DNA from: Bacteroidales bacterium | Lineage (GTDB): Bacteria > Bacteroidota > Bacteroidia > Bacteroidales > UBA12077 | Assembly (NCBI GenBank): GCA_028282585.1 | Contig: JANQHR010000028.1 | Coordinates: 1 to 64,000, forward strand | Reading direction: 5' to 3' | Length of the DNA: 64,000 nucleotides | Part shown: positions 1 through 64,000 of the stretch, piece by piece | Position numbering within the stretch: position 1 is the first letter of the stretch | Layout of the letters: every line of letters starts with the position of its first letter | Made by a program: the position numbers and the translations under genes | Notes under the pieces: model-generated | What the model saw: only the letters and a program-made list of their open reading frames with translations | Told to the model about the DNA's origin: nothing | Database searches by the model: none

Positions 1-3000
1 TTCGAAAGAATCCTACAACTGGTCAAATTGAAAAAGTAATTTCATTTGAAATAGAATTTATCTCAAAGTCCATAACAGCTAAATCTATTAAAGAATCAAG
101 TAAGTTTACTTCAGAATCAATTATGAAAAGTGGTTCCTGGGTAAAAATCAGACTTAATAAAGATGCAATATACAGATTAACTTATTCGCAATTAGTTGAA
201 ATGGGGTTTAGTAATCCTGCTAACATTAAAATATATGGTAATTTTGATGGAATGCTTCCTATTTCTAATAGTGAAGAATGCCAGGATGATCTTGAACAAT
301 GCGCTATTTATTTCGAAAATGGAGGTGACGGCATATTTAATTCGGGTGATTATATTTTATTCTATGCTGAAGGTCCTGATAAATGGAGTTATGATGCATC
401 TGATCAATTCTATAACTACACAAAACATATTTATTCGGATTATTCTTATTTATTTATTACAGATACAGGTTCTCCATTAATTATAAATCCTATAGAGACT
501 CCATCCGGCGTTACTGATGAAAGCGTTAATTCCTTTACAGATTATTTACACCACGAACTAGAAGAAGATAATTTGTTAGAATCCGGGCAATTATGGTTCG
601 GTGAACATTTTGATATAACAACTACTTATAATATTGAATTTGAATTTCCAAATCTAATTACATCCGAAGCAATTGAAATAAAATCTGCCGTAGCCGCCCG
701 TTCTTCTGCAAATACAACTTTCAATTTTAGAAAAGGGTCAGAACCGATTGCAAGTCAGGAGATTACCTCTGTAAACCTGAGTTCATATACTTCCACATAT
801 GCACATCGAAATACCATTAATGATAATTTTACCAGTGGCACCGATCATTTTACAATCACAATTGATTATACTAAATCATCGTCTTCTTCAGAAGGTTGGT
901 TAGATTATATAACATTAAATGCAACGAGACAATTGAGATTATATGGTGATCAGATGTTATTCCGTTATTACAATACAGAACCAACGTCTAAGATTATCGA
1001 ATTTAATATTAGTAATACAGGCACAAATACAAAAGTTTGGAATACAACCATTCCAAATAAACCTTCTGAGTTAGAATTAAACAATGGAGACATTAAAGTC
1101 TCTATTTTACCCGGACTAAATGAGTTTATTGTATTTAATCAAGATAATTTCTTGATCCCGGAAATCATTGGGAGTATCGAAAATCAGAATCTGCATGCAA
1201 CAAATCATCGCGATATGATCATTGTTACTCATCCGGATTTTATTTCTCAGGCAAACGAAATAGCTACGATACATCAGCAACAAGACGGTTTATTGGTGGA
1301 AATTGTAACTCCCGAGCAAATTTTTAATGAATTCTCATCTGGAACACCTGATGCAACTGCTATCAGAAACTTTACCCGCATGGTTTACAACCGACCATCT
1401 GCATCTGATACTTTAAAATACTTATTATTTATAGGTGACGGGTCTTTTGATCACAAATCCTTAACAGCAGATAATATTAATTACGTGTTAACATATCAAT
1501 CGGTAAATTCTTTAAGCCCAACTTCATCCTTTGTAACTGACGACTTTTTTGGATTGCTTGATCCGACCGATAATGTGGAAAAAAGTAACTCAGGGTTAGT
1601 CGATATTGGTATTGGCAGATTACCTGTAAGGTCGTCGGTTGAAGCTCAACAAATGGTAGAAAAAATTAAATCATATCTAAATGTTGAAAATAAAGGAAAT
1701 TGGGTTAATTCAATTTGTTTTGTTGGAGATGATGAAGACAATAATATACATATGAGAGATGCTGATCGATTAGCTGAATTTGTTGATACTACGTACCCAC
1801 ATTTTTTTATTAATAAACTATATCTTGATGCTTTTCCTCAACAATACTCAGCTGTTTATGAAAGTTATCCCGAAGTTAACAGACTAATTAATGATGAAGT
1901 AAATAATGGAATACTTATATTTAATTATACAGGACATGGAGGAGAAACCGGCTTGGCTCATGAGCGTGTACTTTCAATTGATGATATAAATTCATGGGTG
2001 AATCGGGACAAACTTGCTATATTCATGACTGCAACCTGTGAATTTAGTCGTTTCGATAATCATAATTATATTTCTGCGGGAGAACAGGTACTACTTAATC
2101 CTAACGGAGGTGGAATTGCATTATTTTCAACTACACGTTTAGTTTATTCAAGTCCAAATTATACCTTAAACCGAAATTTCTACAACTATGTTTTTGAAAA
2201 GGATCATAATGGGAATAACAGAGCTTTAGGGGACATCATTCGTTTAGCAAAAAATTCATCAGGAACTGAAAATAACAAGCGTAACTTTACATTACTTGGA
2301 GATCCTGCATTGAGAATTCCTTTACCGGAATTTAATATAATTACAGATTCTATTAATAACAATAGTGTAGAAAACTATACCGATACTTTAAAAGCATTAA
2401 CAAAGGTTACAATTCATGGACATGTAATTAACGCTTTAGGAAATCCTTTTCCAGATTACAATGGAATAATTTTCCCTTTGGTATTAGATAAAAAACAAAC
2501 TATTTCTACATTGGGTAATGATGGAACTTCAACCATGAATTTCAGTGTGCAAAACAATATATTGTATAAAGGAAAAGCCAGTGTTGTGAACGGTAAGTTC
2601 AATTTCAGTTTTGTAGTTCCGAAAGATATTTCTTACAATTTCGATAATGGCAAAATTTCATACTATTCTCTTGATTCAGAAACTGATGCTAAAGGATACT
2701 TTAGTAATTTCATAATTGGAGGATCAAATAGCGAAGCAAGTGTTGATGAAATAGGACCCAATTTACAAATTTTTATGAATGATGAAAACTTTGTAAGTGG
2801 TGGGATAACAGATGAAAATCCAAAGTTATATGCTATTGTTTCCGATAGTAGCGGTATCAATACTGTAGGGAATGGAATAGGACACGACATTACTGCAATT
2901 CTAAATAACAATAGTAGTAATATAATTGTATTAAATGATTATTATGAATCTGATATCGATGATTATCAAAAAGGCAAAATTGAATACTTATTCTCAGAAC

Positions 3001-3407
3001 TGGAAAATGGCGAACATAATTTAAAAGTTAAAGTCTGGGATGTTTATAATAACTCAACCGAAGGAGATTTAGATTTTATTGTGGCTGAATCGGAAAACTT
3101 AGCAATTAAAAATATTTTTAACTACCCTAATCCCTTCACAGATAAAACAGCATTTTATTTTGACCATAACAGACCCAATGAAGATCTGGAAGTTTTAATT
3201 CAAATATTTACAATTTCCGGAAAATTAGTAAAAACTTTAAACGCCATAATAAATTCAAATGCTTTTCGTTCTGATCCAATAAATTGGGATGGCCTTGATG
3301 ATTTTGGGGATAAAATAGGCCGAGGTGTTTATGTATATCAAATTAAGGTTAGAACTACTGATGGCGAAACAGTTAAGAAAATTGAAAAGTTAGTTTTATT
3401 AAAATAA
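1..3407 (+). CDS. porU: Type IX secretion system sortase PorU (peptidase C25), 5'-truncated by the window edge
   Basis: Frame is open from base 3 to the ATG at 123, so the true start lies upstream; gingipain-like YTGHGG and TATCEF motifs, C-terminal YPNPF CTD, directly upstream of porV. Confidence 0.93.
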   Translation, partial: RKNPTTGQIEKVISFEIEFISKSITAKSIKESSKFTSESIMKSGSWVKIRLNKDAIYRLTYSQLVEMGFSNPANIKIYGNFDGMLPISNSEECQDDLEQCAIYFENGGDGIFNSGDYILFYAEGPDKWSYDASDQFYNYTKHIYSDYSYLFITDTGSPLIINPIETPSGVTDESVNSFTDYLHHELEEDNLLESGQLWFGEHFDITTTYNIEFEFPNLITSEAIEIKSAVAARSSANTTFNFRKGSEPIASQEITSVNLSSYTSTYAHRNTINDNFTSGTDHFTITIDYTKSSSSSEGWLDYITLNATRQLRLYGDQMLFRYYNTEPTSKIIEFNISNTGTNTKVWNTTIPNKPSELELNNGDIKVSILPGLNEFIVFNQDNFLIPEIIGSIENQNLHATNHRDMIIVTHPDFISQANEIATIHQQQDGLLVEIVTPEQIFNEFSSGTPDATAIRNFTRMVYNRPSASDTLKYLLFIGDGSFDHKSLTADNINYVLTYQSVNSLSPTSSFVTDDFFGLLDPTDNVEKSNSGLVDIGIGRLPVRSSVEAQQMVEKIKSYLNVENKGNWVNSICFVGDDEDNNIHMRDADRLAEFVDTTYPHFFINKLYLDAFPQQYSAVYESYPEVNRLINDEVNNGILIFNYTGHGGETGLAHERVLSIDDINSWVNRDKLAIFMTATCEFSRFDNHNYISAGEQVLLNPNGGGIALFSTTRLVYSSPNYTLNRNFYNYVFEKDHNGNNRALGDIIRLAKNSSGTENNKRNFTLLGDPALRIPLPEFNIITDSINNNSVENYTDTLKALTKVTIHGHVINALGNPFPDYNGIIFPLVLDKKQTISTLGNDGTSTMNFSVQNNILYKGKASVVNGKFNFSFVVPKDISYNFDNGKISYYSLDSETDAKGYFSNFIIGGSNSEASVDEIGPNLQIFMNDENFVSGGITDENPKLYAIVSDSSGINTVGNGIGHDITAILNNNSSNIIVLNDYYESDIDDYQKGKIEYLFSELENGEHNLKVKVWDVYNNSTEGDLDFIVAESENLAIKNIFNYPNPFTDKTAFYFDHNRPNEDLEVLIQIFTISGKLVKTLNAIINSNAFRSDPINWDGLDDFGDKIGRGVYVYQIKVRTTDGETVKKIEKLVLLK

Positions 3408-3434
3408 ATAATATTGATTATCAGCAAATAATTC

Positions 3435-3442
3435 TATATTTG
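3435..3442 (+). promoter_or_regulatory. Bacteroidota sigma70 -7 element for porV-ispF
   Basis: TATATTTG matches TAnnTTTG, about 22 nt upstream of the porV ATG. Confidence 0.55.
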
Positions 3443-3464
3443 CAATCTTACTTTTAAGGAAAAT

Positions 3465-4649
3465 ATGATGAAAAAAAGTTGTGCGCTAGGATTAATTATC
3501 TCTCTATTTAGTTTAACGGTTTTAGGACAAGATGTAATTAACAGGCAAGACCTTGTAGGATCCAATAATCCATTAGAATATTCAGCCTCATTTTTAACAA
3601 TTGCACCCGATTCAAGAGCTGGCGCAATGGGTGATGTTGGAGTAGCAACTTCACCAGATATTAATTCGATGCGCTGGAATCCTGCAAAATATGCTTTCAT
3701 TGAAAGCGATATGGGAGTTTCAGTTTCTTATACGCCTTGGTTACGAAACCTGGTAAATGATATAAATCTTGGCTATTTAACTTTTTTTAAAAGGCTTGAT
3801 AAAAAACAAACCGTAGCTGCTTCGCTCCTTTTCTTTAACTTAGGAGAAATCCAGTTTACTAACGAAGAAGGTTTATACGACGGGCAACATTCTCCCTATG
3901 AAATGTCCATTGATGCGGCTTATTCCAGAGCTTTTTCAGAAAAGATATCCGGTGGGATAGCATTTAGATACATCCGTTCTGACATTACAGGAGGAGCTGT
4001 TGTGGAAGGTACTGAGACATCAGCTGGTAATGCTGTTGCTGCTGATGTATCTATGTATTACGCAAACGACAAGATTAAATTGGCGGATAATTATCATACT
4101 TTCTCCTTTGGTATAAATATTTCCAATATTGGTAATAAAATATCATATACAGAAGTTCAAAGCGATTTCCTTCCTACCAATCTTAGGATTGGTGGGGCAT
4201 TTAAATATAATATAGACGATTATAACTCGCTAACTTTGGCATTAGACCTAAATAAATTATTAGTACCTACTCCACCGCAGGAAATCAATGATTCCACTTT
4301 TTTTGGATACAATTCCGATGTCTCTGTTGCTGAAGGAATGATTCAATCATTTTATGACGCACCTGCAGGTTGGGAAGAGGAATTACATGAAATAAAATAT
4401 TCGGTAGGTGCGGAATATTGGTATGCAAACCAATTTGCAGTTCGAGGAGGGTATTTCCATGAACATGAAGCAAAAGGAAATAGAAAATACTTTACAGTTG
4501 GTGCAGGATTAAAATTAAATGTATTTACTATCGACTTTTCATATTTGATTCCACTAAAACAAAACAACCCACTAGCCAACACCGTTAGATTCTCTCTGGG
4601 ATTTGATTTTCAATCATTTAAAATACAATCAGAAGAAAATAATTTGTAG
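3465..4649 (+). CDS. porV: T9SS outer membrane shuttle PorV
   Basis: Signal peptide; FLTIAPDSRAGAMGD, WNPAKY and SYTPWL motifs; porU-porV-ispF synteny. Confidence 0.95.
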   Translation: MMKKSCALGLIISLFSLTVLGQDVINRQDLVGSNNPLEYSASFLTIAPDSRAGAMGDVGVATSPDINSMRWNPAKYAFIESDMGVSVSYTPWLRNLVNDINLGYLTFFKRLDKKQTVAASLLFFNLGEIQFTNEEGLYDGQHSPYEMSIDAAYSRAFSEKISGGIAFRYIRSDITGGAVVEGTETSAGNAVAADVSMYYANDKIKLADNYHTFSFGINISNIGNKISYTEVQSDFLPTNLRIGGAFKYNIDDYNSLTLALDLNKLLVPTPPQEINDSTFFGYNSDVSVAEGMIQSFYDAPAGWEEELHEIKYSVGAEYWYANQFAVRGGYFHEHEAKGNRKYFTVGAGLKLNVFTIDFSYLIPLKQNNPLANTVRFSLGFDFQSFKIQSEENNL

Positions 4650-5129
4650 ATGAGTCTTAGAATTGGATATGGTTATGATGTTCACCAATTAGTTGAAGGT
4701 AGAGATTTATTTCTGGGTGGAATCAAAATACCTCATTCAAAAGGTTGTATAGCTCACTCAGATGGGGATGTTTTATTACATGCTATATGCGATGCCCTTT
4801 TAGGAGCAGCAGCAATGCGTGATATTGGTATTCACTTTCCAAATACAGATCTTCAGTTTAAGAATATTGACAGCAAAATACTTTTGAAAAAAACGATTGA
4901 ACTTATTGCTATAAAAGGATATACTGTTACAAACATCGATTCGACGATTTGTTTAGAAAAACCTAAATTAAAAGATTTTATTCCTGATATGATTAAAACC
5001 ATTGCCAAACTATTGGATACAAGTATTGAAAATGTATCAGTAAAAGCAACTACCACAGAAAAACTTGGTTTTGTCGGAAAGGAAGAAGGTATAGCGGCTC
5101 ACGCGGTCGTTTTAATTCAAAAAACTTAA
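4650..5129 (+). CDS. ispF: 2-C-methyl-D-erythritol 2,4-cyclodiphosphate synthase
   Basis: [15 protein letters not shown] and KATTTEKLG motifs. Confidence 0.97.
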
Positions 5130-5253
5130 CCAATACCTCTTTTATTCTTAGCGTTTTTTTGTTATCTTTCTGAAAGATTTTATGGTGATAAACTGAAGTT
5201 TTAACCATCAAAAAATCAGCACATTTAATATCCACCGCTTAATAACTTAAACA

Positions 5254-5613
5254 ATGAAAAAAACTCTTGTACTGGGAGCAAGTCCAAATCCAATCAGATT
5301 TTCGCATAAAGCAGTAAAAAGCCTGGTACGACATGGCCATGAGGTAGTTCCTATTGGAATCCGAGAGGGTGATATAATGTGGCAAAAAATAATTGTTGGT
5401 AAACCAAAATTAAATGATATTCACACAGTTACTTTGTACTTGAATCCAACTAATCAAAAAGAATATTACGATTATATTTTAGAAATCAAACCTAAACGAA
5501 TTATCTTTAATCCCGGATCAGAAAATCAAGAATTAATTGAAATAGCTATGAAAAGAGAGATTGAAGTATCTATTGCATGTACACTTATCATGTTAAACAC
5601 TAACAGATACTGA
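5254..5613 (+). CDS. CoA-binding protein (YccU-like)
   Basis: LVLGASPNP, TVTLYL, RIIFNPG and ACTL motifs. Confidence 0.85.
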   Translation: MKKTLVLGASPNPIRFSHKAVKSLVRHGHEVVPIGIREGDIMWQKIIVGKPKLNDIHTVTLYLNPTNQKEYYDYILEIKPKRIIFNPGSENQELIEIAMKREIEVSIACTLIMLNTNRY

Positions 5614-5945
5614 TGATTCAATCCATAACTTCATTGGAAGAATTTAATGAAAAACGCACTAATCTTTCTGGTGCGTTATTTTATTTTTCACATAAAAAAT
5701 GTAATGTTTGTAGAGTCTTAAAACCTAAAATACATAAAATGGTGCAAGCAAATTTTCCAAAAATTCAAATGTTTTATTGTGATACGGAATTATATCCGGA
5801 AATTTCCGGGCAAAATTCAATATTTACAGTTCCCGCTATTTTAGTATTTTTCGATGGTAAAGAATATTTACGAAAAAGTCGTACTATTGGAGTTGAAGAG
5901 TTTAAAAATGAACTGGATCGTTCTTATTCTTTATTTTTTAATTAG
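5613..5945 (+). CDS. Thioredoxin family protein
   Basis: CNVC CxxC and cis-Pro TVP motif, 110 aa. Confidence 0.85.
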   Translation: MIQSITSLEEFNEKRTNLSGALFYFSHKKCNVCRVLKPKIHKMVQANFPKIQMFYCDTELYPEISGQNSIFTVPAILVFFDGKEYLRKSRTIGVEEFKNELDRSYSLFFN

Positions 5946-6100
5946 GTTTTAGTCGCAATACGTTAAACTTTTAGTTCAAATTTTAGATTTTATTAATCTA
6001 TAATCCTGCAATTATTCGTAACTTTCTCTTTTATTTGTGAAGTTTTATATTAAAAATTGAAACCAAACGTTTAAAATAAGACTCAAAAATCTTAAATAAA

Positions 6101-6886
6101 GTGCAAAAGAATCTTACAAATAATAGTTTGAATAATTTCTTCATTGAGTTAGGCGGACTAACCCGATTTACATTGCAATTTTTCAGGGAATTATTTCGTC
6201 CTCCCTACGAACATAAAGAATTTCTTAGACAAGCATATCAGGTAGGATTAAATACTTTACCTTTAATTAGTATTACTGCTTTTATCATGGGTTTGGTTTT
6301 AACTTTACAATCAAAACCAGTAATGGCAGAATTCGGCGCAGAATACTGGCTTCCAGGAATGGTTTCAGTATCCATTGTACGTGAGATAGGTCCTGTTATT
6401 ACCGCTTTAATATGTGCAGGAAAAATCGGTTCAGGAATTGGTGCAGAACTTGGTTCAATGAGAGTTACTGAACAAATTGATGCCATGGAGGTATCAGGGA
6501 CTAATCCGATAAAATACCTTGTAGTAACTCGTGTACTTGCAACTACTTTTATGATTCCAATCCTGGTATTTTATGCAGATGCAATTTCTTTTTATGGTTC
6601 TTATTTAGCGGTAAACTTACAAGATTTTCTTTCGTTACCTTTATTTCTGAATCTTGCTTTTGATCCTTTACATTTTAATGACTTAATGCCTGCGACAATC
6701 AAAACATTCTTTTTCGGATTTGCTATTGGAATTATCGGATGTTATAAAGGATATTACGCACAAAACGGAACAGAAGGTGTTGGTAAAGCCGCAAACTCTG
6801 CTGTGGTGATTTCTTCGCTGGTAATTTTTATAATGGACTTAATTGCAGTTCAGTTAGCAGATTTGTTTAACGTTTTTATAAGATAA
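6101..6886 (+). CDS. mlaE: MlaE-family ABC permease
   Basis: REIGPV and AELGSMRVTEQIDAMEV motifs; GTG start. Confidence 0.93.
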   Translation: MQKNLTNNSLNNFFIELGGLTRFTLQFFRELFRPPYEHKEFLRQAYQVGLNTLPLISITAFIMGLVLTLQSKPVMAEFGAEYWLPGMVSVSIVREIGPVITALICAGKIGSGIGAELGSMRVTEQIDAMEVSGTNPIKYLVVTRVLATTFMIPILVFYADAISFYGSYLAVNLQDFLSLPLFLNLAFDPLHFNDLMPATIKTFFFGFAIGIIGCYKGYYAQNGTEGVGKAANSAVVISSLVIFIMDLIAVQLADLFNVFIR

Positions 6887-6887
6887 A

Positions 6888-7652
6888 ATGTCTTTTGAAA
6901 ATAACATATCAGAACCTGGCGAAAATGTAATTGAAATAAATCATTTAGAAAAATCTTTCAATGGGCTTACGGTTTTAAAGGATATCAGTTTATACTTAAA
7001 ACGAAGTGAGAATGTAGTTGTTTTAGGAAAATCAGGAATTGGAAAATCGGTACTTATAAAATGTATCGTTGGATTAATTCAACCTGATTCAGGCTCTTTA
7101 AAAGTTTTTGGTAAGGAAGTGTCGGAAATGAATGCTAAAGAATTGAATAATCTTCGAACTAAAGTCGGTTTTATTTTCCAGGGAAATGCTTTGTATGATT
7201 CAATGACAGTAAGAGAAAATCTTGAATTTCCTCTCCGTAGGAATAAAATTCTTAAGGATAAAAAAGAAATAGAAGGACTAATTGTGGATGCATTAGAAAA
7301 TGTAGGATTGCTTGATGCAATGGATAAAATGCCCGCGGAACTTTCCGGAGGAATGAAAAAAAGAATTGGACTGGCCAGAACTTTAATTTTAAAACCTGAA
7401 ATCATATTATATGATGAACCAACAACAGGCCTTGATCCATTAACGTCAAAAGAAATAAGTAATCTTATACTAAAAATTCAAACAAAATATAAAGCATCGT
7501 CAATTGTAATTACGCATGACTTAAATTGTGCCAAAATTACTTCGAACCGGATGCTTATTTTACAAGACGGAGTTTTCCTTGCAAAAGGTACTTTTGAAGA
7601 ACTCCAAAACTCTGACAACGAATGGGTACGATCGTTTTTTGAAATGGCATAA
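6888..7652 (+). CDS. mlaF: MlaF-family ABC ATP-binding protein
   Basis: GKSGIGKS Walker A, LSGGMKKR signature, YDEPTTGLDP. Confidence 0.93.
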   Translation: MSFENNISEPGENVIEINHLEKSFNGLTVLKDISLYLKRSENVVVLGKSGIGKSVLIKCIVGLIQPDSGSLKVFGKEVSEMNAKELNNLRTKVGFIFQGNALYDSMTVRENLEFPLRRNKILKDKKEIEGLIVDALENVGLLDAMDKMPAELSGGMKKRIGLARTLILKPEIILYDEPTTGLDPLTSKEISNLILKIQTKYKASSIVITHDLNCAKITSNRMLILQDGVFLAKGTFEELQNSDNEWVRSFFEMA

Positions 7653-7662
7653 ACTATTGATT

Positions 7663-8718
7663 ATGAAGAATACTAGAAAAAATAACATTCAATTAGGCTT
7701 TTTTGTCGGTTTAGGAATAACCATTTTCATTTTAGCAATATATTATATTGGGAGCCAAGGCAGTATGTTTAGCCGTAATGTAACCATTAGTGGTATTTTT
7801 ACAGATATAAGCGGTATAAAAATAGGTAACGACGTTCGTTTCTCCGGAATCAATATTGGAACGGTTGCAAAAGTTGAGATTCTAAATGATTCCCTGGTAC
7901 AAATAGATTTTTCAATTCAAGAAGATGTTAGAAAATTTATTCGAAAGGATTCCAAAATCGAGATTGTTCCGGAGGGATTAATGGGAATAAAAGTTGTAAA
8001 CATATATACAGGTAGTACCACTACTGAGATTGTCGAAGATGGAGATGTTCTGGAAACCATAGAAGCTGTCCAAATCGATAAAATAATGAGACAACTAAAT
8101 ACTTCCAGTATTAATACCGCGATTATTACAAAGAACCTTGCCGATATTACGGAAAAAATAAATCAGGGCGAAGGTGCGTTTGGGAAAATATTTGCCGATG
8201 AATCACTTGCTGAAAATCTAAGCAAAATAGCAGAAAGAACTTCTGTTTTAACAGATAATTTTGCTGAAATTACTGATAAGATCTCAAAAGAAGAAGGTAC
8301 GATAGGAATGTTACTATCTGATACAACTTTTGCTAACAAGATTTATGATGCAGGAAATAATTTACAAAAAACAACTGAAAATCTTGCAATACTTACTGAT
8401 CAGGTAAATAAAGGGAAAGGTTTATTAGGTGAGATATTTGTCGACACAGCCTTTACTTCAGGTTTAAGTCGCGCAGGTAAAAACCTGGATTATACTACTG
8501 AAAAAACAAAAATATTATCTGATAATCTGGTTAAGATTACAGATGAAATTAACCAGGGACAAGGTTTAATTTCCAGATTAATATTTGATACTGCTTTTGC
8601 TGATAGTATTGAAATTGCGGTGCATAACGTAAATGAAGGAGCCAAAGAAGTAGAAGAAGCGGCTGCAGTAGTAAAACGAAACTGGTTAATTAGATTATTC
8701 TCAAAAAAAGAAAAATAA
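7663..8718 (+). CDS. mlaD: MlaD/MCE-family protein with long helical C-terminal repeats
   Basis: ATG at 7663 (the ORF-track start at 7528 overlaps mlaF); N-terminal TM helix, VRFSGINIG MCE motif. Confidence 0.88.
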   Translation: MKNTRKNNIQLGFFVGLGITIFILAIYYIGSQGSMFSRNVTISGIFTDISGIKIGNDVRFSGINIGTVAKVEILNDSLVQIDFSIQEDVRKFIRKDSKIEIVPEGLMGIKVVNIYTGSTTTEIVEDGDVLETIEAVQIDKIMRQLNTSSINTAIITKNLADITEKINQGEGAFGKIFADESLAENLSKIAERTSVLTDNFAEITDKISKEEGTIGMLLSDTTFANKIYDAGNNLQKTTENLAILTDQVNKGKGLLGEIFVDTAFTSGLSRAGKNLDYTTEKTKILSDNLVKITDEINQGQGLISRLIFDTAFADSIEIAVHNVNEGAKEVEEAAAVVKRNWLIRLFSKKEK

Positions 8719-8719
8719 A

Positions 8720-8864
8720 GAAGGTGTCCAAAAAGTCAAAATCTACTGTCATCATGATGAGGAACAACAAAGCCTGCCTGCAGCAGGTAATCTATTATTA
8801 CAATAATAAGCAGATTGCTTCAGTTCGCTTACAATGACATCCTCAAGTCTTTTTGAACGCCCTC
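8720..8864. repeat. Composite palindromic MITE/REP-like element between convergent mlaD and hutU
   Basis: Outer IR GAAGGTGTCCAAAAAGTC / GTCTTTTTGAACGCCCTC; inner TGTCAT...AATCT...AGATTGCTT...ATGACA arms. Confidence 0.7.
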
Positions 8865-8872
8865 TCTTTCTA

Positions 8873-10879
8873 TTAATATAATTTATCTAACAACTCATCA
8901 TCCGCAACATTCGGAATTGTTACTTTTAAATCAGGTGTTCTTTCCATTTCTCTTTTTATAGCAAAAATTGCCTCATCGTTTCGTGCCCAACTTCTGCGCG
9001 CAATGCCATTATTTACATCCCAGTGTAACATCATTCGTAATCTTCGATCGGCATCTTCACTTCCATCCAATACCATACCAAATCCACCATTGATTACTTC
9101 GCCCCATCCTACTCCGCCTCCATTGTGGATTGAAACCCAGGTAGCTCCTCTGAATGAATCCCCAATTACATTATGTATTGCCATATCAGCCGTAAATTGA
9201 GAACCATCATATATATTTGAAGTTTCACGAAAAGGAGAATCTGTACCAGATACATCATGATGATCGCGCCCCAAAACTACCGGTCCTGATAATTTTCCAT
9301 CCTTTACCGCTTTATTAAATTCAGCTGCAATTTTAGTTCTTCCTTCACAATCGGCATATAAAATTCTCGCTTGAGAACCAACAACTAGTTCATTCTTTTT
9401 AGCTTCGCGAATCCAACGAATATTATCTTTCATTTGCTGAGAAATCTCATCGGGTGCTGTTGATGAAATTTCCTCTAAAACATTCATTGCAATTTGATCA
9501 GTTAAATCAAGATCTTCCGATTTACTTGAAGCGCAAACCCAACGGAAAGGACCAAAACCAAAATCGAAACACATTGGCCCCATAATATCCTGAACATACG
9601 ATGGATATTTGAAACTTCCATCCTCTTTCATTATATCTGCTCCTGCTCTGCTAGATTCTAACAAGAATGCATTTCCATAATCGAAGAAATACATTCCTTT
9701 TTCAGCTAATTTATTAATTGCTGCAATTTGTCTTCTTAACGATTCCTGAACATGCTTTTTAAATTCTTCGGGATTTTCAGCCATCATTGTATTCGATTCT
9801 TCATATGTTAGTCCTGCCGGATAGTATCCACCGGCCCATGGATTATGAAGTGATGTTTGGTCAGAACCTAAGTGGATGAAAACATCTCTTTCCACCACTC
9901 GTTCCCATAAATCAACTATATTACCTAAATATGCAATTGAATGCGCTTCCTTCCTTTTACTATATGCTAAAGCGGTATCGATAACTTTATCTGCATCTTC
10001 AATTACTTCATCAACCCAACCTTGCTCATGACGTTTGTAAGCTGCCTTTGGATTAACCTCAGCCGTAATACTGACTACACCGGCAATGTTTCCAGCTTTA
10101 GGTTGTGCCCCACTCATTCCTCCCAGTCCAGAAGTAATAAATATTTTACCTTCCAAACCTTCTCCAGGCTTAGCTATCTTTCTTCCTGCATTTAAAACCG
10201 TTATCGTTGTTCCATGAACTATTCCTTGCGGACCAATATACATAAAAGATCCCGCCGTCATCTGCCCATATTGAGTCACGCCCAGAGCATTAAATCTTTC
10301 CCAATCATCTGGTTTTGAATAATTAGGAATCATCATTCCATTGGTAACTACAACGCGCGGAGCATCTTGATGCGAAGGAAATAATCCCATTGGATGACCA
10401 GAATATAAAACCAAAGTTTGCTTATCAGTCATTTCGGCTAAATATTTCATAGCTAATAAATACTGTGCCCAATTTTGGAAAACAGCACCATTTCCTCCAT
10501 ATGTTATTAATTCATGAGGGTGTTGCGCAACTGCGTAATCCAAATTATTACTCAGCATTAACATAATTGCCTTTGCTTGTAAAGATTTACCTGGAAAATC
10601 ATCAATAGAACGTGCATAGATTTCGTAATCAGGTCGGAAGCGATACATGTATACCCTTCCGTATTTATCTAATTCTTCTGCGAACTCTTTAGCCAATACC
10701 TTATGATGTCCTTTATCAAAGTATCTTAATGCGTTTTTAATTGCTAATTTCTTTTCTTTAACTGTTAATATTTCCTTACGTTTTGGAGCATGATTAATTT
10801 CCGGATCATATGATTTTGGAGAAGGTAATTCCTTAGGAATTCCCTGTAAAATAACATTTTGAAATTCTTCTCTAGTCAT
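8873..10879 (-). CDS. hutU: Urocanate hydratase (long, ~670 aa form)
   Basis: YGQMTAGSFMYIGPQGIVHGT, SDQTSLHNP and GRDHHDVSGTDSP motifs. Confidence 0.97.
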   Translation of the reverse strand: MTREEFQNVILQGIPKELPSPKSYDPEINHAPKRKEILTVKEKKLAIKNALRYFDKGHHKVLAKEFAEELDKYGRVYMYRFRPDYEIYARSIDDFPGKSLQAKAIMLMLSNNLDYAVAQHPHELITYGGNGAVFQNWAQYLLAMKYLAEMTDKQTLVLYSGHPMGLFPSHQDAPRVVVTNGMMIPNYSKPDDWERFNALGVTQYGQMTAGSFMYIGPQGIVHGTTITVLNAGRKIAKPGEGLEGKIFITSGLGGMSGAQPKAGNIAGVVSITAEVNPKAAYKRHEQGWVDEVIEDADKVIDTALAYSKRKEAHSIAYLGNIVDLWERVVERDVFIHLGSDQTSLHNPWAGGYYPAGLTYEESNTMMAENPEEFKKHVQESLRRQIAAINKLAEKGMYFFDYGNAFLLESSRAGADIMKEDGSFKYPSYVQDIMGPMCFDFGFGPFRWVCASSKSEDLDLTDQIAMNVLEEISSTAPDEISQQMKDNIRWIREAKKNELVVGSQARILYADCEGRTKIAAEFNKAVKDGKLSGPVVLGRDHHDVSGTDSPFRETSNIYDGSQFTADMAIHNVIGDSFRGATWVSIHNGGGVGWGEVINGGFGMVLDGSEDADRRLRMMLHWDVNNGIARRSWARNDEAIFAIKREMERTPDLKVTIPNVADDELLDKLY

Positions 10880-10913
10880 TATATAGTTATATTAAAAATT
10901 TAGATTTAAAAAA

Positions 10914-10985
10914 TCACACTTCGACAAGCTCAGTGTGACAAAAGAAAGATATAAGGAGTTGTCATATTGAGCCTGTCGAAATATG
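10914..10985. repeat. REP doublet (REPIN-like), copy 1
   Basis: TCACACTTCGACAAGCTCAGTGTGACA and inverted TTGTCATATTGAGCCTGTCGAAATATG; related copies at 43449 and 59633. Confidence 0.8.
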
Positions 10986-11206
10986 TACGCCCCTGATTAA
11001 GAAAATACAATTATCTAAGGATATCTTATCCTCATTCTATTATCTGCTAAAAAGGGGTAAATTTGGTTCCAGCTCATAAATAAAGCTATTTCTGTTATTA
11101 AAAAATCAATGTCAAAAATACAAAATTAGAGTTTAATTAGAAAAACAATTATCATGATATGGCAATTTATCATGACAAATTTGCTGAATTATTTATTAGC
11201 ATGCAA

Positions 11207-11238
11207 TTTGAAGAAGCTGGTAATATAGATTAAATTTG
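11207..11238 (+). promoter_or_regulatory. sigma70 promoter of the lemA operon
   Basis: TTTG-N20-TAAATTTG matches the Bacteroidota -33/-7 consensus. Confidence 0.7.
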
Positions 11239-11267
11239 AAAATCACTAATTATTAAAAAACCAAAAA

Positions 11268-11858
11268 ATGAAGAAAAAGTGGATTACTATAATAGTTATT
11301 GCTGTAATAGCATTATTTTTTTATTCATCAATAAAAGGGAATTATAATAAAATGGTTGCTATGGATGAAGGAGTTAAATCACAATGGGCTCAGGTTGAAA
11401 ATGTTTATCAACGTAGAGCAGATTTAATCCCTAATCTTGTAAATACGGTAAAAGGATATGCTGAACATGAACAAGAAACTTTAACTGGTGTAATAGAAGC
11501 AAGAGCAAAAGCAACTTCTACTACAATTGATCCTTCAAACTTAAATACCGAAAGTATTCAAGCTTTTCAGCAAGCACAAAGCGGATTAAGTTCGGCTTTA
11601 TCAAGATTAATGGTTGTAGTGGAACGCTATCCGAATTTAAAGGCAAATCAAAATTTCCTTGAATTACAAACGCAGTTAGAAGGAACAGAAAACAGAATTA
11701 CAGTCGAACGCCAAAAATTTAATAGTAGCGCTCAAACATTTAATACCTTTATTAAACAGTTTCCAAAAAACATTTATGCAAACACTTTTGGCTTTGAAGA
11801 AAAAGCTTATTTCAAGGCACAAGAAAATGCACAGGAAGCACCTAAAGTAGAGTTTTAA
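11268..11858 (+). CDS. lemA: LemA family protein
   Basis: YQRRADLIPNLV, ERYPNLKAN and LEGTENRI motifs. Confidence 0.95.
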   Translation: MKKKWITIIVIAVIALFFYSSIKGNYNKMVAMDEGVKSQWAQVENVYQRRADLIPNLVNTVKGYAEHEQETLTGVIEARAKATSTTIDPSNLNTESIQAFQQAQSGLSSALSRLMVVVERYPNLKANQNFLELQTQLEGTENRITVERQKFNSSAQTFNTFIKQFPKNIYANTFGFEEKAYFKAQENAQEAPKVEF

Positions 11859-11860
11859 AT

Positions 11861-12301
11861 ATGAAACCATCACAATTTTTTAATCAAAAGCAAAAGAAGC
11901 AAATTACCGATGCTATTCAAGAAGCCGAATTAAATACATCAGGTGAAATAAGAGTGCATGTTGAATCAAACTGTAATGAAGAAGTTCTGGACAGAGCTGC
12001 TTTCATGTTTGAAAAACTTGCAATGCACAAGACTGAATTACGAAATGGAGTCTTATTTTATCTTTCGATAAATGACAGGAAATTCGCCATTTTAGGTGAT
12101 GCTGGAATTAATGCAGTAACTCCTGATAATTTCTGGGATGAAATAAAAGAAACTGTTATTGGTCATTTTAAAAAAGAAGAATATGCCGAAGGTTTAAGTA
12201 ATGGGATAAAAATAGCCGGACAAGCATTAAAAGAACATTTCCCATATCAACAAGACGATGTAAACGAATTGTCAGATGAGGTCTCATTTGATGATAAATA
12301 A
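11861..12301 (+). CDS. TPM domain-containing protein
   Basis: AELNTSGEIRVH, RNGVLFY and NELSD motifs; lemA operon. Confidence 0.9.
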   Translation: MKPSQFFNQKQKKQITDAIQEAELNTSGEIRVHVESNCNEEVLDRAAFMFEKLAMHKTELRNGVLFYLSINDRKFAILGDAGINAVTPDNFWDEIKETVIGHFKKEEYAEGLSNGIKIAGQALKEHFPYQQDDVNELSDEVSFDDK

Positions 12302-12308
12302 TAGAGTT

Positions 12309-13121
12309 ATGAGAAAAAAGATTAAATATATTTTACTAATTCTGATTTCATTCATTTCAATTCAGACTATAGCACAAAACTATCCAGAACATACCGGGAA
12401 TTCAGTTAATGATTTTACAGGAAATTTTTTAAGAAATAATGAAATTAATGCGTTAGAATCAAAACTAAGAAAGTTTGAAACTGAGACTTCTTCAGCTATT
12501 GTGATTGCAATTGTAGAATCTTTCGATGGTTATGACAAAGCATCATACGCTTTTGGTTTGGGAGAAAAATGGGGAATTGGTAAAGAAGGTAAGAATAATG
12601 GGATTATAATTCTGGTAAAACCTAAAAATCAGAATTCTAAAGGCGAAGTTTTTATAGCAACCGGATATGGACTTGAGGGGGCAGTGCCTGATGCAATTAC
12701 CAAAAGGTTAGTCGAAAATGAAATCATTCCATATTTTAAACAAGGAATGCATTACAAAGGATTGGACGAAGCTACAAACCGAATAATGGAATTAACCAGG
12801 GGTGAATATACCGCAGATGAATACAGACAAGCAACAAGCGGCTCTGCTGCTGGAACAGGAATACCGGTTATAATAATATTCCTTATCGTGATTATTTTTA
12901 GTTTTATTGGAAGAGCAAGAAGAGCAAGGCATTACGCAGTTGGTCACAACATTCCGTTCTGGATTGCGATGGGCATGTTAAGTTCTAATAGAAGTCATGG
13001 TGGAAGTTTTGGAAACTTTTCTTCAGGCGGAGGAAGTTTTGGCGGATTTAGTGGAGGAGGTGGATTCGGAGGCTTCGGTGGTGGAAGTTTTGGCGGTGGT
13101 GGTGCCGGAGGTAGCTGGTAA
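12309..13121 (+). CDS. TPM domain-containing membrane protein (YgcG-like) with Gly-rich tail
   Basis: ATG at 12309; WGIG...NG and TGYGLEG motifs, ends GGGGAGGSW. Confidence 0.9.
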   Translation: MRKKIKYILLILISFISIQTIAQNYPEHTGNSVNDFTGNFLRNNEINALESKLRKFETETSSAIVIAIVESFDGYDKASYAFGLGEKWGIGKEGKNNGIIILVKPKNQNSKGEVFIATGYGLEGAVPDAITKRLVENEIIPYFKQGMHYKGLDEATNRIMELTRGEYTADEYRQATSGSAAGTGIPVIIIFLIVIIFSFIGRARRARHYAVGHNIPFWIAMGMLSSNRSHGGSFGNFSSGGGSFGGFSGGGGFGGFGGGSFGGGGAGGSW

Positions 13122-13151
13122 ATGCACCTCAAAAAATATATAATTTAAAAT

Positions 13152-13186
13152 AAAATCCTGCATAACCTTTGCGGGATTTTTTATTT
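13152..13186 (+). terminator. Intrinsic terminator of the lemA operon
   Basis: AAAATCCTGCA / TGCGGGATTTT hairpin followed by a T tract. Confidence 0.75.
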
Positions 13187-13297
13187 GTTATGAAGTAAAA
13201 TTAACTTTATATTTAATTAAATATTTGAAGATTAATAGGGTAAACAAAAGCGAGATGATCTTAATTAATTAATCTACAATGCTCTAAAACCTAAATT

Positions 13298-16063
13298 ATG
13301 AAAACAAAACTCAAAGCATTTTTACCAATTTTAGCCTTTTTAATATTTTCCATTTCCATAATTATTAAGCTTAATAGAAGTGAACGAAAGAGTTATGAAA
13401 GATTTTTAATAAATGAACTGAAATCTTTAAATATAAAATATATTGAGGAGAAAGGCGCAAATCCAAAAATGGATAAGCCTGAAATGGCTGGTATACAAGA
13501 TTATTATGCTACCATTGATCCTAATTTAAGGAATGTACCACATGAAAGGTTAATATCAGCAATTAAAGAAACTAAAGGCAAACTTAAACGATCAAAAAGC
13601 GAATTATTTAACAGGTATTTATGGAATGAAGTACCTTCTGATATGGGAGGCAGAGTTCGTAGTTTCATGTTCGATCCTAATGATTCTGATTATAAAAAAG
13701 TATGGGCGGGATCCGTAACCGGAGGATTATGGTATAACAACAATATTTATAATCTGGATTCTGCCTGGTATCCAATAAGTGATGTTTGGGAGAATCTTTC
13801 AATTAGCGCCATTGTTTATGATCCTAACAATCCTTTAGTTTATTATGTTGGAACCGGAGAACCTCAAACTGCTGTTACAATCTATAGAGAATCATCAACA
13901 AGAGGTGTCGGAATATGGAAAACAATAGATGGCGGAAAAACCTGGAACTTACTTTCTTCAACGGAAGAATTTCCTTACATAACTGATTTAATTATTAGAG
14001 ATGAAGATGGACAAAGTGTAATATATGCCGGTGTGGTTTCAGGAACTTATCAGGGACAAGATCATACACCGGTTCCTTCCGACGGACTGTTCAGATCAAC
14101 CGATGGAGGAAATTCATGGACCCAGGTTTTACCGAACATTCCAGGTGAAAACATTACTTATTCTCCTTCTGATATTGAATTAGCCTCTTCGGATAGAATT
14201 TTTGTAGGTACTTATCGAAATATTGATGGTAAAGGAGGTGCGACCATATTATACTCTGATAATGGAACAGATTGGACCATATTCGAAGATTATGCAAATT
14301 TAATTAAAGAAAGTAGTGACCCAACAGTTGTTATACCCGGGAGAACAATTATAGCTTCTTCAGCATCTTCTCCTAATGCGATATATGCAGTTATAGCTGC
14401 AGGAGGATATACCGCACAAAATTGGATTTATTATCGCGGAAGATTTTTATTAAAAAGTGATGATAATGGCGAAACCTGGCAAACCAAAAATCTTCCATAT
14501 GGAGATGATGGAAGTTGGGCCACTCTTGCCTGGCATGCAATTACCTTAGAAGTTGATCCCAACGATGAAAATACAATTTTTGCAGGAGGATTAAACCTAC
14601 ATAGATCTACAAATGGAGGAACTTCATGGGAAGAAATCTCTTCATGGTTTAATTTTGGATCTTATTATGATCCAAATTTAGAACCGTATGTACATGCAGA
14701 TCAACATAGTATTATTTTTAAACCGGGGAGCTCAGATACAATCTGCTTTACAAATGATGGAGGTGTATTTCTAACTAAAAACGGAACTGAAACTGATATC
14801 ACTTTTATAGAAAGAAATAAAGAATTTAACACATTGCAATTTTATACATGTAATTTACATCCGGATTCTGCTACAAATATATTTGTTGGAGGTTTACAAG
14901 ATAACGGAACTGTAACATATATGGGGAATCCGATAGATAATGAAGAAAGTTTTGTATCCTATGGTGACGGTGCATATTGTTTTTTTACTCGTAATAATAA
15001 GCTAATTACAACTGTTTATTATAATAGAGTATATATAAGTAGTAGTACGGGATTAAATAATTATGTAGTTTATACAAGCAATGATTACAGCAGTGGAACA
15101 TTTATTTCTCCGTCTGATTACGACTATGAAAATGATACCTACTATGCAAATGCAGTAGGCTTTACCGGAAATAATGCAGACAATCTCCTGAGAATTAACA
15201 ATGTAGTTTCTAGCGAATTAAATAACTATTCATTTGTTGATGTCAATACCGGAAGTAATGTATATTTTTCTCATGTCCGATTAAGCAAATATTCGGATGT
15301 AGAAGAAAGAATTTTATTTTTAGGAACTCAGGCAGGTGAACTATTTAAGGTGAAGAATATACAGACTAATCCGGCATCTACTAATATTGGCTCTGACAAT
15401 TTTCCTTTGGGAAATATCTCATGTGTCACTGAGGGTAAAAATATAAACGAATTACTTGTTACGTTCTCAAATTATGGGGTATCTTCTGTTTGGTATACTT
15501 CTGATGGAGGAAACAGTTGGGAAGAAAAAGAAGGAAATTTACCGGATATGCCAATTCGATGGGCAATTTTTGATCCGGAAGATACCTCTAAAGTTGTATT
15601 GGCGACTGAAGTTGGAATATGGGCCACTAATAATATTCATAATGAGTCCGTATTATGGGAGCCTATTAACAATGGACTGCCGAATGTAAGAGTCGATATG
15701 TTACGTTTAAGAGAATTTGATAATACAATTCTTGCCGCAACACATGGACGGGGTTTATATTATTGTGATTTGGAAGGAGGGTATTCCACCAATTCAAGAA
15801 CAGTTATAGATACTGAATTAAAAGCCAATATCTATCCTAATCCAACAAGTGGAATTGTTAATATTAATTTTGAAGAAAATAACCTTAAATCTGTTAATAT
15901 ATCCATTTTTAATACGGGTGGCATATTAGTTGAATCATTTGAAAAATACAATAACTCTGGTGAGTTAAGGCTTAATCTTGATTATTTACAAAATGGTACA
16001 TATATTCTTAAAATAAGTGCCAATAATAAATTAACCACAAAAAAAATACTGTTATATAAATAA
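13298..16063 (+). CDS. T9SS type A CTD protein with BNR/Asp-box (VPS10-like) beta-propellers
   Basis: Repeated S/TxDGGxT/SW boxes, HADQH, ATHGRG, C-terminal IYPNP...KKILLYK. Confidence 0.85.
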   Translation: MKTKLKAFLPILAFLIFSISIIIKLNRSERKSYERFLINELKSLNIKYIEEKGANPKMDKPEMAGIQDYYATIDPNLRNVPHERLISAIKETKGKLKRSKSELFNRYLWNEVPSDMGGRVRSFMFDPNDSDYKKVWAGSVTGGLWYNNNIYNLDSAWYPISDVWENLSISAIVYDPNNPLVYYVGTGEPQTAVTIYRESSTRGVGIWKTIDGGKTWNLLSSTEEFPYITDLIIRDEDGQSVIYAGVVSGTYQGQDHTPVPSDGLFRSTDGGNSWTQVLPNIPGENITYSPSDIELASSDRIFVGTYRNIDGKGGATILYSDNGTDWTIFEDYANLIKESSDPTVVIPGRTIIASSASSPNAIYAVIAAGGYTAQNWIYYRGRFLLKSDDNGETWQTKNLPYGDDGSWATLAWHAITLEVDPNDENTIFAGGLNLHRSTNGGTSWEEISSWFNFGSYYDPNLEPYVHADQHSIIFKPGSSDTICFTNDGGVFLTKNGTETDITFIERNKEFNTLQFYTCNLHPDSATNIFVGGLQDNGTVTYMGNPIDNEESFVSYGDGAYCFFTRNNKLITTVYYNRVYISSSTGLNNYVVYTSNDYSSGTFISPSDYDYENDTYYANAVGFTGNNADNLLRINNVVSSELNNYSFVDVNTGSNVYFSHVRLSKYSDVEERILFLGTQAGELFKVKNIQTNPASTNIGSDNFPLGNISCVTEGKNINELLVTFSNYGVSSVWYTSDGGNSWEEKEGNLPDMPIRWAIFDPEDTSKVVLATEVGIWATNNIHNESVLWEPINNGLPNVRVDMLRLREFDNTILAATHGRGLYYCDLEGGYSTNSRTVIDTELKANIYPNPTSGIVNINFEENNLKSVNISIFNTGGILVESFEKYNNSGELRLNLDYLQNGTYILKISANNKLTTKKILLYK

Positions 16064-16440
16064 TTTTAATTCAAGATATAGCTCCTGACAATTTTAGTCA
16101 GAAGTTTTTATGTTTTAGAAACAGCATATAAATAAAACTGATTTTTCTCCTTTTTTTTTGAAAAAAATATTCCTAATTATGCGATGGTATTTAACCTGAT
16201 TCATTCATGAAGTTTATGAATGAACCTTTTAATGAAGAAATTACAGATGGTTTATTGATTTAAATATTTATAATTTCTTGGTAAGGTTAACCTGTACAAT
16301 TCATAAAAATTGATAGATTATAATATTTATGAATTCATCAGGCTAAATATCCAGATACTTGAATAAAAATCTGCCTGCCCTTTCGGCAGAAAGGCTAGCG
16401 ATAGGCAGATAATTAATAAATAACTAAATAATCAAAAGAT

Positions 16441-17352
16441 ATGTTTAATAAATTAATTGCCGCATTATTACCATACTTCCCTAAGAAATTTGTATGGTTA
16501 TTTTCAAAACCCTATATAGCTGGTGAAACAGTTGAAGATGCTATAAAAGCTTCAAAAGATTTAAATGCAAAAGGTTGCATGGTAACCATTGACATTTTAG
16601 GAGAATTCATTAAAACTTTAGAAGAAGCTGAAGCTAATAAAAATGAGTACATCGAGTTAATTGATCGTGTTGAGAAAGAAGATATTGATGGTAACTACTC
16701 TGTAAAACCAACCATGTTTGGTTTATTAATTGATAAGGAAGTTTGTTACAAACACATTCGCGATATAGTTGCAAAAGCTGCAGAATATAATAACTTTATC
16801 CGTGTTGACATGGAAGATTCTCCATGTACTGATATGACCATTGAAATTTTTAGAAGGTTAAAAGCTGAATTCCCTAAAAATGTTGGTCTTGTGTTACAAG
16901 CATATTTAAAACGTACTCATAGTGATTTGGACAAACTAATGGATATCCATACAGATGAAGTCCCTTTAAATTATCGATTATGTAAAGGTATTTATGTTGA
17001 ACCTAAAGAAATTGCCTTTAAGAAATATGAAGAAATCAATGAGCATTTCTTAAAAGATATCGATTTCTGTTTAAAAAATGGTGTTTATCCGGGCATTGCA
17101 ACACACGATAAACCAATCGTTGAAGGATCGTATGAATTAATTGAAAAATATAATGTACCTAAAGAAAAATACGAATTTCAGATGTTGTATGGTGTTACTC
17201 CTAAATTACGTCAATCAATTCTAGATAAAGGACACCGTATGAGAGTTTATGTACCTTATGGAAAGCAATGGTTTGGATATTCAACAAGAAGATTAAAAGA
17301 AAATCCAAAAATGGCTAATCATATCATGAAAGCTCTTTTCTTTAAAGGATAG
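16441..17352 (+). CDS. Monofunctional proline dehydrogenase
   Basis: RVDMEDS, LQAYL, RLCKGIY, ATHD, EFQMLYG and RRLKENP motifs. Confidence 0.93.
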   Translation: MFNKLIAALLPYFPKKFVWLFSKPYIAGETVEDAIKASKDLNAKGCMVTIDILGEFIKTLEEAEANKNEYIELIDRVEKEDIDGNYSVKPTMFGLLIDKEVCYKHIRDIVAKAAEYNNFIRVDMEDSPCTDMTIEIFRRLKAEFPKNVGLVLQAYLKRTHSDLDKLMDIHTDEVPLNYRLCKGIYVEPKEIAFKKYEEINEHFLKDIDFCLKNGVYPGIATHDKPIVEGSYELIEKYNVPKEKYEFQMLYGVTPKLRQSILDKGHRMRVYVPYGKQWFGYSTRRLKENPKMANHIMKALFFKG

Positions 17353-17409
17353 TAACCGATATAAAAGAACAAAATTAAAAGATAAAGCCTGCCTACCGGA
17401 CGAGTAGGT

Positions 17410-17440
17410 AATCCCGAATCAATGATTCGGGATTTTATTT
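17410..17440 (+). terminator. Intrinsic terminator after proline dehydrogenase
   Basis: AATCCCGAATC-aat-GATTCGGGATT followed by TTATTT. Confidence 0.75.
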
Positions 17441-17491
17441 ATTCTTCAAGTTCTTTAAGTAAGTTCTTCAGAAATATGTCAAGTTAAAAAT

Positions 17492-17525
17492 AAAAAAAGC
17501 AGAAAAATTATTTTTCTGCTTTTTT
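17492..17525. terminator. Bidirectional terminator after the DNRLRE gene
   Basis: AAAAAAAGCAGAAAAA / TTTTTCTGCTTTTTT inverted repeat. Confidence 0.7.
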
Positions 17526-17543
17526 CGTTTATATCCAATATCC

Positions 17544-18893
17544 CTATTCATAGGTAATGACCAATTTAGGATGTAAAGAATCATTAGAATGATCACTAGA
17601 TGCAAAAAGCATTCTTCGATAATAAGATTCTTCATTCAAGCGCAACATAAAACCAAAACCGGATGTAGGATTATCAATTATATCTATAATAAGGTTGGAA
17701 ACATCGACAACATAATCTTGCATATCATATTCACTAGCTGGTAACACGACTTGATTCTCTTCAGTTGTTGAAGGCTGTGTATTCCATGTTACCGTATTTT
17801 CGTCCCAACTAGATGTTATTCTTTGTAAGATACATTCATTCGAGCCTGAAAGTTGTGAATGCCCTGGACCATGCGTTGTATTCTCACTTACATAAAGGTA
17901 AAGTTGAGCATCAACAATTATTGCATCATCTGGTAACAATGATAGATCAAATTCAATTAAACTACGCAATGTTGTTTCATTTCCTCCGGTGGTCCATGCG
18001 TTAGCAGTAAACTCTTCATATGTACCAAAATTTCTATCTACATAATCGTAATAATTTCCAATTGTAGCATCTTTTCCGTCTTCGGCATTTGGCCTTAATA
18101 CTAAAATATTCCCTTCGGATAAAATAATGGTCAATGGTTTTGAAAAATGTTTTTCAAGCGAATCCTTTGAGAATGTTTCAGAATAATCTTCATATCCTGA
18201 TTTTGTTATTTTAATTGTATACGCGTCATAATTAGCATTTACAGTAATTAAATTAGTAACTGCCTCGAGATTATTATTAAATAAAGTATCTGAACCACTG
18301 ATTATTAATGCATCTGCCTCGGTTAAATCAAAATTCTGATTAATATCATCATAAATAAATATAGCAGTTAGAAAATTGAATGTCTCAATCTGGTTAAAGC
18401 TAAAAGTATTATAACCGAAATCCTCTGGAGTAATATTTTCTGTTGATATTACTTCAGGAGAGATTTTTGTAACATCGTCTTCGAAAACAATAAAATCAAT
18501 TATCAGCGGATCACTTACCAAATATTCTTTTGATGAGCCTTCTTTAGGAGTTGCATATAAAACATTATTGCTTTCATCAAGTACCATGAAATCAGTTATC
18601 TGGTATTCACCAACCAAGAATGAAATTGGAGAACTAATATACTCGTTATTAAACTTATATAATTCAATTTTTTCATTGTAAAATTCATAATCGCCAGAAT
18701 TGTTTTTGACTGAAAGTAAAAGACTTACTGGTCCTGTTTTAAAAGAATTTTTAAGGTTTAAAAGGTTTTCATTAGATGTAAATCCTAAAACCAGTTCTCC
18801 CTTTGCATTAGGATCAAAAGAATCATCTTTATCACAGGAAATAAAAAAGAATAGAATGGTTATACTAACCAAAATTAATTTAGTAATTCTCAT
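17544..18893 (-). CDS. Lipoprotein with C-terminal DNRLRE (CBM96-like) domain
   Basis: ATG at 18893, lipobox FFISC followed by DKDD; GKDA, RSLIEFDLS, WDENTVTWNTQP and PKLVITY motifs. Confidence 0.75.
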   Translation of the reverse strand: MRITKLILVSITILFFFISCDKDDSFDPNAKGELVLGFTSNENLLNLKNSFKTGPVSLLLSVKNNSGDYEFYNEKIELYKFNNEYISSPISFLVGEYQITDFMVLDESNNVLYATPKEGSSKEYLVSDPLIIDFIVFEDDVTKISPEVISTENITPEDFGYNTFSFNQIETFNFLTAIFIYDDINQNFDLTEADALIISGSDTLFNNNLEAVTNLITVNANYDAYTIKITKSGYEDYSETFSKDSLEKHFSKPLTIILSEGNILVLRPNAEDGKDATIGNYYDYVDRNFGTYEEFTANAWTTGGNETTLRSLIEFDLSLLPDDAIIVDAQLYLYVSENTTHGPGHSQLSGSNECILQRITSSWDENTVTWNTQPSTTEENQVVLPASEYDMQDYVVDVSNLIIDIIDNPTSGFGFMLRLNEESYYRRMLFASSDHSNDSLHPKLVITYE

Positions 18894-18983
18894 AATCAAA
18901 TATTTAATAGGTTTATAATAGATTACAATTCTAATAAAAAAACCTAAATATCACTAATTAAATTACACTTTTTTAAAAATAAC

Positions 18984-21713
18984 TTAACTAACAAATTTTT
19001 CAACCCGGCATGCTGTCAATTTAAAAGCTGCAATTTTTGAGAACGGATCCAGGTCACCTCTTGTTAGCCTGTTTACAGGCGCCTCTGAATAGTGCCAGGG
19101 CATAAATAATTCTCCCTCCGCAACCTGATCGCTGGCTTGCAAGGCTGTCACTAGTTCTCCTTGTTTAGAAGTTAACTTAACTTTATCACCATCAGTTAAA
19201 TCAAATTTTATAACATCACCGGGATTCATTAAAACATACGATTCATTTGCAAAATCAGTTAACGATTTATTCCTTCTGGACATTGTTGAAGTATGGTAAT
19301 GATACAAAATACGTCCACTATTTAATATAAATGGAAACTCTTTTGAAGTTTGTTCAGATTGAGGAATATACTCAACCGGATTTAAAATTCCCTTTCCATT
19401 TGGAGTATTAAACTTTTCCAGGAACAAAGTGCTTGTTCCAGAATGATTCTTGTCAGGGCATGGCCATTGAATTCCTTGATGTTCAATTCTATCATAAGAA
19501 ATCCCTGCCATTATAGGTGCAGCTTGTGCAATCTCATCGAATATTTCTGACTCAGTATTATAATCTCCCAAACTATACCCCATCTTTTCAGCAATATCAA
19601 CAATAATTTTCCAGTCATCACGTGCTTCTCCCGGAGATTCGACAGCTTTACGAACCCGGATAACCCGCCTGTCACTATTTACAAAAGTTCCTTCTTTCTC
19701 TGCAAACGAAGCTGCCGGTAAAATTACATCAGCAAAAGGAGTAGTTTCTGTATGGAAAATATCCTGTATTACCAGAAAATCAAGTTTGTTTAAAGCTTTT
19801 TCGGTATGATTCAAATCCGGATCTGTAAGCATGGGATTCTCTCCCATAATATACATTCCTTTTATTTTTTCGTCATATGCTGCATTCATTATTTCTACGG
19901 TCGTTAATCCTGGTTTACCGGAAAGAGCTTCAAAATCAACACTCCATAACTTAGCTATACGTTTCCTGTTTTTTTCATTGGTAATTGGAATATAACCCGG
20001 GTAGATTATTGGAGAACAGCCAACATCTGTTGCTCCCTGAACATTGTTTTGCCCTCGAGGTGGGTCAATTCCGGCTCTCTCCTTACCTATCTGCCCTGTA
20101 ATCATCATCATATTAATTAACGAGAAGACATTATTTGTTCCGGTTACTTGCTGACTCAATCCCATACCTGTTGCAATCATTGCAGTTTTTGCCCTAGCAT
20201 ACATTCGTGCAGCTTCTATGATTTTTTCTTTTGGAACAGAAGTAATTTCCTCGGTCTTTTCAGGTGTATACTTTTCAACCAGTTGCTTTAACTCTTCGTA
20301 TGCTTCCATTCCCCGATCAACACGTTTTTCAATAAAATCAGGATCGATTAAATCTTCCTTAATTATTGCATGAATCATTCCATTTAATAAAGCAACATCT
20401 GTTCCTAAACGAGGTTGTAACCATATATCTGCATATTTCACCAAAGGTGTCCATTTAGGGTCGCACACAATTATTTTCTTACCGGCATATTTCCCATTTT
20501 TAACATAAGTTGCTGTCACAGGATGTGTTTCAATTATGTTGTTTCCTGTTACGAATAAACAATCTGTTGTTGCAAAATCTTCTATTGAATTACTTCCGGC
20601 TCCATCTCCAATTGATTTCAGCATAGCTGTTACCGTTGAAGCATGGCAAAGGCGAGTACAATAATCAATGTTATTGGTTCCAAATACCACACGAATGAAT
20701 TTTTGGAATAAATAATTATCTTCATTCGTACATTTAGCTGAAGAATATCCCGCTAATGCATCATGACCATATTTCTCTTTTATTTCTGTAAATTTAGTAG
20801 CTATTAAATCTAAAGCCTCATCCCAGCTTGCCTCAACAAATTTTCCATCCCTCTTGATAAGGGGAGTTGTTAGCCTTTCTTTGCTATGAACATAATCGTA
20901 TCCAAAACGCCCTTTTACACATAACCTTCCATCATTTGGCAATACTCCTTCAACTCCATCGGAACGTACTATCTTACCATCTTGCACTGTTAACTCAAGT
21001 TGGCAACCGACACCACAATAAGGGCAGGTTGTTACAACTTTCTTCTCCAAATTCTCTAATTGAATTTCATCTCTATGAGGCTTTTCAACCAGAGCTCCTG
21101 TAGGGCACAACTGAATACATTCACCACAACCGTCGCATTCTGATTCGTTCCATTGATCAAATCCAGCTATGATATAAGATGTTATCCCACGTTCCGAAAA
21201 AGATAATACATTCTTTCCTTGTACCTCATCACAACCTTTAATACAACGAAAACACTTAATACATTTTGATGCATCGTACGTTAAAACCGGTGAGCTGTCG
21301 TCAATTTTATAATTCAAAGTTTTGCTTATATTGGGATATTTTCTGTTTTCATGTTTATCCAAACCATAATGAATTAACCATTCTCTGAACTCATCATGAT
21401 ATGTTCCATCATAATGATCGTTATGTTCGGCCAGTAAATAATCCAAAATATGTTTACGAGTTTCTTCTATTTCCTCATCAAACGCAATTATTTCCATTCC
21501 CTCTTTTACACTTACCGTACAAGACATTACTAATCCGTTTGTTCCCTTTATTTTGGTGACACATAACCTACATGCACCTGTTGGAGTTAACTTTTTATGA
21601 TAACACAGACTCGGAATTTTAATCCCACTGTCATGAGCCACCTGTAATAAATTTGCTCCTTCATTGGCCTGGATATTTTTTCCGTCGATTTTAATATTTA
21701 TTAATCTACTCAT
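18984..21713 (-). CDS. fdhF: Mo/W-bisPGD formate dehydrogenase alpha subunit 2 (Cys ligand)
   Basis: N-terminal 2Fe-2S and 2x4Fe-4S domains, CPYCGVGC, active-site CTRLCH, RGQNNVQG. Confidence 0.9.
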   Translation of the reverse strand: MSRLINIKIDGKNIQANEGANLLQVAHDSGIKIPSLCYHKKLTPTGACRLCVTKIKGTNGLVMSCTVSVKEGMEIIAFDEEIEETRKHILDYLLAEHNDHYDGTYHDEFREWLIHYGLDKHENRKYPNISKTLNYKIDDSSPVLTYDASKCIKCFRCIKGCDEVQGKNVLSFSERGITSYIIAGFDQWNESECDGCGECIQLCPTGALVEKPHRDEIQLENLEKKVVTTCPYCGVGCQLELTVQDGKIVRSDGVEGVLPNDGRLCVKGRFGYDYVHSKERLTTPLIKRDGKFVEASWDEALDLIATKFTEIKEKYGHDALAGYSSAKCTNEDNYLFQKFIRVVFGTNNIDYCTRLCHASTVTAMLKSIGDGAGSNSIEDFATTDCLFVTGNNIIETHPVTATYVKNGKYAGKKIIVCDPKWTPLVKYADIWLQPRLGTDVALLNGMIHAIIKEDLIDPDFIEKRVDRGMEAYEELKQLVEKYTPEKTEEITSVPKEKIIEAARMYARAKTAMIATGMGLSQQVTGTNNVFSLINMMMITGQIGKERAGIDPPRGQNNVQGATDVGCSPIIYPGYIPITNEKNRKRIAKLWSVDFEALSGKPGLTTVEIMNAAYDEKIKGMYIMGENPMLTDPDLNHTEKALNKLDFLVIQDIFHTETTPFADVILPAASFAEKEGTFVNSDRRVIRVRKAVESPGEARDDWKIIVDIAEKMGYSLGDYNTESEIFDEIAQAAPIMAGISYDRIEHQGIQWPCPDKNHSGTSTLFLEKFNTPNGKGILNPVEYIPQSEQTSKEFPFILNSGRILYHYHTSTMSRRNKSLTDFANESYVLMNPGDVIKFDLTDGDKVKLTSKQGELVTALQASDQVAEGELFMPWHYSEAPVNRLTRGDLDPFSKIAAFKLTACRVEKFVS

Positions 21714-21718
21714 AACTT

Positions 21719-22960
21719 CTAAAACTCGTTTTCGAAATATTGTTTTAAACTTTTAATTGGAAGAATTGGGGATTGCCCTAATGGACATAAAGAGCTTTTT
21801 GCCATGAACTCTGATTCATACAAAAGTAAATCCAATGCTTCAACTCTTCCTATTTTGTTATTCTTTAAATTTTCCATTATATGCAATAATTGGGGCATTC
21901 CTATTCTACAAGGCACGCATTTACCGCAGGATTCATGCTTAAAGAATTCCAATATAGAATTTGTAATATCGAATAGTGATCTGCCTTCGGACATAACCAT
22001 AATAGCTCCTGAACCCAAAACAGCTCCTTTTTCCTTCAAGGTATCAAATCCCATTGGGGTATCTAAAACAGATTCATTTACAAAGGTTCCTGCTGCTCCT
22101 CCAAGAATAGCCGCATAAAACTTTTTACCATCTTTAATTCCTCCACCTAATTCATAAATAAGTTGTCTTAGAGTAACTCCCATTTCAACCTCAAAATAAC
22201 CTGGGTTATTAATATCTCCGCTAATTGTAAATATTTTAGTACCGGGAGAATCTTCAGTACCCAAGCTCGTATACCATTCAGGTCCGTTATAAATTATCGC
22301 AGGTATTGTAGCCAAAGTTTCCACATTATTTATCAAAGTAGGTTTACCATTTAATCCCTTTTCTGCCGGAAAAGGTGGTTTAATTCTAGGATAACCACGT
22401 TTACCTTCAAGTGATTCAAGCAAAGTAAGTTCTTCGCCACAAAGATAGGAGCCAGCTCCTAATTTTATCTCTACATCAACCGAAAAGGCAGACCCAAAAA
22501 CATTTTTTCCAATAATTCCTTTTTCCTTGGCTGCAGAAATAGCTTTATTTATACGGTCGATGGACTTGTAATATTCGCCTCTGATATAAACATAAGCTTT
22601 TGATGCACCAATAGCATAAGCTGCGATAAGCATACCTTCAAGCATCAGGTGTGGATCGTTTTCCATTATTATCCTGTCTTTAAAAGTACCTGGTTCACCT
22701 TCATCAGCATTACAGATTAAGTACTTTTGTTCACAACGAAGACATGCTTCACTAGTAAACTTTTCTTTTAAACCTGCAGAAAAACCGGCCCCACCTCGGC
22801 CACGAAGGCTCGATTTTACCATTTCATCAATAATTTCAATATGATGCAGTCCAACAGCTTTTTCAAATGCTTTATATCCTCCCTCATTAATGTAATCATC
22901 AATGCTTTCAGGATTTATCTTTCCCAGATTTTTAAGGGTTATTCTTTTTTCTTGTATCAC
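21719..22960 (-). CDS. NuoF/HoxF-like FMN/NAD(P)H subunit, short form
   Basis: LRGRGGAGF, ADEGEPGTFKDR, ESCGKCVPCR; no C-terminal ferredoxin domain. Confidence 0.9.
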   Translation of the reverse strand: MIQEKRITLKNLGKINPESIDDYINEGGYKAFEKAVGLHHIEIIDEMVKSSLRGRGGAGFSAGLKEKFTSEACLRCEQKYLICNADEGEPGTFKDRIIMENDPHLMLEGMLIAAYAIGASKAYVYIRGEYYKSIDRINKAISAAKEKGIIGKNVFGSAFSVDVEIKLGAGSYLCGEELTLLESLEGKRGYPRIKPPFPAEKGLNGKPTLINNVETLATIPAIIYNGPEWYTSLGTEDSPGTKIFTISGDINNPGYFEVEMGVTLRQLIYELGGGIKDGKKFYAAILGGAAGTFVNESVLDTPMGFDTLKEKGAVLGSGAIMVMSEGRSLFDITNSILEFFKHESCGKCVPCRIGMPQLLHIMENLKNNKIGRVEALDLLLYESEFMAKSSLCPLGQSPILPIKSLKQYFENEF

Positions 22961-22969
22961 TTTATATAG

Positions 22970-23419
22970 TTAATTATAATTATCGAAAATTGATTTAAAA
23001 TCTACATTATCCAAATTCCCAACAACATCTTCATTTATCATCATGCCCGGAGCCTCCTCACATTTTCCAAGACATTCCGATAATTCTAACGTAAATCGCA
23101 TATCGTCTGTTGTTTCTCCTACTTCAATTGATAAGTTTTTTTTAATTTCTTCAATAACCTTAGTAGAATTTTCCATATTACAAACCGGCGAATTACATAC
23201 TCTAATTATATACTTACCTCTGGGTTTTAAACTAAACATAGTGTAATAAGTTGCTACTCCATATATATGACTGTATGTGGTATTCAAGTAACTTGCAGCT
23301 ATTTTCAAATCTTCTTCGCTTAAATAGTTTTGAGAATTATTGTTCTGCAAAGCATGTAAAATATTAAGCATATTTTCATGGTCAGGTTTAAATTGTTTTA
23401 GAACTTCCGATCTTTCCAT
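22970..23419 (-). CDS. NuoE-like 2Fe-2S subunit
   Basis: CNSPVC and CLGKC motifs. Confidence 0.9.
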   Translation of the reverse strand: MERSEVLKQFKPDHENMLNILHALQNNNSQNYLSEEDLKIAASYLNTTYSHIYGVATYYTMFSLKPRGKYIIRVCNSPVCNMENSTKVIEEIKKNLSIEVGETTDDMRFTLELSECLGKCEEAPGMMINEDVVGNLDNVDFKSIFDNYN

Positions 23420-23427
23420 TATTTCTT

Positions 23428-26118
23428 TTACTTTATGTTATGGTCTGTCTTTTCAATCTTTATTGCACATACTTTTGTCTCAGGTATTTTAGATACCGGA
23501 TCAATTGCACATATGGTTAATTCATTTGTTGGTGTCTCATGAAAATGAAAGGTTAATGATACTACACCTTTAGGACAAATTTCAGTAATATTTGTTTTTA
23601 CTCTTACTGCTCCCCTTCGCGATTTTACAGTTACTAGTTCCTCATTTTTTAGATTCAGTTTGTCAGCATCTCTAGGATTAATTAAAAGAAGTTCCTCTTC
23701 ATTCAATAATTCAAGTCCTTTTACTCGTCTTGACATGGTAGACGTATGAAAATGATAAAGGCTTCTATCTGTAGTTAGAATTAGAGGATATTCTTTGTCT
23801 GGCAGCTCTGCGGAAGCCTTATATGAAATAGGGAAAAATCGTCCTTTCCCACCGGGTCTTGAGAATTTGTCCTTATGAAGGAACTTTGTTCCCGGGTGAT
23901 TTTTATCTAAGCAAGGCCACTGTAATCCCAATTCTTCAATTCTATTATACTTTATTCCTCCATAAATTGGAGCTACTTCATTAATCTCATCCATTATTTC
24001 CTCTGCAGAATTAAATTCAAAACCGGTTGCTCCTAATTTTTTAGCAATCCCACAAGTTATCTGCCAATCGTCTCGCGCTTCTCCCGGTGGATCAACTAAT
24101 TTTCTTACTCTCTGAACTCTTCTTTCGGTATTGGTAAAAGTACCTTCTTTTTCCGCAAAAGATGTAGCCGGTAGAATAACATCGGCATATTTAGCGGTTT
24201 CCGTAAAAAAGATATCCTGAACTACAAAAAAATCAAGTTTATCAAGTACTTTCTTCACATGATTAGCATCTGCTTCGCTTAACACCGGATTTTCACCCAC
24301 CTGGTATAACGATTTTATTTGTCCTTTTTCTATCTGATCAAATATTTCGGTATGAGTTAATCCAATATCGGCATTTAACTCAACATCCCAATATTTTTCA
24401 AATTTCTCTTGTATTTCCGGAACAGTTACTTTTTGATATCCAGGATATACATTTGGTAAGGCTCCCATGTCACATGCTCCCTGGACATTATTTTGTCCTC
24501 TTAAAGGATTTACTCCTGATGATTCTTTTCCCACACTACCGGTAAGTTGAGCCAGATTACTTATTGCTAAAACATTATCGGTACCATGTGAATGTTGTGT
24601 GATTCCCATAGCGAATATTAATGACGATGGTTTGTTAGTTGCATACAATCTGGCAGCTTCGACAATCTTTTCTTTAGGAACTCTGGTTATTTTTTCGCAT
24701 GTATCAAGGTCAAATTTATTCAGCGACTCAATAAAATCATCATAATCTTCACATCTGTTTTTTATAAACCCGGAATCTTCAAGTTTTTCATCTACAATAA
24801 CTTTCATCATTCCCATAAGCAATACTACATCTGTACCTGGTAACTGTTGTAAATGAATATCAGCAAATCGGCAAAGGTCAATTTCTTTAGGATTAGCAAC
24901 AATGATTTTCGCACCACGCCTCTTAGCTTCTTTGATATGTAATCCGATTATTGGATGAGCAGCAGTGGTATTTGAACCAATCGAAAAAATAGTAGCTGCA
25001 TTTGTAAATTCATCAATTGAATTGGTCATAGCTCCGCTGCCAAAACTTTGCACTAGTCCTGCAACAGTAGGTGCATGACATAAACGAGCACAATGGTCAA
25101 CCGTATTTGTACCCATTACCGCTCTGGTAAATTTCTGAATTACATAATTATCTTCGTTTGGTACTTTAGCTGATGATAAAGTAGCAAATTTATCTCCTTT
25201 CGAACTTGCAAACTTTTTAGCAACTAAATCCAATGCTTCTTCCCAATCTGCTTCTGTAAACTCTCCGTTTTTCTTTATAAGTGGTTTGGTGAGCCGTTCC
25301 GGATGGTTAACAAAGTTGAACCCAAAGCGTCCTTTTACACAAAGCCTTCCCTTATTAACAATGCTATCTCTATCGCCTCTTGCACTTACTAATTTATTAT
25401 CCCGAATACCGAAGTATATATTACAGCCTACACCACAATATACGCAAACTGATTTAACTTCGCGTGTTGGTAATTTTTCATCTTTGGGATATAAAGCACC
25501 AACCGGACACCTAACAACGCATTCTCCGCATGATTCACAAACCGATTCTTTAATTGATCGATTTCCAAAAGTACTTACCACTGTCTCAAATCCCCTGTAA
25601 CCATAGTCCAATGCATTTGTTCCTTGAACTTCATTACATGTTCGTATACAGATACCGCACGTAATGCATTTATTATGGTCAAGCGTAAAAAAAGGATTGG
25701 ATTCATCTTTTTCAATAAGAGGTTTTGTACGCCGCAAACTATTCAATCTTTTTTCATTAACGCCTACATATGCCGTTACCTCCTGTAATTTACATTGATT
25801 ATTATTATGACAATTTGTACAATCTTGTATATGGTTTGAGTGAATTAATTCAAGAGTTGTTTGTCTGATCAATGATATATCCTGGCTTTCTGTCCTTATA
25901 ATCATATTATCCTCAACGGGAGTTTTGCAAGCAATAATTTGCCCCCGCCTACCCTCAACTTCAACCATACACATTCTGCAATTACCTGTTGGAATAAGGT
26001 CCGGATGATGGCAAAGGTTTGGAATATAAATACCATTCTCTGTTGCAACATCAAGAATAGTTTTTCCGCTTTTTGCAATTAAATTTAAGCCATCGATTAT
26101 TACGTTAACCTTTTCCAC
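23428..26118 (-). CDS. fdhF: Mo/W-bisPGD formate dehydrogenase alpha subunit 1 (Cys ligand)
   Basis: 2Fe-2S, HxxxCxxCx5C and 2x4Fe-4S motifs, CVYCGVGC, CARLCH (TGT codon), RGQNNVQG. Confidence 0.9.
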   Translation of the reverse strand: MEKVNVIIDGLNLIAKSGKTILDVATENGIYIPNLCHHPDLIPTGNCRMCMVEVEGRRGQIIACKTPVEDNMIIRTESQDISLIRQTTLELIHSNHIQDCTNCHNNNQCKLQEVTAYVGVNEKRLNSLRRTKPLIEKDESNPFFTLDHNKCITCGICIRTCNEVQGTNALDYGYRGFETVVSTFGNRSIKESVCESCGECVVRCPVGALYPKDEKLPTREVKSVCVYCGVGCNIYFGIRDNKLVSARGDRDSIVNKGRLCVKGRFGFNFVNHPERLTKPLIKKNGEFTEADWEEALDLVAKKFASSKGDKFATLSSAKVPNEDNYVIQKFTRAVMGTNTVDHCARLCHAPTVAGLVQSFGSGAMTNSIDEFTNAATIFSIGSNTTAAHPIIGLHIKEAKRRGAKIIVANPKEIDLCRFADIHLQQLPGTDVVLLMGMMKVIVDEKLEDSGFIKNRCEDYDDFIESLNKFDLDTCEKITRVPKEKIVEAARLYATNKPSSLIFAMGITQHSHGTDNVLAISNLAQLTGSVGKESSGVNPLRGQNNVQGACDMGALPNVYPGYQKVTVPEIQEKFEKYWDVELNADIGLTHTEIFDQIEKGQIKSLYQVGENPVLSEADANHVKKVLDKLDFFVVQDIFFTETAKYADVILPATSFAEKEGTFTNTERRVQRVRKLVDPPGEARDDWQITCGIAKKLGATGFEFNSAEEIMDEINEVAPIYGGIKYNRIEELGLQWPCLDKNHPGTKFLHKDKFSRPGGKGRFFPISYKASAELPDKEYPLILTTDRSLYHFHTSTMSRRVKGLELLNEEELLLINPRDADKLNLKNEELVTVKSRRGAVRVKTNITEICPKGVVSLTFHFHETPTNELTICAIDPVSKIPETKVCAIKIEKTDHNIK

Positions 26119-26120
26119 AA

Positions 26121-28004
26121 TTAATCCTCCGCAATTTTATTTCCGGGATAAACCTCAATTGCACTAAATTTATCAGGGCATTTATCCATACACATTCCAC
26201 ATTTTATACATAGCGATTGGTCTATTTTATGCAGCTTTTTTGGATAACCGCTGATTGCAGAAACCGGGCATACCTTAAAACAAATATGGCAACCCGTACA
26301 CTTATCAGGTAAAATATCGTAATAAATAAGATCCTTGCAAACTTTAGACGGGCATCTCTTATTTTGAATATGTTCTATATATTCATCCTTAAAATATTGA
26401 ATCGTTGTTAACAGAGGATTAGGAGCAGTTTGCCCTAAACCACACAAAGATCCATTTTTGATACCTTTTCCTAAATCCTCCAACAAGTCCAAATCTTCCA
26501 TTGTTCCTTTACCTGAAACAATGTCTTCCAATATATCAAGCATTTGTTTGGTTCCTAACCTACATGGAGTGCATTCCCCACAAGATTCTTTATGCGCAAA
26601 ATCAATAAAATATTTTGCCACATCCACCATACAATTTTCTTCATCCATCACAACCAAACCTCCGGATCCCATAATGGTTCCAGCCTCTGTCAGAGATTCA
26701 TAGTCAACTTTTAAATCTATCATGCTAGCTGGCACACAACCTCCCGAAGGACCACCTGTTTGTATAGCTTTCAGTTTTTTATCTGCACTTACACCTCCGC
26801 CAATTTCATAAATAATTTCCTTTAATGAAATTCCCAAAGGCACCTCAATCAAACCTGTATTTTTTACTTTTCCGACCAATGCAAATGTTTTGGTTCCCTT
26901 ACTTTTTTCTGTACCAAATTTTGAGAACCAACCAGGTTCATTTTGCAAAATTCTGGCAACAGATGCTAAAGTCTCAACATTATTAATAATAGTGGGTTTA
27001 CCCCATAAGCCTGATACTGCAGGAAATGGCGGCCTGGGGCGTGGCATTCCTCTTTTCCCCTCAATTGAAGCAATAAGAGCCGTTTCTTCACCACAAACAA
27101 AAGCTCCCGCTCCTTCTTTTATTTCAATTTTAAAGTCAAATCCCGAACTAAGTATATTTTCACCTAATAAATTATTTTGCTCTGCTTGAGAAATTGCCTG
27201 TCTTAATCTTTCAAGTGCTAAAGGATATTCTGCCCTGCAATATATATATCCGGTATTTGCTCCAATTGCATATGCTGCGATAATCATACCTTCAATTAAC
27301 GAATGAGGATCTCCTTCAATCAACGACCTATTCATAAAAGCACCAGGATCTCCTTCATCGGCATTACAAATTAAATATTTAGCATCGTTTTGCTGATCCT
27401 TACAAAACTGCCATTTCTTCCAGGTTGGAAAGCCAGCGCCACCTCTTCCTCTTAACCCGGATTCTTTAATCCTTTCAATTACCTCTTGTGAAGAAAGTTG
27501 AAAGGCTTCTTGTAAACCACTATATCCTTTTTTGGCCAGATAATGGTTTAAATTAGTTGGGTCAATTATTCCGCAGTTTTTGAGCACTAATCTTTCTTGT
27601 GGCTTTAAAACAGAGGTTTCCCATATGCCATTCAAATTATCTAATTTAGTATCACCAAGCGTTCCAATAATATTTTCATTTACAATTTCATTATTAATTA
27701 AATATGCATCAATTAGTTTTTCAGCATCATTTTCACTCACTTTACCATAAACAAAGTGTGGGTTACCAGGATTATAGATACTTACAATCGGTTCCAGATA
27801 ACACATACCAATGCACCCAACTTCAATAACTTTGCACTCAATATTTTTTGATGAAATCTTTGAGCTCAGCTTTTCTATTAAGGATGAAGCGCCAGCCGAC
27901 CTTCCACAAGTGGCATTACCAACCAAAATTGCCGGCACAGAACCATTTACTAAATCGTTCCATTCTGCTATCGCTTCTTTTTTTAATGAAATAAAATCCA
28001 TCAT
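26121..28004 (-). CDS. HydB/NuoF-like flavin subunit, long electron-bifurcating-type form
   Basis: N-terminal thioredoxin-like domain, ADEGDPGAFM, GGPSGG, H..KRCP..VC and C-terminal 2x[4Fe-4S]. Confidence 0.9.
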   Translation of the reverse strand: MMDFISLKKEAIAEWNDLVNGSVPAILVGNATCGRSAGASSLIEKLSSKISSKNIECKVIEVGCIGMCYLEPIVSIYNPGNPHFVYGKVSENDAEKLIDAYLINNEIVNENIIGTLGDTKLDNLNGIWETSVLKPQERLVLKNCGIIDPTNLNHYLAKKGYSGLQEAFQLSSQEVIERIKESGLRGRGGAGFPTWKKWQFCKDQQNDAKYLICNADEGDPGAFMNRSLIEGDPHSLIEGMIIAAYAIGANTGYIYCRAEYPLALERLRQAISQAEQNNLLGENILSSGFDFKIEIKEGAGAFVCGEETALIASIEGKRGMPRPRPPFPAVSGLWGKPTIINNVETLASVARILQNEPGWFSKFGTEKSKGTKTFALVGKVKNTGLIEVPLGISLKEIIYEIGGGVSADKKLKAIQTGGPSGGCVPASMIDLKVDYESLTEAGTIMGSGGLVVMDEENCMVDVAKYFIDFAHKESCGECTPCRLGTKQMLDILEDIVSGKGTMEDLDLLEDLGKGIKNGSLCGLGQTAPNPLLTTIQYFKDEYIEHIQNKRCPSKVCKDLIYYDILPDKCTGCHICFKVCPVSAISGYPKKLHKIDQSLCIKCGMCMDKCPDKFSAIEVYPGNKIAED

Positions 28005-28462
28005 TATTTTTTATCCTTTGATATAGAAAATATTTTCTCCACCTTCTTTGGTGTTAGATTTGCTTCTACAGTATCATTAACCATTGCACATGGAGCAAGG
28101 CTGCATGCGCCAATGCAGGCGACATTTTCAAGTGAATATTTTAAATCTTCAGATGTTTCTCCTACCTTAATTCCAATTTGATTTTCAACCTCTTCCTGGA
28201 TACGTGTAGCACCTTTAACATGACAAGCTGTTCCCCTGCACAACATAATATGTCTTTCTCCTTTTGGTGTAAACCTGAATTGAGTATAAAAAGTTGCTAC
28301 TCCATAAACCATACTAGCAGGAATCCGAATAAACCGGGATATTTCTTCCATAGATTCATCGGATAAAAATCCCAAATTTTCCTGTACTTTTTGAAGTAAC
28401 GGTATTAGTTCCTCTTCCTTACCCTCGAATGAAGAAAATGTTTCTTTCAACTTTTCATTCAT
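28004..28462 (-). CDS. NuoE/HydC-like 2Fe-2S subunit
   Basis: CRGTACHVKG and CIGACSLAP motifs. Confidence 0.92.
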   Translation of the reverse strand: MNEKLKETFSSFEGKEEELIPLLQKVQENLGFLSDESMEEISRFIRIPASMVYGVATFYTQFRFTPKGERHIMLCRGTACHVKGATRIQEEVENQIGIKVGETSEDLKYSLENVACIGACSLAPCAMVNDTVEANLTPKKVEKIFSISKDKK

Positions 28463-28619
28463 AAAAAAGTATTTAGGTATTTATATCTGATAAATTTAAA
28501 CTAAGTATCGAAATATATCAATATATGAGATTAATATAGACTGATTTTAATTTATATTAAACTAATTGAACACTTAGTTATATTTAGTGTTATAGCACTA
28601 TATTCTAAATAATAAAATT

Positions 28620-28808
28620 ATGCCTATTATAGAATTACTTATTTTATCAATCGTTTTATTATTCATTGCTGTGTTAGCTTTATCGGTACGGTTAATTTTT
28701 ACAAAAAAAGGAGAATTTAGAGGCGGTTCTTGTAAAAGCCGTCCAAATGAATTAAAAACGGAAGGAGTCGGTTGTGGTTGCGGTAGTGGTTGTGAAACAG
28801 TAAATTAA
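28620..28808 (+). CDS. Small single-TM protein with Cys-rich tail (NqrM-like architecture)
   Basis: Hydrophobic N-terminal helix, then GGSC...CGCGSGC; A-rich start context. Confidence 0.65.
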   Translation: MPIIELLILSIVLLFIAVLALSVRLIFTKKGEFRGGSCKSRPNELKTEGVGCGCGSGCETVN

Positions 28809-28883
28809 TTCCAATTTACTTATTTAGCGCTAGAAATCAAGAAGATATTTTGTATCTTGGAGTCAAACTATCAGTTATATTGT

Positions 28884-29648
28884 ATGGCTCGTATCATTTC
28901 TGTTATTAATAATAAAGGTGGAACCGGTAAAACAACAACCGCTTTAAATCTAGGAACTGCTTTATCAAAATTAAAGTTTAAAGTTTTACTTATCGATTTT
29001 GACAGCCAAAGTAATTTGACATCAGCACTTGGTGTTAGCAGAGTCGAAAACCATATAGGCAAATTATTATTAAAAGATTCTGCAGTAGATAATACTATCC
29101 TTAAATTGAATCATTTATCATTAATTCCATCAACTAACTACTTATTGGATTATGAATACAGAATAAATAACGAACCGGGACGTGAGTTTCTTTTAAAAGA
29201 AACCCTGGATCCGATACAATCAAAATATGATTATATATTAGTTGATTGTGCGCCTAGTTTAGGAACATTTGCTATAAGTTCATTGGTAGCTGCAGATTAT
29301 TATATTGTTCCAATGCAAGCCGAAAACTTCGCATTTATTGGTCTAGATAAAATAATACAGATTACCGATAAAGTGAAAAAAAGAATGAATCCCAAAATAG
29401 AAATGGGAGGAATATTATTCGTGAAATTTTCAACCAGAACTAAATTCGGAAAAGCTGTTATTAAAAGCTTATCCGAAAATGAAAGATTCAAACATAAGGT
29501 TTTTGATACAAGAATTAGAACAGATATTTCTCTTATGGAATCAACAGCATTCGGACAAAATATTTATGATTATGCACCAAGATCAAGAGGTGCTGAAGAT
29601 TATTTAGATTTAGCAAAAGAATTATTACAGAAATATGGCAAAAACTAA
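28884..29648 (+). CDS. parA: ParA/Soj family ATPase
   Basis: ATG at 28884; deviant Walker A KGGTGKTT, DFDSQSN and DCAPSLG motifs. Confidence 0.9.
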   Translation: MARIISVINNKGGTGKTTTALNLGTALSKLKFKVLLIDFDSQSNLTSALGVSRVENHIGKLLLKDSAVDNTILKLNHLSLIPSTNYLLDYEYRINNEPGREFLLKETLDPIQSKYDYILVDCAPSLGTFAISSLVAADYYIVPMQAENFAFIGLDKIIQITDKVKKRMNPKIEMGGILFVKFSTRTKFGKAVIKSLSENERFKHKVFDTRIRTDISLMESTAFGQNIYDYAPRSRGAEDYLDLAKELLQKYGKN

Positions 29649-29922
29649 AAAGGATATATCCAAATTTCAGGAAGCTCTTTCTTCAAACACTGAATTTCTT
29701 AATGAAGATAATTTAGAAAATGAAGTTTTATTTGGAGATGAGATAAAGGGTAACCAAGTGGTTTCGATAGATGGCCTGATTTTTAAAAAATTGAAAATTC
29801 TGGCTATGTACAATAAAAGGGAAATGTGTGAGGTAATTCGTGAGGCTTTAAATCATTATTTACGACTTAAAAAGTTAGATATTGAAGCTGCGATGTTTGA
29901 GTTAACTAAAGAAAAAGAATGA
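29635..29922 (+). CDS. Small ParA-associated protein, probable C-terminal ribbon-helix-helix
   Basis: Overlaps the parA stop; VSID...KKLKILA...EVIREALNHYL beta-alpha-alpha pattern. Confidence 0.6.
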   Translation: MAKTKKDISKFQEALSSNTEFLNEDNLENEVLFGDEIKGNQVVSIDGLIFKKLKILAMYNKREMCEVIREALNHYLRLKKLDIEAAMFELTKEKE

Positions 29923-29926
29923 CAAT

Positions 29927-30017
29927 TGTCATTGCGAACCTGCCGCAGGCAAAAAGTGAAGCAATCTAATTTGTTATATAAAAATAGATTGCTTTGTTCG
30001 TTCCTTACTTGCACTGA
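29927..30017. repeat. REP-like palindrome, same family as the inner part of 8720-8864
   Basis: TGTCATTGCGAA...GAAGCAATCT...AGATTGCTT between convergent genes. Confidence 0.7.
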
Positions 30018-30029
30018 TCTTCAATGGTT

Positions 30030-31202
30030 TTATAAGCGGTATTTATATAATTCGCTTAGAGCCTGATAATAATCTCTCTCAACCATTAAATATTCATCGT
30101 ATATCTCGTAGTAATAAAACATCTCGATAAAGAATTCTATCACAGAAATTTCACCATTTTTTAATGATACATTTAATAATTCCTGGCTATTAACAGAACC
30201 TAAAACCGATTGATAATTTTCAAGATTTTCTTTTAAAGTTAAAATTTGATCATACCTTATCCTTGTTTCAGCAACTTTAGATTCATTCAAGGAAATGGCA
30301 CTTAAATCAAAATATTCTGATTCAATTTTAGCTTTTTGAATTGTCCTTTTGCTACTCCACAGTGGAATTGACACCCCAACTATCACACCTTTAAATCTTT
30401 CATTAACAATTGTCTCACTACTATAGCCCAAACTAAACTTAGGTAACTGCAAATTCTTAGTAATTTTAAGTTGCCTATTTGAGGCTTCGGCTGCTTTTTG
30501 TTGAGAAAGTAATTCAGGATCTGAAGAAAGTCTTTCAAAAAGAAGAGAATCTAATTCAATTAATGGTTGTTCCTGATAATCATCAACTGAAATATCAAGA
30601 TCATTTCCTCCATTGAGTTTTTTTATATTTTCTTTAATAATTAATAATTCAGACTTTAATAATTTTTCTTCTTTTTTAACTTGCATCAAATGAAGTTTCG
30701 TTTTATTCACTTCCAAAGCATTTGCATCGCCCACTTCCAATCGAATCAAATATGCATTATGAATATCATCAGCAAATTTCAATCGTTTATCATTTATTGC
30801 TGTTTTTTTCATTAAATATACATATTCATTCAAAAGTATTTTAACTTCATTTAAGACATCTTGTTTTAGAATCAAATGGTTATATTCCTCCTGGTTAATC
30901 ATTAAATTAGCATAAGCCTTATGATTTATATAATAATAAGGCATTTGAAATGATTGACTCACCTCAAAAACTTCCCTGGTTCCAGGAACAGAAGAATTAT
31001 CAGGAAAATATCCATACGTTAACTTAGGACCTTCAGGTAGATTATCTTTCTTGTATTCATATGATTTACTTTCAATATATTTTTTCCCTGCTTGTATATC
31101 TTTATTATTTTCTTCAATAGTATTTAAAATCTCATCAAATGATTGAGAAAAAACGCTTGCTGATAGAAATAATAATGAAATAAATATTGTCTTAGTTTTC
31201 AT
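30030..31202 (-). CDS. TolC/CzcC-family outer membrane efflux protein
   Basis: Signal peptide, GVSIPLW, GEIS motif; last gene of the RND operon. Confidence 0.88.
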   Translation of the reverse strand: MKTKTIFISLLFLSASVFSQSFDEILNTIEENNKDIQAGKKYIESKSYEYKKDNLPEGPKLTYGYFPDNSSVPGTREVFEVSQSFQMPYYYINHKAYANLMINQEEYNHLILKQDVLNEVKILLNEYVYLMKKTAINDKRLKFADDIHNAYLIRLEVGDANALEVNKTKLHLMQVKKEEKLLKSELLIIKENIKKLNGGNDLDISVDDYQEQPLIELDSLLFERLSSDPELLSQQKAAEASNRQLKITKNLQLPKFSLGYSSETIVNERFKGVIVGVSIPLWSSKRTIQKAKIESEYFDLSAISLNESKVAETRIRYDQILTLKENLENYQSVLGSVNSQELLNVSLKNGEISVIEFFIEMFYYYEIYDEYLMVERDYYQALSELYKYRL

Positions 31203-34200
31203 CTTTTATCTCCTTTTTGTGAATTAAATAATAAATTACCGGAACAAGATAAATATTTAACAATGTTGACGTTAATAGTCCTCCAAGAATAACCTTGGCC
31301 ATTGGACTTTGAATTTCATTCCCGGATACGTCTCCTTTAATTGCCAAAGGTATTAAAGCCAGTGCTGCTGTTAAAGCAGTCATCAAAATAGGATGCAAAC
31401 GATTTGCCGAACCTGAAGTAATATAAGTTTTCAAAGGTACGCCTTGCAACTCTAATTGTTGATAATGTGACATAAGTAATATTCCGTTTCGGGTAGCAAT
31501 ACCAAACAAAGTAATAAAACCAATAATTGAAGGAATACTTATAATTCCCGATGTAAAAAATATTGTGAATACGCCACCAATTAATGCAAGAGGTAAATTC
31601 ACCATAATTATAGCTGCAAGTTTCAGGTCTTTCAACTCTTGATACAACAGTAAGAAGATTATAAGAATTGCAATAGCCGAAACCAACATTAACGTTTGGG
31701 ATGCTCTTGCTTCGCTTTCGAATTGCCCACCATACTGAATCATATAATTTTCCGGTAAGGTAATGCTTTCATTAATTTCCTTCTGAATATCAGTTACAAC
31801 ACTTCGCAAATCTCGTTCAGCTACATTCGCAGAAATAACAACTTTTCGTTGCACATTTTCCCGGCTTATTGAACTTGGGCCGGCAACGGAAACTATATTC
31901 GCAACTTGCTCCAATGGTACTTTCTTGCCATCTTCAGTATCGATTAACGCACTTCTAATTCCTTTAATAGATTCTGTATAATCTTTATTTAAGCGAATTA
32001 TTAAATCAAACTTTCGTTGGCCTTCGTAGATATCACCTAGCTTTTCTCCGGCAAATGCCAGCTCAACAAACTCGTTAAATGTATTCATTGAGATTCCATA
32101 ACGAGCTAGCATTTCACGATTTGCTTTTATCTGAATCTGTGGGATTTCAACTTGCTGCTCAACGTTTACATCAACCAATCCAGGAACACTTGCTATGGTA
32201 TTCTGAATTTGATTACCAATAGTAAACATTTTGTTAAGATCAGTTCCAAAAAGCTTTATGGCTATATTTGCGCGTGTCCCGGAAAGCATGTGATCAATTC
32301 TGTGTCCTAATGGCTGACCTACGGTAGCTGCAATTCCCGGAACACCCGCAAGCTTATCGCGAACATCTGCCATAAATTCATCACGGCTTCTTTCATCCAG
32401 TTCAAAATTCACATCAATCTCTGCACTGTTAGTGGTTAGAGAATGTTCATCCAATTCACCGCGTCCCGTGCGTCGTGCCGTACTTGATACCTCAGGTATT
32501 GCTAAAAGTTCTGTTTCAATAAGATTACCTAAACGATTGCTTTCTTCCAATGAAATTCCAGGTTTACTAATTACAGAAATCGTTAAAGCACCTTCGTTAA
32601 ATTCCGGCAAGAAACTACGTCCCATAGTAGAAAGTGCTACTAACGAAATTATAAACAAGCCAATTGCTCCAAATAAAACAACTTTTTTATAGCGCAGAAC
32701 CCATTCTAAAGTTTTAATATACCCTCTATTTAACTTTGTAATAAACCAACTGTCTTTCTCTTTACGTATTAAATATCTTTCGTTAGATAGCATCAGCTTG
32801 CAAAGAAGTGGTGTTAGTGTCATTGCTACAATAGTTGATATACATAATGAAACAATATAAGCAATACCTAAAGGTTTTAACATTCTGCCTTCCATTCCTG
32901 TGAGGAAGAATAAGGGCACAAATGCTGCAATAATTATAAATGTTGCATATATAATTGAAGCTCGAATCTCTTTTGAAGCCTCATAAACCACGTGGAATGG
33001 AGATTCTCTTTCTTTTTTAGGTAGTTTATGATTTTGCCGCAATCGTTTATATACATTTTCTACATCGATAATTGCATCATCAACCAGAGATCCAATAGCA
33101 ATGGCCATTCCACCCAAACTCATTGTATTAATATTTAATCCGAGTAGTTTTAATACGATAATGGTTCCTAACAAAGAAATTGGAATTGCAATAACAGAAA
33201 TAATTGTAGTTCGGAAACTACCTAAAAAGATGAATAGAATTAAAATTACAAATATGGCACCTTCAATTAATGCTCTTTGTACATTGTATACCGATTTTTC
33301 AATAAAATCCGCCTGACGAAAAATTTCACTGTCTAATGTAACATCTGCTGGAAGTGTTTTTCTCAACTCTTCCAGATTTTTTTCGATATTTTCAGTGAGC
33401 TTTAATGTATTTGTATTAGGTTGTTTCGATATAGAAAGTATAACAGATGGTTTTGCATTTTGAGATGCATAACCCATTTTAACAGCTGAACCTATTTTAA
33501 CTTCTGCCACATCGTTAACCAATACAGGCCTTCCGTTCAATGTTTTTACATAGGAGTTTCTCAACTGCTCAAGATCGAATGTTTTACCAATTCCACGAAC
33601 TACGTATTCGTTACCATATTCGCGTACAACGCTACCCGCTGAATTATTACTAATTCCTTCGCAAACTGTAGCTAATTCTTCCAAAGAAACACCATAATAT
33701 TTCATTTTTATAGGATCTGCTAAAACCTGATATTGTTTATAATCACCACCAATTATGGTTACCTGCGAAACTCCACCAGTTGCCAATAGCACGGGTTTTA
33801 CATTCCAGTCTGCAATAGTTCTTAAGTCCATTAATGAGGTAGAATCAGATTGTAATCCTATAAATAAAATCTCACCCATTACAGACGATTGCGGAGCTAA
33901 CATAGGCTGTCCGATATTTAAAGGCATTTGACCTGCAAGCGTTACCATTTTTTCGCTTACGACCTGTCTTGCTTTATATATATCTGTTCCCCAATCGAAC
34001 TCAACCCAGACAAAAGAAAACCCCTGGCTCGATACGGAACGCACACGACGCACATCCGTTGCACCATTAACAGCCGTTTCTATAGGGAAAGTTACCATTC
34101 TTTCTACTTCTTCTGCTGCCATTCCATGCGCATCTGTCATAACAACAACCGTAGGTGCTGTTAAATCCGGAAACACATCCACATCCATTCTTTGAGCCGT

Positions 34201-34287
34201 ATAAAAACCCGTAAACATAAGAGCCGCAGCACTAAGAAGTATAAAGAACTTATTGTTCAAGGAAAATTTTATAATATTATTTAACAT
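31192..34287 (-). CDS. CzcA/CusA-family heavy-metal RND permease
   Basis: DVFPDL, VDDAIIDVEN, FLPEFNEG and RLHPILMT motifs; 1031 aa. Confidence 0.93.
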   Translation of the reverse strand: MLNNIIKFSLNNKFFILLSAAALMFTGFYTAQRMDVDVFPDLTAPTVVVMTDAHGMAAEEVERMVTFPIETAVNGATDVRRVRSVSSQGFSFVWVEFDWGTDIYKARQVVSEKMVTLAGQMPLNIGQPMLAPQSSVMGEILFIGLQSDSTSLMDLRTIADWNVKPVLLATGGVSQVTIIGGDYKQYQVLADPIKMKYYGVSLEELATVCEGISNNSAGSVVREYGNEYVVRGIGKTFDLEQLRNSYVKTLNGRPVLVNDVAEVKIGSAVKMGYASQNAKPSVILSISKQPNTNTLKLTENIEKNLEELRKTLPADVTLDSEIFRQADFIEKSVYNVQRALIEGAIFVILILFIFLGSFRTTIISVIAIPISLLGTIIVLKLLGLNINTMSLGGMAIAIGSLVDDAIIDVENVYKRLRQNHKLPKKERESPFHVVYEASKEIRASIIYATFIIIAAFVPLFFLTGMEGRMLKPLGIAYIVSLCISTIVAMTLTPLLCKLMLSNERYLIRKEKDSWFITKLNRGYIKTLEWVLRYKKVVLFGAIGLFIISLVALSTMGRSFLPEFNEGALTISVISKPGISLEESNRLGNLIETELLAIPEVSSTARRTGRGELDEHSLTTNSAEIDVNFELDERSRDEFMADVRDKLAGVPGIAATVGQPLGHRIDHMLSGTRANIAIKLFGTDLNKMFTIGNQIQNTIASVPGLVDVNVEQQVEIPQIQIKANREMLARYGISMNTFNEFVELAFAGEKLGDIYEGQRKFDLIIRLNKDYTESIKGIRSALIDTEDGKKVPLEQVANIVSVAGPSSISRENVQRKVVISANVAERDLRSVVTDIQKEINESITLPENYMIQYGGQFESEARASQTLMLVSAIAILIIFLLLYQELKDLKLAAIIMVNLPLALIGGVFTIFFTSGIISIPSIIGFITLFGIATRNGILLMSHYQQLELQGVPLKTYITSGSANRLHPILMTALTAALALIPLAIKGDVSGNEIQSPMAKVILGGLLTSTLLNIYLVPVIYYLIHKKEIKDEN

Positions 34288-34299
34288 AGTATTTCAATT

Positions 34300-35820
34300 T
34301 TAGTGAACATGTCCTGCATGAGGGTCTAAACTATTTGAAACTGCAGCCAGTTTTACAATAATCGCACCTTTTGTAACTATCCTGTCCGTTTCTTTAATTC
34401 CGGTAATGATTTGCGTTTTTATTCCATCGGATAACCCGATTTTCACCTCTCGTTTTTCAAACATCTCAGGTGTAATCTGTACAAATACAAAATAGTTAGC
34501 TTGCTCTTCCACCAATGCAGAATTCGGCACTAATAAGGCTTTTTCTTTTGAGTTAGTTTTAATAAATATTTCTACAAAACTTCCGGCTAAAAAGTTCTCA
34601 TTGTCATCAATCTGAAAATTTACAGGTATTAAAAATCCTTCATCTCCATCAATATGTTTACCATAAGAAAGTAACTTGCCATTTAATTCCCTTTCTGAAT
34701 AGTATTTATTATTTGTAGTTGATTTTATATTGAATGATGTAATTGAGCTTAAGTAAGGGAAATAACTTTGCTGAACTTCAGCTTTTACAATAAGCTTATG
34801 TTCTTCTTTGCAAACAGAAAATAAAGCTTCACCAGCTTCTACATATTGCCCATTTTCCACATATACATGGTTAATTGTACCTTTCTCAGAAGAAAAAACA
34901 ACCTGTCCACTCTCATTAAAATTACTTTCTAAATTCTCGAACACAGCTTTTGCATTTTCATAAATAACCTTGGCTTCTTCTACTTCTTTTTCTGAAACAA
35001 TTTGATTTTGCGATAAAGCCAGTTTTCTTTCATAATCTGCTTTTGCAGCTTCGAAATTGTTTTTTGCTTCCAGAAATCGAACTTCTGCGTTATCGTTTGC
35101 TAAACCATTGCCGGAAATAGTTAAAAATGACTCGCCGCTTTTTAACTCCTGCCCCTCAAGAATATTCTTATGAAATTTAACTACTCCATTGGTTTTAGCC
35201 GTAATTAGTGTTTCGCTGTTTTGATCTGGTAAAAGTTGAGCTGATGTTTTAATGACTTTTCCAAAGTAGTCAAAAGATGGATATTCGGTTCTAAAATCAA
35301 TTTTCCAGGACTGCTCCTTCGTAAAATTAATAGCATTTACATGCTCAGATTGTTTTTTATTAGCTATATGAATTGCTGAATGTTCATCGTCATAAACAAC
35401 TATTTCTGTTTCAATTATATGCTTTTTATCAGAATTAATTTCAAAAGTTAATCTTCCGGAACCACTCATTTCGGGTTTTAGGGAAAATTTAAAAATCCCT
35501 GGAGTTTCGCTCGTTTCAACTGTCTGTTTATTTTCACCACTTCCAACTTTTAATATTGCAGTTACCGAAGCATTAGTTAGAGGTTTAAAGCCTGGTATTG
35601 AAGTAAAATGAGCAACTATTTCAGAGTCATTACCTTTTGAAAATGGATCTGCTTCTGCAAATAACTCATAATAATTTGAATATTCAATTAGTTGAAGTTT
35701 TACGTCACCATGATCGTAACTGCTATGATCATGATCGTGTTCATGATTATCTGATTCTTTAATACTACAACTTACTGTAAATATGGTCAGAATCAGAATA
35801 AATATTGAAACTTGTTTCAT
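34300..35820 (-). CDS. RND periplasmic adaptor (CzcB-like) lipoprotein with His-rich termini
   Basis: Lipobox TVSC, HEHDHDH, C-terminal PHAGHVH; upstream of the RND permease. Confidence 0.9.
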   Translation of the reverse strand: MKQVSIFILILTIFTVSCSIKESDNHEHDHDHSSYDHGDVKLQLIEYSNYYELFAEADPFSKGNDSEIVAHFTSIPGFKPLTNASVTAILKVGSGENKQTVETSETPGIFKFSLKPEMSGSGRLTFEINSDKKHIIETEIVVYDDEHSAIHIANKKQSEHVNAINFTKEQSWKIDFRTEYPSFDYFGKVIKTSAQLLPDQNSETLITAKTNGVVKFHKNILEGQELKSGESFLTISGNGLANDNAEVRFLEAKNNFEAAKADYERKLALSQNQIVSEKEVEEAKVIYENAKAVFENLESNFNESGQVVFSSEKGTINHVYVENGQYVEAGEALFSVCKEEHKLIVKAEVQQSYFPYLSSITSFNIKSTTNNKYYSERELNGKLLSYGKHIDGDEGFLIPVNFQIDDNENFLAGSFVEIFIKTNSKEKALLVPNSALVEEQANYFVFVQITPEMFEKREVKIGLSDGIKTQIITGIKETDRIVTKGAIIVKLAAVSNSLDPHAGHVH

Positions 35821-35908
35821 TTTATCTAAAATTTATTATGTATTTAATATGAATTCAAGTTAGAAGTTAATATTAACCTCTAAGCTTCTATCTATGTATA
35901 TAGTTGTA

Positions 35909-36316
35909 TTAACCTATAGATGGTGGTCCTCTGAGGTGATTTGTTTTCGGTAATTGTTCAAAAACAATTTTAGTATGGAAAGTAAAATTATCCGATTTTT
36001 CTGTAATTGGGTATGAAAAAAAGGTACTTTCATTATTTGCTATAAAAGTTTTATCTATTGAAATTCCCGTTAAAACGTCTACATGGAAATGGCACACATG
36101 CTCATGGCGATCATGATTACATTTATGAACCTGTTCATTGTTCAGATCATCATCGTGATTGTGAGAATGGTGGCAATCGTTATGGTGGTCATGTGAATGG
36201 CTCCTATCCGAATAAAACTTCTCGACATGATGGTGATGCGGAATAACGCTATGGGCAAAGATAATTGCCCACGCTAAAAATAAAATAGATAATATTATTT
36301 TTTTGTTCCTTATCAC
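35909..36316 (-). CDS. His-rich leader protein (DUF6769-like) ending in an RGPP arrest-like motif
   Basis: TM/signal helix, IPHHHH, 19 His and 3 Cys in residues 22-78, RGPP at residues 129-132; first gene of the efflux operon. Confidence 0.8.
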   Translation of the reverse strand: MIRNKKIILSILFLAWAIIFAHSVIPHHHHVEKFYSDRSHSHDHHNDCHHSHNHDDDLNNEQVHKCNHDRHEHVCHFHVDVLTGISIDKTFIANNESTFFSYPITEKSDNFTFHTKIVFEQLPKTNHLRGPPSIG

Positions 36317-36320
36317 AGGT

Positions 36321-36328
36321 CAAATATA
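36321..36328 (-). promoter_or_regulatory. -7 promoter element implying a leaderless mRNA
   Basis: Minus strand TATATTTG-acct-GTG. Confidence 0.65.
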
Positions 36329-36357
36329 ATGAATAATTCCATTTTTACTATGATATG

Positions 36358-36384
36358 AAAAAGGGCACCTGGTTAAAAGTGCCC
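36358..36384 (-). terminator. Intrinsic terminator after ABC permease 1
   Basis: Minus strand GGGCAC-N10-GTGCCC followed by TTTTT. Confidence 0.65.
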
Positions 36385-36405
36385 ATAAAATACATTTAAT
36401 TTTAT

Positions 36406-38775
36406 TTATTCATATTTAAGAATGGTTGCAGGATTAGCTCTAGATGCTTTTAAAGATTGATATAATACTGATATCTGGGCAATAAACATAACAAGGATTC
36501 CTGCTAATAAAAAAACGTAGTAATCAAGTCCTGTTCTGTAAGAAAAATTCTGCAGCCATTTATCCAAATAAAAATATGCAAATGGCCAGGCTATTATCAT
36601 CGAAACTATTACCCATTTTGTAAATTCCCATGTTAGCATTCTTGTAATTGTTTGACTGGAAGCTCCGTGGGCTTTTCTTATTCCTATTTCTTTTGTTCTT
36701 CTTTCTGTCATATATGATGCTAACCCAAACAACCCTAAACAGGATAGAAATATGGCTATTGCGGCAAAAATTCCAAAAAGGCTACCTAACTTTTGTTCAG
36801 ACTTATAAAGTTTATCATATTCTTCATTCAAAAACTTAAAATCCATAGGAAATTCACCATTAAACTGATTCCATACTTCATTAATTTCCTTAATTGTCTT
36901 TTGTATTTCTGTACCATCAATTTTTATGAATATATAACCATATACATTTTTATTTAATGCAAGTACTAATGGTTCAACAGGTCTGTGTAAGGATTTAAAA
37001 TTAAAATCTTTCATAATTCCAATTATGTATCCCTTTGTATCCCAGAATTCAAACCATTTACCAATTGGCTCTTTAAGTTTCATTTGTTTTATTGCAGTTT
37101 CATTTAAAATAAAATTAGAAGAATCGGCAGGCCTGCTAAGATCGAAGTTTCTGCCTTCGATAAGATTTATATCAAAAGTTTGAACATATTCATGATCTGC
37201 AAAATACCAGTGAATTAGAACATGATCTTCTTCAGATTGTGTAGTATCCCTATCTTCCCAATCAATTCCTGTTGTAGAATTAACTGTATAAGTTGGAATA
37301 TTATTTGAATAAGTAACATTACTTACACCGCTTAGATTTTTTAATTCGGTTTTTAATGAAAAATAGTTATCATATAAATCACCTCTTATAGATGTATAAA
37401 GAATCTGTTCTTTATTAATTCCCAAATTTCTTTTTTGTATATAATTAAGTTGTTTGTAAACGAAAAAAGTTCCAATAATTAAGGCAATAGATAAAGTAAA
37501 TTGAAATATAACAAGTACTTTTCTAAAAATCGATGATCCTGATTGAACATCTCCTTTTAGCACATTAACAGGGATAAAAGAAGATAAATAAAATGCCGGG
37601 TAACTGCCTGCCAATAATCCCGTGAATAATAGAATTAATAATAAGCCGTATAAAAATTGACCGTTTGAATAATTAACTTCTAAAGCTTTACCGGTAAACT
37701 GATTTATATAAGGTAATAGTAACTCAACACTTATTATTGCTAAAAAATAGGAAATAATGGTCAATATTAATGATTCTCCAATAAATTGAAATATTAACTG
37801 TCGCCGTGAAGCACCTGAAACTTTTCTAATTCCTACTTCGCGAGCCCTTCTGGTTGCCCGGGCTGTTGAAAGATTCATGTAGTTAATAACGACAATCAGT
37901 ATAATTATTAAACCAACAACAGAAAAAAGATAAACATATTGATATTGTATTTCGGTATGTGAATATACATCAATATTAAAATCAGATTTTAAATGTATCT
38001 CACTTAATGGCTGTAAATAGTAAGTTTGATTAATCTCATAATCGTAAACCTCTTGTGCACTTTCCGTAAACTTACTATTCATACTTTTATAATCTGTATT
38101 ATTATCAAATAGTACATATGCATAATAATAGTTATTGTTCCAACTAATATTCCATCCAATTTCTTCCAATCTTTTAAATGGAACTAAAGCATTGAATTGT
38201 AAATGAGAATTTGACGGCACATCTTCAACAACACCAACTACAGTATAAATGCTTGATTGGTTTATCATTATATCTTTTCCTATTGGATTTTCCTGCCCAA
38301 AGCATTTTCTCGCAAATGATTCTGTAATAAGCATACTGGTGGTTAACTCCTTAAATTGTTCAAGAGATCCTTCTTTAATCCTAAAACTGAAAATATCAAA
38401 AAACTCCGGATCGACATAACCGTATCCGTCATCATAAAACTTTTTATCACCGCACGTAAACAATAGCTTACTTGTATATGGCCTAAATCTTGCCGATTTT
38501 AAAATTTCCGGAAACTCTTCATCAAACTTTTTTACCATTGGTGCCGGAGTTGCAGCAACTTTAAACTCACCATCGGTATGTTGTTGAGCTTGTACTAACC
38601 TATATATGGATTCATAATTTTCATGGAATTTATCATAATTAAGTTCATCTAAAATCCATAAATAGATAATCACCGAACATGCTAAGCCCGTTGCTAAGCC
38701 TAAAATATTTATTACCGTGTATCCCTTATACCGAATTAAAAACCGATATGCTATAAGTAAATAATTCCTTAACAT
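36406..38775 (-). CDS. MacB/FtsX-like ABC transporter permease (duplicated-domain type)
   Basis: REVGIRKVSGA and KEIGIRKAHGAS motifs, ends NPATILKYE. Confidence 0.92.
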   Translation of the reverse strand: MLRNYLLIAYRFLIRYKGYTVINILGLATGLACSVIIYLWILDELNYDKFHENYESIYRLVQAQQHTDGEFKVAATPAPMVKKFDEEFPEILKSARFRPYTSKLLFTCGDKKFYDDGYGYVDPEFFDIFSFRIKEGSLEQFKELTTSMLITESFARKCFGQENPIGKDIMINQSSIYTVVGVVEDVPSNSHLQFNALVPFKRLEEIGWNISWNNNYYYAYVLFDNNTDYKSMNSKFTESAQEVYDYEINQTYYLQPLSEIHLKSDFNIDVYSHTEIQYQYVYLFSVVGLIIILIVVINYMNLSTARATRRAREVGIRKVSGASRRQLIFQFIGESLILTIISYFLAIISVELLLPYINQFTGKALEVNYSNGQFLYGLLLILLFTGLLAGSYPAFYLSSFIPVNVLKGDVQSGSSIFRKVLVIFQFTLSIALIIGTFFVYKQLNYIQKRNLGINKEQILYTSIRGDLYDNYFSLKTELKNLSGVSNVTYSNNIPTYTVNSTTGIDWEDRDTTQSEEDHVLIHWYFADHEYVQTFDINLIEGRNFDLSRPADSSNFILNETAIKQMKLKEPIGKWFEFWDTKGYIIGIMKDFNFKSLHRPVEPLVLALNKNVYGYIFIKIDGTEIQKTIKEINEVWNQFNGEFPMDFKFLNEEYDKLYKSEQKLGSLFGIFAAIAIFLSCLGLFGLASYMTERRTKEIGIRKAHGASSQTITRMLTWEFTKWVIVSMIIAWPFAYFYLDKWLQNFSYRTGLDYYVFLLAGILVMFIAQISVLYQSLKASRANPATILKYE

Positions 38776-38806
38776 AATTTATCAAATTTAATATTTACTA
38801 CTAATA

Positions 38807-38822
38807 GTCCAAAAAGATGCCA
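38807..38822 (-). promoter_or_regulatory. sigma54 -24/-12 promoter of permease 1
   Basis: Minus strand TGGCAT-CTTTT-TGGA; -24 is good, -12 deviates; next to a bEBP gene. Confidence 0.55.
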
Positions 38823-38875
38823 AATAAAAAAAAGTCTCATATTCAATATTTTATAAAAATTATACTTTGTACATT

Positions 38876-38915
38876 TGTAACATAATGTTACATTAAAGTG
38901 TAACAATACATTACA
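38876..38915. promoter_or_regulatory. Tandem bEBP enhancer sites (TGT-N11-ACA)
   Basis: TGTAACATAATGTTACA (38876-38892) and TGTAACAATACATTACA (38899-38915). Confidence 0.7.
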
Positions 38916-38918
38916 TTT

Positions 38919-40277
38919 ATGGTAGAAAATAAACTATTGATAATTGATGATGATCAACAATTACTTGATACACTTTCATTAGTACTAAAATATGAGTTTG
39001 AAAAAATCAATACTATTAAAAATCCAAATCTGGTTCCGGAAATAATTAAAAAAGAACGATTTGATGTTGTTTTATTAGATATGAATTTTTCGGCTGGTAA
39101 AACAACTGGAAATGAAGGGTTATTTTGGTTAAGAAAGATTAAAGAATTTGATCCCGAAGCTACGGTTGTTATGATTTCTGCTTATGCAACCATTGATTTA
39201 GCAATAGAAATAATGAAAGAAGGTGCTGTGGATTTCATTTTGAAACCCTGGGAAAATCAAAAGTTAATTGCCACCCTTAAGTCTGCATGTAAGCTAAGTA
39301 AAACTAGGGATGAATTAGCGAAAAGTGAAGCTCTAAATACCTCAATTAATAATGACCTGGAAAGCGAACTCTCTTTAATGGACAGCAGTTCTCCGAAAAT
39401 GCAAAAAGTACTTGATACAATTAAAATTGTTGCGCCAACAGAAGCGAATGTATTAATATTAGGAGAAAACGGAACCGGAAAAGAAGTCATTGCACGAGAA
39501 ATCCATCGTAACTCATTGCGCAAAAACAAATATTTAGTGCAAGTTGATCTTGGTTCAATATCCGAAAGTTTATTTGAAAGTGAATTGTTCGGACACGTAA
39601 AAGGAGCTTTTACAGGTGCAATAGCAAATAAATTAGGCAGGTTTGAAATTGCCAGTGAAAGTACATTATTTTTAGATGAAATAGGAAACATTTCCATTAC
39701 GCATCAAGGTAAGCTATTATCGGCAATACAAAATAAAGAATTTTACCCGGTAGGAAGTGAAAGAATTGTAGAATCTAATGTGCGTATAATCTGTGCAACA
39801 AATAAAAACCTGGAGTTATTGGTTGAAGAAAATAATTTTCGTGAAGATTTACTTTATAGAATAAATACAATTCAATTAGAAATACCACCATTAAGAGATC
39901 GAAAAGAAGATATTAGAAAACTTGCAGAATTTTTCCTTAATCGATTCAACGATAAATACAACAAACATTGCCGGCTGCAGAAAAGTACAATCAAATATAT
40001 TGAATCTTATGATTGGCCGGGAAATATCAGAGAATTAAAACATACAATTGAAAGAGCTGTGATTCTGGCAAACAAAGATCAACTTATAATAGATCAGATT
40101 GGTTCTGTAAAGCATGGAACTGAGATGAAAGCTGAACGTAAAACCTGGAATGAAATCGAGAAATTTTATTTAAGGAAAACTTTTAATAAATATCATGGAA
40201 ATATATCTGAAATTGCACGTGAATTAAATCTTTCGCGTCCATCCATATATCGTAAAATCAAAAAACATGGTTTATAA
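38919..40277 (+). CDS. NtrC-family sigma54-dependent response regulator
   Basis: Receiver LLDMNF, GENGTGKE, GAFTGA, WPGNIREL, Fis-type HTH. Confidence 0.95.
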   Translation: MVENKLLIIDDDQQLLDTLSLVLKYEFEKINTIKNPNLVPEIIKKERFDVVLLDMNFSAGKTTGNEGLFWLRKIKEFDPEATVVMISAYATIDLAIEIMKEGAVDFILKPWENQKLIATLKSACKLSKTRDELAKSEALNTSINNDLESELSLMDSSSPKMQKVLDTIKIVAPTEANVLILGENGTGKEVIAREIHRNSLRKNKYLVQVDLGSISESLFESELFGHVKGAFTGAIANKLGRFEIASESTLFLDEIGNISITHQGKLLSAIQNKEFYPVGSERIVESNVRIICATNKNLELLVEENNFREDLLYRINTIQLEIPPLRDRKEDIRKLAEFFLNRFNDKYNKHCRLQKSTIKYIESYDWPGNIRELKHTIERAVILANKDQLIIDQIGSVKHGTEMKAERKTWNEIEKFYLRKTFNKYHGNISEIARELNLSRPSIYRKIKKHGL

Positions 40278-41601
40278 AAATTTCTACATAGGAATCCTGA
40301 TTATCGCAGTTTCAATTATTGGAACAGCTTACGCAATTAGTTGGATTGGTTTTAATGAGGAATATATTCATACTTTAATATTTTTACATATATTATTTGG
40401 CCTGGAGTTTGTATGGCTCATCACTTTTGTAAATAAAACCAATAGAATGCTGGATAGGTTTTTCTCTTCGATTAAAGAAGATGGCACATCTATTAAATTT
40501 GAGAGCACTATGGAAGAAAGCACCTTTAAATTACTTTCAAAAAGATTAAACAATGTTGTTGAAACCATTCAAAAAACGAGGATTGAAAAAGAAAATGAAC
40601 ATTACTTCTTAAAATATTTGGTTGAGCATATTAATACCGGAATAATTTCTATACTTAATAATGAAAGAATAGATTTATTAAATAAGACGGGAGTAAATAT
40701 TTTAGGCACTCATGAGTTATATAAAATTACAGACTTGAAAAAATTCGGCAAACAATTCTATAACAACATTATACGAATCCGAGCTGGAGAATATTTTCTA
40801 ACCAAAATCATAATTCAAAACGAAATTAAAGACATATCATTACGAGCATCTGAATTTAAGCTTTTTAAAAATCAAGTGAAATTAATATCATTTCATGATG
40901 TCCACCAAGAGATAGAACAAAAAGAAATAGATGCATGGCAAAAAATTATAAGAATACTTGCGCACGAAATTTCAAGTTCTGTCTCGCCAATTCGTTCGTT
41001 AAGCGATCATTTAATTACATTAATTAATAAAGATGATCCAAAATATTTAAATGATGTTAAAGATGGTGTAAATATTATTCATCAAAGAAGTGACGGGTTA
41101 ATGAACTTTGTTTCGAAATACCGACAAGTAACAGATATTCCAGAACCTATATTAAAACCAATATCATTAAATGAAATTATTAGTGATTTAGAGCTTATAT
41201 CCAGCGCAGAATTTAATTTAAAATCGTCGTTAAAAATCCATAGACCCGAAGAAGAAATCTTAATTAATGCCGATAAGAATTTAATTATGCAAGCTGCTTT
41301 AAATATTATAAGAAATGCATCAGAAGCCGTTAAATCAATTTCCAATCCGATGATTAAAATTACAGGAAATGTGAATTACAATAAGGCCGTTCTGGAAATT
41401 ACTGATAACGGTATAGGAATTGACTTCGAAGATCTTGAAAATGTCTTTATACCTTTTTTCAGCACAAAAGAAAATGGTTCGGGTATTGGTTTAGCAATTG
41501 CAAAGCAGTTAATTAATAAACAGGGAGGCCGAATTGATATTCAATCAAAACCGGATAAAGGTACATCCGTTAAAATTTATTTCGAATACTATAAAAATTA
41601 A
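40267..41601 (+). CDS. Sensor histidine kinase (2 TM, PAS-like, HATPase)
   Basis: LAHEI, NIIRNA, DNGIG, PFFSTK and GSGIGL motifs. Confidence 0.92.
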   Translation: MVYKNFYIGILIIAVSIIGTAYAISWIGFNEEYIHTLIFLHILFGLEFVWLITFVNKTNRMLDRFFSSIKEDGTSIKFESTMEESTFKLLSKRLNNVVETIQKTRIEKENEHYFLKYLVEHINTGIISILNNERIDLLNKTGVNILGTHELYKITDLKKFGKQFYNNIIRIRAGEYFLTKIIIQNEIKDISLRASEFKLFKNQVKLISFHDVHQEIEQKEIDAWQKIIRILAHEISSSVSPIRSLSDHLITLINKDDPKYLNDVKDGVNIIHQRSDGLMNFVSKYRQVTDIPEPILKPISLNEIISDLELISSAEFNLKSSLKIHRPEEEILINADKNLIMQAALNIIRNASEAVKSISNPMIKITGNVNYNKAVLEITDNGIGIDFEDLENVFIPFFSTKENGSGIGLAIAKQLINKQGGRIDIQSKPDKGTSVKIYFEYYKN

Positions 41602-41655
41602 TATTTCTTTCACTTTAATGTTGTAATTATAGTATAATTTTGAGTCAAAAATCAC

Positions 41656-41994
41656 ATGCGTATTAAAACCGTATATTTCATTTTGTTTATAATAGGTAGT
41701 ATTGTTCCTTATTATTTCTTTCTTCCATTTATTATAAAACATGGTTTAGATTTCAAATTATTAATTTCTGAATTATCTGCTAATAATATTAGCCTGTTCT
41801 TTGGTTTCGATGTAATAATATCCGCTCTGGCCCTGATCATTTATATATTATATGATCAAAACAAAATTAAAGTCCGGTTTTATGGATTAGCTATTATAGC
41901 AACGCTTACTATTGGTGTTTCTAGTGGATTACCTTTGTATTTGTTACTGAAAGAGAGAACAAAAGATTTCCTGAGAAAGCTTAATGGTAATTAA
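41656..41994 (+). CDS. Small membrane protein (DUF2834-like)
   Basis: Three TM segments, GVSSGLPLYLLLKE motif. Confidence 0.7.
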   Translation: MRIKTVYFILFIIGSIVPYYFFLPFIIKHGLDFKLLISELSANNISLFFGFDVIISALALIIYILYDQNKIKVRFYGLAIIATLTIGVSSGLPLYLLLKERTKDFLRKLNGN

Positions 41995-42060
41995 TACCTC
42001 TAATTTTAATATTTCTAATAAAAAAATTGGTATTTTAGAAGTGACTAAAAATGTATTATT

Positions 42061-43392
42061 ATGAGCGATTTTCTTTTACTTCTATTGGTGATGATACTTG
42101 GAGTATTACCACTTTCTATTCTTGTTTACTGGTATAAATACCGGGGAACAATAATATACAAAACAGCAATTGCAATTCTTTCCACCAATTTATTGGTAAC
42201 ATTTGCCGGGTTCGTTGTAGGTGAATATGGCATTAAGTTCATATTTTTCTATATTCCGTTTGGCTATTTGACATTGCTATTGGGGAACATGATTTTCAAG
42301 AAATATGTACAAAGGCCATTAAGGGGATCAATTGAAGTATTAAAAAAGATTTCGGAAGGTGATTTAAATGTAAAGATTAATGAAGAGCTCATAAATATTA
42401 ATGATGAAACCGGACAAATGAATAAGGTTTTGGATAAAATGGTTCATAATTTAAATGACACTGCAGAATTTGCCCGTCAGGTAGGAGAAGGGAATTTAGA
42501 TCATGAAATTCAATTGTTAGGAGATTCTGATCATTTAAGAAGTGCTCTTCTGGAAATGAGGGAAAAGCTTAAGGAAGCCGCAGAATTGCAAGAAGAAAAA
42601 CGTATTGATGAAGAAAAAAGATCTTGGGCAAATCAGGGATTAGCTAAACTAAATGAGATTTTAAGAAAGCAAGAGGATGCTAATGAATTATCGTACCAGA
42701 TTTTAAGCTTTCTAATCAATTACATGGATGCTAACCAGGGAGGTATATTTATCCGCACAGCAGAAGACCCGAAAAATATTTTACTTGAACTTAAATCATT
42801 TTATGCGTTTGACAGGCGTAAATTTATCAAGAAGACATTTGAATGGGGAGAAGGTTTGGTAGGAAACTGTGCATTAGAAAAACAAACAATTCATTTAACC
42901 GAAATTCCCGATAACTATATTGAAATTACAAGCGGATTAGGTGGAGCTAATCCGCATAGTCTTCTACTAGTGCCAATGAAAATGGAAGAGGAAGTGCTCG
43001 GTATTGTAGAAATTGCTTCTTTTAACGAGTTTGAAAAATATCAGATAGAATTTTTAGAGCAAGCATCTTTAAGTATAGCAAGCTCTTTAAATATGGCTGA
43101 AACAAACCAACGTACCTCAGAATTACTTAAAAAAACTCAGCAACAAGCTGAAGAAGTGGCTGCCCAAGAAGAAGAAATGCGTCAAAATATGGAGGAATTA
43201 CAAGCTACGCAAGAAGAATCTACAAGGCGAAATGAAGAAGTTGAGAGGCTATTGGAACAATCGCAACAACAAGCAGAAATAATTGAATCTAAAATTACTG
43301 AATATGAAGAACGCGAAGTTACGTGGCAGGTTAAATTAGATTCTGCAAATAAAAAGATAAAAGAACTCGAAGAAAAATTAAAAAAGAAATAA
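42061..43392 (+). CDS. Membrane HAMP-GAF coiled-coil signalling protein
   Basis: Three N-terminal TMs, two HAMP-like segments, GEGLVG GAF motif, AQEEEMRQNMEELQATQEE. Confidence 0.82.
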   Translation: MSDFLLLLLVMILGVLPLSILVYWYKYRGTIIYKTAIAILSTNLLVTFAGFVVGEYGIKFIFFYIPFGYLTLLLGNMIFKKYVQRPLRGSIEVLKKISEGDLNVKINEELININDETGQMNKVLDKMVHNLNDTAEFARQVGEGNLDHEIQLLGDSDHLRSALLEMREKLKEAAELQEEKRIDEEKRSWANQGLAKLNEILRKQEDANELSYQILSFLINYMDANQGGIFIRTAEDPKNILLELKSFYAFDRRKFIKKTFEWGEGLVGNCALEKQTIHLTEIPDNYIEITSGLGGANPHSLLLVPMKMEEEVLGIVEIASFNEFEKYQIEFLEQASLSIASSLNMAETNQRTSELLKKTQQQAEEVAAQEEEMRQNMEELQATQEESTRRNEEVERLLEQSQQQAEIIESKITEYEEREVTWQVKLDSANKKIKELEEKLKKK

Positions 43393-43419
43393 AACTATCT
43401 GAATTATATAAGTTTTAAA

Positions 43420-43530
43420 GAAGCTGTCCAAAAAGTAGAAATGTTGTTCATATTTCGACAAGCTCAATATGACAACTTTCTGATAATCTGACTGTCACAC
43501 TGTCTCGATAACCATCGGGAGTCAAAGTAT
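43420..43530. repeat. REP doublet, copy 2, preceded by the GAAGCTGTCCAAAAAGT arm
   Basis: CATATTTCGACAAGCTCAATATGACA and TGTCACACTG[TCTCGATAACCATCGGGA]GTCAAAGT. Confidence 0.75.
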
Positions 43531-43542
43531 AGACATGAAATA

Positions 43543-43582
43543 AGAGGCTTCTTTTGCTTTACAACATAGAAGCTTCTTTTTT
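43543..43582 (+). terminator. Probable terminator after the GAF gene
   Basis: AGAGGCTTCT...AGAAGCTTCT followed by a T tract. Confidence 0.55.
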
Positions 43583-43596
43583 ATGTAAACCAAAAG

Positions 43597-44622
43597 ATGA
43601 AAATAAAAATCATATTAAATCTGGTCATTATCTTCATATCTTCTCTATCATTTCCGGTTGGTGCCCAAAATGAATTAGAAGTAACAGAATTATCTTATAA
43701 ACTTTATGCTATAATAAATCCTCAAGGAGGAAATATTGCATTTCTGGTTACTCGTAAAGGTGTTGTAGTTGTTGATGCCGGATCAACGCCGCAAAATGGA
43801 AGAGATATTGTCGAAGCAATTAGGTCGGTCACTAAAAAACCAATAAAGTACTTAATTCTTACCCATCTGCATGGGGATCACGTAAATGGAGTTGCGGGGT
43901 TTCCTGAAGGCATAACTATCATTGCTCATAAGGACCTGGAAGAAAATAATATAAAATTCAATAAAGAGAATTTAGAAAACTACATGGAAAATGTTCTTCC
44001 TGAACACCTCACTAATCTGCGTAAGCAGCTTGATTCTATAAGTGATAAAGAAAGTGAAGCGTATTTAGAATTAATGCAAACCTATAATTCGCATGTAGAC
44101 TATTTTGAAAATATTAAACAAATTGAATTTAGAAAACCGGACATTACTTTTGAAGATTATTATAGGTTTAAAATTACTGATCAGCGCATAATGCTTGAAT
44201 ATCCGGGACCTGGACATACCAACGATAATATCGTTGTTAAATTTTCCAATCATAATGTAATTCATACTGGTGATTTAGTTTTTAATGGTTCGTTTCCTTA
44301 CACAATTGTTGAACATGGAGTGGATATATACAACTGGATAAGAATATTAGATGATCTTTATAAGGAAAATATTACAACTGTTGTTCCCGGCCATGGTGAA
44401 ACTGGTAGAAAAATTGCATTAAAAGATCAATCTGATTATTTTAAAGATCTATCTCACCAGATTGAAGCACTTAAAAATGCAGGTTATGATTTGGGAGAAA
44501 TAAAAAGGAAAATAAAACATTCTGATTTTAGATTAAAAGGAAATGAAAATCAGCTTTCAGTGAATATTGAGGTAATTTATTCGGAGCTTACAAGTAAAGG
44601 AAGAGAATGGTGGAAATTTTAG
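43597..44622 (+). CDS. Secreted MBL-fold metallo-hydrolase
   Basis: Signal peptide; THLHGDH, GHT, TGDL and VPGHG motifs. Confidence 0.88.
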   Translation: MKIKIILNLVIIFISSLSFPVGAQNELEVTELSYKLYAIINPQGGNIAFLVTRKGVVVVDAGSTPQNGRDIVEAIRSVTKKPIKYLILTHLHGDHVNGVAGFPEGITIIAHKDLEENNIKFNKENLENYMENVLPEHLTNLRKQLDSISDKESEAYLELMQTYNSHVDYFENIKQIEFRKPDITFEDYYRFKITDQRIMLEYPGPGHTNDNIVVKFSNHNVIHTGDLVFNGSFPYTIVEHGVDIYNWIRILDDLYKENITTVVPGHGETGRKIALKDQSDYFKDLSHQIEALKNAGYDLGEIKRKIKHSDFRLKGNENQLSVNIEVIYSELTSKGREWWKF

Positions 44623-44624
44623 AC

Positions 44625-44664
44625 AAAAAAAGAAGAAGCTATTCTAATTAGAATAACTTCTTCT
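44625..44664. terminator. Terminator between the convergent MBL and TBDR genes
   Basis: AGAAGAAGCTATTCT / AGAATAACTTCTTCT with a flanking A7 tract. Confidence 0.7.
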
Positions 44665-44688
44665 ATACATTCTTGTAATATAACTAAC

Positions 44689-47064
44689 CTATAACATGTT
44701 TCCTATTTTAAATCCAAAATATACAGTTCTTGGCAACGATGGTCCGTATAAATATCCCGGATCTCTGTTTATTGTTACATCAAAATCGTCTTGGTAAGAA
44801 TTAAAAATATTCTTCATACCAGCAAATACTTGCATGCTTGCCCCATTTAATTTAAACTGGTAACTTAGCTTAGCTCCAAGGTCATAAAATGGATCAGATT
44901 CTCTTAACTCTCCAATTGGTTCGCCTTCACTATCTACTGGGCTTTCTGTTCCAAAATAAGGAACTAACATACTTCCCGTATACGTTCCTGATACTAATAA
45001 GCTAAATTCTTTATAGAAATCCCAATCAATTGTAAGATAACCATAATTGTTAGGTGTTCTGAAGAAATCTTTCTCATCAAATTCCTGAGCTTCTTCATAT
45101 GCACTCTGTTGAATTGTAAATCCACTGCTAAAAGCAAAATCTCCTTCAGGAACAATATTAAGTTCCATGTTAACACCGCTTACCGTAGCACCTCCTTCGG
45201 CATTAACACGCGTATATGTTACAACTCCATCTACCGGATCTCCATATTCATTGGCAAAGGCGTCAACTAAATCAGTGTAGAAACCTTCAACTAAGAAACC
45301 TGTGTAAACCTTACCCAATTGTTTATTGAAATCAAATGATAACATATAACTGTGACTGGTTTCTTGTTTTAAGTTTGGATCATTATCATGCAATACCCGT
45401 CTTGAACCCGAAGTTTCAATATGCAGATCCTCGTCAAATATTTGCGGAGCGCGATAACCTTGTGAATAACTTGCACGTGCCTGAATTATATCTAAAATAT
45501 CATATTTTAAAGTAAACCTGGGACTTAAAACATCTCCAGTTACACTATGCCCATCTACTTCATCTTCAATTTCATAATGATCATACCTAACACCTGCAGA
45601 AACACTTAAATCATTAAACTTATGTTCGTATTGTGCAAATCCACCATAAATATTTGAAACCTGATCGGCTACCAAAGTATTTTCTGTATGAGTAGTTACT
45701 ATTTCACCACTCACAATCTCATTTACAGGATATCCAAGTTTCTTGTCATTTAAAGTTTCGCCTCTATATTCAAATCCTCCTGTTAAATTTGAGTTCTTAA
45801 AATACGCTGTATACTGGGCTCCAATATTATAAGTTAATCCTTCTGTCTTTCCATAGTCTTGCAATGATTGTTCAGCTCCATAATATGAATCACGGTCAAC
45901 TTTTTGAGCGGAGATAAACATCGAAAGTTTATCACGTTCTCTGAAAAATTGATCGAACGTTACGGCTCCGGTCGTAATATTATGATCAAGAGCTTCAGCA
46001 ATATCAGCTTGGTGTTTTGGTAAATCAAAATCATTTCCACCTCTTCTGTCTTCTTTTATATTAAAGAAATCAATAGCTATTTTGTTTCGATGCGTAAAAC
46101 GGTGAAATACTCTTGTTCCTACCGTTTGATTGTTTAATTGAGTAATCTCGGAGAACCCATCATCATTTGCGTCAAAAAACTCATGATCTCTGTAGTAACC
46201 ATATAAAGCCATACCAGTTCTGCTATCTGAAGATACCAGGGAAGTATTAAAATTTAAATTATAATCAAAAGCAGGATCTCCACTGCCATCAACACCTAAT
46301 CCCATAAAACCGGAAGAAGCTCCTACTTCATAAGAATTGTTTATAGGGTCCTTTAAAATTAGATTAATTGTTCCTGCAATAGCATTACTTCCATAAAGTG
46401 CAGAACCACCACCTCTAATAATTTCCATTCTTTCAATCATATTAGATGGTATAAGTTCTAAACCATAAACTCCCGCTAAACCACTAAAAATAGGTCGGCT
46501 GTTAATTAAAATTTGAGAATAAGGACCTTCCATACCATTCATTCTTACCTGAGAGAAGCCACAATTCTGGCAATTGTTTTCCATCCTTAAACCAGGAGAA
46601 AAATTTAAACCGTCGCTAATTGTAGCAGTTTGTGCTACTTCAAAAAGACGCGGAGTTAGTGTGTTTACAATTACAGATGCTTCCGTTCTGTTTTTTTCAT
46701 TTCTATCGGCTGTAACCACAACTTCTTCTAATCCTAAAACATCATTTTCTAAATGAATTTTCAATTCGATTGTATTTTTCTCTTTTAATTCTACTTCCTG
46801 GCTAAATGGTTTATACCCTATAGCTGATGCCACTAGAGTAAAATTACCAACTGGCATATGAATAAGGTTAAAATGGCCTGTTTCATCTGTCGCTGTTCCA
46901 ATGGTTGTTCCTTTAAGCACCACAGTAGCGAATGGTAAATGTTTTCCTTCAGAATCGACAACATGCCCAACAATATTTGCATCCGTTCTATTTCTTTGTG
47001 CCGAAGCATTTATTGATAAAAAAAGAATTAAAATTAGTTGTGATATATATATAGTTTTTTTCAT
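44689..47064 (-). CDS. TonB-dependent receptor, probably for a transition metal
   Basis: N-terminal carboxypeptidase-regulatory-like domain, LEEVVVTA, plug with CQNC, IERMEIIRGGGSALYGS, FDEDLH. Confidence 0.9.
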   Translation of the reverse strand: MKKTIYISQLILILFLSINASAQRNRTDANIVGHVVDSEGKHLPFATVVLKGTTIGTATDETGHFNLIHMPVGNFTLVASAIGYKPFSQEVELKEKNTIELKIHLENDVLGLEEVVVTADRNEKNRTEASVIVNTLTPRLFEVAQTATISDGLNFSPGLRMENNCQNCGFSQVRMNGMEGPYSQILINSRPIFSGLAGVYGLELIPSNMIERMEIIRGGGSALYGSNAIAGTINLILKDPINNSYEVGASSGFMGLGVDGSGDPAFDYNLNFNTSLVSSDSRTGMALYGYYRDHEFFDANDDGFSEITQLNNQTVGTRVFHRFTHRNKIAIDFFNIKEDRRGGNDFDLPKHQADIAEALDHNITTGAVTFDQFFRERDKLSMFISAQKVDRDSYYGAEQSLQDYGKTEGLTYNIGAQYTAYFKNSNLTGGFEYRGETLNDKKLGYPVNEIVSGEIVTTHTENTLVADQVSNIYGGFAQYEHKFNDLSVSAGVRYDHYEIEDEVDGHSVTGDVLSPRFTLKYDILDIIQARASYSQGYRAPQIFDEDLHIETSGSRRVLHDNDPNLKQETSHSYMLSFDFNKQLGKVYTGFLVEGFYTDLVDAFANEYGDPVDGVVTYTRVNAEGGATVSGVNMELNIVPEGDFAFSSGFTIQQSAYEEAQEFDEKDFFRTPNNYGYLTIDWDFYKEFSLLVSGTYTGSMLVPYFGTESPVDSEGEPIGELRESDPFYDLGAKLSYQFKLNGASMQVFAGMKNIFNSYQDDFDVTINRDPGYLYGPSLPRTVYFGFKIGNML

Positions 47065-47210
47065 CGTATTTTTTTTACAGTTAACTAGATTAACCTTTGA
47101 TTAATGCAAAATATACTTTCGCATATAAAATATTTTATTTTGAAATTAAGTGCCTGAATTATTATTTAATCCTAAACAATTAAATAATTGAATAAATAAT
47201 TAAACTTGAA

Positions 47211-47588
47211 CTAAACTTGTAATGATTGTGACGGCGGTCCACGAGTTTTACGTAAACCCAGGTTAATTGAATTAGAAAAGATACATGGCTTACTTAACAA
47301 TTCTAATTCAACATCTGCATTGAAGCGAAGATTTATAAAATTCTCAAAAGTTGTATATTGCTCAAATGAACTTAAGTAATCTAAGTCTATTCTATTGTGT
47401 CTATGCTTTGCAAGCGGATCATCTTTTTCCGCTCCTTTATCAAAAGGGTGTGCGTGAAAAATTATTTTTTCTGATTCAGTTTTGTGAGCATGAAGAAAGA
47501 ATGTGGAATTAACAATAATTCCTCCCATTATTAATAGGAATAATGAAGTAATAATTCCCTTTCTAATATGCTTATCTCTTCCTTTCAT
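47211..47588 (-). CDS. HxH-rich leader protein ending in an RGPP arrest-like motif
   Basis: TM helix; HAH, HAHP and HRH motifs; RGPP at residues 116-119; upstream of the TBDR. Confidence 0.78.
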   Translation of the reverse strand: MKGRDKHIRKGIITSLFLLIMGGIIVNSTFFLHAHKTESEKIIFHAHPFDKGAEKDDPLAKHRHNRIDLDYLSSFEQYTTFENFINLRFNADVELELLSKPCIFSNSINLGLRKTRGPPSQSLQV

Positions 47589-47596
47589 TCTGTTGT

Positions 47597-47604
47597 CAAA
47601 AGTA
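47597..47604 (-). promoter_or_regulatory. -7 promoter element implying a near-leaderless mRNA
   Basis: Minus strand TACTTTTG-acaacaga-ATG. Confidence 0.6.
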
Positions 47605-47764
47605 AATCAAGCCTTTTAAACCCGCAATACCATATGTTAGGTATTTTGATATTTTAATAACACTGTTAATTTTATAACATGAAGAAACCATAATTACCTA
47701 CTAAGACTTTCCATGTTAGCATACGTTTAATCGAAAAATAGTTCTATGTTTTAAAACACAAAAT

Positions 47765-49114
47765 CTAGAATGTTAATCGAATATTTGTTCCGGCTTCCGA
47801 AGAACTAACATCTATTGAACCTTTATGTAATCGCATTATTTGGCGAGATAAACTTAAACCTATACCAGAACCTTGATCTTTTGTTGTGAAGAACGGTATA
47901 AAAATCTTATCTATAATATCTTGATGAATACCGGGTCCATTATCATTTATACATATTATTACTACATTTCTTTTATCCTTATACGAAACTATTCTTATCT
48001 CACGACTTTCTTTATTACCAAATCCTTCAATCGAGTTTTTAATCAAGTTGATTATTACATGTGAAAGTAATTTCTCATCTGCAATTAAAGCTAAATCATT
48101 AGGGGTAACATTAATATATGTATTGATATTACCTTTTAATAATTCTTCGCTAAATAGTTTTATAATTCTTTCTATAAATTCCTTTAACTTGATTTCATTA
48201 AAGCTTGGATTAGGCAGATTAGTAAGTTGTCTATAATTTGCAACAAAATCTTTTAATCCTATACTTCTATCCTCAATTATTTCTAATCCTTCCAACGTAT
48301 TATTAATAGTGAAATCGCTTATACTTTCTTTATCTATAGCTTTTCCTTTTTTATCTCTGAAATATTTTGAGATTGCGGTTATAGTGGTTGTTATTGGGCC
48401 AATAGAATTCATAATTTCATGAGCTAAAACCCGTATCAATTTTTGCCATGATTCAAGCTCTGTTTCATCTAACTCACTTTTTATATTCTGTATTGAAACT
48501 AATTTTATACGTTTTCCTTGTTGTATTAATTCTGTAGCATTTATTGAAAGTTGTTTAAACTCGTTATCAACATTTAACTTTAATAACCTATTTTCTGATG
48601 GTTTAATTTCTTTCAAAACTCTGGCAAACCCAGTAATTAATCCATCCAACTCGTTAATGTTTTGAATTGATTTTAGATTTAACAGTTGCCTGGTTGCTTT
48701 GTTAATTAAAATAACGTTTCCGTTTTCATCGAACCAGATTAGGCCTGTTGCCACATTCTCAATTGCAGCAGATAAATATTGCGATTTAAGAATATTCTCA
48801 ATTTCCGATTTTTTAATAACTTCTTCAATTTTATATAATGAATCATATAATTTATCAAAAGATTTTCCTTTGTTCCGTGGAAACTTTAAAAAATTATAAT
48901 CTCTATTTATTATGCTTTCGAAAAAATCTGCTAATTCATAATTAATTTTATTCAGATATCTTATCAATAATATGATCTGAATAACCAACAACAGAGAATG
49001 GTTAAGTATTAAAAAAGTTTTTTTTGTTGGTACGGAAAATGCAATTAACAAGCAGGTTGCAACCAAAAGAATTATTCTTACTATTATATTGATATAAAAT
49101 TTCTTATAAACCAT
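47765..49114 (-). CDS. Sensor histidine kinase, paralog of 40267-41601
   Basis: LAHEIMNS, NLIKNS, DNGPG and PFFTTK motifs; same MVYK start as its paralog. Confidence 0.92.
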   Translation of the reverse strand: MVYKKFYINIIVRIILLVATCLLIAFSVPTKKTFLILNHSLLLVIQIILLIRYLNKINYELADFFESIINRDYNFLKFPRNKGKSFDKLYDSLYKIEEVIKKSEIENILKSQYLSAAIENVATGLIWFDENGNVILINKATRQLLNLKSIQNINELDGLITGFARVLKEIKPSENRLLKLNVDNEFKQLSINATELIQQGKRIKLVSIQNIKSELDETELESWQKLIRVLAHEIMNSIGPITTTITAISKYFRDKKGKAIDKESISDFTINNTLEGLEIIEDRSIGLKDFVANYRQLTNLPNPSFNEIKLKEFIERIIKLFSEELLKGNINTYINVTPNDLALIADEKLLSHVIINLIKNSIEGFGNKESREIRIVSYKDKRNVVIICINDNGPGIHQDIIDKIFIPFFTTKDQGSGIGLSLSRQIMRLHKGSIDVSSSEAGTNIRLTF

Positions 49115-49121
49115 TTTCTAA

Positions 49122-50492
49122 TTAATTATGCAATCCATATTTTTTGAGTTTTCTTATTAAAGTAGTTCTGGCAATTTTTAATTCATTTGCTGTATGACTA
49201 TGATTCCATTTATGTTTTTTAAGTACTTTCAAAATGGCATGCTTCTCAATTTCATCAAGAGATAGCTTGTCTGTTGGGCTTATAAACTCATTATCAACTC
49301 GCAAATCTGAAATGGTTATTGTATTAAAGTCTGATAGAATTACCGCCTTTTCAATAGTATGCCTTAATTCTCTGACATTTCCCGGCCAGTGATATTTTTG
49401 CAGGTTCCCGATTGCACTATTATCAAATTTCATATTTGTTTTACCATATCGTGATGCGTATAAATTAAGATAATGATTTGCAATTTCAATAATATCTTGT
49501 TGTCTTTCTCTTAATGGCGGCACTTCTATTTCTATTGTGTTGATTCTATAAAGCAAATCTTCTCGAAATAAGTTGTTAGCGACAAGTTTTTTTAGGTCCT
49601 GATTTGTTGCTGAAATTAATCTCACATTTATTGGCACTTCTCTATCTGCGCCAACCTTCGTAATAGCTCTTTTTTCCAACACTGATAGCAATTTAACCTG
49701 CATTCCAATCGACAAATTTCCAATTTCATCCAAGAATATTGTTCCTCCTGAAGCAGATTCAAATTTCCCTGCCCTTTCTTCCTTTGCATCTGTAAATGCT
49801 CCTTTTAGGTGTCCGAACAATTCACTTTCAAAAAGTGTTTCACTAATTGCTCCAAGATCAACTCCAAGAAAAATCTCATCTTTTCTTAAGGATCTTCTGT
49901 GAATTTCCCTGGCAATCAACTCCTTTCCAGTCCCATTCTCACCCAATAATAAAATATTAGCATCTGTTTCTGCAACTTTATCAATTTTTGAAAAGATATT
50001 TTGCATAACATCCGATTTACCAATAATTTTTGAATAGTTTTTATTAATATTCTCAGTCAAATGCTTTTGCTTTTGTTTTAAGCTACCAACCTCTCTTATT
50101 GATTCTCTTAGTTTTAAAGCATTTTTTAAAGTTGCAATAAGTTTATTATCCTCCCAGGGTTTTAAAATGAAATCTGTTGCCCCCTCTTTCATGGCATTCA
50201 CCGCAAGGCTTATATCTCCAAATGCGGTAATCATTATGACCATAATATCCTCGTTATATTTCTTAACTTCCTTTAGCCAGAATAGTCCCTCGGTACCAGA
50301 ATTGATGCCCGTTTGAAAATTCATATCAAGCAATACAATGTCATAATCATCTTTTCTAAGTGACTCTAAAGTTAGGTTAGGATTGCTTATTGTTTTAATA
50401 CATTCAAATTCACCAGACAATAAAAGTTCTAATGCTTTCAATAAACTTTTGTTATCATCAACAATTAAGATTTTACCTTTTACGTTTTTCAA
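49122..50492 (-). CDS. NtrC-family sigma54-dependent response regulator
   Basis: LLDMNF, GENGTGKE, GAFTDA and WPGNVREL motifs; TTG start. Confidence 0.94.
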   Translation of the reverse strand: MKNVKGKILIVDDNKSLLKALELLLSGEFECIKTISNPNLTLESLRKDDYDIVLLDMNFQTGINSGTEGLFWLKEVKKYNEDIMVIMITAFGDISLAVNAMKEGATDFILKPWEDNKLIATLKNALKLRESIREVGSLKQKQKHLTENINKNYSKIIGKSDVMQNIFSKIDKVAETDANILLLGENGTGKELIAREIHRRSLRKDEIFLGVDLGAISETLFESELFGHLKGAFTDAKEERAGKFESASGGTIFLDEIGNLSIGMQVKLLSVLEKRAITKVGADREVPINVRLISATNQDLKKLVANNLFREDLLYRINTIEIEVPPLRERQQDIIEIANHYLNLYASRYGKTNMKFDNSAIGNLQKYHWPGNVRELRHTIEKAVILSDFNTITISDLRVDNEFISPTDKLSLDEIEKHAILKVLKKHKWNHSHTANELKIARTTLIRKLKKYGLHN

Positions 50493-50512
50493 TTCTTTTT
50501 GTATTAGTACAT

Positions 50513-50543
50513 CAAAAATATTGTAGTTTAGTAATAGTTCAAA
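50513..50543 (-). promoter_or_regulatory. sigma70 promoter of response regulator 2
   Basis: Minus strand TTTG-N19-TATTTTTG. Confidence 0.65.
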
Positions 50544-50549
50544 ATTTGC

Positions 50550-50588
50550 TGTAGCAAAATGCTACACTTAGATAATCGAATTGCTACA
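50550..50588. promoter_or_regulatory. Tandem bEBP enhancer sites
   Basis: Perfect TGTAGCAAAATGCTACA (50550-50566) plus a half site TGCTACA 22 bp further on. Confidence 0.7.
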
Positions 50589-50652
50589 TTTAACTCTTAA
50601 ATGAAAACACTTAATTCTCATAAAATTCTATTATTCAATTTATTATACTTTA

Positions 50653-50668
50653 TGGCATCACTATTGGT
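50653..50668 (+). promoter_or_regulatory. sigma54 -24/-12 promoter of permease 2
   Basis: TGGCAT-CACTA-TTGGT, compared with consensus TGGCAC-N5-TTGC. Confidence 0.65.
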
Positions 50669-50699
50669 TAATAGTTTCAAAACCATTAAATTTTAATTT

Positions 50700-53111
50700 A
50701 TGTTTTGGAATCATTTTAAAATAAGCTTTAGAAAAATAATTAATGACAAAATTTTTTCTATTATAAAGATACTTGGCCTGGCAATTAGTATTGCGTGCAG
50801 TATACTTATATTCCAATGGGTAAGCAATGAACTTAGTTATGATAAATTTCATCCCGGTTATGAAAGAATTTACAGAGTGGTTGAAAGTATAGGCAGGGGG
50901 TCAAAAACAACCATGTATGCTCCTATTTGCGGACCGGCTGGTGCTGCAATAAAAGAAAAGTATCCTCAAGTAAAATACTCTGCCAGAACTTATGTAAGGG
51001 GAAATTGGTTATTTAAATACCAGGACAAATCATTTTATGAAAATAAAATGATAATATCCGAACCTGATTTACTGAAAATATTTAAAATACCTTTAATTAA
51101 AGGCAATCCTGATGACGCTTTGGTAAAACCTAATACATTATTAATTACTGAAAGTACTGTAAAGAAATACTTCGGGAATGAGGATCCTATAGGGAAAGTA
51201 ATGAAAATTAATACAAATGAATATGAAATAACAGGAATCATTAAAGATAGTTACGATAATTCCATTTTAGAATATGATTTTATTGCTTCATTGTCTACAT
51301 GGAAAGATTGGGACCAACTCAATAATTGGTACAATACAATGTTTTTTACTTATATCAAACTTCTGCCCGATATAGATTTTGCAGCATTCGAAAAAGATAT
51401 TGATACATTAGCATATCACTATATTGCTGATGATTTGAAAGAAAACGGTTATAATATTAATTTTAAATTAGAACCAATTGCAGACGTACATTTAAATGAA
51501 CCTTTACGATTAGATAAAAATACTCACGGTAATAAAATTTATATATACATATTCTCTATTATTGGAATATTTATTTTGATAATTGGAAGTGTAAACTTCA
51601 TGAACCTTTCCACTTCTAAGAACATTAATAACTTTAAAGAAATAGCTATAAGAAAAATAGTCGGCGGAACCAGAAAGTTTATTATTTCTCAGTTTCTCAT
51701 CGAATCTGTAATATTAAGTTTCATTGCGCTTAATATTGCACTATATACTGTCGAGTTAATTCAAACCGCATTTAATAATCTTGTAGGAAAGGATTTAAAT
51801 ATAGAGTATTTTAGTAATTGGTGGATATTACCAGGCTTAATTATTTTCGGAATATTATTAGGGATTTTATCAGGACTTTATCCCTCGATATATTTATCTA
51901 TTGTGAAACCAGTTGACATTTTTAGAAATGAAAAAAGTAGAAATTCGATTAACTCGTATGTTCGAAAAGGACTAGTAATTATACAATTCGCAATATCAAT
52001 TACATTAATTATTGCTTCATTCATTATTTATTTACAGGTAGATTATATGAAAAATCGTAATCTTGGTTTTAATAAATCAAATAAAGTTGTTTTACCGGTA
52101 AGAGGCGGAATTGATATAGAGCAAAATTATGAAGAGGTTAAAAGCGAATTTCTTTCTAACTCAAACATTACTAACGCCTCTGTATCTTCAAGTTCAATTG
52201 GGAATGATGTTAATAATTATGCGGCATCTTTGGACAATGAAAATGACAACAAATCTCAATCCATGTATTACATGCATATTGATGATAATTTTATTAAACA
52301 ATTCGATATAGAGTTAATTGCCGGAAGAAACTTTAATAAAAATATAGTATCTGATATTTCTTCATGGGATAACAGGGAAAATGGGTCCTTTATTTTAAAC
52401 GAAGCTTCAGTTGAATCGTTTGGATGGTCTTCACCCGAAGAAGCAATTGGACAAGAGATTATTACAGGATTAGGTGGTCGTAAATTAAAGGTGGTAGGCG
52501 TGGTTAAGAACTTCCACTTTATGGGACTACAGAATAAAATTGAGCCTCTCATACTAGAGTTTTTTCCTGACCAGTTTAGAACTATAAATTTGAGTATTAA
52601 TGAAGTCGATATTAAATCTTCTTTAAAGTTTATTGAAAATAAATGGAATGAACTTTATCCTGAAAATCCTTTTGTATATTACTTTATTGATGAAGACTTT
52701 AACAGACATTATATTGAAGAAGTAAAAGCTGGTAAGCTTGTTAGCCTATTTACAGCTTTTGGAATATTTGTAGCTTGTTTAGGGTTATATGGACTAACTT
52801 TATATTCTGCAGAACAAAGAACCAAAGAAATTGGAATAAAAAAGGCATTGGGAGCTTCGGTGTATACTATTGTAATGAATATGTCAACTGGGTTTATATG
52901 GCTTGTAGTTTTATCAAATATTATAGCATGGCCATTAGTTTATTATTTCATGAATAAATGGCTGTCAAATTTCTCTTATAAAATTGATATGCCATATTGG
53001 ATTTACGTTATATCTGGTTTATTAACTTTAATAATAGCCCAATTAACGATTAGTTTACATGCAGTTATTGCTGCCAATAAAAATCCAGTTGAAGCTCTAA
53101 GGTATGAGTAA
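50700..53111 (+). CDS. MacB/FtsX-like ABC transporter permease
   Basis: KEIAIRKIVGG and KEIGIKKALGAS motifs, ends NPVEALRYE. Confidence 0.92.
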   Translation: MFWNHFKISFRKIINDKIFSIIKILGLAISIACSILIFQWVSNELSYDKFHPGYERIYRVVESIGRGSKTTMYAPICGPAGAAIKEKYPQVKYSARTYVRGNWLFKYQDKSFYENKMIISEPDLLKIFKIPLIKGNPDDALVKPNTLLITESTVKKYFGNEDPIGKVMKINTNEYEITGIIKDSYDNSILEYDFIASLSTWKDWDQLNNWYNTMFFTYIKLLPDIDFAAFEKDIDTLAYHYIADDLKENGYNINFKLEPIADVHLNEPLRLDKNTHGNKIYIYIFSIIGIFILIIGSVNFMNLSTSKNINNFKEIAIRKIVGGTRKFIISQFLIESVILSFIALNIALYTVELIQTAFNNLVGKDLNIEYFSNWWILPGLIIFGILLGILSGLYPSIYLSIVKPVDIFRNEKSRNSINSYVRKGLVIIQFAISITLIIASFIIYLQVDYMKNRNLGFNKSNKVVLPVRGGIDIEQNYEEVKSEFLSNSNITNASVSSSSIGNDVNNYAASLDNENDNKSQSMYYMHIDDNFIKQFDIELIAGRNFNKNIVSDISSWDNRENGSFILNEASVESFGWSSPEEAIGQEIITGLGGRKLKVVGVVKNFHFMGLQNKIEPLILEFFPDQFRTINLSINEVDIKSSLKFIENKWNELYPENPFVYYFIDEDFNRHYIEEVKAGKLVSLFTAFGIFVACLGLYGLTLYSAEQRTKEIGIKKALGASVYTIVMNMSTGFIWLVVLSNIIAWPLVYYFMNKWLSNFSYKIDMPYWIYVISGLLTLIIAQLTISLHAVIAANKNPVEALRYE

Positions 53112-53112
53112 T

Positions 53113-53142
53113 AAAAAAGGGTTGATTAATTTCAACCCTTTT
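53113..53142. terminator. Bidirectional terminator
   Basis: AAAAAAGGGTTGA / TCAACCCTTTT between convergent genes. Confidence 0.8.
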
Positions 53143-53162
53143 CAAATTTCATTTATATGATC

Positions 53163-55316
53163 TTATTGAAGATCTTTTACAGTTTCAACCAATTCAGGAA
53201 GATCCATTCCTAAATCTTTTAAGTGCTCAACTTTTGGAACACCATTTGAAGTCCAACCACGACGCTTGTAAACTGCATCTAATAGTTTTTCGTATTGATC
53301 TTCTCTGTGTTTTCTTGTGGCATCCATTTTTTCTTCGATAGACATATTCACAGGATCAACCCCGATGATCTCTTTTAATTGTTTATCGTAATGTTCTGCT
53401 TTTGATTCGTATTCAGCAGTTGTAACAGGACCTGCTGCACGATACGGTTGAGCATCGTCTTTACGTAAACCGTAACCACGACGGATATTGAATATACGTT
53501 GGAAGTTATAAACTCTTTCCGATTGACGAATCATTTCGTGCTTATCAAAATCTAAGCCCGTAACAGCTTTGAAAACAGTCACATAATTATCAACATGCTC
53601 AGGTACTTTAGCCGGCTCATCAGTTTCTGCATTGTTTTCCGGCTCAACATCGTTCCAAGGAAGTTTACATAACCCAACTAAACCAAACCAGGTACGGAAC
53701 ATTGGGAAATAATGTAATGCTTCAGCCTTATCCTCGAATGTCGGAATTTGGTTATTTACCATATCCATGAAAATTAACCAGGCCTCATCATGTTGTGGTC
53801 CTTTGTTTGTCATTGCATAACCACCTTGCTGAGCTAATGATTCTTTAGAAACGTACTGAGAATATTCTAAACCCTTATTCTCCATACCTATATCTTTCAT
53901 AAAATTAGCATCTCCCCAGCCTTTTTCAGCAAACATTTCTTTCATTTTACGAACACCTTGACCAGCTGTTAAGCCAAAACCTTCGCCACGGCCCATTTGG
54001 TGTAAAACTTCCATTGCAGCATCCGCATTACCAAAGTTTAATTTTAAACCACCGGTTCTTTCCTCGTTCAAGATACCATTTTCATAACATTCCATTACAA
54101 AACCCATGATTGTACCATAAGTAATGGTACAAATACCATAAGTATCGCAGTAGAAGTTAGATTCGATAGTAAAATCAGGATTAAATATACCCATGATCGA
54201 ACCATTCGATGAAGTTGTTTCATACTCAGGCCCATCCACGATAACTTTATCCCCTGCATAAGGTCCGGTCCTTAATTCATAATTATCTACACCCTTAGCA
54301 CATGACATATTACAGCCAATCCAACAACCATCAGGTACACCTTGGGTAAAATATGATTTCCACACATCTCCATGAATCTTGTCAGCATCTTTATGATGTC
54401 CGTACTGAAAGTTATTTACCGGTAATAAGTCATAGTCATTCATGATGTTAGTAAGGTGAGCAGTACCTTTACTTTTCATTTCACATTGTTGGTCATCAAG
54501 CTCACGCATTTCTTTGTTGAATCTCTTACCACGTTCCATGATAGAGCTCATATCAACAACATTGTTTAAGTTGCCTTTTACTCCAGGAATCTTACAAACC
54601 AATGCTTTGATTTTTTTGTCTCTGAAAACAGATCCGATACCACCACGACCTGCTTGCTTTAAGCGAACAAGTTTACGTTTGTTATCCCAGAAAGTGAAGT
54701 TTAACATACCGATTAAGGTATGGTCAGCAGCTGTACCAGCCGAAACAACAGAAACATTTTTTCTGTCTTTTTCATCATCTGAGTACATTTCATGTAATAC
54801 TTCACCTAAAACATGACTATCAATTGGCTCCTCCGGAGCTTCTAATATTTCAACTTTACCGTTTACACCATCAAGAAAAACAATAACTTCTTTATCAGCC
54901 TTACCTTGAATTTCAACAGCATCAAATCCGGCAAACTTTGAGAATGGGCCGAAGAAACCGCCTACATTTGAATCCATTACAGAATCAGTTTGCGGAGATA
55001 TAGATACTACTAAGGCTTTACCAGTCCCTGAATATTGAGTAATACCACAAATTGGCCCACCTGCAATTATAATTTCGTTTTCAGGATCATTCCATTTTGT
55101 TTCTTTAGTTGTTGCATCCCATAAAAGTCTTAAACCATATCCTTTACCCCCAATGAATTTTTCTTTCATTTGTTGAGATACAGCTTTTTCTTTAATTTCA
55201 TTTGATCCAACGTTTACATATAACGTACGGTCATTATAACCCTTCTCAATAGGGCGAAGCTCATATTTCCACTCTGTAATAAGCTTATGAGCCGCTTTCA
55301 TTTTTTGAATATCCAT
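53163..55316 (-). CDS. aor: Aldehyde:ferredoxin oxidoreductase family tungstoenzyme, copy 1
   Basis: FIGGKG, DSNVGG, AGRGGIG, KKIKA, GPEYET, CWIGCNMSC and GLCK motifs. Confidence 0.9.
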   Translation of the reverse strand: MDIQKMKAAHKLITEWKYELRPIEKGYNDRTLYVNVGSNEIKEKAVSQQMKEKFIGGKGYGLRLLWDATTKETKWNDPENEIIIAGGPICGITQYSGTGKALVVSISPQTDSVMDSNVGGFFGPFSKFAGFDAVEIQGKADKEVIVFLDGVNGKVEILEAPEEPIDSHVLGEVLHEMYSDDEKDRKNVSVVSAGTAADHTLIGMLNFTFWDNKRKLVRLKQAGRGGIGSVFRDKKIKALVCKIPGVKGNLNNVVDMSSIMERGKRFNKEMRELDDQQCEMKSKGTAHLTNIMNDYDLLPVNNFQYGHHKDADKIHGDVWKSYFTQGVPDGCWIGCNMSCAKGVDNYELRTGPYAGDKVIVDGPEYETTSSNGSIMGIFNPDFTIESNFYCDTYGICTITYGTIMGFVMECYENGILNEERTGGLKLNFGNADAAMEVLHQMGRGEGFGLTAGQGVRKMKEMFAEKGWGDANFMKDIGMENKGLEYSQYVSKESLAQQGGYAMTNKGPQHDEAWLIFMDMVNNQIPTFEDKAEALHYFPMFRTWFGLVGLCKLPWNDVEPENNAETDEPAKVPEHVDNYVTVFKAVTGLDFDKHEMIRQSERVYNFQRIFNIRRGYGLRKDDAQPYRAAGPVTTAEYESKAEHYDKQLKEIIGVDPVNMSIEEKMDATRKHREDQYEKLLDAVYKRRGWTSNGVPKVEHLKDLGMDLPELVETVKDLQ

Positions 55317-55355
55317 ATCTAATTTTCCTTTTAGTTTATTTCTTCAATTGCTTTT

Positions 55356-55428
55356 CAAAATTATAAAATTACATTCTGCGTTGAAAGTATAATATGACTT
55401 AAATCAATATGTTATATTGTGCATATCG
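55356..55428 (-). promoter_or_regulatory. AOR1 promoter with conserved upstream operator block
   Basis: -7 box TAATTTTG plus a block nearly identical to the one upstream of AOR2, at the same spacing. Confidence 0.7.
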
Positions 55429-55438
55429 CTTATTTTGT

Positions 55439-55470
55439 AAAAAAGCGCTCTTTTATTACAATAAGAGCCT
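55439..55470 (-). terminator. Probable terminator downstream of thiF-thiS copy 1
   Basis: GCTCTT-N10-AAGAGC stem with a minus-strand T tract. Confidence 0.55.
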
Positions 55471-55621
55471 AAAATTGTCCAGATTTCAAAGGAATGACAA
55501 GTGATGAAGATTTAATAGTATAAATGCAATATTATTATAAAAGAAGAAGTTAAAGCTCAAGGAAATATCTGAACTACCAACCTCCTACTTTTAGTTTTTT
55601 ATGATTGATATAATAATCAAT

Positions 55622-55675
55622 GTATTATTTTTCCCTGTATTTTCTGGTAACAACAACTTTTTCCTTAATTGATCT
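55622..55675 (-). pseudogene. Decayed fragment of an AOR 3' end
   Basis: 55631-55675 matches AOR2 56681-56725 at 37/45 nt without gaps; translates SIKEKVVVTRKYRE versus STEEKVAITRKYRE. Confidence 0.65.
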
Positions 55676-55707
55676 GCATACCCTATCGATACTCCTTCTC
55701 ATGAAGA

Positions 55708-55911
55708 TTACCCACCTGCAAGAAGGTGTAAAACAACAACAATATCGTTTTCATTTAAGATTGTGGAATCATATTCGTGTGGCTCCACAATTTTATTATT
55801 AACCTTAACGATAATCTTTTTGTATGTAAAATTCTTGATTTTCATTAACTCCCCCATTGTCATGCTTGTGCATTCAAATGATTCAGGTCTATTATTTAAA
55901 GTAATCTTCAT
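55708..55911 (-). CDS. thiS: ThiS/MoaD-family sulfur carrier, copy 1
   Basis: 67 aa beta-grasp pattern ending in AGG. Confidence 0.88.
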   Translation of the reverse strand: MKITLNNRPESFECTSMTMGELMKIKNFTYKKIIVKVNNKIVEPHEYDSTILNENDIVVVLHLLAGG

Positions 55912-55920
55912 TTTACAAAT

Positions 55921-56499
55921 TTATTTTAACAAGATTTCTAAAGCAACATTTGCCTGCATATTTGAAACAATTCCAATACGTGGAGCCAATGGTGGATTTT
56001 CATCCGAAACTTCTGATACTTGATCTCCACAAATTATTAAATTATCGTACCTGGTTTCTTTGAGAGAATTATTTTGCCCCCAACCCGACATTCCTATACC
56101 CATAATGAGCGTTTTATCAGGAAAGAACTTGCTCATTGCACGAACAATCATTTCTTTTGATTCCGGTCTATCAAATGCTTCAATTACTAAATCACATTCC
56201 TTGAATAATTCTTCAAAATTTGATTCGTTAATAAAAACATTATGACTAATTACTTCAATATCTTTATTTATTCTTCCAATATTCTCTTTTAAAGTATCTG
56301 ATTTTACTTTACCAATCTGATCCCAAAAATAATATTGTCTGTTCAAATTAGATTCTTCGATTTTATCAAAGTCGGCAATTATTAATTTACCGGTTCCTAC
56401 CCTTGCTAATGCAACTGCACAATTAGAACCCAAACCTCCACAGCCTGCAATTCCTACAGTTTTTGTTTTTAGTTTCTCTTTAATTTCCTGAAAATTCAT
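55921..56499 (-). CDS. thiF: ThiF/MoeB-family sulfur-carrier adenylyltransferase (short form), copy 1
   Basis: GCGGLGS, SNLNRQ and EAFD motifs. Confidence 0.88.
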   Translation of the reverse strand: MNFQEIKEKLKTKTVGIAGCGGLGSNCAVALARVGTGKLIIADFDKIEESNLNRQYYFWDQIGKVKSDTLKENIGRINKDIEVISHNVFINESNFEELFKECDLVIEAFDRPESKEMIVRAMSKFFPDKTLIMGIGMSGWGQNNSLKETRYDNLIICGDQVSEVSDENPPLAPRIGIVSNMQANVALEILLK

Positions 56500-56509
56500 A
56501 ACGAGAAGT

Positions 56510-56536
56510 AAAAAAAGCCCTTTTTACAGGGCTTTT
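56510..56536 (-). terminator. Intrinsic terminator between AOR2 and thiF
   Basis: Minus strand AAAAGCCCT-GTAAAA-AGGGCTTTTTTT. Confidence 0.75.
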
Positions 56537-56542
56537 GAGTTG

Positions 56543-58699
56543 TTATTGTAAAGGCTTAATTATTTCAATTAGTTCCGGAAGATCCATTCCAATTTCTTTT
56601 AGGTGTTCTATTTTTGGAACTCCATTGTTGGTCCAGCCTCTTCTTTCATAAACGGCATCAAGCAATTTTTCATACTGTTCTTCTCTGTATTTTCTTGTAA
56701 TTGCAACTTTTTCCTCAGTTGATTTACCTTTTGGATCAACTCCAATGATATCTTTCATTTGACCATCGTAACGTTCTGCTCTCGATTCGTACTCTTCATT
56801 AGTTACAGGTCCTGCAGCACGATACGGTTGAGCATCATGTTTACGTAAACCATAACCACGACGGATATTAAAAATACGTTGGAAGTTATAAACTCGTTCA
56901 GACTGACGGATTAAACCAGCTTCGTTAAGTGGATTACCAGTAACACCTTCGTAAACTGCCAGGTAGTTTCTTAAGTGCTTAGGTATTTTATGAGGTTCTT
57001 CTTCAAACTTATTGTCTTCAGGAGTAACATCATTCCATACGATTTTACATAATCCTTGCAACCCAAACCATGTTCTGAACATTGGGAACCAGTGAAGCGC
57101 ATCGGCTTTATTTTCAAATGTAGGAATTTGATTATTTACCATATCCATAAAGATAAGCCATGCTTCATCATGCTGTGGCCCTTTGTTTGTCATTGCATAA
57201 CCACCCTGTTGAGCAAGCGATTCTTTAGAAACATATTGAGAGTACTCAAGTCCTTTATTTTCCATACCAATATCATTTAAGAAATCAGCATCTGCACCAT
57301 ACTCTTCAATGAAAAGTTTCTTCATTTGACGAACACCTGTTCCGGCTACTTTACCAAACCCTTCCCCTCTTGCAAGTTGATGTAATAATTCTAATGAAGC
57401 TTCAACATTACCAAAGTTAAGTTCTAGTCCGCCAGTAATTTCTTTATTGATAATTCCGTTTTCGTAACATTCCATTATAAAGGCAACAATAGTTCCCCAT
57501 GTAATTGTACAAATACCATAAGTATCACAATAGAAATTAGCTTCTATAATAGGATGGTAATCAAAAATACCAATGTTAGAGCCTAAACCGGCAGCTGTTT
57601 CGTATTCTGGTCCGTCAACAATCACTTTAGTTCCTTTATAAGGTCCTGTTCTTAGTTCAAATTCATCAGCTCCTTTTGCACATTGCATAGCACATCCAAT
57701 CCAACATGCATCGTTAACACCTAGTGTAAACCATTTATCTCTTAGAAAATCAGAGTGGATTTTAGGAGCATCATCATGAGTTCCATATTTGAAGTTATGC
57801 GTAGGAAGCAAATCATAATCGGCCATTACGTTTACGATATTTGCTGTTCCTTTTTTCTTCATTTGATTTTGCTTATCGTCAAGATCACGCATCTCGCCAG
57901 CATAGTCACGGCCCACTTTCGTGATCATATCCATATTAGCAACATTGTTAAGATTTCCTTTTACTCCGGAAGTTCTTGCAACAATGGCTTTAATATTTTT
58001 ATTACGGAAAACTGTTCCAATACCACCTCTACCTGCTTGCTTTAAACGTACCATCTTACGTTTGTTATCCCAGAATGTAAAATTAAGCATTCCGATAAGC
58101 GAGTTTTCTGCAGCAGCACCAGCAGAAACGATACCAATGTTTTTAGCGTCTTTTTCATCTTCCGCAAATAATTCAGTAAGTTCTTCACCTAAAATGTGAG
58201 AATCAACTGCAAAACCTGGGTCATCATAAATTTCTACTTTATGATTTACACCATCAAGATATATGATGACATCTTTATCAGCTTTACCTTGTAGCTCAAG
58301 AGCATCAAAACCAGCAAACTTCATAAATGGACCGAAGAATCCACCTACATTTGAATCCATTATAGAATCCGTTTGAGGAGAAATAGAAACTAGTAATGAT
58401 TTTCCGGCACCTGAATATTGCGTAATCCCTCCAATTGGGCCGGGAGAAATGATAATTTCATTTTCAGGATCATCCCACTTTGTATCTGGTGTTGTTGCGT
58501 CCCAAAGTAATCTTAATCCAAAACCTTTTCCTCCAACAAATTTATCTTTCATTTCCTGAGAAACCGGTTTTTCACTTACTTCTTTGCTTCCAACATTAAT
58601 GTATAACGTACGATTATTATATCCTTTCTCAATCGGATGCCAATCGTAACTCCACTCTTTTAGCAGTTTTTGTTCTGCTTTAAGCTTTTGAATATCCAT
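56543..58699 (-). CDS. aor: Aldehyde:ferredoxin oxidoreductase family tungstoenzyme, copy 2
   Basis: Same motifs as copy 1 (CWIGCAMQC, GPEYET); long identical blocks shared with copy 1. Confidence 0.9.
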   Translation of the reverse strand: MDIQKLKAEQKLLKEWSYDWHPIEKGYNNRTLYINVGSKEVSEKPVSQEMKDKFVGGKGFGLRLLWDATTPDTKWDDPENEIIISPGPIGGITQYSGAGKSLLVSISPQTDSIMDSNVGGFFGPFMKFAGFDALELQGKADKDVIIYLDGVNHKVEIYDDPGFAVDSHILGEELTELFAEDEKDAKNIGIVSAGAAAENSLIGMLNFTFWDNKRKMVRLKQAGRGGIGTVFRNKNIKAIVARTSGVKGNLNNVANMDMITKVGRDYAGEMRDLDDKQNQMKKKGTANIVNVMADYDLLPTHNFKYGTHDDAPKIHSDFLRDKWFTLGVNDACWIGCAMQCAKGADEFELRTGPYKGTKVIVDGPEYETAAGLGSNIGIFDYHPIIEANFYCDTYGICTITWGTIVAFIMECYENGIINKEITGGLELNFGNVEASLELLHQLARGEGFGKVAGTGVRQMKKLFIEEYGADADFLNDIGMENKGLEYSQYVSKESLAQQGGYAMTNKGPQHDEAWLIFMDMVNNQIPTFENKADALHWFPMFRTWFGLQGLCKIVWNDVTPEDNKFEEEPHKIPKHLRNYLAVYEGVTGNPLNEAGLIRQSERVYNFQRIFNIRRGYGLRKHDAQPYRAAGPVTNEEYESRAERYDGQMKDIIGVDPKGKSTEEKVAITRKYREEQYEKLLDAVYERRGWTNNGVPKIEHLKEIGMDLPELIEIIKPLQ

Positions 58700-58737
58700 G
58701 TTTATCTTTCTTAAAATTTATTTCGAGTTTATCATTT

Positions 58738-58810
58738 CAAAAATATAAAAATATAGCGCGCAAGTAAGGTATAAAATGACTAATATCAATATGTTATATT
58801 ATGCATATCG
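58738..58810 (-). promoter_or_regulatory. AOR2 promoter with conserved upstream operator block
   Basis: -7 box TATTTTTG plus ATGACTAATATCAATATGTTATATTATGCATATCG. Confidence 0.7.
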
Positions 58811-58917
58811 AGGTAGACTAACAAACTTTATTAAACGTATTTGAATATGAGCATTTTAATATACATACTGATTTCATTTTTAATAGTAAATTTGCACTTG
58901 AATAAATACGAAAAAAC

Positions 58918-59619
58918 GTGCAAGAACCATTAGAATATTTTTTCAAAAAATATGGAATTGATTTTAAAAGTATTGCTAGAATTGTTTGTGGTGAAACGTA
59001 TGTCGCAGTAGTTCTAAAAAATGGTAAAATTGGTGTCTGTGCTACATTGAATCATTACGTTAACATTAACATTCAAGATTTAAGGATTCCTGATTTACAA
59101 AACATTCAACATCGTATTGCTTTGAATGCTTATTATAACGCGGCATTTAATTATCAAAATCAATATGATACTACGATTGACATATTTGACAAAATTGATT
59201 TTAAAAAATATACTAAAATAGTAATGATCGGTTTTTTTCGATCGTTAGTTGAAAAATTCGAAAAAGACAAGATAGATCTAACGATTTTTGATAAGGCTGC
59301 TGAGGATGAAAAATTAACTGATATGGATAATCAACTTAAAGAGGTAACTAAAGCTGATGCTTTAATTTTATCATCAACCACAGTATTTAACAACACTTTC
59401 CTGGATTTGGTTGATGCAACAAAAGACGGATGCGATATATACACACTTGGCCCTTCGACCATATTACAAACAGAAATGTTTCAATATCGAAATATTAAAT
59501 TATTATTTGGTGCTATCTTTGGTCCTAATGATGTAAATACATTAAAGATTGTCCGACAGGGTGGCGGAACTAAACAGTTCTTACCATTTATGGATAAAGT
59601 TTTTCTGAATAACAAATAA
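58918..59619 (+). CDS. DUF364-family Rossmann-like protein
   Basis: VMIGFF, SSTTVFNNT and LGPST motifs; GTG start; -7 box TAAATTTG at 58887. Confidence 0.75.
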   Translation: MQEPLEYFFKKYGIDFKSIARIVCGETYVAVVLKNGKIGVCATLNHYVNINIQDLRIPDLQNIQHRIALNAYYNAAFNYQNQYDTTIDIFDKIDFKKYTKIVMIGFFRSLVEKFEKDKIDLTIFDKAAEDEKLTDMDNQLKEVTKADALILSSTTVFNNTFLDLVDATKDGCDIYTLGPSTILQTEMFQYRNIKLLFGAIFGPNDVNTLKIVRQGGGTKQFLPFMDKVFLNNK

Positions 59620-59632
59620 AATCTAAAAACTG

Positions 59633-59728
59633 TCGCTCTTCGACTCCCGATGTTACGGGCAGTGTGACAATTTATAATAAATTTCATATTGAGCCTGACC
59701 GCTATCTGGTAGGCTTGTTGAAATATGA
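59633..59728. repeat. REP doublet, copy 3, with insertions in both loops
   Basis: CTTCGAC[TCCCGATGTTACGGG]CAGTGTGACA and TCATATTGAGC[CTGACCGCTATCTGGTAGGC]TTGTTGAAATATGA. Confidence 0.75.
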
Positions 59729-59740
59729 TACATTTAAAAT

Positions 59741-60328
59741 ATGATCATGACTTTTGACGAAATAAAATCAAAACTTAAAAACTATACCGTGGGAATTGCC
59801 GGCGCTGGCGGACTAGGTTCAAATTGTGCCGTAGCACTTACCAGGGTTGGAATTGGAAAACTAGTTATTTCAGATTTTGATGTTGTTAACGAGTCGAACC
59901 TGAATCGCCAATATTTTTTTAGAGATCAGTTAGGGCAAAAAAAGGTTGAAGCACTTAAAGAAAATATTATCAGAATAAACCGTGAAGTCGAAATTATTAC
60001 CCGGGATGTTAAACTAAATGAAAATAATATTGTTGCAATTTATAAAGATTGTGATATACTAGTTGAAGCTTTTGACCTAGCTGAGATGAAAAAAATGCTA
60101 ATTGAAACATTTCTTTCTGAGTTACCAGAAAAAAAGATCGTGTTAGGTTTAGGTATGGCTGGCTGGGGCAATAGCAATTTGATAAAATTCAGGCAATCTG
60201 AAAATTTATATATTTGCGGCGACGAAAAATCGGAAATTGCTGATGATAATCCACCATTAGCACCAAGAGTTGGAATGGTAGCAAATATGCAAGCAAATAC
60301 GGTTTTAGAATTATTATTAAGAAGGTAA
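59741..60328 (+). CDS. thiF: ThiF/MoeB-family adenylyltransferase, copy 2
   Basis: GAGGLGS, SNLNRQ and EAFD motifs; paralog of 55921-56499. Confidence 0.88.
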   Translation: MIMTFDEIKSKLKNYTVGIAGAGGLGSNCAVALTRVGIGKLVISDFDVVNESNLNRQYFFRDQLGQKKVEALKENIIRINREVEIITRDVKLNENNIVAIYKDCDILVEAFDLAEMKKMLIETFLSELPEKKIVLGLGMAGWGNSNLIKFRQSENLYICGDEKSEIADDNPPLAPRVGMVANMQANTVLELLLRR

Positions 60329-60330
60329 AA

Positions 60331-60534
60331 ATGAAAATAACATTAAATAACAGACCTGAACTATTTGACTTTAAAAAAATAACCGTTACAAAACTGTTAG
60401 AACATAAGAATTATACTTTTAAAATGTTGGTAATAAAAGTTAATGGTAAGCTTGTAAAAAAAGATGCTTATGATAGCTTTGAATTAAATGATGGTGATGA
60501 TGTTACAGTACTTCATTTAGTAAGTGGCGGATAA
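60331..60534 (+). CDS. thiS: ThiS/MoaD-family sulfur carrier, copy 2
   Basis: Starts MKITLNNRPE like copy 1, ends SGG. Confidence 0.88.
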   Translation: MKITLNNRPELFDFKKITVTKLLEHKNYTFKMLVIKVNGKLVKKDAYDSFELNDGDDVTVLHLVSGG

Positions 60535-60537
60535 AAT

Positions 60538-60637
60538 GATTTCAGATTACAGATTACAAATTTCAGGTTTTAGGTTACAAATTTAAAATGCACTTATCAA
60601 CAAAGATCTGAAACCTCAAACCTGAAACCTTAAATCA
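60538..60637. repeat. Degenerate heptamer arrays in inverted orientation
   Basis: About 7 units of GATTTCA/GATTACA/GGTTTTA type, then about 4 units of CCTGAAA/CCTCAAA type. Confidence 0.7.
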
Positions 60638-60706
60638 ACAGATAATTGTTAATACTTTCCTGTTTTATTTTTTTGTTACACTTTCAATTTCTTTTAATAT
60701 TGTAGC

Positions 60707-61018
60707 ATGAGCTCAGCCGTTAAAATATGGAAAAAAATTTTGCCATTTGTTAAAAACAAATTCATTCTTACTTTTATCATTTTTATGACCTGGCTTTTAT
60801 TTTTTGATAGAAATAATCTAATTGACAGGGCAAAAGAATTACGGTATCTTAAACAACTAGAAAAAGATAAAAAATACTACATAGAGCGAATTGATAAAGA
60901 CTCCAAGCGATTGGAACAACTCAAAACAGACAACAAGAATCTTGAAAAATTTGCCAGAGAGCAATATTTAATGAAAAAAGATGATGAGGAGATTTTTGTT
61001 ATTGTTGAGGAAGATTAA
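60707..61018 (+). CDS. FtsB/DivIC-family septum formation initiator
   Basis: KNKF, WLLFFD, coiled coil, LEKFAREQYLMK. Confidence 0.88.
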   Translation: MSSAVKIWKKILPFVKNKFILTFIIFMTWLLFFDRNNLIDRAKELRYLKQLEKDKKYYIERIDKDSKRLEQLKTDNKNLEKFAREQYLMKKDDEEIFVIVEED

Positions 61019-62280
61019 AACTTACGTTCTAAACTTCTATATAATTCTAAATATCTTTTATAATTTTTCTCATCGGGTTTAATATTCTCTATTCTTTCCA
61101 ATAGTTTTTCTGCTTCCCCGAGCAAAGGTCTTTTTACATAGATATTCTCATGGGCAAAATTTAAAAACTTAAGAACTTTAAAAGCATCAAACCAATTGTA
61201 AAAACGTTTAATAAAAGTTTTAATATTTGAGCTATTCTTATTTATTTCATTTAAGGCTTCACTTATCTTATTCTCAACAAGAAACTTCGAAATACAATTT
61301 GGTAATTCTTTGATAATTTCTTCTGATTCAGATGTCTCTGCTTTAAAAAGATATTTAACTCTTGAAAATAAATCTCGTAATTCAAGAAAGGCATCAAAGT
61401 CATATGTAAGAAACTCCTTGGTTTTTGATTCAATGATTAATTTTATCATTGGTCCTGTTCCAAACGGAACTCGGTCCGATATTCGAGAAGAAGGAATAAC
61501 ACGTGTGGTATTTATTTCATAAGAGTTTCCCAGAGGAAAAACTTTATGTAAAAAATAAAAATCCTCACCAGCTTGTTTTCTGTTCATTCCCCCCTGTTTT
61601 ACGTAAGCATTAGCTCTAACCGCAAAACAAGAACCAACCGTATAATATGAATATGGGAAACATGTATGTGCTAAAGAAAGCTTATAGTAACGCATATACA
61701 ACTCATAAATCGCCGCTGCATTATAAATATTCTCATTAAATTCATTTCCTTCAACAGGATGCTCAAAATAAGTTGTAACCACATTTGTTTTTGGATACTT
61801 GGCAAAATGTTTTTCCAGTTCTGTAAAGTAATTTGATTTAACCTCCGAATCTGCATCCAACGAAATAATAATACCATTGTCTTTATTGAGCTCACTAAAT
61901 CGGGCAATTGCCTGATCCATTCCAATTTTACGAGCCAATCCGGCGCCTGCAAATTTCCTTGGTAAATCTTTTTCATGGATTATAAAAAAACGTAATGAAG
62001 AATCTTCATTTTCGTGAATCCAATTCTTCGTCTTATTTAATGTTTTTATATTTTGATCCAATATCTCTTTTCCTGAATCTTCAGATGAATTTATTATTAT
62101 TAAAATCTCTATCGAAGATTTAATTTTATTACAGTTCCTTAAAGAATAAAGTGTTTTGATAAGATTGAACTCGTTAAAACAGGGAATTACAACAATATAT
62201 TTAAGGTCAGGAAATGGTTTTGCTTGAATTTTTATTTTAAAATTCTTTTGTTTATCCAAATAAACATCTGCAAAACTCAT
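61015..62280 (-). CDS. Glycosyltransferase family 2
   Basis: VVIPCFNE, GLARKIGMD, LDAD and GEDFYF motifs. Confidence 0.85.
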   Translation of the reverse strand: MSFADVYLDKQKNFKIKIQAKPFPDLKYIVVIPCFNEFNLIKTLYSLRNCNKIKSSIEILIIINSSEDSGKEILDQNIKTLNKTKNWIHENEDSSLRFFIIHEKDLPRKFAGAGLARKIGMDQAIARFSELNKDNGIIISLDADSEVKSNYFTELEKHFAKYPKTNVVTTYFEHPVEGNEFNENIYNAAAIYELYMRYYKLSLAHTCFPYSYYTVGSCFAVRANAYVKQGGMNRKQAGEDFYFLHKVFPLGNSYEINTTRVIPSSRISDRVPFGTGPMIKLIIESKTKEFLTYDFDAFLELRDLFSRVKYLFKAETSESEEIIKELPNCISKFLVENKISEALNEINKNSSNIKTFIKRFYNWFDAFKVLKFLNFAHENIYVKRPLLGEAEKLLERIENIKPDEKNYKRYLELYRSLERKF

Positions 62281-62372
62281 AATTATTTATTCAATTGGGA
62301 GATTTGTTAATGACAAAAATGTTACTATTATTATTTATTCAATTGTCATTCGCTTTACAATTCAATTGATAT

Positions 62373-62405
62373 AAAAAAATGCCTAAAATCAAATTTAAGG
62401 CATTT
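62373..62405 (-). terminator. Probable terminator after ompH
   Basis: AAATGCCT / AGGCATTT stem with an A tract on the left. Confidence 0.6.
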
Positions 62406-62427
62406 ATAAGTATAAAGTATTAAAATA

Positions 62428-63033
62428 TTATTCCCCAGACTTATCGTACTTTTGATTCAATCCTTCAAGTACATCCATAGTAATATTTAAACTTTTATCT
62501 GTATAAAGTAACTGTCCACCGAATGAATTGCTAAATATATATCTGTAATTATATTCAGTGTTATATTCTTCTAAATAGTCCATAACCTCATTTAGTACCT
62601 GACGATACATCACTTGCTCTTCTTCAGCTAATTGCATTGCCAGATTATCTCTTGTTGCATATAACTGTTGTTCTTTCTGAGCAAGCTCTTGTTGTAGCAT
62701 CTGTGCCTTTGTTCGTGTAACTAACCCTTTGTTAACTTTATCCTGAAAATCACGAACTTCATTCTCAAAATTTCTTGATTGAATTTGTAATTCAGCTTCG
62801 GATTCATTTCTTTTTTGGGTTAACTCATCACTTTTATCAATGAATAAGTTATAATTACGCACTAATGTATCAATGTTTACATAAGCAATAGCATAATCTC
62901 TGTCGATAATTTGTTCCGTTCCATCCGCACTAACTTCCTTTTTAGTTGTTTTACTTCCTGAAAAATGTAAATAATAAATCCCTGCCACAGCTAAAATTAA
63001 AACAACATTTAACACAAGAGATACTTTCTTCAT
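62428..63033 (-). CDS. ompH: OmpH/Skp-family periplasmic chaperone
   Basis: IAYVNIDTL, coiled coil, NIT..VLEGLN. Confidence 0.87.
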   Translation of the reverse strand: MKKVSLVLNVVLILAVAGIYYLHFSGSKTTKKEVSADGTEQIIDRDYAIAYVNIDTLVRNYNLFIDKSDELTQKRNESEAELQIQSRNFENEVRDFQDKVNKGLVTRTKAQMLQQELAQKEQQLYATRDNLAMQLAEEEQVMYRQVLNEVMDYLEEYNTEYNYRYIFSNSFGGQLLYTDKSLNITMDVLEGLNQKYDKSGE

Positions 63034-63181
63034 AGTTTAAAAATTTAATTTTTATTAATCATATTTTAAAAAAGCAAATATAAACGAATATCAAACATCT
63101 TAAAAGAATTTTAATTTTTTTTATGATTTAAGGCTAACAAATTGATCTTATGGAAGAAGACTTTATTGGAAATATCTTTGC

Positions 63182-64000
63182 CTATAAAGTTGGACAAGGA
63201 ATAATTTTTCTCTTTTCTCGTTTAGTTACGCCCTGATTAAATAAATATGTTATTGAAATTTCATGGGCTCCACCTGTAAAACCAACTAACTTTGAAATGG
63301 TCAAATCATAACTATATCCAATACTAAACTGATCTACTTTAAATCCCAGTAAAAATGCTAATGCATCATTACTTGCAAGTTCCTTAAATACAGGAATTCC
63401 CCGATACCATAAGCCTATAACTAATGGCATCTGGTACCAGTATACGCCTAAATCTAACTGTGTATATTTATCCTGTATTTTAAATAAAAATGAGGGTGAA
63501 AGACTCTGTCCGCTGGCCCAATTATATCTGTCAAAAATATTGAGCCTAGTTCCTCCGTAAAATGAAAATTTCCATGGATCCTGCATTACTTCACCAGTTA
63601 ATGATCTATTTGGTTTAAGAATTCTATCCCAGGTAAATCCAAACCATAGGTTCTTATTAAATGCCAACGTAGAAAATGAAGCATCAATATCGGCTTTTTT
63701 TCCTAATATATCCTGTTCGATCGTAGGCGTACCGGAATCAAGTTCGTCATAAAATTCTAACGATGTAAAATCGATATTTCTTTGAGTATAGTAAAAACTT
63801 AATCCGGGACTTATACGCCATCCACTTCTAAATCTAAACTTATAAGAATATGCAATGCCAATATTAGTTGTTGCCAAAACACTCGCTCCTGCTTGCTCTC
63901 TGAATAAAATTAAACCAACTCCGCTTTTTAAATGAGGGAAATAGTGGTCATATCCGAGTGAGTATGTTTGAAAAGACTTAGAAATTGATGGCCATTGATT
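63182..64000 (-). CDS. PorP/SprF-family T9SS membrane protein, 5'-truncated by the window edge
   Basis: Frame is open to base 64000 (NQWP...); GLWYRG, GYSYD, GAHEISI and CP motifs. Confidence 0.88.
   Translation of the reverse strand, partial: NQWPSISKSFQTYSLGYDHYFPHLKSGVGLILFREQAGASVLATTNIGIAYSYKFRFRSGWRISPGLSFYYTQRNIDFTSLEFYDELDSGTPTIEQDILGKKADIDASFSTLAFNKNLWFGFTWDRILKPNRSLTGEVMQDPWKFSFYGGTRLNIFDRYNWASGQSLSPSFLFKIQDKYTQLDLGVYWYQMPLVIGLWYRGIPVFKELASNDALAFLLGFKVDQFSIGYSYDLTISKLVGFTGGAHEISITYLFNQGVTKREKRKIIPCPTL

Follow-up and report, generated by a model that had tools for sequence, protein, structure and literature searches.

A small open reading frame (ORF) heads a heavy-metal RND efflux operon in the window, the stretch of 64,000 nucleotides of Bacteroidales DNA analysed here (contig JANQHR010000028.1, assembly GCA_028282585.1). 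It probably encodes a cis-acting, metal-sensing arrest leader of the RAPP type that controls this operon in the manner of CutF and CruR. A more detailed version, which is put forward only tentatively, is that the leader itself senses divalent metals of the periplasm during translation and makes a regulator unnecessary: translated from a leaderless mRNA, it would undergo an RGPP arrest prolonged by Zn, Co, Ni or Cd, and the parked ribosome would block termination and thereby switch on the RND exporter.

The leader ORF (35909..36316, minus strand, as are all features below unless stated) codes for 135 amino acids and runs from a GTG, the first start codon past the upstream in-frame stop, to a TAA. 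A hydrophobic N-terminal helix, delimited by hydropathy and AlphaFold2, follows a basic RNKK and covers residues 5-24 (36245..36304). Hydropathy is high over residues 6-25 and this is the single helix of the leader modelled with confidence (block pLDDT 80-96). From these models it may be a signal peptide or a signal anchor, with A-H-S as a possible cleavage site. Beyond the helix, AlphaFold2 run with an 86-sequence alignment gave no fold (mean pLDDT 64.8, pTM 0.27). Right behind it stands the family signature IPHHHH (residues 25-30, 36227..36244), then a His/Asp-rich segment variable in length and sequence (residues 31-65, 36122..36226), and then the conserved Cys/His motif CNHDRHEHVCHFHV (residues 66-79, 36080..36121), the candidate metal site. 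The cysteines occupy positions 48, 66 and 75, and residues 22-78 hold 19 His and all 3 Cys of a protein with 21 His in total. The conserved IPHHHH and CHFHV motifs would equally suit a mature metal-binding protein. A spacer of poorly conserved sequence and fixed length (residues 80-128, 35933..36079) leads to the RAPP-type motif RGPP (residues 129-132, 35921..35932), three codons before the stop; only the tail SIG and the TAA follow. C75 is located 54 residues ahead of R129. The ORF with its helix, its 19 His and 3 Cys in residues 22-78 and its RGPP near the stop had been described in an initial annotation, and the sequence confirms each of these elements. The leader has the features by which RAPP-type arrest peptides are recognised: a C-terminal R-[A/G]-P-P, an N-terminal export or transmembrane segment, a same-strand position directly upstream of the genes concerned and avoidance of the motif in the proteome.

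Conservation was assessed in 22 close homologues, 86 aligned relatives and 88 representatives clustered at 50% identity, and gene context in 31 genome loci and 71 metagenome loci of the leader family; the metagenome scan contained no relative of the leader above 49% identity. The expectation of the initial annotation that R[AG]PP would be conserved among homologues is borne out. R129, P131 and P132 are invariant in 22/22 close homologues, and 84 of the 88 representatives have R[AGS]PP no further than 10 residues from the C-terminus (49 RAPP, 34 RGPP and 1 RSPP), with two to eight residues behind the motif. The terminal motif is present in 30/31 genome loci and 63/71 metagenome loci, the exceptions among metagenome relatives including four RGSP and two KAPP. 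Moreover, the codons of the motif differ synonymously between homologues while the motif is kept. Upstream, H27 and H29 are invariant in 86/86 aligned relatives and P26 nearly so, and C75 and F77 are invariant in the 22 close homologues. The distance between Cys-x-Phe and the arginine of the terminal motif is 54 residues in every one of these 22 sequences. It is also 54 in 36 of the 52 representatives that possess Cys-x-Phe (54-57 in 50/52), and 54 or 56 in all 23 metagenome loci that have it. The residues in between are not conserved in sequence; the distance from PHxH to the arginine ranges from 81 to 119 residues over the family.

The leader and its relatives form a conserved family of Bacteroidota, with a weak relationship to Pfam DUF6769 (PF20558). 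DUF6769 is the only curated family matched, by 64/86 relatives at E<=1 and by 18/86 at E<=1e-4. The query itself scores 13.2 bits (E 0.14), below the 27-bit gathering cut-off, so that it is a divergent outlier or a member of a sister group. It has no assigned function, and the literature retrieved for it amounts to an unrelated mention in work on Salmonella T6SS effectors. Pfam and NCBIfam contained no significant family for the query, and the best match in a sequence profile search of the PDB had an E of 0.17.

The motif is also distinctive at the level of the genome. Among the 3,299 ORFs of at least 150 amino acids in the window's genome (1.38 million residues), RGPP occurs 0 times against 2.8 expected from composition and RAPP 0 times against 2.5 (together 0 against 5.3), and RAGP is likewise absent (0 against 4.8). 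Control tetrapeptides occur at about the expected frequency (AGPP 4 against 4.4, RGPG 6 against 5.4). The genome holds five occurrences of R[AG]PP, all C-terminal, in ORFs of 123-135 amino acids with an N-terminal hydrophobic segment; besides the leader, the four others head TonB-dependent receptor loci. A family profile search of the genome retrieved the leader only, and the four other ORFs have no detectable homology to it. Absence from long ORFs combined with recurrence in unrelated small exported ORFs therefore points to a property of the motif itself rather than of a partner.

This pattern bears on the alternative of a mature envelope protein that acts in trans, be it a His/Cys metallochaperone, membrane-anchored or periplasmic, or an accessory or regulatory subunit of the pump as proposed for CzcI or CusF; R[AG]PP would then be a structural or binding motif and any pause incidental. 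We consider this rather unlikely. Such a protein would explain the conservation of IPHHHH and of the Cys/His motif, the His-rich character that the leader shares with the adaptor N-terminus and with a small lipoprotein encoded in six loci, and the weak CzcI-family matches of 2/86 relatives (best E 0.011). It would not be expected, however, to carry a motif that the long ORFs of this genome exclude and that recurs C-terminally in small, exported but unrelated ORFs heading other metal loci, nor a spacer between Cys and Arg that is fixed in length and free in sequence. The lack of a predicted fold and the invariable first position of the gene, whichever pump gene comes next, also argue against it, and CzcI itself is reported to be without the C-terminal proline motif (PMC9973294).

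The arrest-leader reading draws further on the organisation of the operon. A spacer of 88 nt (35821..35908), with 19% G+C and C in excess of G, separates the leader from the gene for the periplasmic adaptor of the RND pump, a lipoprotein whose N-terminus is rich in His (34300..35820; HlyD/RND, TIGR01730, 123.5 bits). The genes for a CusA/CzcA-family heavy-metal RND permease (31192..34287; TIGR00914, 809.5 bits) and for an outer-membrane factor of the OEP/TolC family (30030..31202) follow, and the three downstream genes are those named in the initial annotation, the adaptor starting at 35820. The leader is first and an RND-pump gene next in 30/31 genome loci. The leader is followed at once by an adaptor gene in 15 of these 30 and by the RND permease gene in 9; in the other 6 a gene for a small His-rich lipoprotein stands between it and the adaptor gene. 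The spacer measures 51-90 nt in all genome loci but one. Of the 71 metagenome loci, 60 extend far enough downstream to be judged, and at least 48 of these associate the leader with metal-efflux genes. It seems improbable, then, that the leader is released by translocation force alone and merely reports the status of Sec or the envelope, or sets a fixed level of read-through, without sensing metal. Classical arrest peptides such as SecM, VemP, ApdA and ApdP follow this logic, and an N-terminal export signal is present, but release of this kind accounts neither for the association with metal efflux in the genome and metagenome loci nor for a conserved Cys/His site at a fixed distance from the arrest motif.

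As to the metal, the permease has S, S and H at the positions that align with the Cu(I) methionine triad of CusA. A pump without this triad fits a divalent metal. To this extent the suggestion of Zn, Ni or Co in the initial annotation is supported; in overall similarity the pump is equally close to CusA (476 bits) and ZneA (469 bits), and only the missing triad is informative.

No MerR, ArsR or OmpR-type metal regulator is adjacent to the leader. The earlier statement that no metal regulator gene is adjacent is nevertheless true only in a narrow sense, since a sigma-54-type response regulator and a histidine kinase are encoded 2.6 kb upstream on the other strand (38919..41601). Between them and the leader lies a gene for a MacB/FtsX-type permease, behind which a terminator-like hairpin with a T-run is found (36363..36384; stem of 8 pairs, 5 of them G-C, then TTTTTCAT). 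By its sequence, this hairpin marks the end of the preceding transcription unit. A MacB-type permease directly upstream of the leader also occurs in the closest relative, L002, alone among the 31 genome loci; in L008 a partial MacB-type match lies on the opposite strand 5.6 kb away. Closer to the leader, TATATTTG (36321..36328) ends 4 nt before the GTG and matches TAnnTTTG, the Bacteroidota -7 promoter consensus (PMC7366714). This box is located at exactly -12 in the window and in 14 other loci, that is in 15 of 31 sequences (30 loci and the window), and the sequence from the box to about -40 is conserved among close loci. With a -7 box only 4 nt ahead of the GTG, the mRNA is predicted to have no 5' leader or almost none.

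Both the two-component pair and the conserved stretch between the -7 box and about -40 could be taken to mean that the operon is mainly under a conventional transcription factor, either this sigma-54 pair or an unlinked regulator, and that the small ORF adds little. This is very improbable: the permease gene with its own terminator-like site separates the two-component genes from the leader, of the 31 genome loci only L002 shares the MacB-type permease directly upstream of the leader, and inspection by eye of 36317..36362 revealed no GG-N10-GC sigma-54 box.

In the spacer of the window, a hairpin of 10 + 3 pairs begins 22 nt past the stop codon (35857..35887) and has no T-run; neither a consensus scan nor a looser one detected an intrinsic terminator in the window's spacer. 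In L002 a hairpin at the same spacer site is followed by ATTTTTAATATT. Over the family, a terminator-like hairpin with a T-run is present in 15/31 genome spacers (shuffles: mean 1.5, maximum 5) and in 27/70 metagenome spacers (shuffles: mean 6.2, maximum 14), and in 7/60 control segments taken inside the next gene of metagenome loci. If the product is a mature protein acting in trans, such a hairpin could simply keep the amount of small protein high relative to the pump. The last 120 nt of the leader contain more C than G in 30/31 genome loci and 70/71 metagenome loci, as against 1/31 and 14/57 for the downstream genes; in the window the C-G skew is +0.26, compared with -0.15 downstream. In this the 3' end of the leader and the spacer resemble the C-rich, G-poor, unstructured tracts of Rho-dependent control of the CruR/TnaC type.

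Masking of the next start codon was examined by partition-function folding, once of the free RNA and once with 28 nt covered as the footprint of a stalled ribosome. In the window, 0.01 pairs are expected between the footprint and the adaptor start, and the accessibility of the start is 0.49 in both states; unmasking of a start site, as in CutF, is not found there. Over all 31 loci, pairing of the footprint with the start region does not exceed that of control blocks (Wilcoxon p = 0.26). In 6/31 loci the leader stop region does pair with the next start codon, with 3.7-9.8 expected pairs inside the footprint. This helix is confined to the six loci with the extra small lipoprotein gene, and in that subclade it corresponds to the SecM/CutF arrangement. 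Alternative structures of the trp type do not appear to be a general mechanism either: in folding models the probability of the window hairpin is 0.79 with the ribosome absent, 0.80 with it stalled and 0.81 with it at the stop, and across ribosome states the change is below 0.2 in 12/15 loci. The absence of an RNA switch from the window in these models would also be in keeping with a mature trans-acting protein. The metal-sensing arrest leader proposed in the initial annotation is supported in part, by the conserved and avoided motif, the helix, the 54-residue ruler, the first position in 30/31 loci and the pump without the methionine triad; the window contains no start-masking helix.

The arrest-leader reading can be cast as the following sequence of events. 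Transcription would start at the GTG or a few bases from it, as predicted from the promoter box. The N-terminal helix would direct the ribosome, in the course of translation, to the Sec translocon, through which the His-rich segment and the Cys/His motif would pass outward. Peptide-bond formation may then stall at R129-G-P-P132, as it does for RAPP/RGPP arrest peptides of other bacteria. During the stall C75-H-F-H would stand 54-57 residues from the peptidyl-transferase centre, a distance that roughly spans ribosomal tunnel and membrane together and would place the motif at the outer mouth of SecY. By analogy with CutF, binding of a divalent ion, Zn, Co, Ni or Cd in preference to Cu(I), could alter the pulling force and prolong the stall; prolongation rather than relief is proposed since the controlled genes export metal. 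The stalled ribosome would cover the last 15 nt of the ORF, and the pump genes would be expressed. The most likely route would be that transcription termination is blocked in the C-rich, G-poor 3' end and spacer, be it termination of the Rho type, as for CruR and TnaC, and/or termination at the spacer hairpin. Without metal the chain would be pulled out, translation would end and expression would stay low.

Heavy-metal RND pumps are usually described under two-component or MerR/ArsR-type control, and many Bacteroidota operons have no such regulator gene nearby. If the leader works as proposed, metal would be sensed outside the cytoplasm and its export controlled by translating and exporting one small peptide. 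If the more detailed, tentative version holds, arrest-peptide control would for the first time be shown for an RND efflux pump, in Bacteroidota and for a metal other than copper, and four metal-import loci of this genome would be run in the same way. The value of the family lies in a well-supported candidate sub-class and in design rules for experiments: the arrest motif, the 54-residue ruler, the Cys/His site and the natural variants RGSP and KAPP.

Several of these features have been encountered before. An arrest leader upstream of RND genes is an already catalogued class, with a principle published for copper in CruR and CutF, and is not a new mechanism. The idea is less new than the initial annotation implied: in a published survey, some of the CutF-like genes found ahead of OEP, ACR_tran and HlyD_D23 genes are from Bacteroidota (Ozturk et al. 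2023, PMC9973294). One row of the catalogue of Fujiwara et al. 2025 has the architecture FIPHH...LRAPP upstream of an adaptor gene; the words "efflux" and "RND" have 0 occurrences in the main text of that work, where efflux leaders are only catalogued. A literature search found no study testing an arrest leader of an RND pump, and the RGPP table of PMC12992588 or the supplements of PMC9973294 may list the family. CzcI of Cupriavidus metallidurans, likewise small, has its gene immediately ahead of czcCBA and has been put forward as a regulator that senses metal (PMC9973294). The query has no match to its family NF045614 at E<=0.1, and none of the papers listed in a search for CzcI and translation arrest names CzcI.

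Among arrest peptides, the leader is like ApdA, ApdP and ApcA in its C-terminal R-[A/G]-P-P, small size, export signal, upstream position and proteome-wide avoidance of the motif; the arrest motif of SecM is RAGP. Translation arrest at RAPP and RGPP has been demonstrated in other bacteria, where it resists EF-P (PMC12992588).

CruR (BP2923) of Bordetella pertussis has a 3' end and spacer in which C exceeds G, a tract that serves Rho-dependent termination according to the account in PMC9426467, and it shares with the leader this bias and the absence of a predicted fold. However, as described there, CruR controls an importer whose genes are turned off when copper relieves the stall, whereas the leader operon encodes an exporter; its action needs no signal peptide; its spacer measures 162 nt in a locus of 72% G+C; and it is a DUF2946 member with a CXXC. 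Indeed, the query has no match at E<=0.1 to DUF2946 (PF11162), the family of CruR and CutF, to which 5/86 relatives have weak matches (best E 0.033), and no CXXC or CxxxC copper motif is found in the leader about 45 residues before the proline motif.

CutF of Rhodobacter capsulatus provides the copper precedent (PMC9973294; bioRxiv 10.1101/2025.02.05.636593). The leader differs from it in having C-x8-C-H-F-H and many His in place of CxxxC, RGPP as stalling motif, and a ruler of 54 residues in place of the 45 of CutF and CruR. In CutF a stem-loop masks the next start codon, while the window has no such stem-loop and Bacteroidota are not known to rely on Shine-Dalgarno pairing, and the genes controlled are those of a multicopper oxidase rather than of an RND exporter. 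Nevertheless, CutF and the leader are alike in being small, Sec-exported and first in a metal-detoxification operon, in the constant spacing between a metal-binding motif and a proline stalling motif near the C-terminus, and in the proposal that the presence of metal switches on the genes downstream.

The ORF at 35909..36316 (- strand, 135 aa) begins at GTG, the first start codon past the upstream in-frame stop. It encodes a strongly hydrophobic segment (residues 6-25) preceded by basic RNKK, a stretch with 19 His and 3 Cys (residues 22-78), and RGPP at residues 129-132, followed by S-I-G and TAA. After 88 nt comes the gene for an RND adaptor of the lipoprotein type (TIGR01730), then genes for a CusA/CzcA-family RND permease (TIGR00914, scoring 809.5 bits where the cut-off is 701) and for a protein of the OEP/TolC type. 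The features that the initial annotation had described in the ORF, and its distance to the RND operon, are confirmed. The adaptor (34300..35820, -) is a predicted lipoprotein (…TVSC) with a His/Asp-rich mature N-terminus (NHEHDHDHSSYDH) and a C-terminal HAGHVH; judging from these two ends, it may itself carry metal-handling tails. Upstream of the leader lies a MacB/FtsX-type permease gene (36406..38775, -), ended by a terminator-like hairpin (36363..36384, -). Beyond it and divergent from it, at 38919..41601 (+), are genes for a response regulator of the sigma-54 type and for a histidine kinase whose N-terminus has two hydrophobic segments close together; no link of this pair to the efflux operon was found.

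Conservation of R[AG]PP in homologues, one of the checks proposed in the initial annotation, is borne out. Of the 30 candidates from a word-indexed search, 22 proteins had E≤0.01, and an exhaustive search of representatives clustered at 50% identity gave 88 at E≤0.001, nearly all of 115-150 aa. The 22 close homologues all share A15, W16, I19, H22, P26, H27, H29, C75, F77, D88, R129, P131 and P132; in the 86-sequence alignment, invariance is left only at H27, H29, R129, P131 and P132. R[AGS]PP is found within 10 residues of the C-terminus in 84 of the 88 representatives (49 RAPP, 34 RGPP, 1 RSPP), followed by 2-8 residues and with Leu preceding the Arg in 68. The four lacking it are the shortest (98-124 aa) and look truncated. 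The arrest-motif codons vary synonymously among loci, so the peptide is what selection acts on. An independent metagenome set of 80 loci yielded, by a heuristic call, 71 complete leader-like ORFs, with R[AG]PP in 63, RGSP in 4, KAPP in 2 and other ends in 2. Judged by these alignments, R[AG]PP is the most constant feature of a family that is itself patchy: 19 of 301 sampled Bacteroidota genomes, spread over 18 of 144 genera, match at E≤0.001.

The distance from Cys-x-Phe (CHF in the window) to the Arg of the motif is exactly 54 residues in all 22 close homologues. It is 54 in 36 and 54-57 in 50 of the 52 motif-bearing representatives, 54 in 17 and 55 in 4 of the 22 genome loci with the motif, and 54 in 17 and 56 in 6 of the 23 corresponding metagenome loci. 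The intervening sequence is poorly conserved, and the N-terminal PHxH lies anywhere from 81 to 119 residues before the Arg across the family. A spacer of fixed length and free sequence is likewise described for CruR, a copper-related leader of Bordetella pertussis, although there CXXC and RAPP are 45 residues apart, to within one or two (PMC9426467), rather than 54. The same figure of 45 residues in CutF of Rhodobacter capsulatus is explained by the ribosomal tunnel holding about 30 and the membrane about another 17 (PMC9973294). By this arithmetic, 54-57 residues would set C75-H-F-H just outside SecY with Pro131 and Pro132 in the P and A sites.

Gene order was compared in 31 loci recovered from GTDB species genomes, all Bacteroidota metagenome-assembled genomes; one locus (L013) has a broken frame on a 3.3-kb contig. 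An RND-pump gene follows the leader in all of the other 30: the adaptor alone in 15, the adaptor with a small His-rich lipoprotein (about 80 aa) ahead of it in 6, and the RND permease directly in 9. The spacer to the next gene is 51-90 nt in all genome loci but one. The leader thus stays first whichever pump gene comes next. In five of the nine permease-first loci a single ORF joins the permease to an OEP domain, and the adaptor comes behind; the fusion was confirmed by Pfam in two of the five. These ORFs of 1,446-1,466 aa (L023 6530-10930, L026 6446-10837 and L030-L032) comprise a complete ACR_tran and a C-terminal OEP (TolC-family) domain, a puzzling topology for an inner-membrane pump joined to an outer-membrane factor. 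The extra lipoprotein gene, rich in His, Asp and Glu (e.g. ...HDHDHDHDHDHQH), is present in L005, L009, L011, L017, L018 and L019.

Among 60 metagenome loci with at least 400 nt downstream, tblastn identified 26 in which an adaptor gene came next and 18 with an RND permease gene in that place. A Pfam scan of 15 of the remaining 16 found 2 OEP proteins, 2 HlyD adaptors, 5 SAM-dependent methyltransferases, 2 DUF2231 proteins and 4 without a family; L108, whose downstream ORF begins like that of L107, was left out. The family is strongly, though not exclusively, associated with RND efflux. The methyltransferases (ubiE/COQ5-type, one with weak similarity to TehB) stand in place of a pump gene directly after the leader in L054, L069, L082, L087 and L107, and probably L108; L054 and L069 bear the variant motif RGSP. 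The DUF2231 membrane proteins are in L078 and L113.

A census was made in a crude six-frame ORF set of the window's own genome (4.89 Mb, 31.9% G+C). Within ORFs of at least 150 aa (3,299 ORFs, 1.38 million residues), RGPP, RAPP, RAGP and RSPP were each observed 0 times, with 2.8, 2.5, 4.8 and 3.1 expected, respectively. Counts for related tetrapeptides were 4 for AGPP (4.4 expected), 3 for KGPP (6.9), 3 for KAPP (6.1) and 6 for RGPG (5.4). All R[AG]PP occurrences in the genome's ORFs fall in five small ORFs of 123-135 aa, the leader included, which are also the only ORFs of 60-300 aa with the motif within 10 residues of the C-terminus. All five have an N-terminal hydrophobic segment and then His residues. 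A family profile search of the genome detected no homology between the other four and the leader. Three of these lie 47-146 nt upstream of TonB-dependent receptors, and the fourth is the first gene of a DUF6686-flavodoxin-DUF2023-TonB-receptor cluster resembling an iron-limitation set. One is in the window (47211..47588, -, 125 aa): it has a hydrophobic N-terminal segment and His motifs, ends in ...RKTRGPPSQSLQV and precedes by 146 nt a receptor gene (CarboxypepD_reg, Plug, beta-barrel; 44689..47064, -). This ORF, too, is probably an RGPP arrest leader and would belong to the published "TonB-related" class. The three further RAPP/RGPP-ending ORFs (C16:98306-98698, C147:26605-26982 and C147:59904-60275) comprise two directly upstream of receptors and the one heading the cluster. 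According to Fujiwara et al. 2025 (PMC12992588), RAPP-like motifs are excluded from proteomes across bacteria and enriched C-terminally in small exported proteins upstream of metal-related genes; the avoidance and C-terminal placement seen here match that pattern.

The sequence TATATTTG (36321..36328, -) matches TAnnTTTG, the consensus reported for the Bacteroidota -7 promoter box (PMC7366714), and ends 4 nt before the conserved GTG. The window shares this exact placement of the box, at -12, with 14 of 30 loci examined, and three more have a one-mismatch version at that position; in the metagenome, 26 of 69 loci have the box between -12 and -16, and 8 have it at -25 or -26. This placement predicts a GUG-initiated mRNA that is leaderless or nearly so, having at most a few nt of 5' leader. 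In Bacteroides thetaiotaomicron about 3.7% of 5' UTRs are reported to be shorter than 10 nt (PMC7366714).

Three routes from a stall to the pump genes were weighed. A masking helix similar in type to those of SecM and CutF is found only in the six lipoprotein-bearing loci. There the leader stop region (TTTCATAATT) base-pairs with the start codon of the following gene (AATTATGAAA), and the footprint has 3.7-9.8 expected pairs. The window (0.01 expected pairs) and the other 24 loci lack such a helix, and over all 31 loci pairing in the stalled-ribosome footprint is no better than in control blocks (p = 0.26). As for attenuation, spacer hairpins are common (mean z-score -1.29; 9 of 31 loci below -1.64). 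A hairpin with a T-run occurs in 15 of 31 genome-locus spacers (shuffles: mean 1.5, maximum 5) and 27 of 70 metagenome spacers (shuffles: mean 6.2, maximum 14; 7 of 60 control segments within the following gene). The window's spacer hairpin (35857..35887) has no T-run, while that of its closest relative, L002, has one; in folding models the probability of hairpin formation is independent of ribosome position. The third route is Rho-type termination, as for CruR and TnaC. C exceeds G in the leader's final 120 nt and in the spacer, and G exceeds C in the pump genes (+0.26 versus -0.15 in the window); C-G skew is positive in 30 of 31 genome and 70 of 71 metagenome leaders, and in 1 of 31 and 14 of 57 downstream genes. 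Base composition is compatible with this route, our preferred guess among the three, by which the stalled ribosome would control Rho-type termination in the C-rich leader end and spacer.

AlphaFold2, run on the leader with the 86-sequence alignment, gave a mean pLDDT of 64.8 and a pTM of 0.27; the helix at 5-24 alone is confident, the remainder having pLDDT 50-70. A sequence search of solved structures found none related to the leader. The low model confidence beyond the helix fits a transient nascent-chain sensor. The model is also compatible with a protein that may fold only upon metal binding. The window permease resembles CusA and the zinc pump ZneA to about the same degree. In CusA the methionine triad for Cu(I)/Ag(I), taken as M573, M623 and M672, was mapped through the CusA stretches 'DLLYMPS', 'PLEMVE' and 'RIDML', and its positions read Ser, Ser and His in the window permease. 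The missing triad, together with the His/Asp-rich adaptor N-terminus, favours a divalent cation as the pump substrate; the Zn, Ni or Co of the initial annotation would agree with this.

A cis-acting metal-sensing arrest leader is the best available reading and a reasonably probable one, well supported by comparison: motif, ruler, gene order and avoidance all lend weight to the interpretation first advanced, while the window lacks a start-masking helix. The general idea of arrest-type leaders ahead of RND genes is already published. CutF-like proteins of Pseudomonadota, Actinomycetota and Bacteroidota are reported to be encoded upstream of OEP, ACR_tran and HlyD_D23 genes, some clusters having His-only motifs (Ozturk et al. 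2023, PMC9973294). The Fig. 4B data of Fujiwara et al. 2025 (PMC12992588) place RND adaptors (620 vs 148) and CusA/CzcA (50 vs 7) among the 30 most enriched downstream classes and include a row sharing the present architecture; efflux is nowhere mentioned in the main text. Our literature search found no paper in which a leader of this kind was tested, whether for an RND pump or in Bacteroidota, and did not find the 54-residue ruler, the near-leaderless promoter or the whole-genome census of five leaders in print; survey supplements may list the family. The leader is not a formal member of DUF2946, the CruR/CutF family: it does not match the model, lacks CxxC and has another ruler length. Many of its relatives match the uncharacterised Pfam family DUF6769, for which the leader itself scores below threshold. 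By analogy, the leader would nevertheless seem rather likely to work in the manner of CutF, CruR and the RAPP/RGPP arrest peptides.

Follow-up and report, generated by a model that had tools for sequence, protein, structure and literature searches.

Two small open reading frames (ORFs), leader A and leader B, are probably cis-acting, metal-sensing ribosome-arrest leaders of the RAPP/RGPP class that work like CruR and CutF. Both lie in the 64,000-nucleotide stretch of Bacteroidales DNA analysed here (the window; Table 1). This reading draws on results for architecture, conservation, a spacer of fixed length, synteny and motif rarity, from which we infer stalling, metal dependence, polarity and the RNA step (Rho, an intrinsic terminator or start-site occlusion) for A and B.

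Table 1. Features of the leader A and leader B loci, in window coordinates
Feature	Position	Strand	Details
Permease gene upstream of leader A	36406-38775		FtsX and MacB_PCD domains
Terminator-like hairpin with T-run	36363-36384	-	from scan; ends upstream FtsX/MacB-type permease gene
-7 promoter box TATATTTG	36321-36328	-	Bacteroidota-type; ends 4 nt before leader A GTG
Leader ORF A	35909-36316	-	135 aa, GTG start; from translation and 22 homologues
Leader A hydrophobic helix	36254-36298	-	residues 7-21
Leader A His/Cys cluster	36083-36253	-	residues 22-78
Leader A spacer	35933-36082	-	residues 79-128; length fixed, sequence variable
Leader A RGPP codons AGA GGA CCA CCA	35921-35932	-	proposed ribosome arrest site
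Intergenic region, leader A/adaptor	35821-35908	-	88 nt; 20-nt hairpin at 35862-35881 without T-run
Heavy-metal RND efflux operon after leader A	30030-35820	-	three genes
RND adaptor	34300-35820	-	His-rich N-terminus; TIGR01730/TIGR00999
CusA/CzcA pump	31192-34287	-	TIGR00914, 809 bits
Outer-membrane gene	30030-31202	-	weakly TolC-like
Palindrome AATACC-N8-GGTATT	47626-47645	.	57 nt before leader B ATG
-7 promoter box TACTTTTG	47597-47604	-	ends 8 nt before leader B ATG
Leader ORF B	47211-47588	-	125 aa, ATG start; from translation and 22 homologues
Leader B hydrophobic helix	47493-47555	-	residues 12-32
Leader B three HxH motifs	47397-47492	-	residues 33-64
Leader B spacer	47244-47396	-	residues 65-115
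Leader B RGPP codons CGT GGA CCG CCG	47232-47243	-	proposed ribosome arrest site
Intergenic region, leader B/receptor	47065-47210	-	146 nt
TonB-dependent receptor	44689-47064	-	791 aa; Plug, barrel and CarbopepD_reg_2 domains
Terminator-like hairpin after TonB-dependent receptor	44631-44664		

The two ORFs share one plan. Each has a basic N-terminus (MIRNKK in A and MKGRDKHIRK in B), a hydrophobic helix, a His cluster and a near-terminal RGPP (residues 129-132 and 116-119, respectively), followed by the tails SIG and SQSLQV. We judged the export signals from hydrophobicity and charge; each leader contains a single hydrophobic segment, with Kyte-Doolittle maxima of 2.31 for A and 2.20 for B in a 17-residue window. 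The distance from the last clustered His to the Arg is 51 residues in A (His78 to Arg129) and 52 in B (His64 to Arg116). Leader A has one invariant Cys (C75, within a C-H-F motif) together with His motifs and lacks the CXXC or CXXXC of the DUF2946 type; leader B has no conserved Cys pair, with three HxH motifs instead. The RGPP codons differ between A and B, as they do among their relatives. Profile-profile alignment with hhalign gave a probability of 33%, confined to 34 columns of the hydrophobic helix. Because the match was limited to the helix, we rejected homology and treated A and B as unrelated. The initial annotation thus proved correct in its coordinates for both ORFs, which lie on the minus strand, in the shared architecture, the two distances and the lack of evident similarity, and in placing a -7 box just before each start (4 nt for A, 8 nt for B) and a metal transporter downstream of each (a CzcB/CusA-CzcA efflux operon for A, a TonB-dependent receptor for B).

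Searches of NCBIfam and Pfam returned no above-threshold match for either leader. Pfam DUF6769 (PF20558) scored 13.2 bits against leader A (E=0.14), below its gathering cut-off of 27 bits. At E<=0.01 it matched 8 out of 22 members of family A (best E-value 1.3e-5) and 0 out of 22 in family B; in the ESM Atlas, leader B had it as its closest named match (score 0.94). DUF2946 (PF11162) matched neither A nor B at E<=1 and had no match at E<=0.01 across the whole genome; control genomes did match.

Conservation centred on the C-terminal motif and on spacer length. Among the 22 homologues of leader A, R129, P131 and P132 were invariant and G130 nearly so, and among the 22 homologues of leader B, R116, G117 and P119 were nearly invariant. 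The ending had been described at the outset as RGPP-S; RGPP was borne out in both ORFs, but the Ser is not conserved in family A or family B. The distance from the His of C-H-F to the Arg was 53 residues in 41, 54 in 4 and 64 in 1 of the 46 motif-bearing family A sequences. The family A spacer had no indels, and its sequence was as variable as that of the indel-rich linker preceding it (gap fraction 0.21). For family B, the ligand-to-Arg spacer was 52 residues in 21 out of 21 sequences and in 6 out of 6 metagenome loci. The proposal that the spacer acts as a ruler agrees with these distances (53-54 in 45 out of 46 for A, 52 in all 21 for B). We also assembled a broad family B set of 150 representatives sharing <=50% identity, in which 146 out of 150 carried xxPP at most 12 residues from the end (RAPP in 81, RGPP in 31, RSPP in 12 and RPPP in 9); the HxH[PFS]-to-Arg distance was 66-73 in 145 out of 146, with a mode of 68.

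To place these endings in context, we counted the motif in stop-to-stop segments of at least 40 aa across the genome. R[AG]PP fell within the last 16 residues in 5 out of 33,413 segments, and all five were 123-135 aa long with the same architecture as A and B. Neither RGPP nor RAPP occurred in the 2,899 segments that reached 200 aa or more; these total 1.34 M residues, in which 2.7 and 2.4 occurrences, respectively, were expected. An R[AG]PP ending combined with the shared architecture is not chance. Metal-transport genes follow all five ORFs: one leader precedes a Czc/Cus RND operon, three stand directly before TonB receptors, and the remaining one heads a larger DUF6686-flavodoxin-DUF2023-TonB receptor-HmuY-CobN cluster. 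At related loci, the next gene was a CzcB-type adaptor (22) or CusA/CzcA (9) in 31 out of 33 family A loci, and a TonB receptor in 7 out of 7 distant family B loci tested. Taken together, the five ORFs of the genome and the related loci bear out the initial expectation that tabulating R[AG]PP ORFs would reveal a constrained spacer length and non-random downstream genes. In the window, the pump after leader A scored 476 bits as CusA and 469 bits as ZneA in a metal-specificity comparison, too close to choose between them, and a ligand search with the TonB-dependent receptor after leader B found no close solved relative.

The -7 boxes follow the pattern TAnnTTTG, which has a background of 0.74 per kb per strand in the window. 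The 4-nt spacing between box and start seen for leader A recurred in 14 out of 31 related family A loci; given this position of the box before the GTG, the leader A mRNA would be leaderless or near-leaderless. The terminator-like hairpin appears to close the upstream permease gene, so that leader A would open a new transcription unit. No RNA run was listed as containing this stretch, whereas one DNA run, perhaps its source, was. Bacteroidota generally do without Shine-Dalgarno-led initiation. Neither post-leader spacer of the window contained a -7 box, and neither a terminator scan nor a separate scan for hairpins with T-runs detected an intrinsic terminator in them. The 88-nt region 3' of leader A folded with a z of -2.0, its weak stem taking in the adaptor AUG, and the 146-nt region 3' of leader B folded no more strongly than shuffles (z -1.2). 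The palindrome before leader B is probably the operator of an iron-type regulon; it is common to feoAB and the flavodoxin/HmuY cluster, and family B looks iron-linked. We discarded two other candidates: a C>G 'rut-like' bias, examined in leader A only, was no greater than His and Pro codons give, and a sigma-54 promoter for neighbouring NtrC-type systems had 26 matches against 20.5 expected, none of them near either leader.

In the mechanism that we propose, each leader would be the first gene of a transcript with almost no 5' UTR, and the ribosome translating it would stall at R-G-P|P. If the stall resembles those mapped by toeprinting in published work, the P site would contain the first of the two Pro codons and the A site the other, and a tail of 3-6 residues would then put the leading edge of the stalled ribosome at about the stop codon. 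The N-terminal hydrophobic helix may hold the nascent chain bearing the conserved His(/Cys) ligand motifs, with the last of these, 51-54 residues before the Arg, either inside the translocon or just clear of the exit tunnel. Folding or tension of the chain would change with metal occupancy and thereby alter the duration of the stall, which would be read out on the mRNA within the post-leader spacers. CruR logic seems likeliest for leader B, in which a stall at low metal would keep transcription going and metal would release the stall, turning the importer off. Leader A with its Czc/Cus-type pump would need the inverted output, through CutF-like metal-prolonged stalling or inverted RNA wiring. 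A broader picture is conceivable, although we put it forward as speculation. Family B might be a non-copper, probably iron-responsive, His-only RAPP/RGPP sensor that adds a second level of control, after initiation, beneath a Fur-like operator. Together with the unrelated A, whose equal ruler of 51-54 residues would sit on a leaderless mRNA starting with GUG, it might belong to a five-leader metal regulon in which a single arrest motif serves both polarities, and the shared ruler would point to sensing at the translocon's outer opening.

The polarity could also be arranged differently, which we regard as a possible but doubtful alternative to CutF-like metal-prolonged stalling: metal would relieve the stall in both leaders, and the exporter spacer would be wired such that a stalled ribosome leads to termination and a released one to read-through. 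Consistent with such wiring, 12 out of 32 family A spacers contain a hairpin with a T-run, above the level of shuffles (mean 1.4, maximum 5). At one locus (L007) the RGPP codons could base-pair with either arm of the spacer hairpin (-21.7 kcal/mol, z -6.3), and leader-spacer complementarity at the window's A locus has a z of -2.2. However, such complementarity does not hold across loci (mean z -0.43, n=25; below -1.64 in 4 out of 25), and we rejected a conserved RNA switch between RGPP codons and spacer. The window's hairpin after A lacks a T-run, and several of the family A spacer 'hairpins' are Fur/Zur-box-like DNA palindromes that may be operators.

Set against cis-acting arrest leaders as a whole is the idea, in our view unlikely, that the ORFs encode small membrane-anchored metal-binding proteins (chaperones or accessory subunits) acting in trans with the pump or receptor, with RGPP as a structural or interaction motif. 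Strong conservation of the N-terminal two thirds speaks for such proteins, and the conservation of the family B His region (mean commonest-residue fraction 0.87) would also fit a mature protein with its own function. The families are large, with 965 representative clusters for B (E<=0.001; clusters at ~50% identity), and the canonical R[AG]PP has been lost in some members (RGSP in 2 out of 22 family B homologues, KSPP and RASP in L042 and L040, RSPP in L026). CutF, too, was at first conjectured to be a chaperone (PMC9426467). By contrast, no element is better conserved than the C-terminal motif, which the rest of the proteome avoids, and the spacer is constant in length while its sequence varies, as suits a required distance more than a folded interface. 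In every case the gene also stands first in its operon, with a long spacer after it. This alternative would leave room for a dual role. We consider it improbable that the ORFs are arrest peptides monitoring membrane insertion or secretion, as MifM, SecM and VemP do, with helix insertion releasing the stall and no metal sensing. An N-terminal hydrophobic helix with a C-terminal RAPP-type motif is indeed found in ApdA, ApdP and ApcA (PMC7897499; PMC10951233), and some distant family B relatives have a second hydrophobic segment starting 39-53 residues before the Arg. The downstream genes, however, encode metal transporters (an RND adaptor and pump after A, a TonB receptor after B) and in no case a Sec or YidC component, and conservation falls on His and Cys ligands at a constant spacing from the arrest site. 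The helix moreover ends ~100 (A) or 84 (B) residues before that site and would already be in the membrane well ahead of the stall. A chance origin of the ORFs in AT-rich intergenic DNA can be practically dismissed: both ORFs are short and without above-threshold Pfam or NCBIfam matches, and A has a GTG start, but homologues with conserved motifs reach E-values of 1e-63 and 1e-54, and this conservation, the many clusters of family B and the conserved synteny refute it.

Reading A and B as arrest leaders would extend nascent-peptide metal sensing, so far represented by copper- and cysteine-based Proteobacterial examples, to His-based families in Bacteroidota, of which family B is not in Pfam and family A only marginally so. 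The five leaders of this one genome cover both uptake and efflux, with two ruler lengths (44-45 and 51-54), and offer a natural test of opposite outputs from one motif and of cytoplasmic versus across-membrane sensing. Such 110-135-aa genes usually go uncalled or are called hypothetical, and an annotation as leaders that regulate TonB receptor or RND efflux operons would suit them better. Literature searches, with the Fujiwara work covered in its main text, returned only the two Fujiwara papers for a Bacteroidota RGPP leader at a TonB-dependent receptor, nothing specific for an iron-linked arrest-peptide uORF of a TonB-dependent gene, and an unrelated mention only for DUF6769. That domain has no described function and matches part of family A, with leader A itself below the cut-off.

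The initial annotation had suggested that opposite outputs from one mechanism are undescribed. That suggestion is not supported, as the published accounts of CruR, CutF and the RAPP/RGPP census between them cover a fixed spacer, importer and exporter contexts, opposite polarities and Bacteroidota members. CruR of Bordetella pertussis (Bp2923, DUF2946) combines CXXC, 45 residues and RAPP, and copper relieves its arrest (PMC9426467). Its spacing is conserved within 1-2 residues, its RAPP lies three residues from the end, and it functions without its signal peptide; its authors proposed metal-driven cotranslational folding of the nascent chain and showed the Rho readout experimentally (PMC9426467). 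Like CruR, leaders A and B are small first genes whose products begin with a putative export signal and carry a metal-ligand motif, a fixed spacer and a near-terminal R[AG]PP, and a long spacer follows them, as CruR is followed by 162 nt before a TonB-dependent transporter (PMC9426467). Whereas CruR uses CXXC and copper at 45 residues, the distance is 51-54 here, and DUF2946 is present in CruR but not in A or B, so the analogy to CruR and CutF is one of function and not of family membership. The fifth leader of the genome (C16:98306-98698), with CPVC, 44 residues and RAPP, resembles CruR.

CutF of Rhodobacter capsulatus senses periplasmic copper through the translocon, with an output opposite to that of CruR (PMC9973294; 10.1101/2025.02.05.636593). 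This leader responds to metal outside the cytoplasm while it is exported cotranslationally, and it switches on a detoxification gene, a precedent for the output that leader A would need. It differs in its CXXXC and EF-P-dependent PPP and in melting a stem-loop that covers a leader-proximal Shine-Dalgarno site; in the window, 88 and 146 nt separate A and B from the next gene. Öztürk 2023 defined CutF-like proteins by a signal peptide, a length under 150 aa and PP among the final 15 residues (PMC9973294), a definition that takes in both leaders: A has 135 aa, PP at 4-5 residues from its end and a gap of 88 nt, and B has 125 aa, PP at 7-8 residues and a gap of 146 nt. Neighbours in that census include CusA/CzcA, CusB/CzcB, outer-membrane efflux and TonB-like proteins, and Bacteroidota contribute 19% of its members; its His-only clusters adjoin HupE/UreJ, not TonB receptors as in family B (PMC9973294). 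RAPP and RGPP give a robust, EF-P-refractory arrest and are avoided in proteomes, and uORFs of TonB receptors have been termed universal in Gram-negative bacteria (Fujiwara 2025, PMC12992588). Members of the class (ApcA, ApdA, ApdP and seven Streptomyces lividans peptides) are small secretory or membrane proteins with a C-terminal motif (PMC12992588, PMC10951233), and A and B are likewise small and putatively secretory or membrane-bound, with the motif near the C-terminus and a co-directional downstream gene. Fujiwara 2025 counts by annotation class without describing families A or B, and its main text contains no mention of efflux, RND or zinc. Set against these main texts, A and B are new non-DUF2946, His-based members of the published RAPP/RGPP leader concept.

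Scanning the whole genome for stop-to-stop segments of at least 40 aa (n = 33,413), we found R[AG]PP within the last 16 residues in five segments. In each of the five, the product is 123-135 aa long and combines an N-terminal helix with a His/Cys cluster. Neither RGPP (2.7 expected) nor RAPP (2.4 expected) appeared in the 1.34 M residues of the 2,899 segments that were 200 aa or longer. Two of the five ORFs are the candidate ribosome-stalling leaders A and B. Leader A consists of a basic N-terminus, a hydrophobic helix, AHSVIPHHHH, a linker rich in His, Asp and Cys, C75-H-F-H78, 50 residues, L-R129-G-P-P and SIG before the stop. Leader B has a basic N-terminus, a helix, three HxH motifs (H33/35, H45/47 and H62/64), 51 residues, R116-G-P-P and SQSLQV. 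The initial annotation had placed the last clustered His 51 residues before the Arg in leader A (H78 to R129) and 52 in leader B (H64 to R116), and both distances were exact.

Leaders, neighboring genes and sites, by position in the window or, where named, on contigs C16, C135 and C147 of the same genome
Feature	Location	Strand	Remarks
Leader A	36316 to 35909	minus	135 aa, GTG start; 5' of CzcB-type adaptor, CusA/CzcA pump and weakly TolC-like gene
RND adaptor	34300-35820	minus	
TTAT[AC]TTTG-N4-GTG	36314-36328		
Hairpin (20 nt) after leader A	35862-35881		
Response regulator and histidine kinase pair	38919-41601	plus	
GAF-domain membrane protein	42061-43392		
Metallo-beta-lactamase-fold protein	43597-44622		
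Leader B	47588 to 47211	minus	125 aa; 5' of TonB-dependent receptor
Response regulator and histidine kinase pair	47765-50492	minus	
Leader ORF	C147:59904-60275		5' of TonB receptor
Leader ORF	C147:26605-26982		5' of DUF6686-flavodoxin-DUF2023-TonB receptor-HmuY-CobN cluster
Leader ORF	C16:98306-98698		5' of TonB receptor and two DUF4625 genes
AATACC-N8-GGTATT	47626-47645; C135:30473; C147:26567; C147:59519		also in relatives L048, L049, L051, L053

Each leader had 22 homologues, itself included. Family A is invariant at A15, W16, I19, H22, P26, H27, H29, C75, F77, D88, R129, P131 and P132, and family B at N27, S28, F31, L32, H33, H35, K41, F44, H45, A46, H47, P48, E54, P58, H62 and H64, with R116, G117 and P119 near-invariant. 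The two leaders had been described as lacking evident similarity, and indeed the family profiles aligned over the helix only, with 33% probability; the codons for RGPP also differ between them. The Ser that had been counted as part of the shared motif after RGPP is not conserved in either family. Neither leader matched DUF2946. Pfam DUF6769 was touched by 8 out of 22 family A members, and no Pfam family was found for family B, whose profile reached 965 clusters at E<=0.001 in a representative library.

The distance between ligand motif and Arg was constrained in both families, near the 50 residues anticipated in the initial annotation. For family A, we used 55 sequences from two overlapping sets (33 locus ORFs and 22 proteins). 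The His of C-H-F lay 53 residues from the Arg in 41 sequences, 54 in four and 64 in one; the motif was missing in eight, and one further ORF was broken. Measured from the first motif, IPH, the distance to the Arg ranged from 88 to 110. Sequence variability was alike in the spacer (0.39) and the earlier linker (0.36), but the gap fraction was 0.21 in the linker and none in the spacer, and all eight internal insertion columns fell within the linker. In family B, the spacer was 52 residues in 21 out of 21 sequences, the 22nd being truncated, and in all six metagenome loci (four distinct sequences); distant relatives had 52-58. An xxPP motif lay at most 12 residues from the end in 146 out of 150 family B representatives (RAPP in 81, RGPP in 31, RSPP in 12, RPPP in 9 and others in 13), and the distance from HxH[PFS] to the Arg was 68 in 81 and 69 in 27, with 145 out of 146 falling within 66-73. 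Four distant relatives (L039, L040, L041 and L047) have a second hydrophobic segment starting 39-53 residues before the Arg, which leader B of the window does not have.

The genes that follow were also largely conserved and, as had been expected, of metal-transport type. Of 401 genomes sampled across the phylum, 3 carried family A, which was also found in 31 genome records, and the next gene encoded an RND adaptor in 22 loci and CusA/CzcA in nine, that is, in 31 out of 33, the exceptions being L005 and the broken L018. Family B occurred in 8 out of 401 sampled genomes, one match (L044) having no corresponding ORF, and a TonB receptor followed in 7 out of 7 distant loci tested. The pump behind leader A is as close to CusA as to ZneA. 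The adaptor in the window carries a His-rich stretch, HEHDHDHSSYDHGD, directly after its signal sequence, which suggests, as leader A does, a divalent-cation substrate for the RND efflux system.

Both starts had been described as lying right after a -7 box, and a TAnnTTTG box was present 4 nt ahead of the start codon of leader A and 8 nt ahead of that of leader B. This box was absent from both downstream intergenic spacers, and the gene upstream of leader A ends in a terminator-like site; thus, each leader heads its own transcript. Because TTAT[AC]TTTG-N4-GTG is fixed in the window and in 14 out of 31 related family A loci (L007-L017, L019, L020 and L027), the mRNA of family A would be leaderless or near-leaderless with a GUG start, a reading that leans on the position of transcription start relative to the -7 box. 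Two paralogous pairs of a sigma-54-type response regulator and a histidine kinase adjoin the leader loci, an arrangement otherwise seen only in L007, the closest relative. Neither leader has a sigma-54 promoter match nearby. GAF-domain and metallo-beta-lactamase-fold proteins are encoded between the two loci, and among 20 related loci of family A examined, 8 had a GAF gene as the divergent upstream neighbor of the leader (named: L008, L010-L014, L017, L019 and L020).

The genome has five exact copies of the palindrome AATACC-N8-GGTATT (0.57 expected), four of them intergenic: one 5' of a FeoA-FeoB gene and one 5' of each of the three family B leaders. Its distance to the ATG was fixed at 56-57 nt in the window and four distinct relatives (7/1,300 in shuffles). 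We regard the palindrome as a probable operator for an iron-type regulon; its positions point to family B as a member, with two tiers of control. For family A, no conserved operator was seen by eye. Five family A loci (L021, L030, L031, L034 and L037) have perfect palindromes of the type TGATAATCATCTGATTATCA between leader and pump genes; we take these to resemble Fur/Zur boxes, and they could be DNA operators instead of RNA hairpins.

A hairpin followed by a T-run was present in 12 out of 32 intergenic spacers of family A, where shuffled sequences gave a mean of 1.4. The window's spacer after leader A lacks this combination; it has a 20-nt hairpin without a T-run, and the AUG of the adaptor is held in a weak stem. 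The RGPP codons were strikingly complementary to the spacer in L007 (z -6.3) and modestly so in the window (z -2.2), with no such complementarity overall.

Published arrest leaders provide the comparison. Proteomes avoid RAPP and RGPP, and the motifs are enriched C-terminally in small exported proteins whose genes lie 5' of those for TonB receptors and other metal functions; by toeprinting, one Pro codon occupies the P site and the other the A site (Fujiwara 2025, PMC12992588). CruR of B. pertussis, a DUF2946 uORF, combines CXXC, 45 residues and RAPP, with spacing that varies by no more than 1-2 residues. Its regulation breaks down when 5 residues are added and does not require the signal peptide. 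Copper relieves the stall to give Rho termination ahead of a TonB transporter, and the authors suggested cotranslational folding driven by metal (PMC9426467). In CutF of R. capsulatus, periplasmic copper prolongs stalling in cotranslational export, unmasking the start of the oxidase gene (PMC9973294; 10.1101/2025.02.05.636593). A census of CutF-like proteins counted 5,334, 19% from Bacteroidota, with neighbors including CusC/CzcC, CusA/CzcA, CusB/CzcB, CusF, TonB-like proteins and PCuAC (PMC9973294). Taken together, these reports already describe both the mechanism proposed in the initial annotation and the opposite outputs that it did not know to be described; neither is therefore new.

At the level of sequence, leaders A and B carry the arrest motif, anchor, ligand motifs and ruler. 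They are a real regulatory device of the class described in 2022-2025 and, by analogy with its members, would stall in a metal-dependent manner. With a ruler of 51-54 residues, the last ligand would lie either at the exit of the ribosome tunnel or in the translocon. The leader on C16, which shares 7 nt with the 3' end of a Fur-family gene, has RAPP separated from CPVC by 44 residues, a CruR-like spacing (45 in CruR itself). What may be new relative to the known systems is the families based on His, the link to iron and the ruler common to both.

Follow-up and report, generated by a model that had tools for sequence, protein, structure and literature searches.

The histidine-rich open reading frame (ORF) that directly precedes a TonB-dependent receptor gene in the Bacteroidales genome studied here probably encodes a leader peptide that acts in cis and detects a divalent transition metal before it has left the ribosome. 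This reading is drawn from sequence comparison and from analogy with characterised arrest peptides, and a wiring like that of CruR from Bordetella pertussis is favoured, not assumed. The ORF lies in a 64,000-nucleotide stretch of contig JANQHR010000028.1 (assembly GCA_028282585.1), hereafter the window, and heads an apparent two-gene unit with the following parts:

47211–47588, minus strand: six-histidine leader ORF, candidate metal-sensing arrest peptide, 125 aa, ATG start (ORF list and family profile).
47496–47555, minus strand: N-terminal hydrophobic helix, residues 12–31, behind a basic N-terminus (hydropathy, AlphaFold model and relatives).
47484–47492, minus strand: H33-A-H35, strand 1 of a predicted beta-hairpin (invariant in 150/150; strand 32–36 in the model).
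47445–47456, minus strand: H45-A-H47-P48, strand 2 of the predicted hairpin (H45, H47 and P48 invariant; strand 42–46).
47397–47405, minus strand: H62-R-H64 (invariant); H62 lies 54 residues from the arrest arginine, the modal distance (54 in 111/148).
47232–47243, minus strand: RGPP arrest-type motif, residues 116–119 (R 94%, K 5%, PP 99% in 151 aligned sequences).
44689–47064, minus strand: TonB-dependent receptor, 791 aa, the putative regulated target, with plug motif CQNC (C165/C168, nt 46561–46572) and near-invariant H548 (Pfam).
44631–44664, minus strand: intrinsic-terminator-like hairpin at the end of the two-gene unit (sequence).

The original prediction, made from the DNA letters, had named a transmembrane helix, the three HxH motifs, a spacer and RGPP at 47232–47243, with 146 nt between the ORF and the receptor ATG at 47064. 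All of these elements are present, the distance is confirmed, and the helix is backed by hydropathy (best 19-residue Kyte-Doolittle mean 1.93, residues ~12–31) as well as by an AlphaFold model (pLDDT 79, pTM 0.38). In this model helix 2–31 is followed by a beta-hairpin that carries four of the histidines, a short helix, a long helix and a loose tail. Judging from its sequence, the N-terminal helix is a probable signal anchor with its N-terminus inside. A fold search of the model against the PDB (Foldseek, E ≤ 0.001) returned no match, and the protein, which contains a single cysteine, matched no model in Pfam or NCBIfam (0 Pfam families at E ≤ 1).

The leader belongs to a large Bacteroidota family that has no Pfam model. 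Built on 22 proteins (query included) that a word search had retrieved, the family profile gathered 965 clusters (50% identity, E ≤ 0.001), of which the best 150 served for the family statistics. All six histidines and P48 are invariant in these 150 relatives at ~20–30% identity, and the tails read RAPP (83), RGPP (34), RSPP (13) or otherwise (20, mostly RPPP or KxPP, plus one fragment). Between the histidine block and the tail the 150 relatives share not one conserved residue, yet the length is fixed: the HxHP motif stands 70–71 residues from the arrest arginine in 101 of 129 and the last HxH 51–58 residues from it in 147 of 148. CxxC is rare (2 of the 150 representatives, 4 of 157 genomic leaders) and cysteine is nowhere conserved. 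An N-terminal hydrophobic stretch (KD19 > 1.6, from hydropathy only) occurs in 94% of 148 relatives. A second hydrophobic segment, centred 30–38 residues before the arginine, occurs in 70% of the same 148 but is weak in the protein of the window, which leaves the topology of the leader uncertain. Since the family profile itself contained RGPP, we also ran a profile-free reverse test on 80 metagenome loci chosen by their receptor alone, 72 of which had enough upstream DNA. A histidine leader precedes the receptor in 62 of these 72 (54 distinct) and ends in [RK]xPP in 62/62; three further loci have RAPP variants, and in seven another ORF is nearest. The expectation that homologs would keep HxH and R[AG]PP around a variable spacer is thus borne out by alignment and reverse test alike, with the refinement that spacer length is fixed. 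As (near-)invariant features of the family, the histidines and the RGPP motif are far beyond chance.

Profile matches occur in at least 122 of 301 genomes of the order and at least 14 of 401 of the phylum, counts that are lower bounds, with 11–14 candidates scored per genome; the related named records are Bacteroidales. Gut species are included: leaders of B. finegoldii and P. distasonis score 1e-16 to 1e-18 against the profile, and two tandem leader units, BT_RS02460 and BT_RS02470 (the latter being BT0503), are found in B. thetaiotaomicron. One P. distasonis leader, BDI_RS01110, is of the efflux type. For the genes behind the leaders we took 148 regions around matches (tandem matches merged, one contig-end fragment excluded), which with the three of the genome under study gave 157 leaders, 152 of them with an [RK]xPP tail. 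A receptor of one and the same cluster follows 124 leaders, 13 head RND operons of the CusB/CusA/TolC type (CusA/CzcA, heavy-metal efflux), three head ZnuA/ABC-3 operons, 15 head other genes and two lie at a contig end; the profile was seeded from a receptor-type leader, and these shares may favour receptors. The other targets include DUF6686-flavodoxin-DUF2023 operons (some continuing into HmuR/HmuY), HmuY-like genes with a haem-type receptor, and hemerythrin/LuxR pairs, while four small first genes have no annotation. Apart from receptors, the target classes that have an annotation consist mostly of metal-homeostasis genes. Tandem arrays (L040, L061, L068, L071, L129) have a separate leader for each unit. 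The genome under study holds two paralogs of the leader, one ahead of a close receptor copy and one, ending in RAPP, ahead of DUF6686, flavodoxin, DUF2023, TonB receptor and HmuY genes (L005 2606–7631, G000:C147).

The receptor of the window has plug, barrel and CarboxypepD_reg-like domains in Pfam. Of 120 full-length members of its cluster, 94% retain C165, 93% C168 and 99% H548; the cluster was built by single linkage and holds ~12 members without CxxC. A search for a solved orthologue gave only partial, distant matches, and a search of plasmids matched only Bacteroidota receptors. In Chondrinema (L183 6356–6721, NZ_CP111047.1) the same receptor stands without a leader in front, and behind it come a DUF6660 protein with a terminal HPP and then a CusA/CzcA gene; DUF6660 may be another arrest-type leader. 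Elsewhere in the window, positions 35909–36316 (minus strand) encode a second RGPP-ending leader of another type, with a GTG start, 135 aa, a hydrophobic N-terminus and PHHHH and CxH motifs; it gives a weak DUF6769-like score (E 0.18) and no match to the six-histidine profile, and lies 88 nt ahead of an operon for a membrane-fusion protein, a 1031-aa RND protein and a TolC-like protein (35820–30030). The locus is flanked by two similar pairs of a sigma-54-type response regulator and a histidine kinase (38919–41601, plus strand; 47765–50492, minus strand), each adjoining an ABC-permease-like gene (36406–38775 and 50700–53111); the scan covered the second pair.

The DNA around the leader contains four further features:

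47597–47604, minus strand: -7 promoter element TAnnTTTG, 8 nt before the leader ATG (sequence; upstream of 105/136 leaders).
47065–47210, minus strand: 146-nt leader-receptor gap without TAnnTTTG, candidate attenuation region (sequence and gap statistics).
47161–47188, no strand: 10-bp A/T-only inverted repeat with an 8-nt loop (sequence; not conserved in the family).
47626–47645, no strand: operator-like palindrome AATACC-N8-GGTATT, 37 nt before the leader ATG (alignment of close relatives).

TAnnTTTG, which we take to be the -7 promoter consensus of Bacteroidota, was expected ahead of only 15 of the 136 leaders. Inside the gap between leader and target it occurs in four of 136 cases against 13.6 expected, and 30% of control gaps have one. 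With its promoter before the leader and not in the gap, the target probably depends on the promoter of the leader, an arrangement that fits control in cis. Promoter placement and the tandem leader-receptor units thereby support the CruR-like layout and cis logic that had been proposed for the locus. In many relatives the element lies 4–10 or 16–21 nt before the ATG, so that the leader mRNA should be nearly leaderless. The gaps have a median length of 128 nt and a first 40 nt richer in pyrimidines than in controls (59% vs 50%), contain fewer terminator-like hairpins (16/103 vs 29/100 control gaps) and show a weak C>G skew (+0.056 vs +0.001), and Rho is encoded in the genome under study. These sequence traits fit a possible attenuation of the Rho type. 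We found no conserved RNA structure in the gaps above control level (hairpin z -1.52 vs -1.50), and an Rfam L20-leader match in the gap (E 0.18, far below the gathering score) was set aside as chance. The inverted repeat at 47161–47188, to which attention had been drawn earlier, does exist, but a regulatory role for it is not supported: repeats of at least 10 bp turn up in 3.2% of 1000 gap shuffles and in 8.7% of the 103 leader gaps, compared with 11.6% of 679 control gaps from the genome under study, and among nine aligned relatives only the closest (L171) keeps it. At this ordinary frequency we reject it as a regulator common to the family.

The palindrome upstream of the promoter points to a further level of control. 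A matrix built from 41 sites of other genomes finds four strong sites in the genome under study, against 0–1 with permuted matrices: ahead of the leader of the window, the flavodoxin/HmuY leader and feoAB, and ~370 nt before the third leader (beyond the window, G000:C135:30473, C147:26567 and C147:59519). An exact version of the pattern is present in 40 of the order's 301 genomes, compared with 2 for a reversed control; 38 such loci comprise eight before feoAB, six before a leader (by profile) and 24 before other genes, several of which resemble, by eye only, hemerythrin-domain, FeoB-associated or receptor genes. At up to two mismatches it precedes only 34 of 135 leaders and is thus lineage-limited. 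Because the feoAB and flavodoxin/HmuY promoters share the palindrome, the locus of the window is tied to an iron-type regulon, and a separate repressor-type protein probably binds there as a second, iron-type layer; four Fur-family genes are present in the genome. No published box matching the palindrome was found in the sources available to the literature search. At three loci (L304, L301, L302) the palindrome lies directly ahead of TonB-receptor-like genes with no leader between; the N-terminus of the L304 product resembles, by eye, the receptor of the window.

How might such a leader act? CruR (Bp2923, DUF2946/PF11162), encoded in the B. pertussis operon cruR-bfrG(crtA)-bp2921 (PMC9426467), is likewise a small exported-type upstream ORF (uORF) with a TonB-dependent receptor as its target. 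In both, the leader comes first in the operon with the metal-transport gene behind a long gap (162 nt for CruR, 146 nt in the window), and a ligand motif is separated by a constant number of residues from the RAPP-like motif at the C-terminus. CruR depends on RAPP, on CxxC and on the distance between the two, and works via Rho (PMC9426467); RAPP and RGPP hinder translation, and in vitro CruR is arrested at RAPP (PMC12992588). The differences are equally plain: CxxC in CruR versus six histidines here, a spacing of 45 versus 54–71 residues, Proteobacteria versus Bacteroidota, a leader family that often has a second hydrophobic segment, and a receptor of another family (plug CxxC, N-terminal extension). 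Neither the window protein nor its genome has a DUF2946 match, and DUF2946 is absent among 25 of the 53 families listed for 150 members, the remaining families having one member each. By analogy, the six-histidine leader probably works like CruR and CutF, with a sensor unrelated to DUF2946 (no HMM match, no CxxC). Among named clusters, the one closest in language-model features (0.94) is DUF6769 (PF20558), His/Cys-rich small proteins of similar size from the same phylum; only 123 of 256 features are held in common, however, the window protein has no HMM match to it, and it too is absent among the 25 families listed for 150 members. The class of RAPP uORFs before TonB receptors is already published: the source table of a genome survey of RAPP/RGPP uORFs (PMC12992588) has at least 219 occurrences of four H[AS]HP[FY] words, nearly all matches listed being six-histidine family members, with rows from B. 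thetaiotaomicron, P. distasonis and P. vulgatus. There the family is present as unnamed rows, and the available text of the survey was not found to name, align, single out or test it. A literature search, largely of journals outside subscription, found no paper that defines or tests the family.

On this basis it is appealing to propose the following sequence of events. The single promoter before the leader would, as the motif statistics suggest, transcribe leader and receptor together. The N-terminal helix would engage the Sec translocon and, from the class of the motif, the ribosome would be expected to stall at RGPP. As the last HxH lies ~54 residues ahead of the arrest site, the histidine hairpin would then stand just outside the tunnel and translocon, probably in the periplasm, where metal on the six histidines would change folding or pulling force and with it the lifetime of the stall. 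Without metal, the stalled ribosome would shield the pyrimidine-rich gap from Rho and the receptor would be made; with metal, the stall would be released and transcription would end in the gap. If the model holds, we lean slightly towards this CruR-like wiring as the likeliest one at an importer locus. The polarity whereby metal releases the stall and switches the receptor off is tentative in view of the efflux targets, the reverse wiring of CutF and the equal rise of BT0503 and BT0504 described below. Because 13 of the 157 leaders head CusA/CzcA efflux operons, a single fixed polarity across the family is disfavoured.

These efflux operons lend some credit to a different use of the same cis-acting arrest sensor, in which metal prolongs the stall and switches the target on, or the leader reads a toxic competitor (Ni, Co, Zn or Cu) and gates an importer of the iron regulon against that metal. 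CutF of Rhodobacter capsulatus, likewise a co-translationally exported sensor with a proline-rich stall tail, has the same layout as CruR with opposite polarity and stalls in response to Cu (PMC9973294; bioRxiv 2025.02.05.636593), and the CutF-like set includes His-only clusters 14 and 17 and many Bacteroidota members (PMC9973294). The His-only clusters precede HupE/UreJ (PMC9973294), however, a neighbour not among the annotated target classes here. The palindrome may already give iron control, freeing the leader to read something else. Against this stands that the targets are mostly importers (124 receptors, three ABC-3 operons, haem-type receptors). CutF moreover has CxxxC and unmasks a Shine-Dalgarno stem-loop over a short gap, whereas the present family has no conserved cysteine, its gaps fold no better than controls and their median length is 128 nt; Bacteroidota mostly do without Shine-Dalgarno sequences. 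In addition, the CzcA-type operon BT2038-40 of B. thetaiotaomicron rises 2.5–3.3x on chelation (PMC10434189), so that "efflux" genes may not need the opposite polarity. We therefore regard a CutF-like polarity or purpose as rather improbable.

It is quite improbable, too, that the leader is a secretion or envelope monitor of the SecM/ApdA type, in which pulling by Sec or YidC on the second hydrophobic segment releases the arrest and the histidine cluster is structural or secondary. The leader shares an N-terminal export signal and R-[AG]-[PG]-P arrest chemistry with SecM, ApdA and ApdP, the first RAPP-like motifs came from Sec/YidC monitors (PMC7897499, PMC10987492), most members have the hydrophobic segment 30–38 residues before the arginine, and the major targets are all exported proteins. 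The annotated first-gene classes of the 157 leaders, four small unannotated first genes aside, are metal-transport genes and the like and include no sec or yidC; flavodoxin and LuxR/hemerythrin are cytoplasmic, and six invariant histidines and metal-related targets would be left unexplained. Similarly small is the chance that the product is a stable membrane-anchored metal chaperone or receptor partner acting in trans, with RGPP merely slowing its own synthesis: a membrane anchor and a histidine cluster suit a periplasmic metal carrier, and leader and receptor mRNAs move together in published data (PMC10434189), but the C-terminal half keeps its length without conserving a single residue, retention of RAPP/RGPP needs a reason when these motifs are depleted in proteomes (Bacteroidota mean bias 0.14–0.17, PMC12992588 supplement 1), a dedicated partner would not be expected in every unit of a tandem array or beside unrelated targets (RND, ABC, flavodoxin), and in some loci the receptor 5' region has no leader.

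For the metal that a cis-acting arrest sensor would read, Fe(II) is our first, tentative choice. Iron is favoured by the operator shared with feoAB and by the leaders in front of flavodoxin, HmuY and hemerythrin/LuxR genes, which in Bacteroidetes are under strong iron control (PMC10434189). In B. thetaiotaomicron treated with dipyridyl, BT0503 (leader) rises 2.39x and BT0504 (receptor) 2.43x (PMC10434189, Table 7); this small and equal response of about 2.4x argues against iron, and hmu and fldA rise ~300x in the same data. In colitis the pair rises 8.9x and 4.9x, and P. gingivalis PG2006 and PG2008 rise 3.2x and 2.0x, the membership of PG2006 being as given there (PMC10434189); PG2008 is also mentioned as regulated without a metal assignment (PMC12119571, PMC4493947). 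The available B. thetaiotaomicron tables of PMC10434189 give no sign of a rise in read-through over the leader, and its available main text does not name BT_RS02460 or BT_RS02465. Ni or Co is possible. The genome under study encodes a NiFe-type hydrogenase (E 2.5e-13) with HypA on the same contig, which we count for nickel, as we do the appearance of Bt0502, inferred from gene order to be BT_RS02465, as a background contaminant of a His-tag pull-down (PMC12578637). On the other side, B. thetaiotaomicron is not among the control genomes matching either family of the nickel comparison, yet has two leader units. Nor do leaders clearly co-occur with NiFe hydrogenases: they are found in 21 of 44 genomes with a NiFe hydrogenase (E ≤ 1e-20, a cut-off that misses some hydrogenases, including that of the genome under study) versus 101 of 257 without (p = 0.32, related genomes not being independent). 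The CzcA and ZnuA/ABC-3 targets keep Zn, Mn and Co in consideration; Zn or Mn is a more doubtful candidate, and any other metal is unlikely.

Metal-sensing ribosome arrest has so far been shown for copper, in CruR and CutF (PMC9426467, PMC9973294), and the regulation of metal uptake in Bacteroidota has been called poorly known (PMC10434189). Our analysis contributes the reverse test, the statistics on promoters, efflux operons as a class of targets, the connection to expression data from B. thetaiotaomicron and an operator in common with feoAB. Taken together, it is tempting to propose, with some reserve, that the family may constitute a cysteine-free nascent-chain sensor of Fe(II) or a different divalent metal, copper excepted, widespread in Bacteroidales including gut Bacteroides and Parabacteroides, which would read the periplasmic pool through its six histidines, could control importers as well as exporters and would, in one lineage, stand under a previously undescribed feoAB-type operator. 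The six-histidine family is a defined candidate, with invariant residues and spacing known and two tandem copies in the genetically tractable B. thetaiotaomicron, and the shared operator opens another way into the iron regulon that environmental Bacteroidales possess. If the proposal is true, arrest-peptide sensing would for the first time have been shown for a metal beyond copper, and a gap in the picture of metal regulation in the phylum would be filled.
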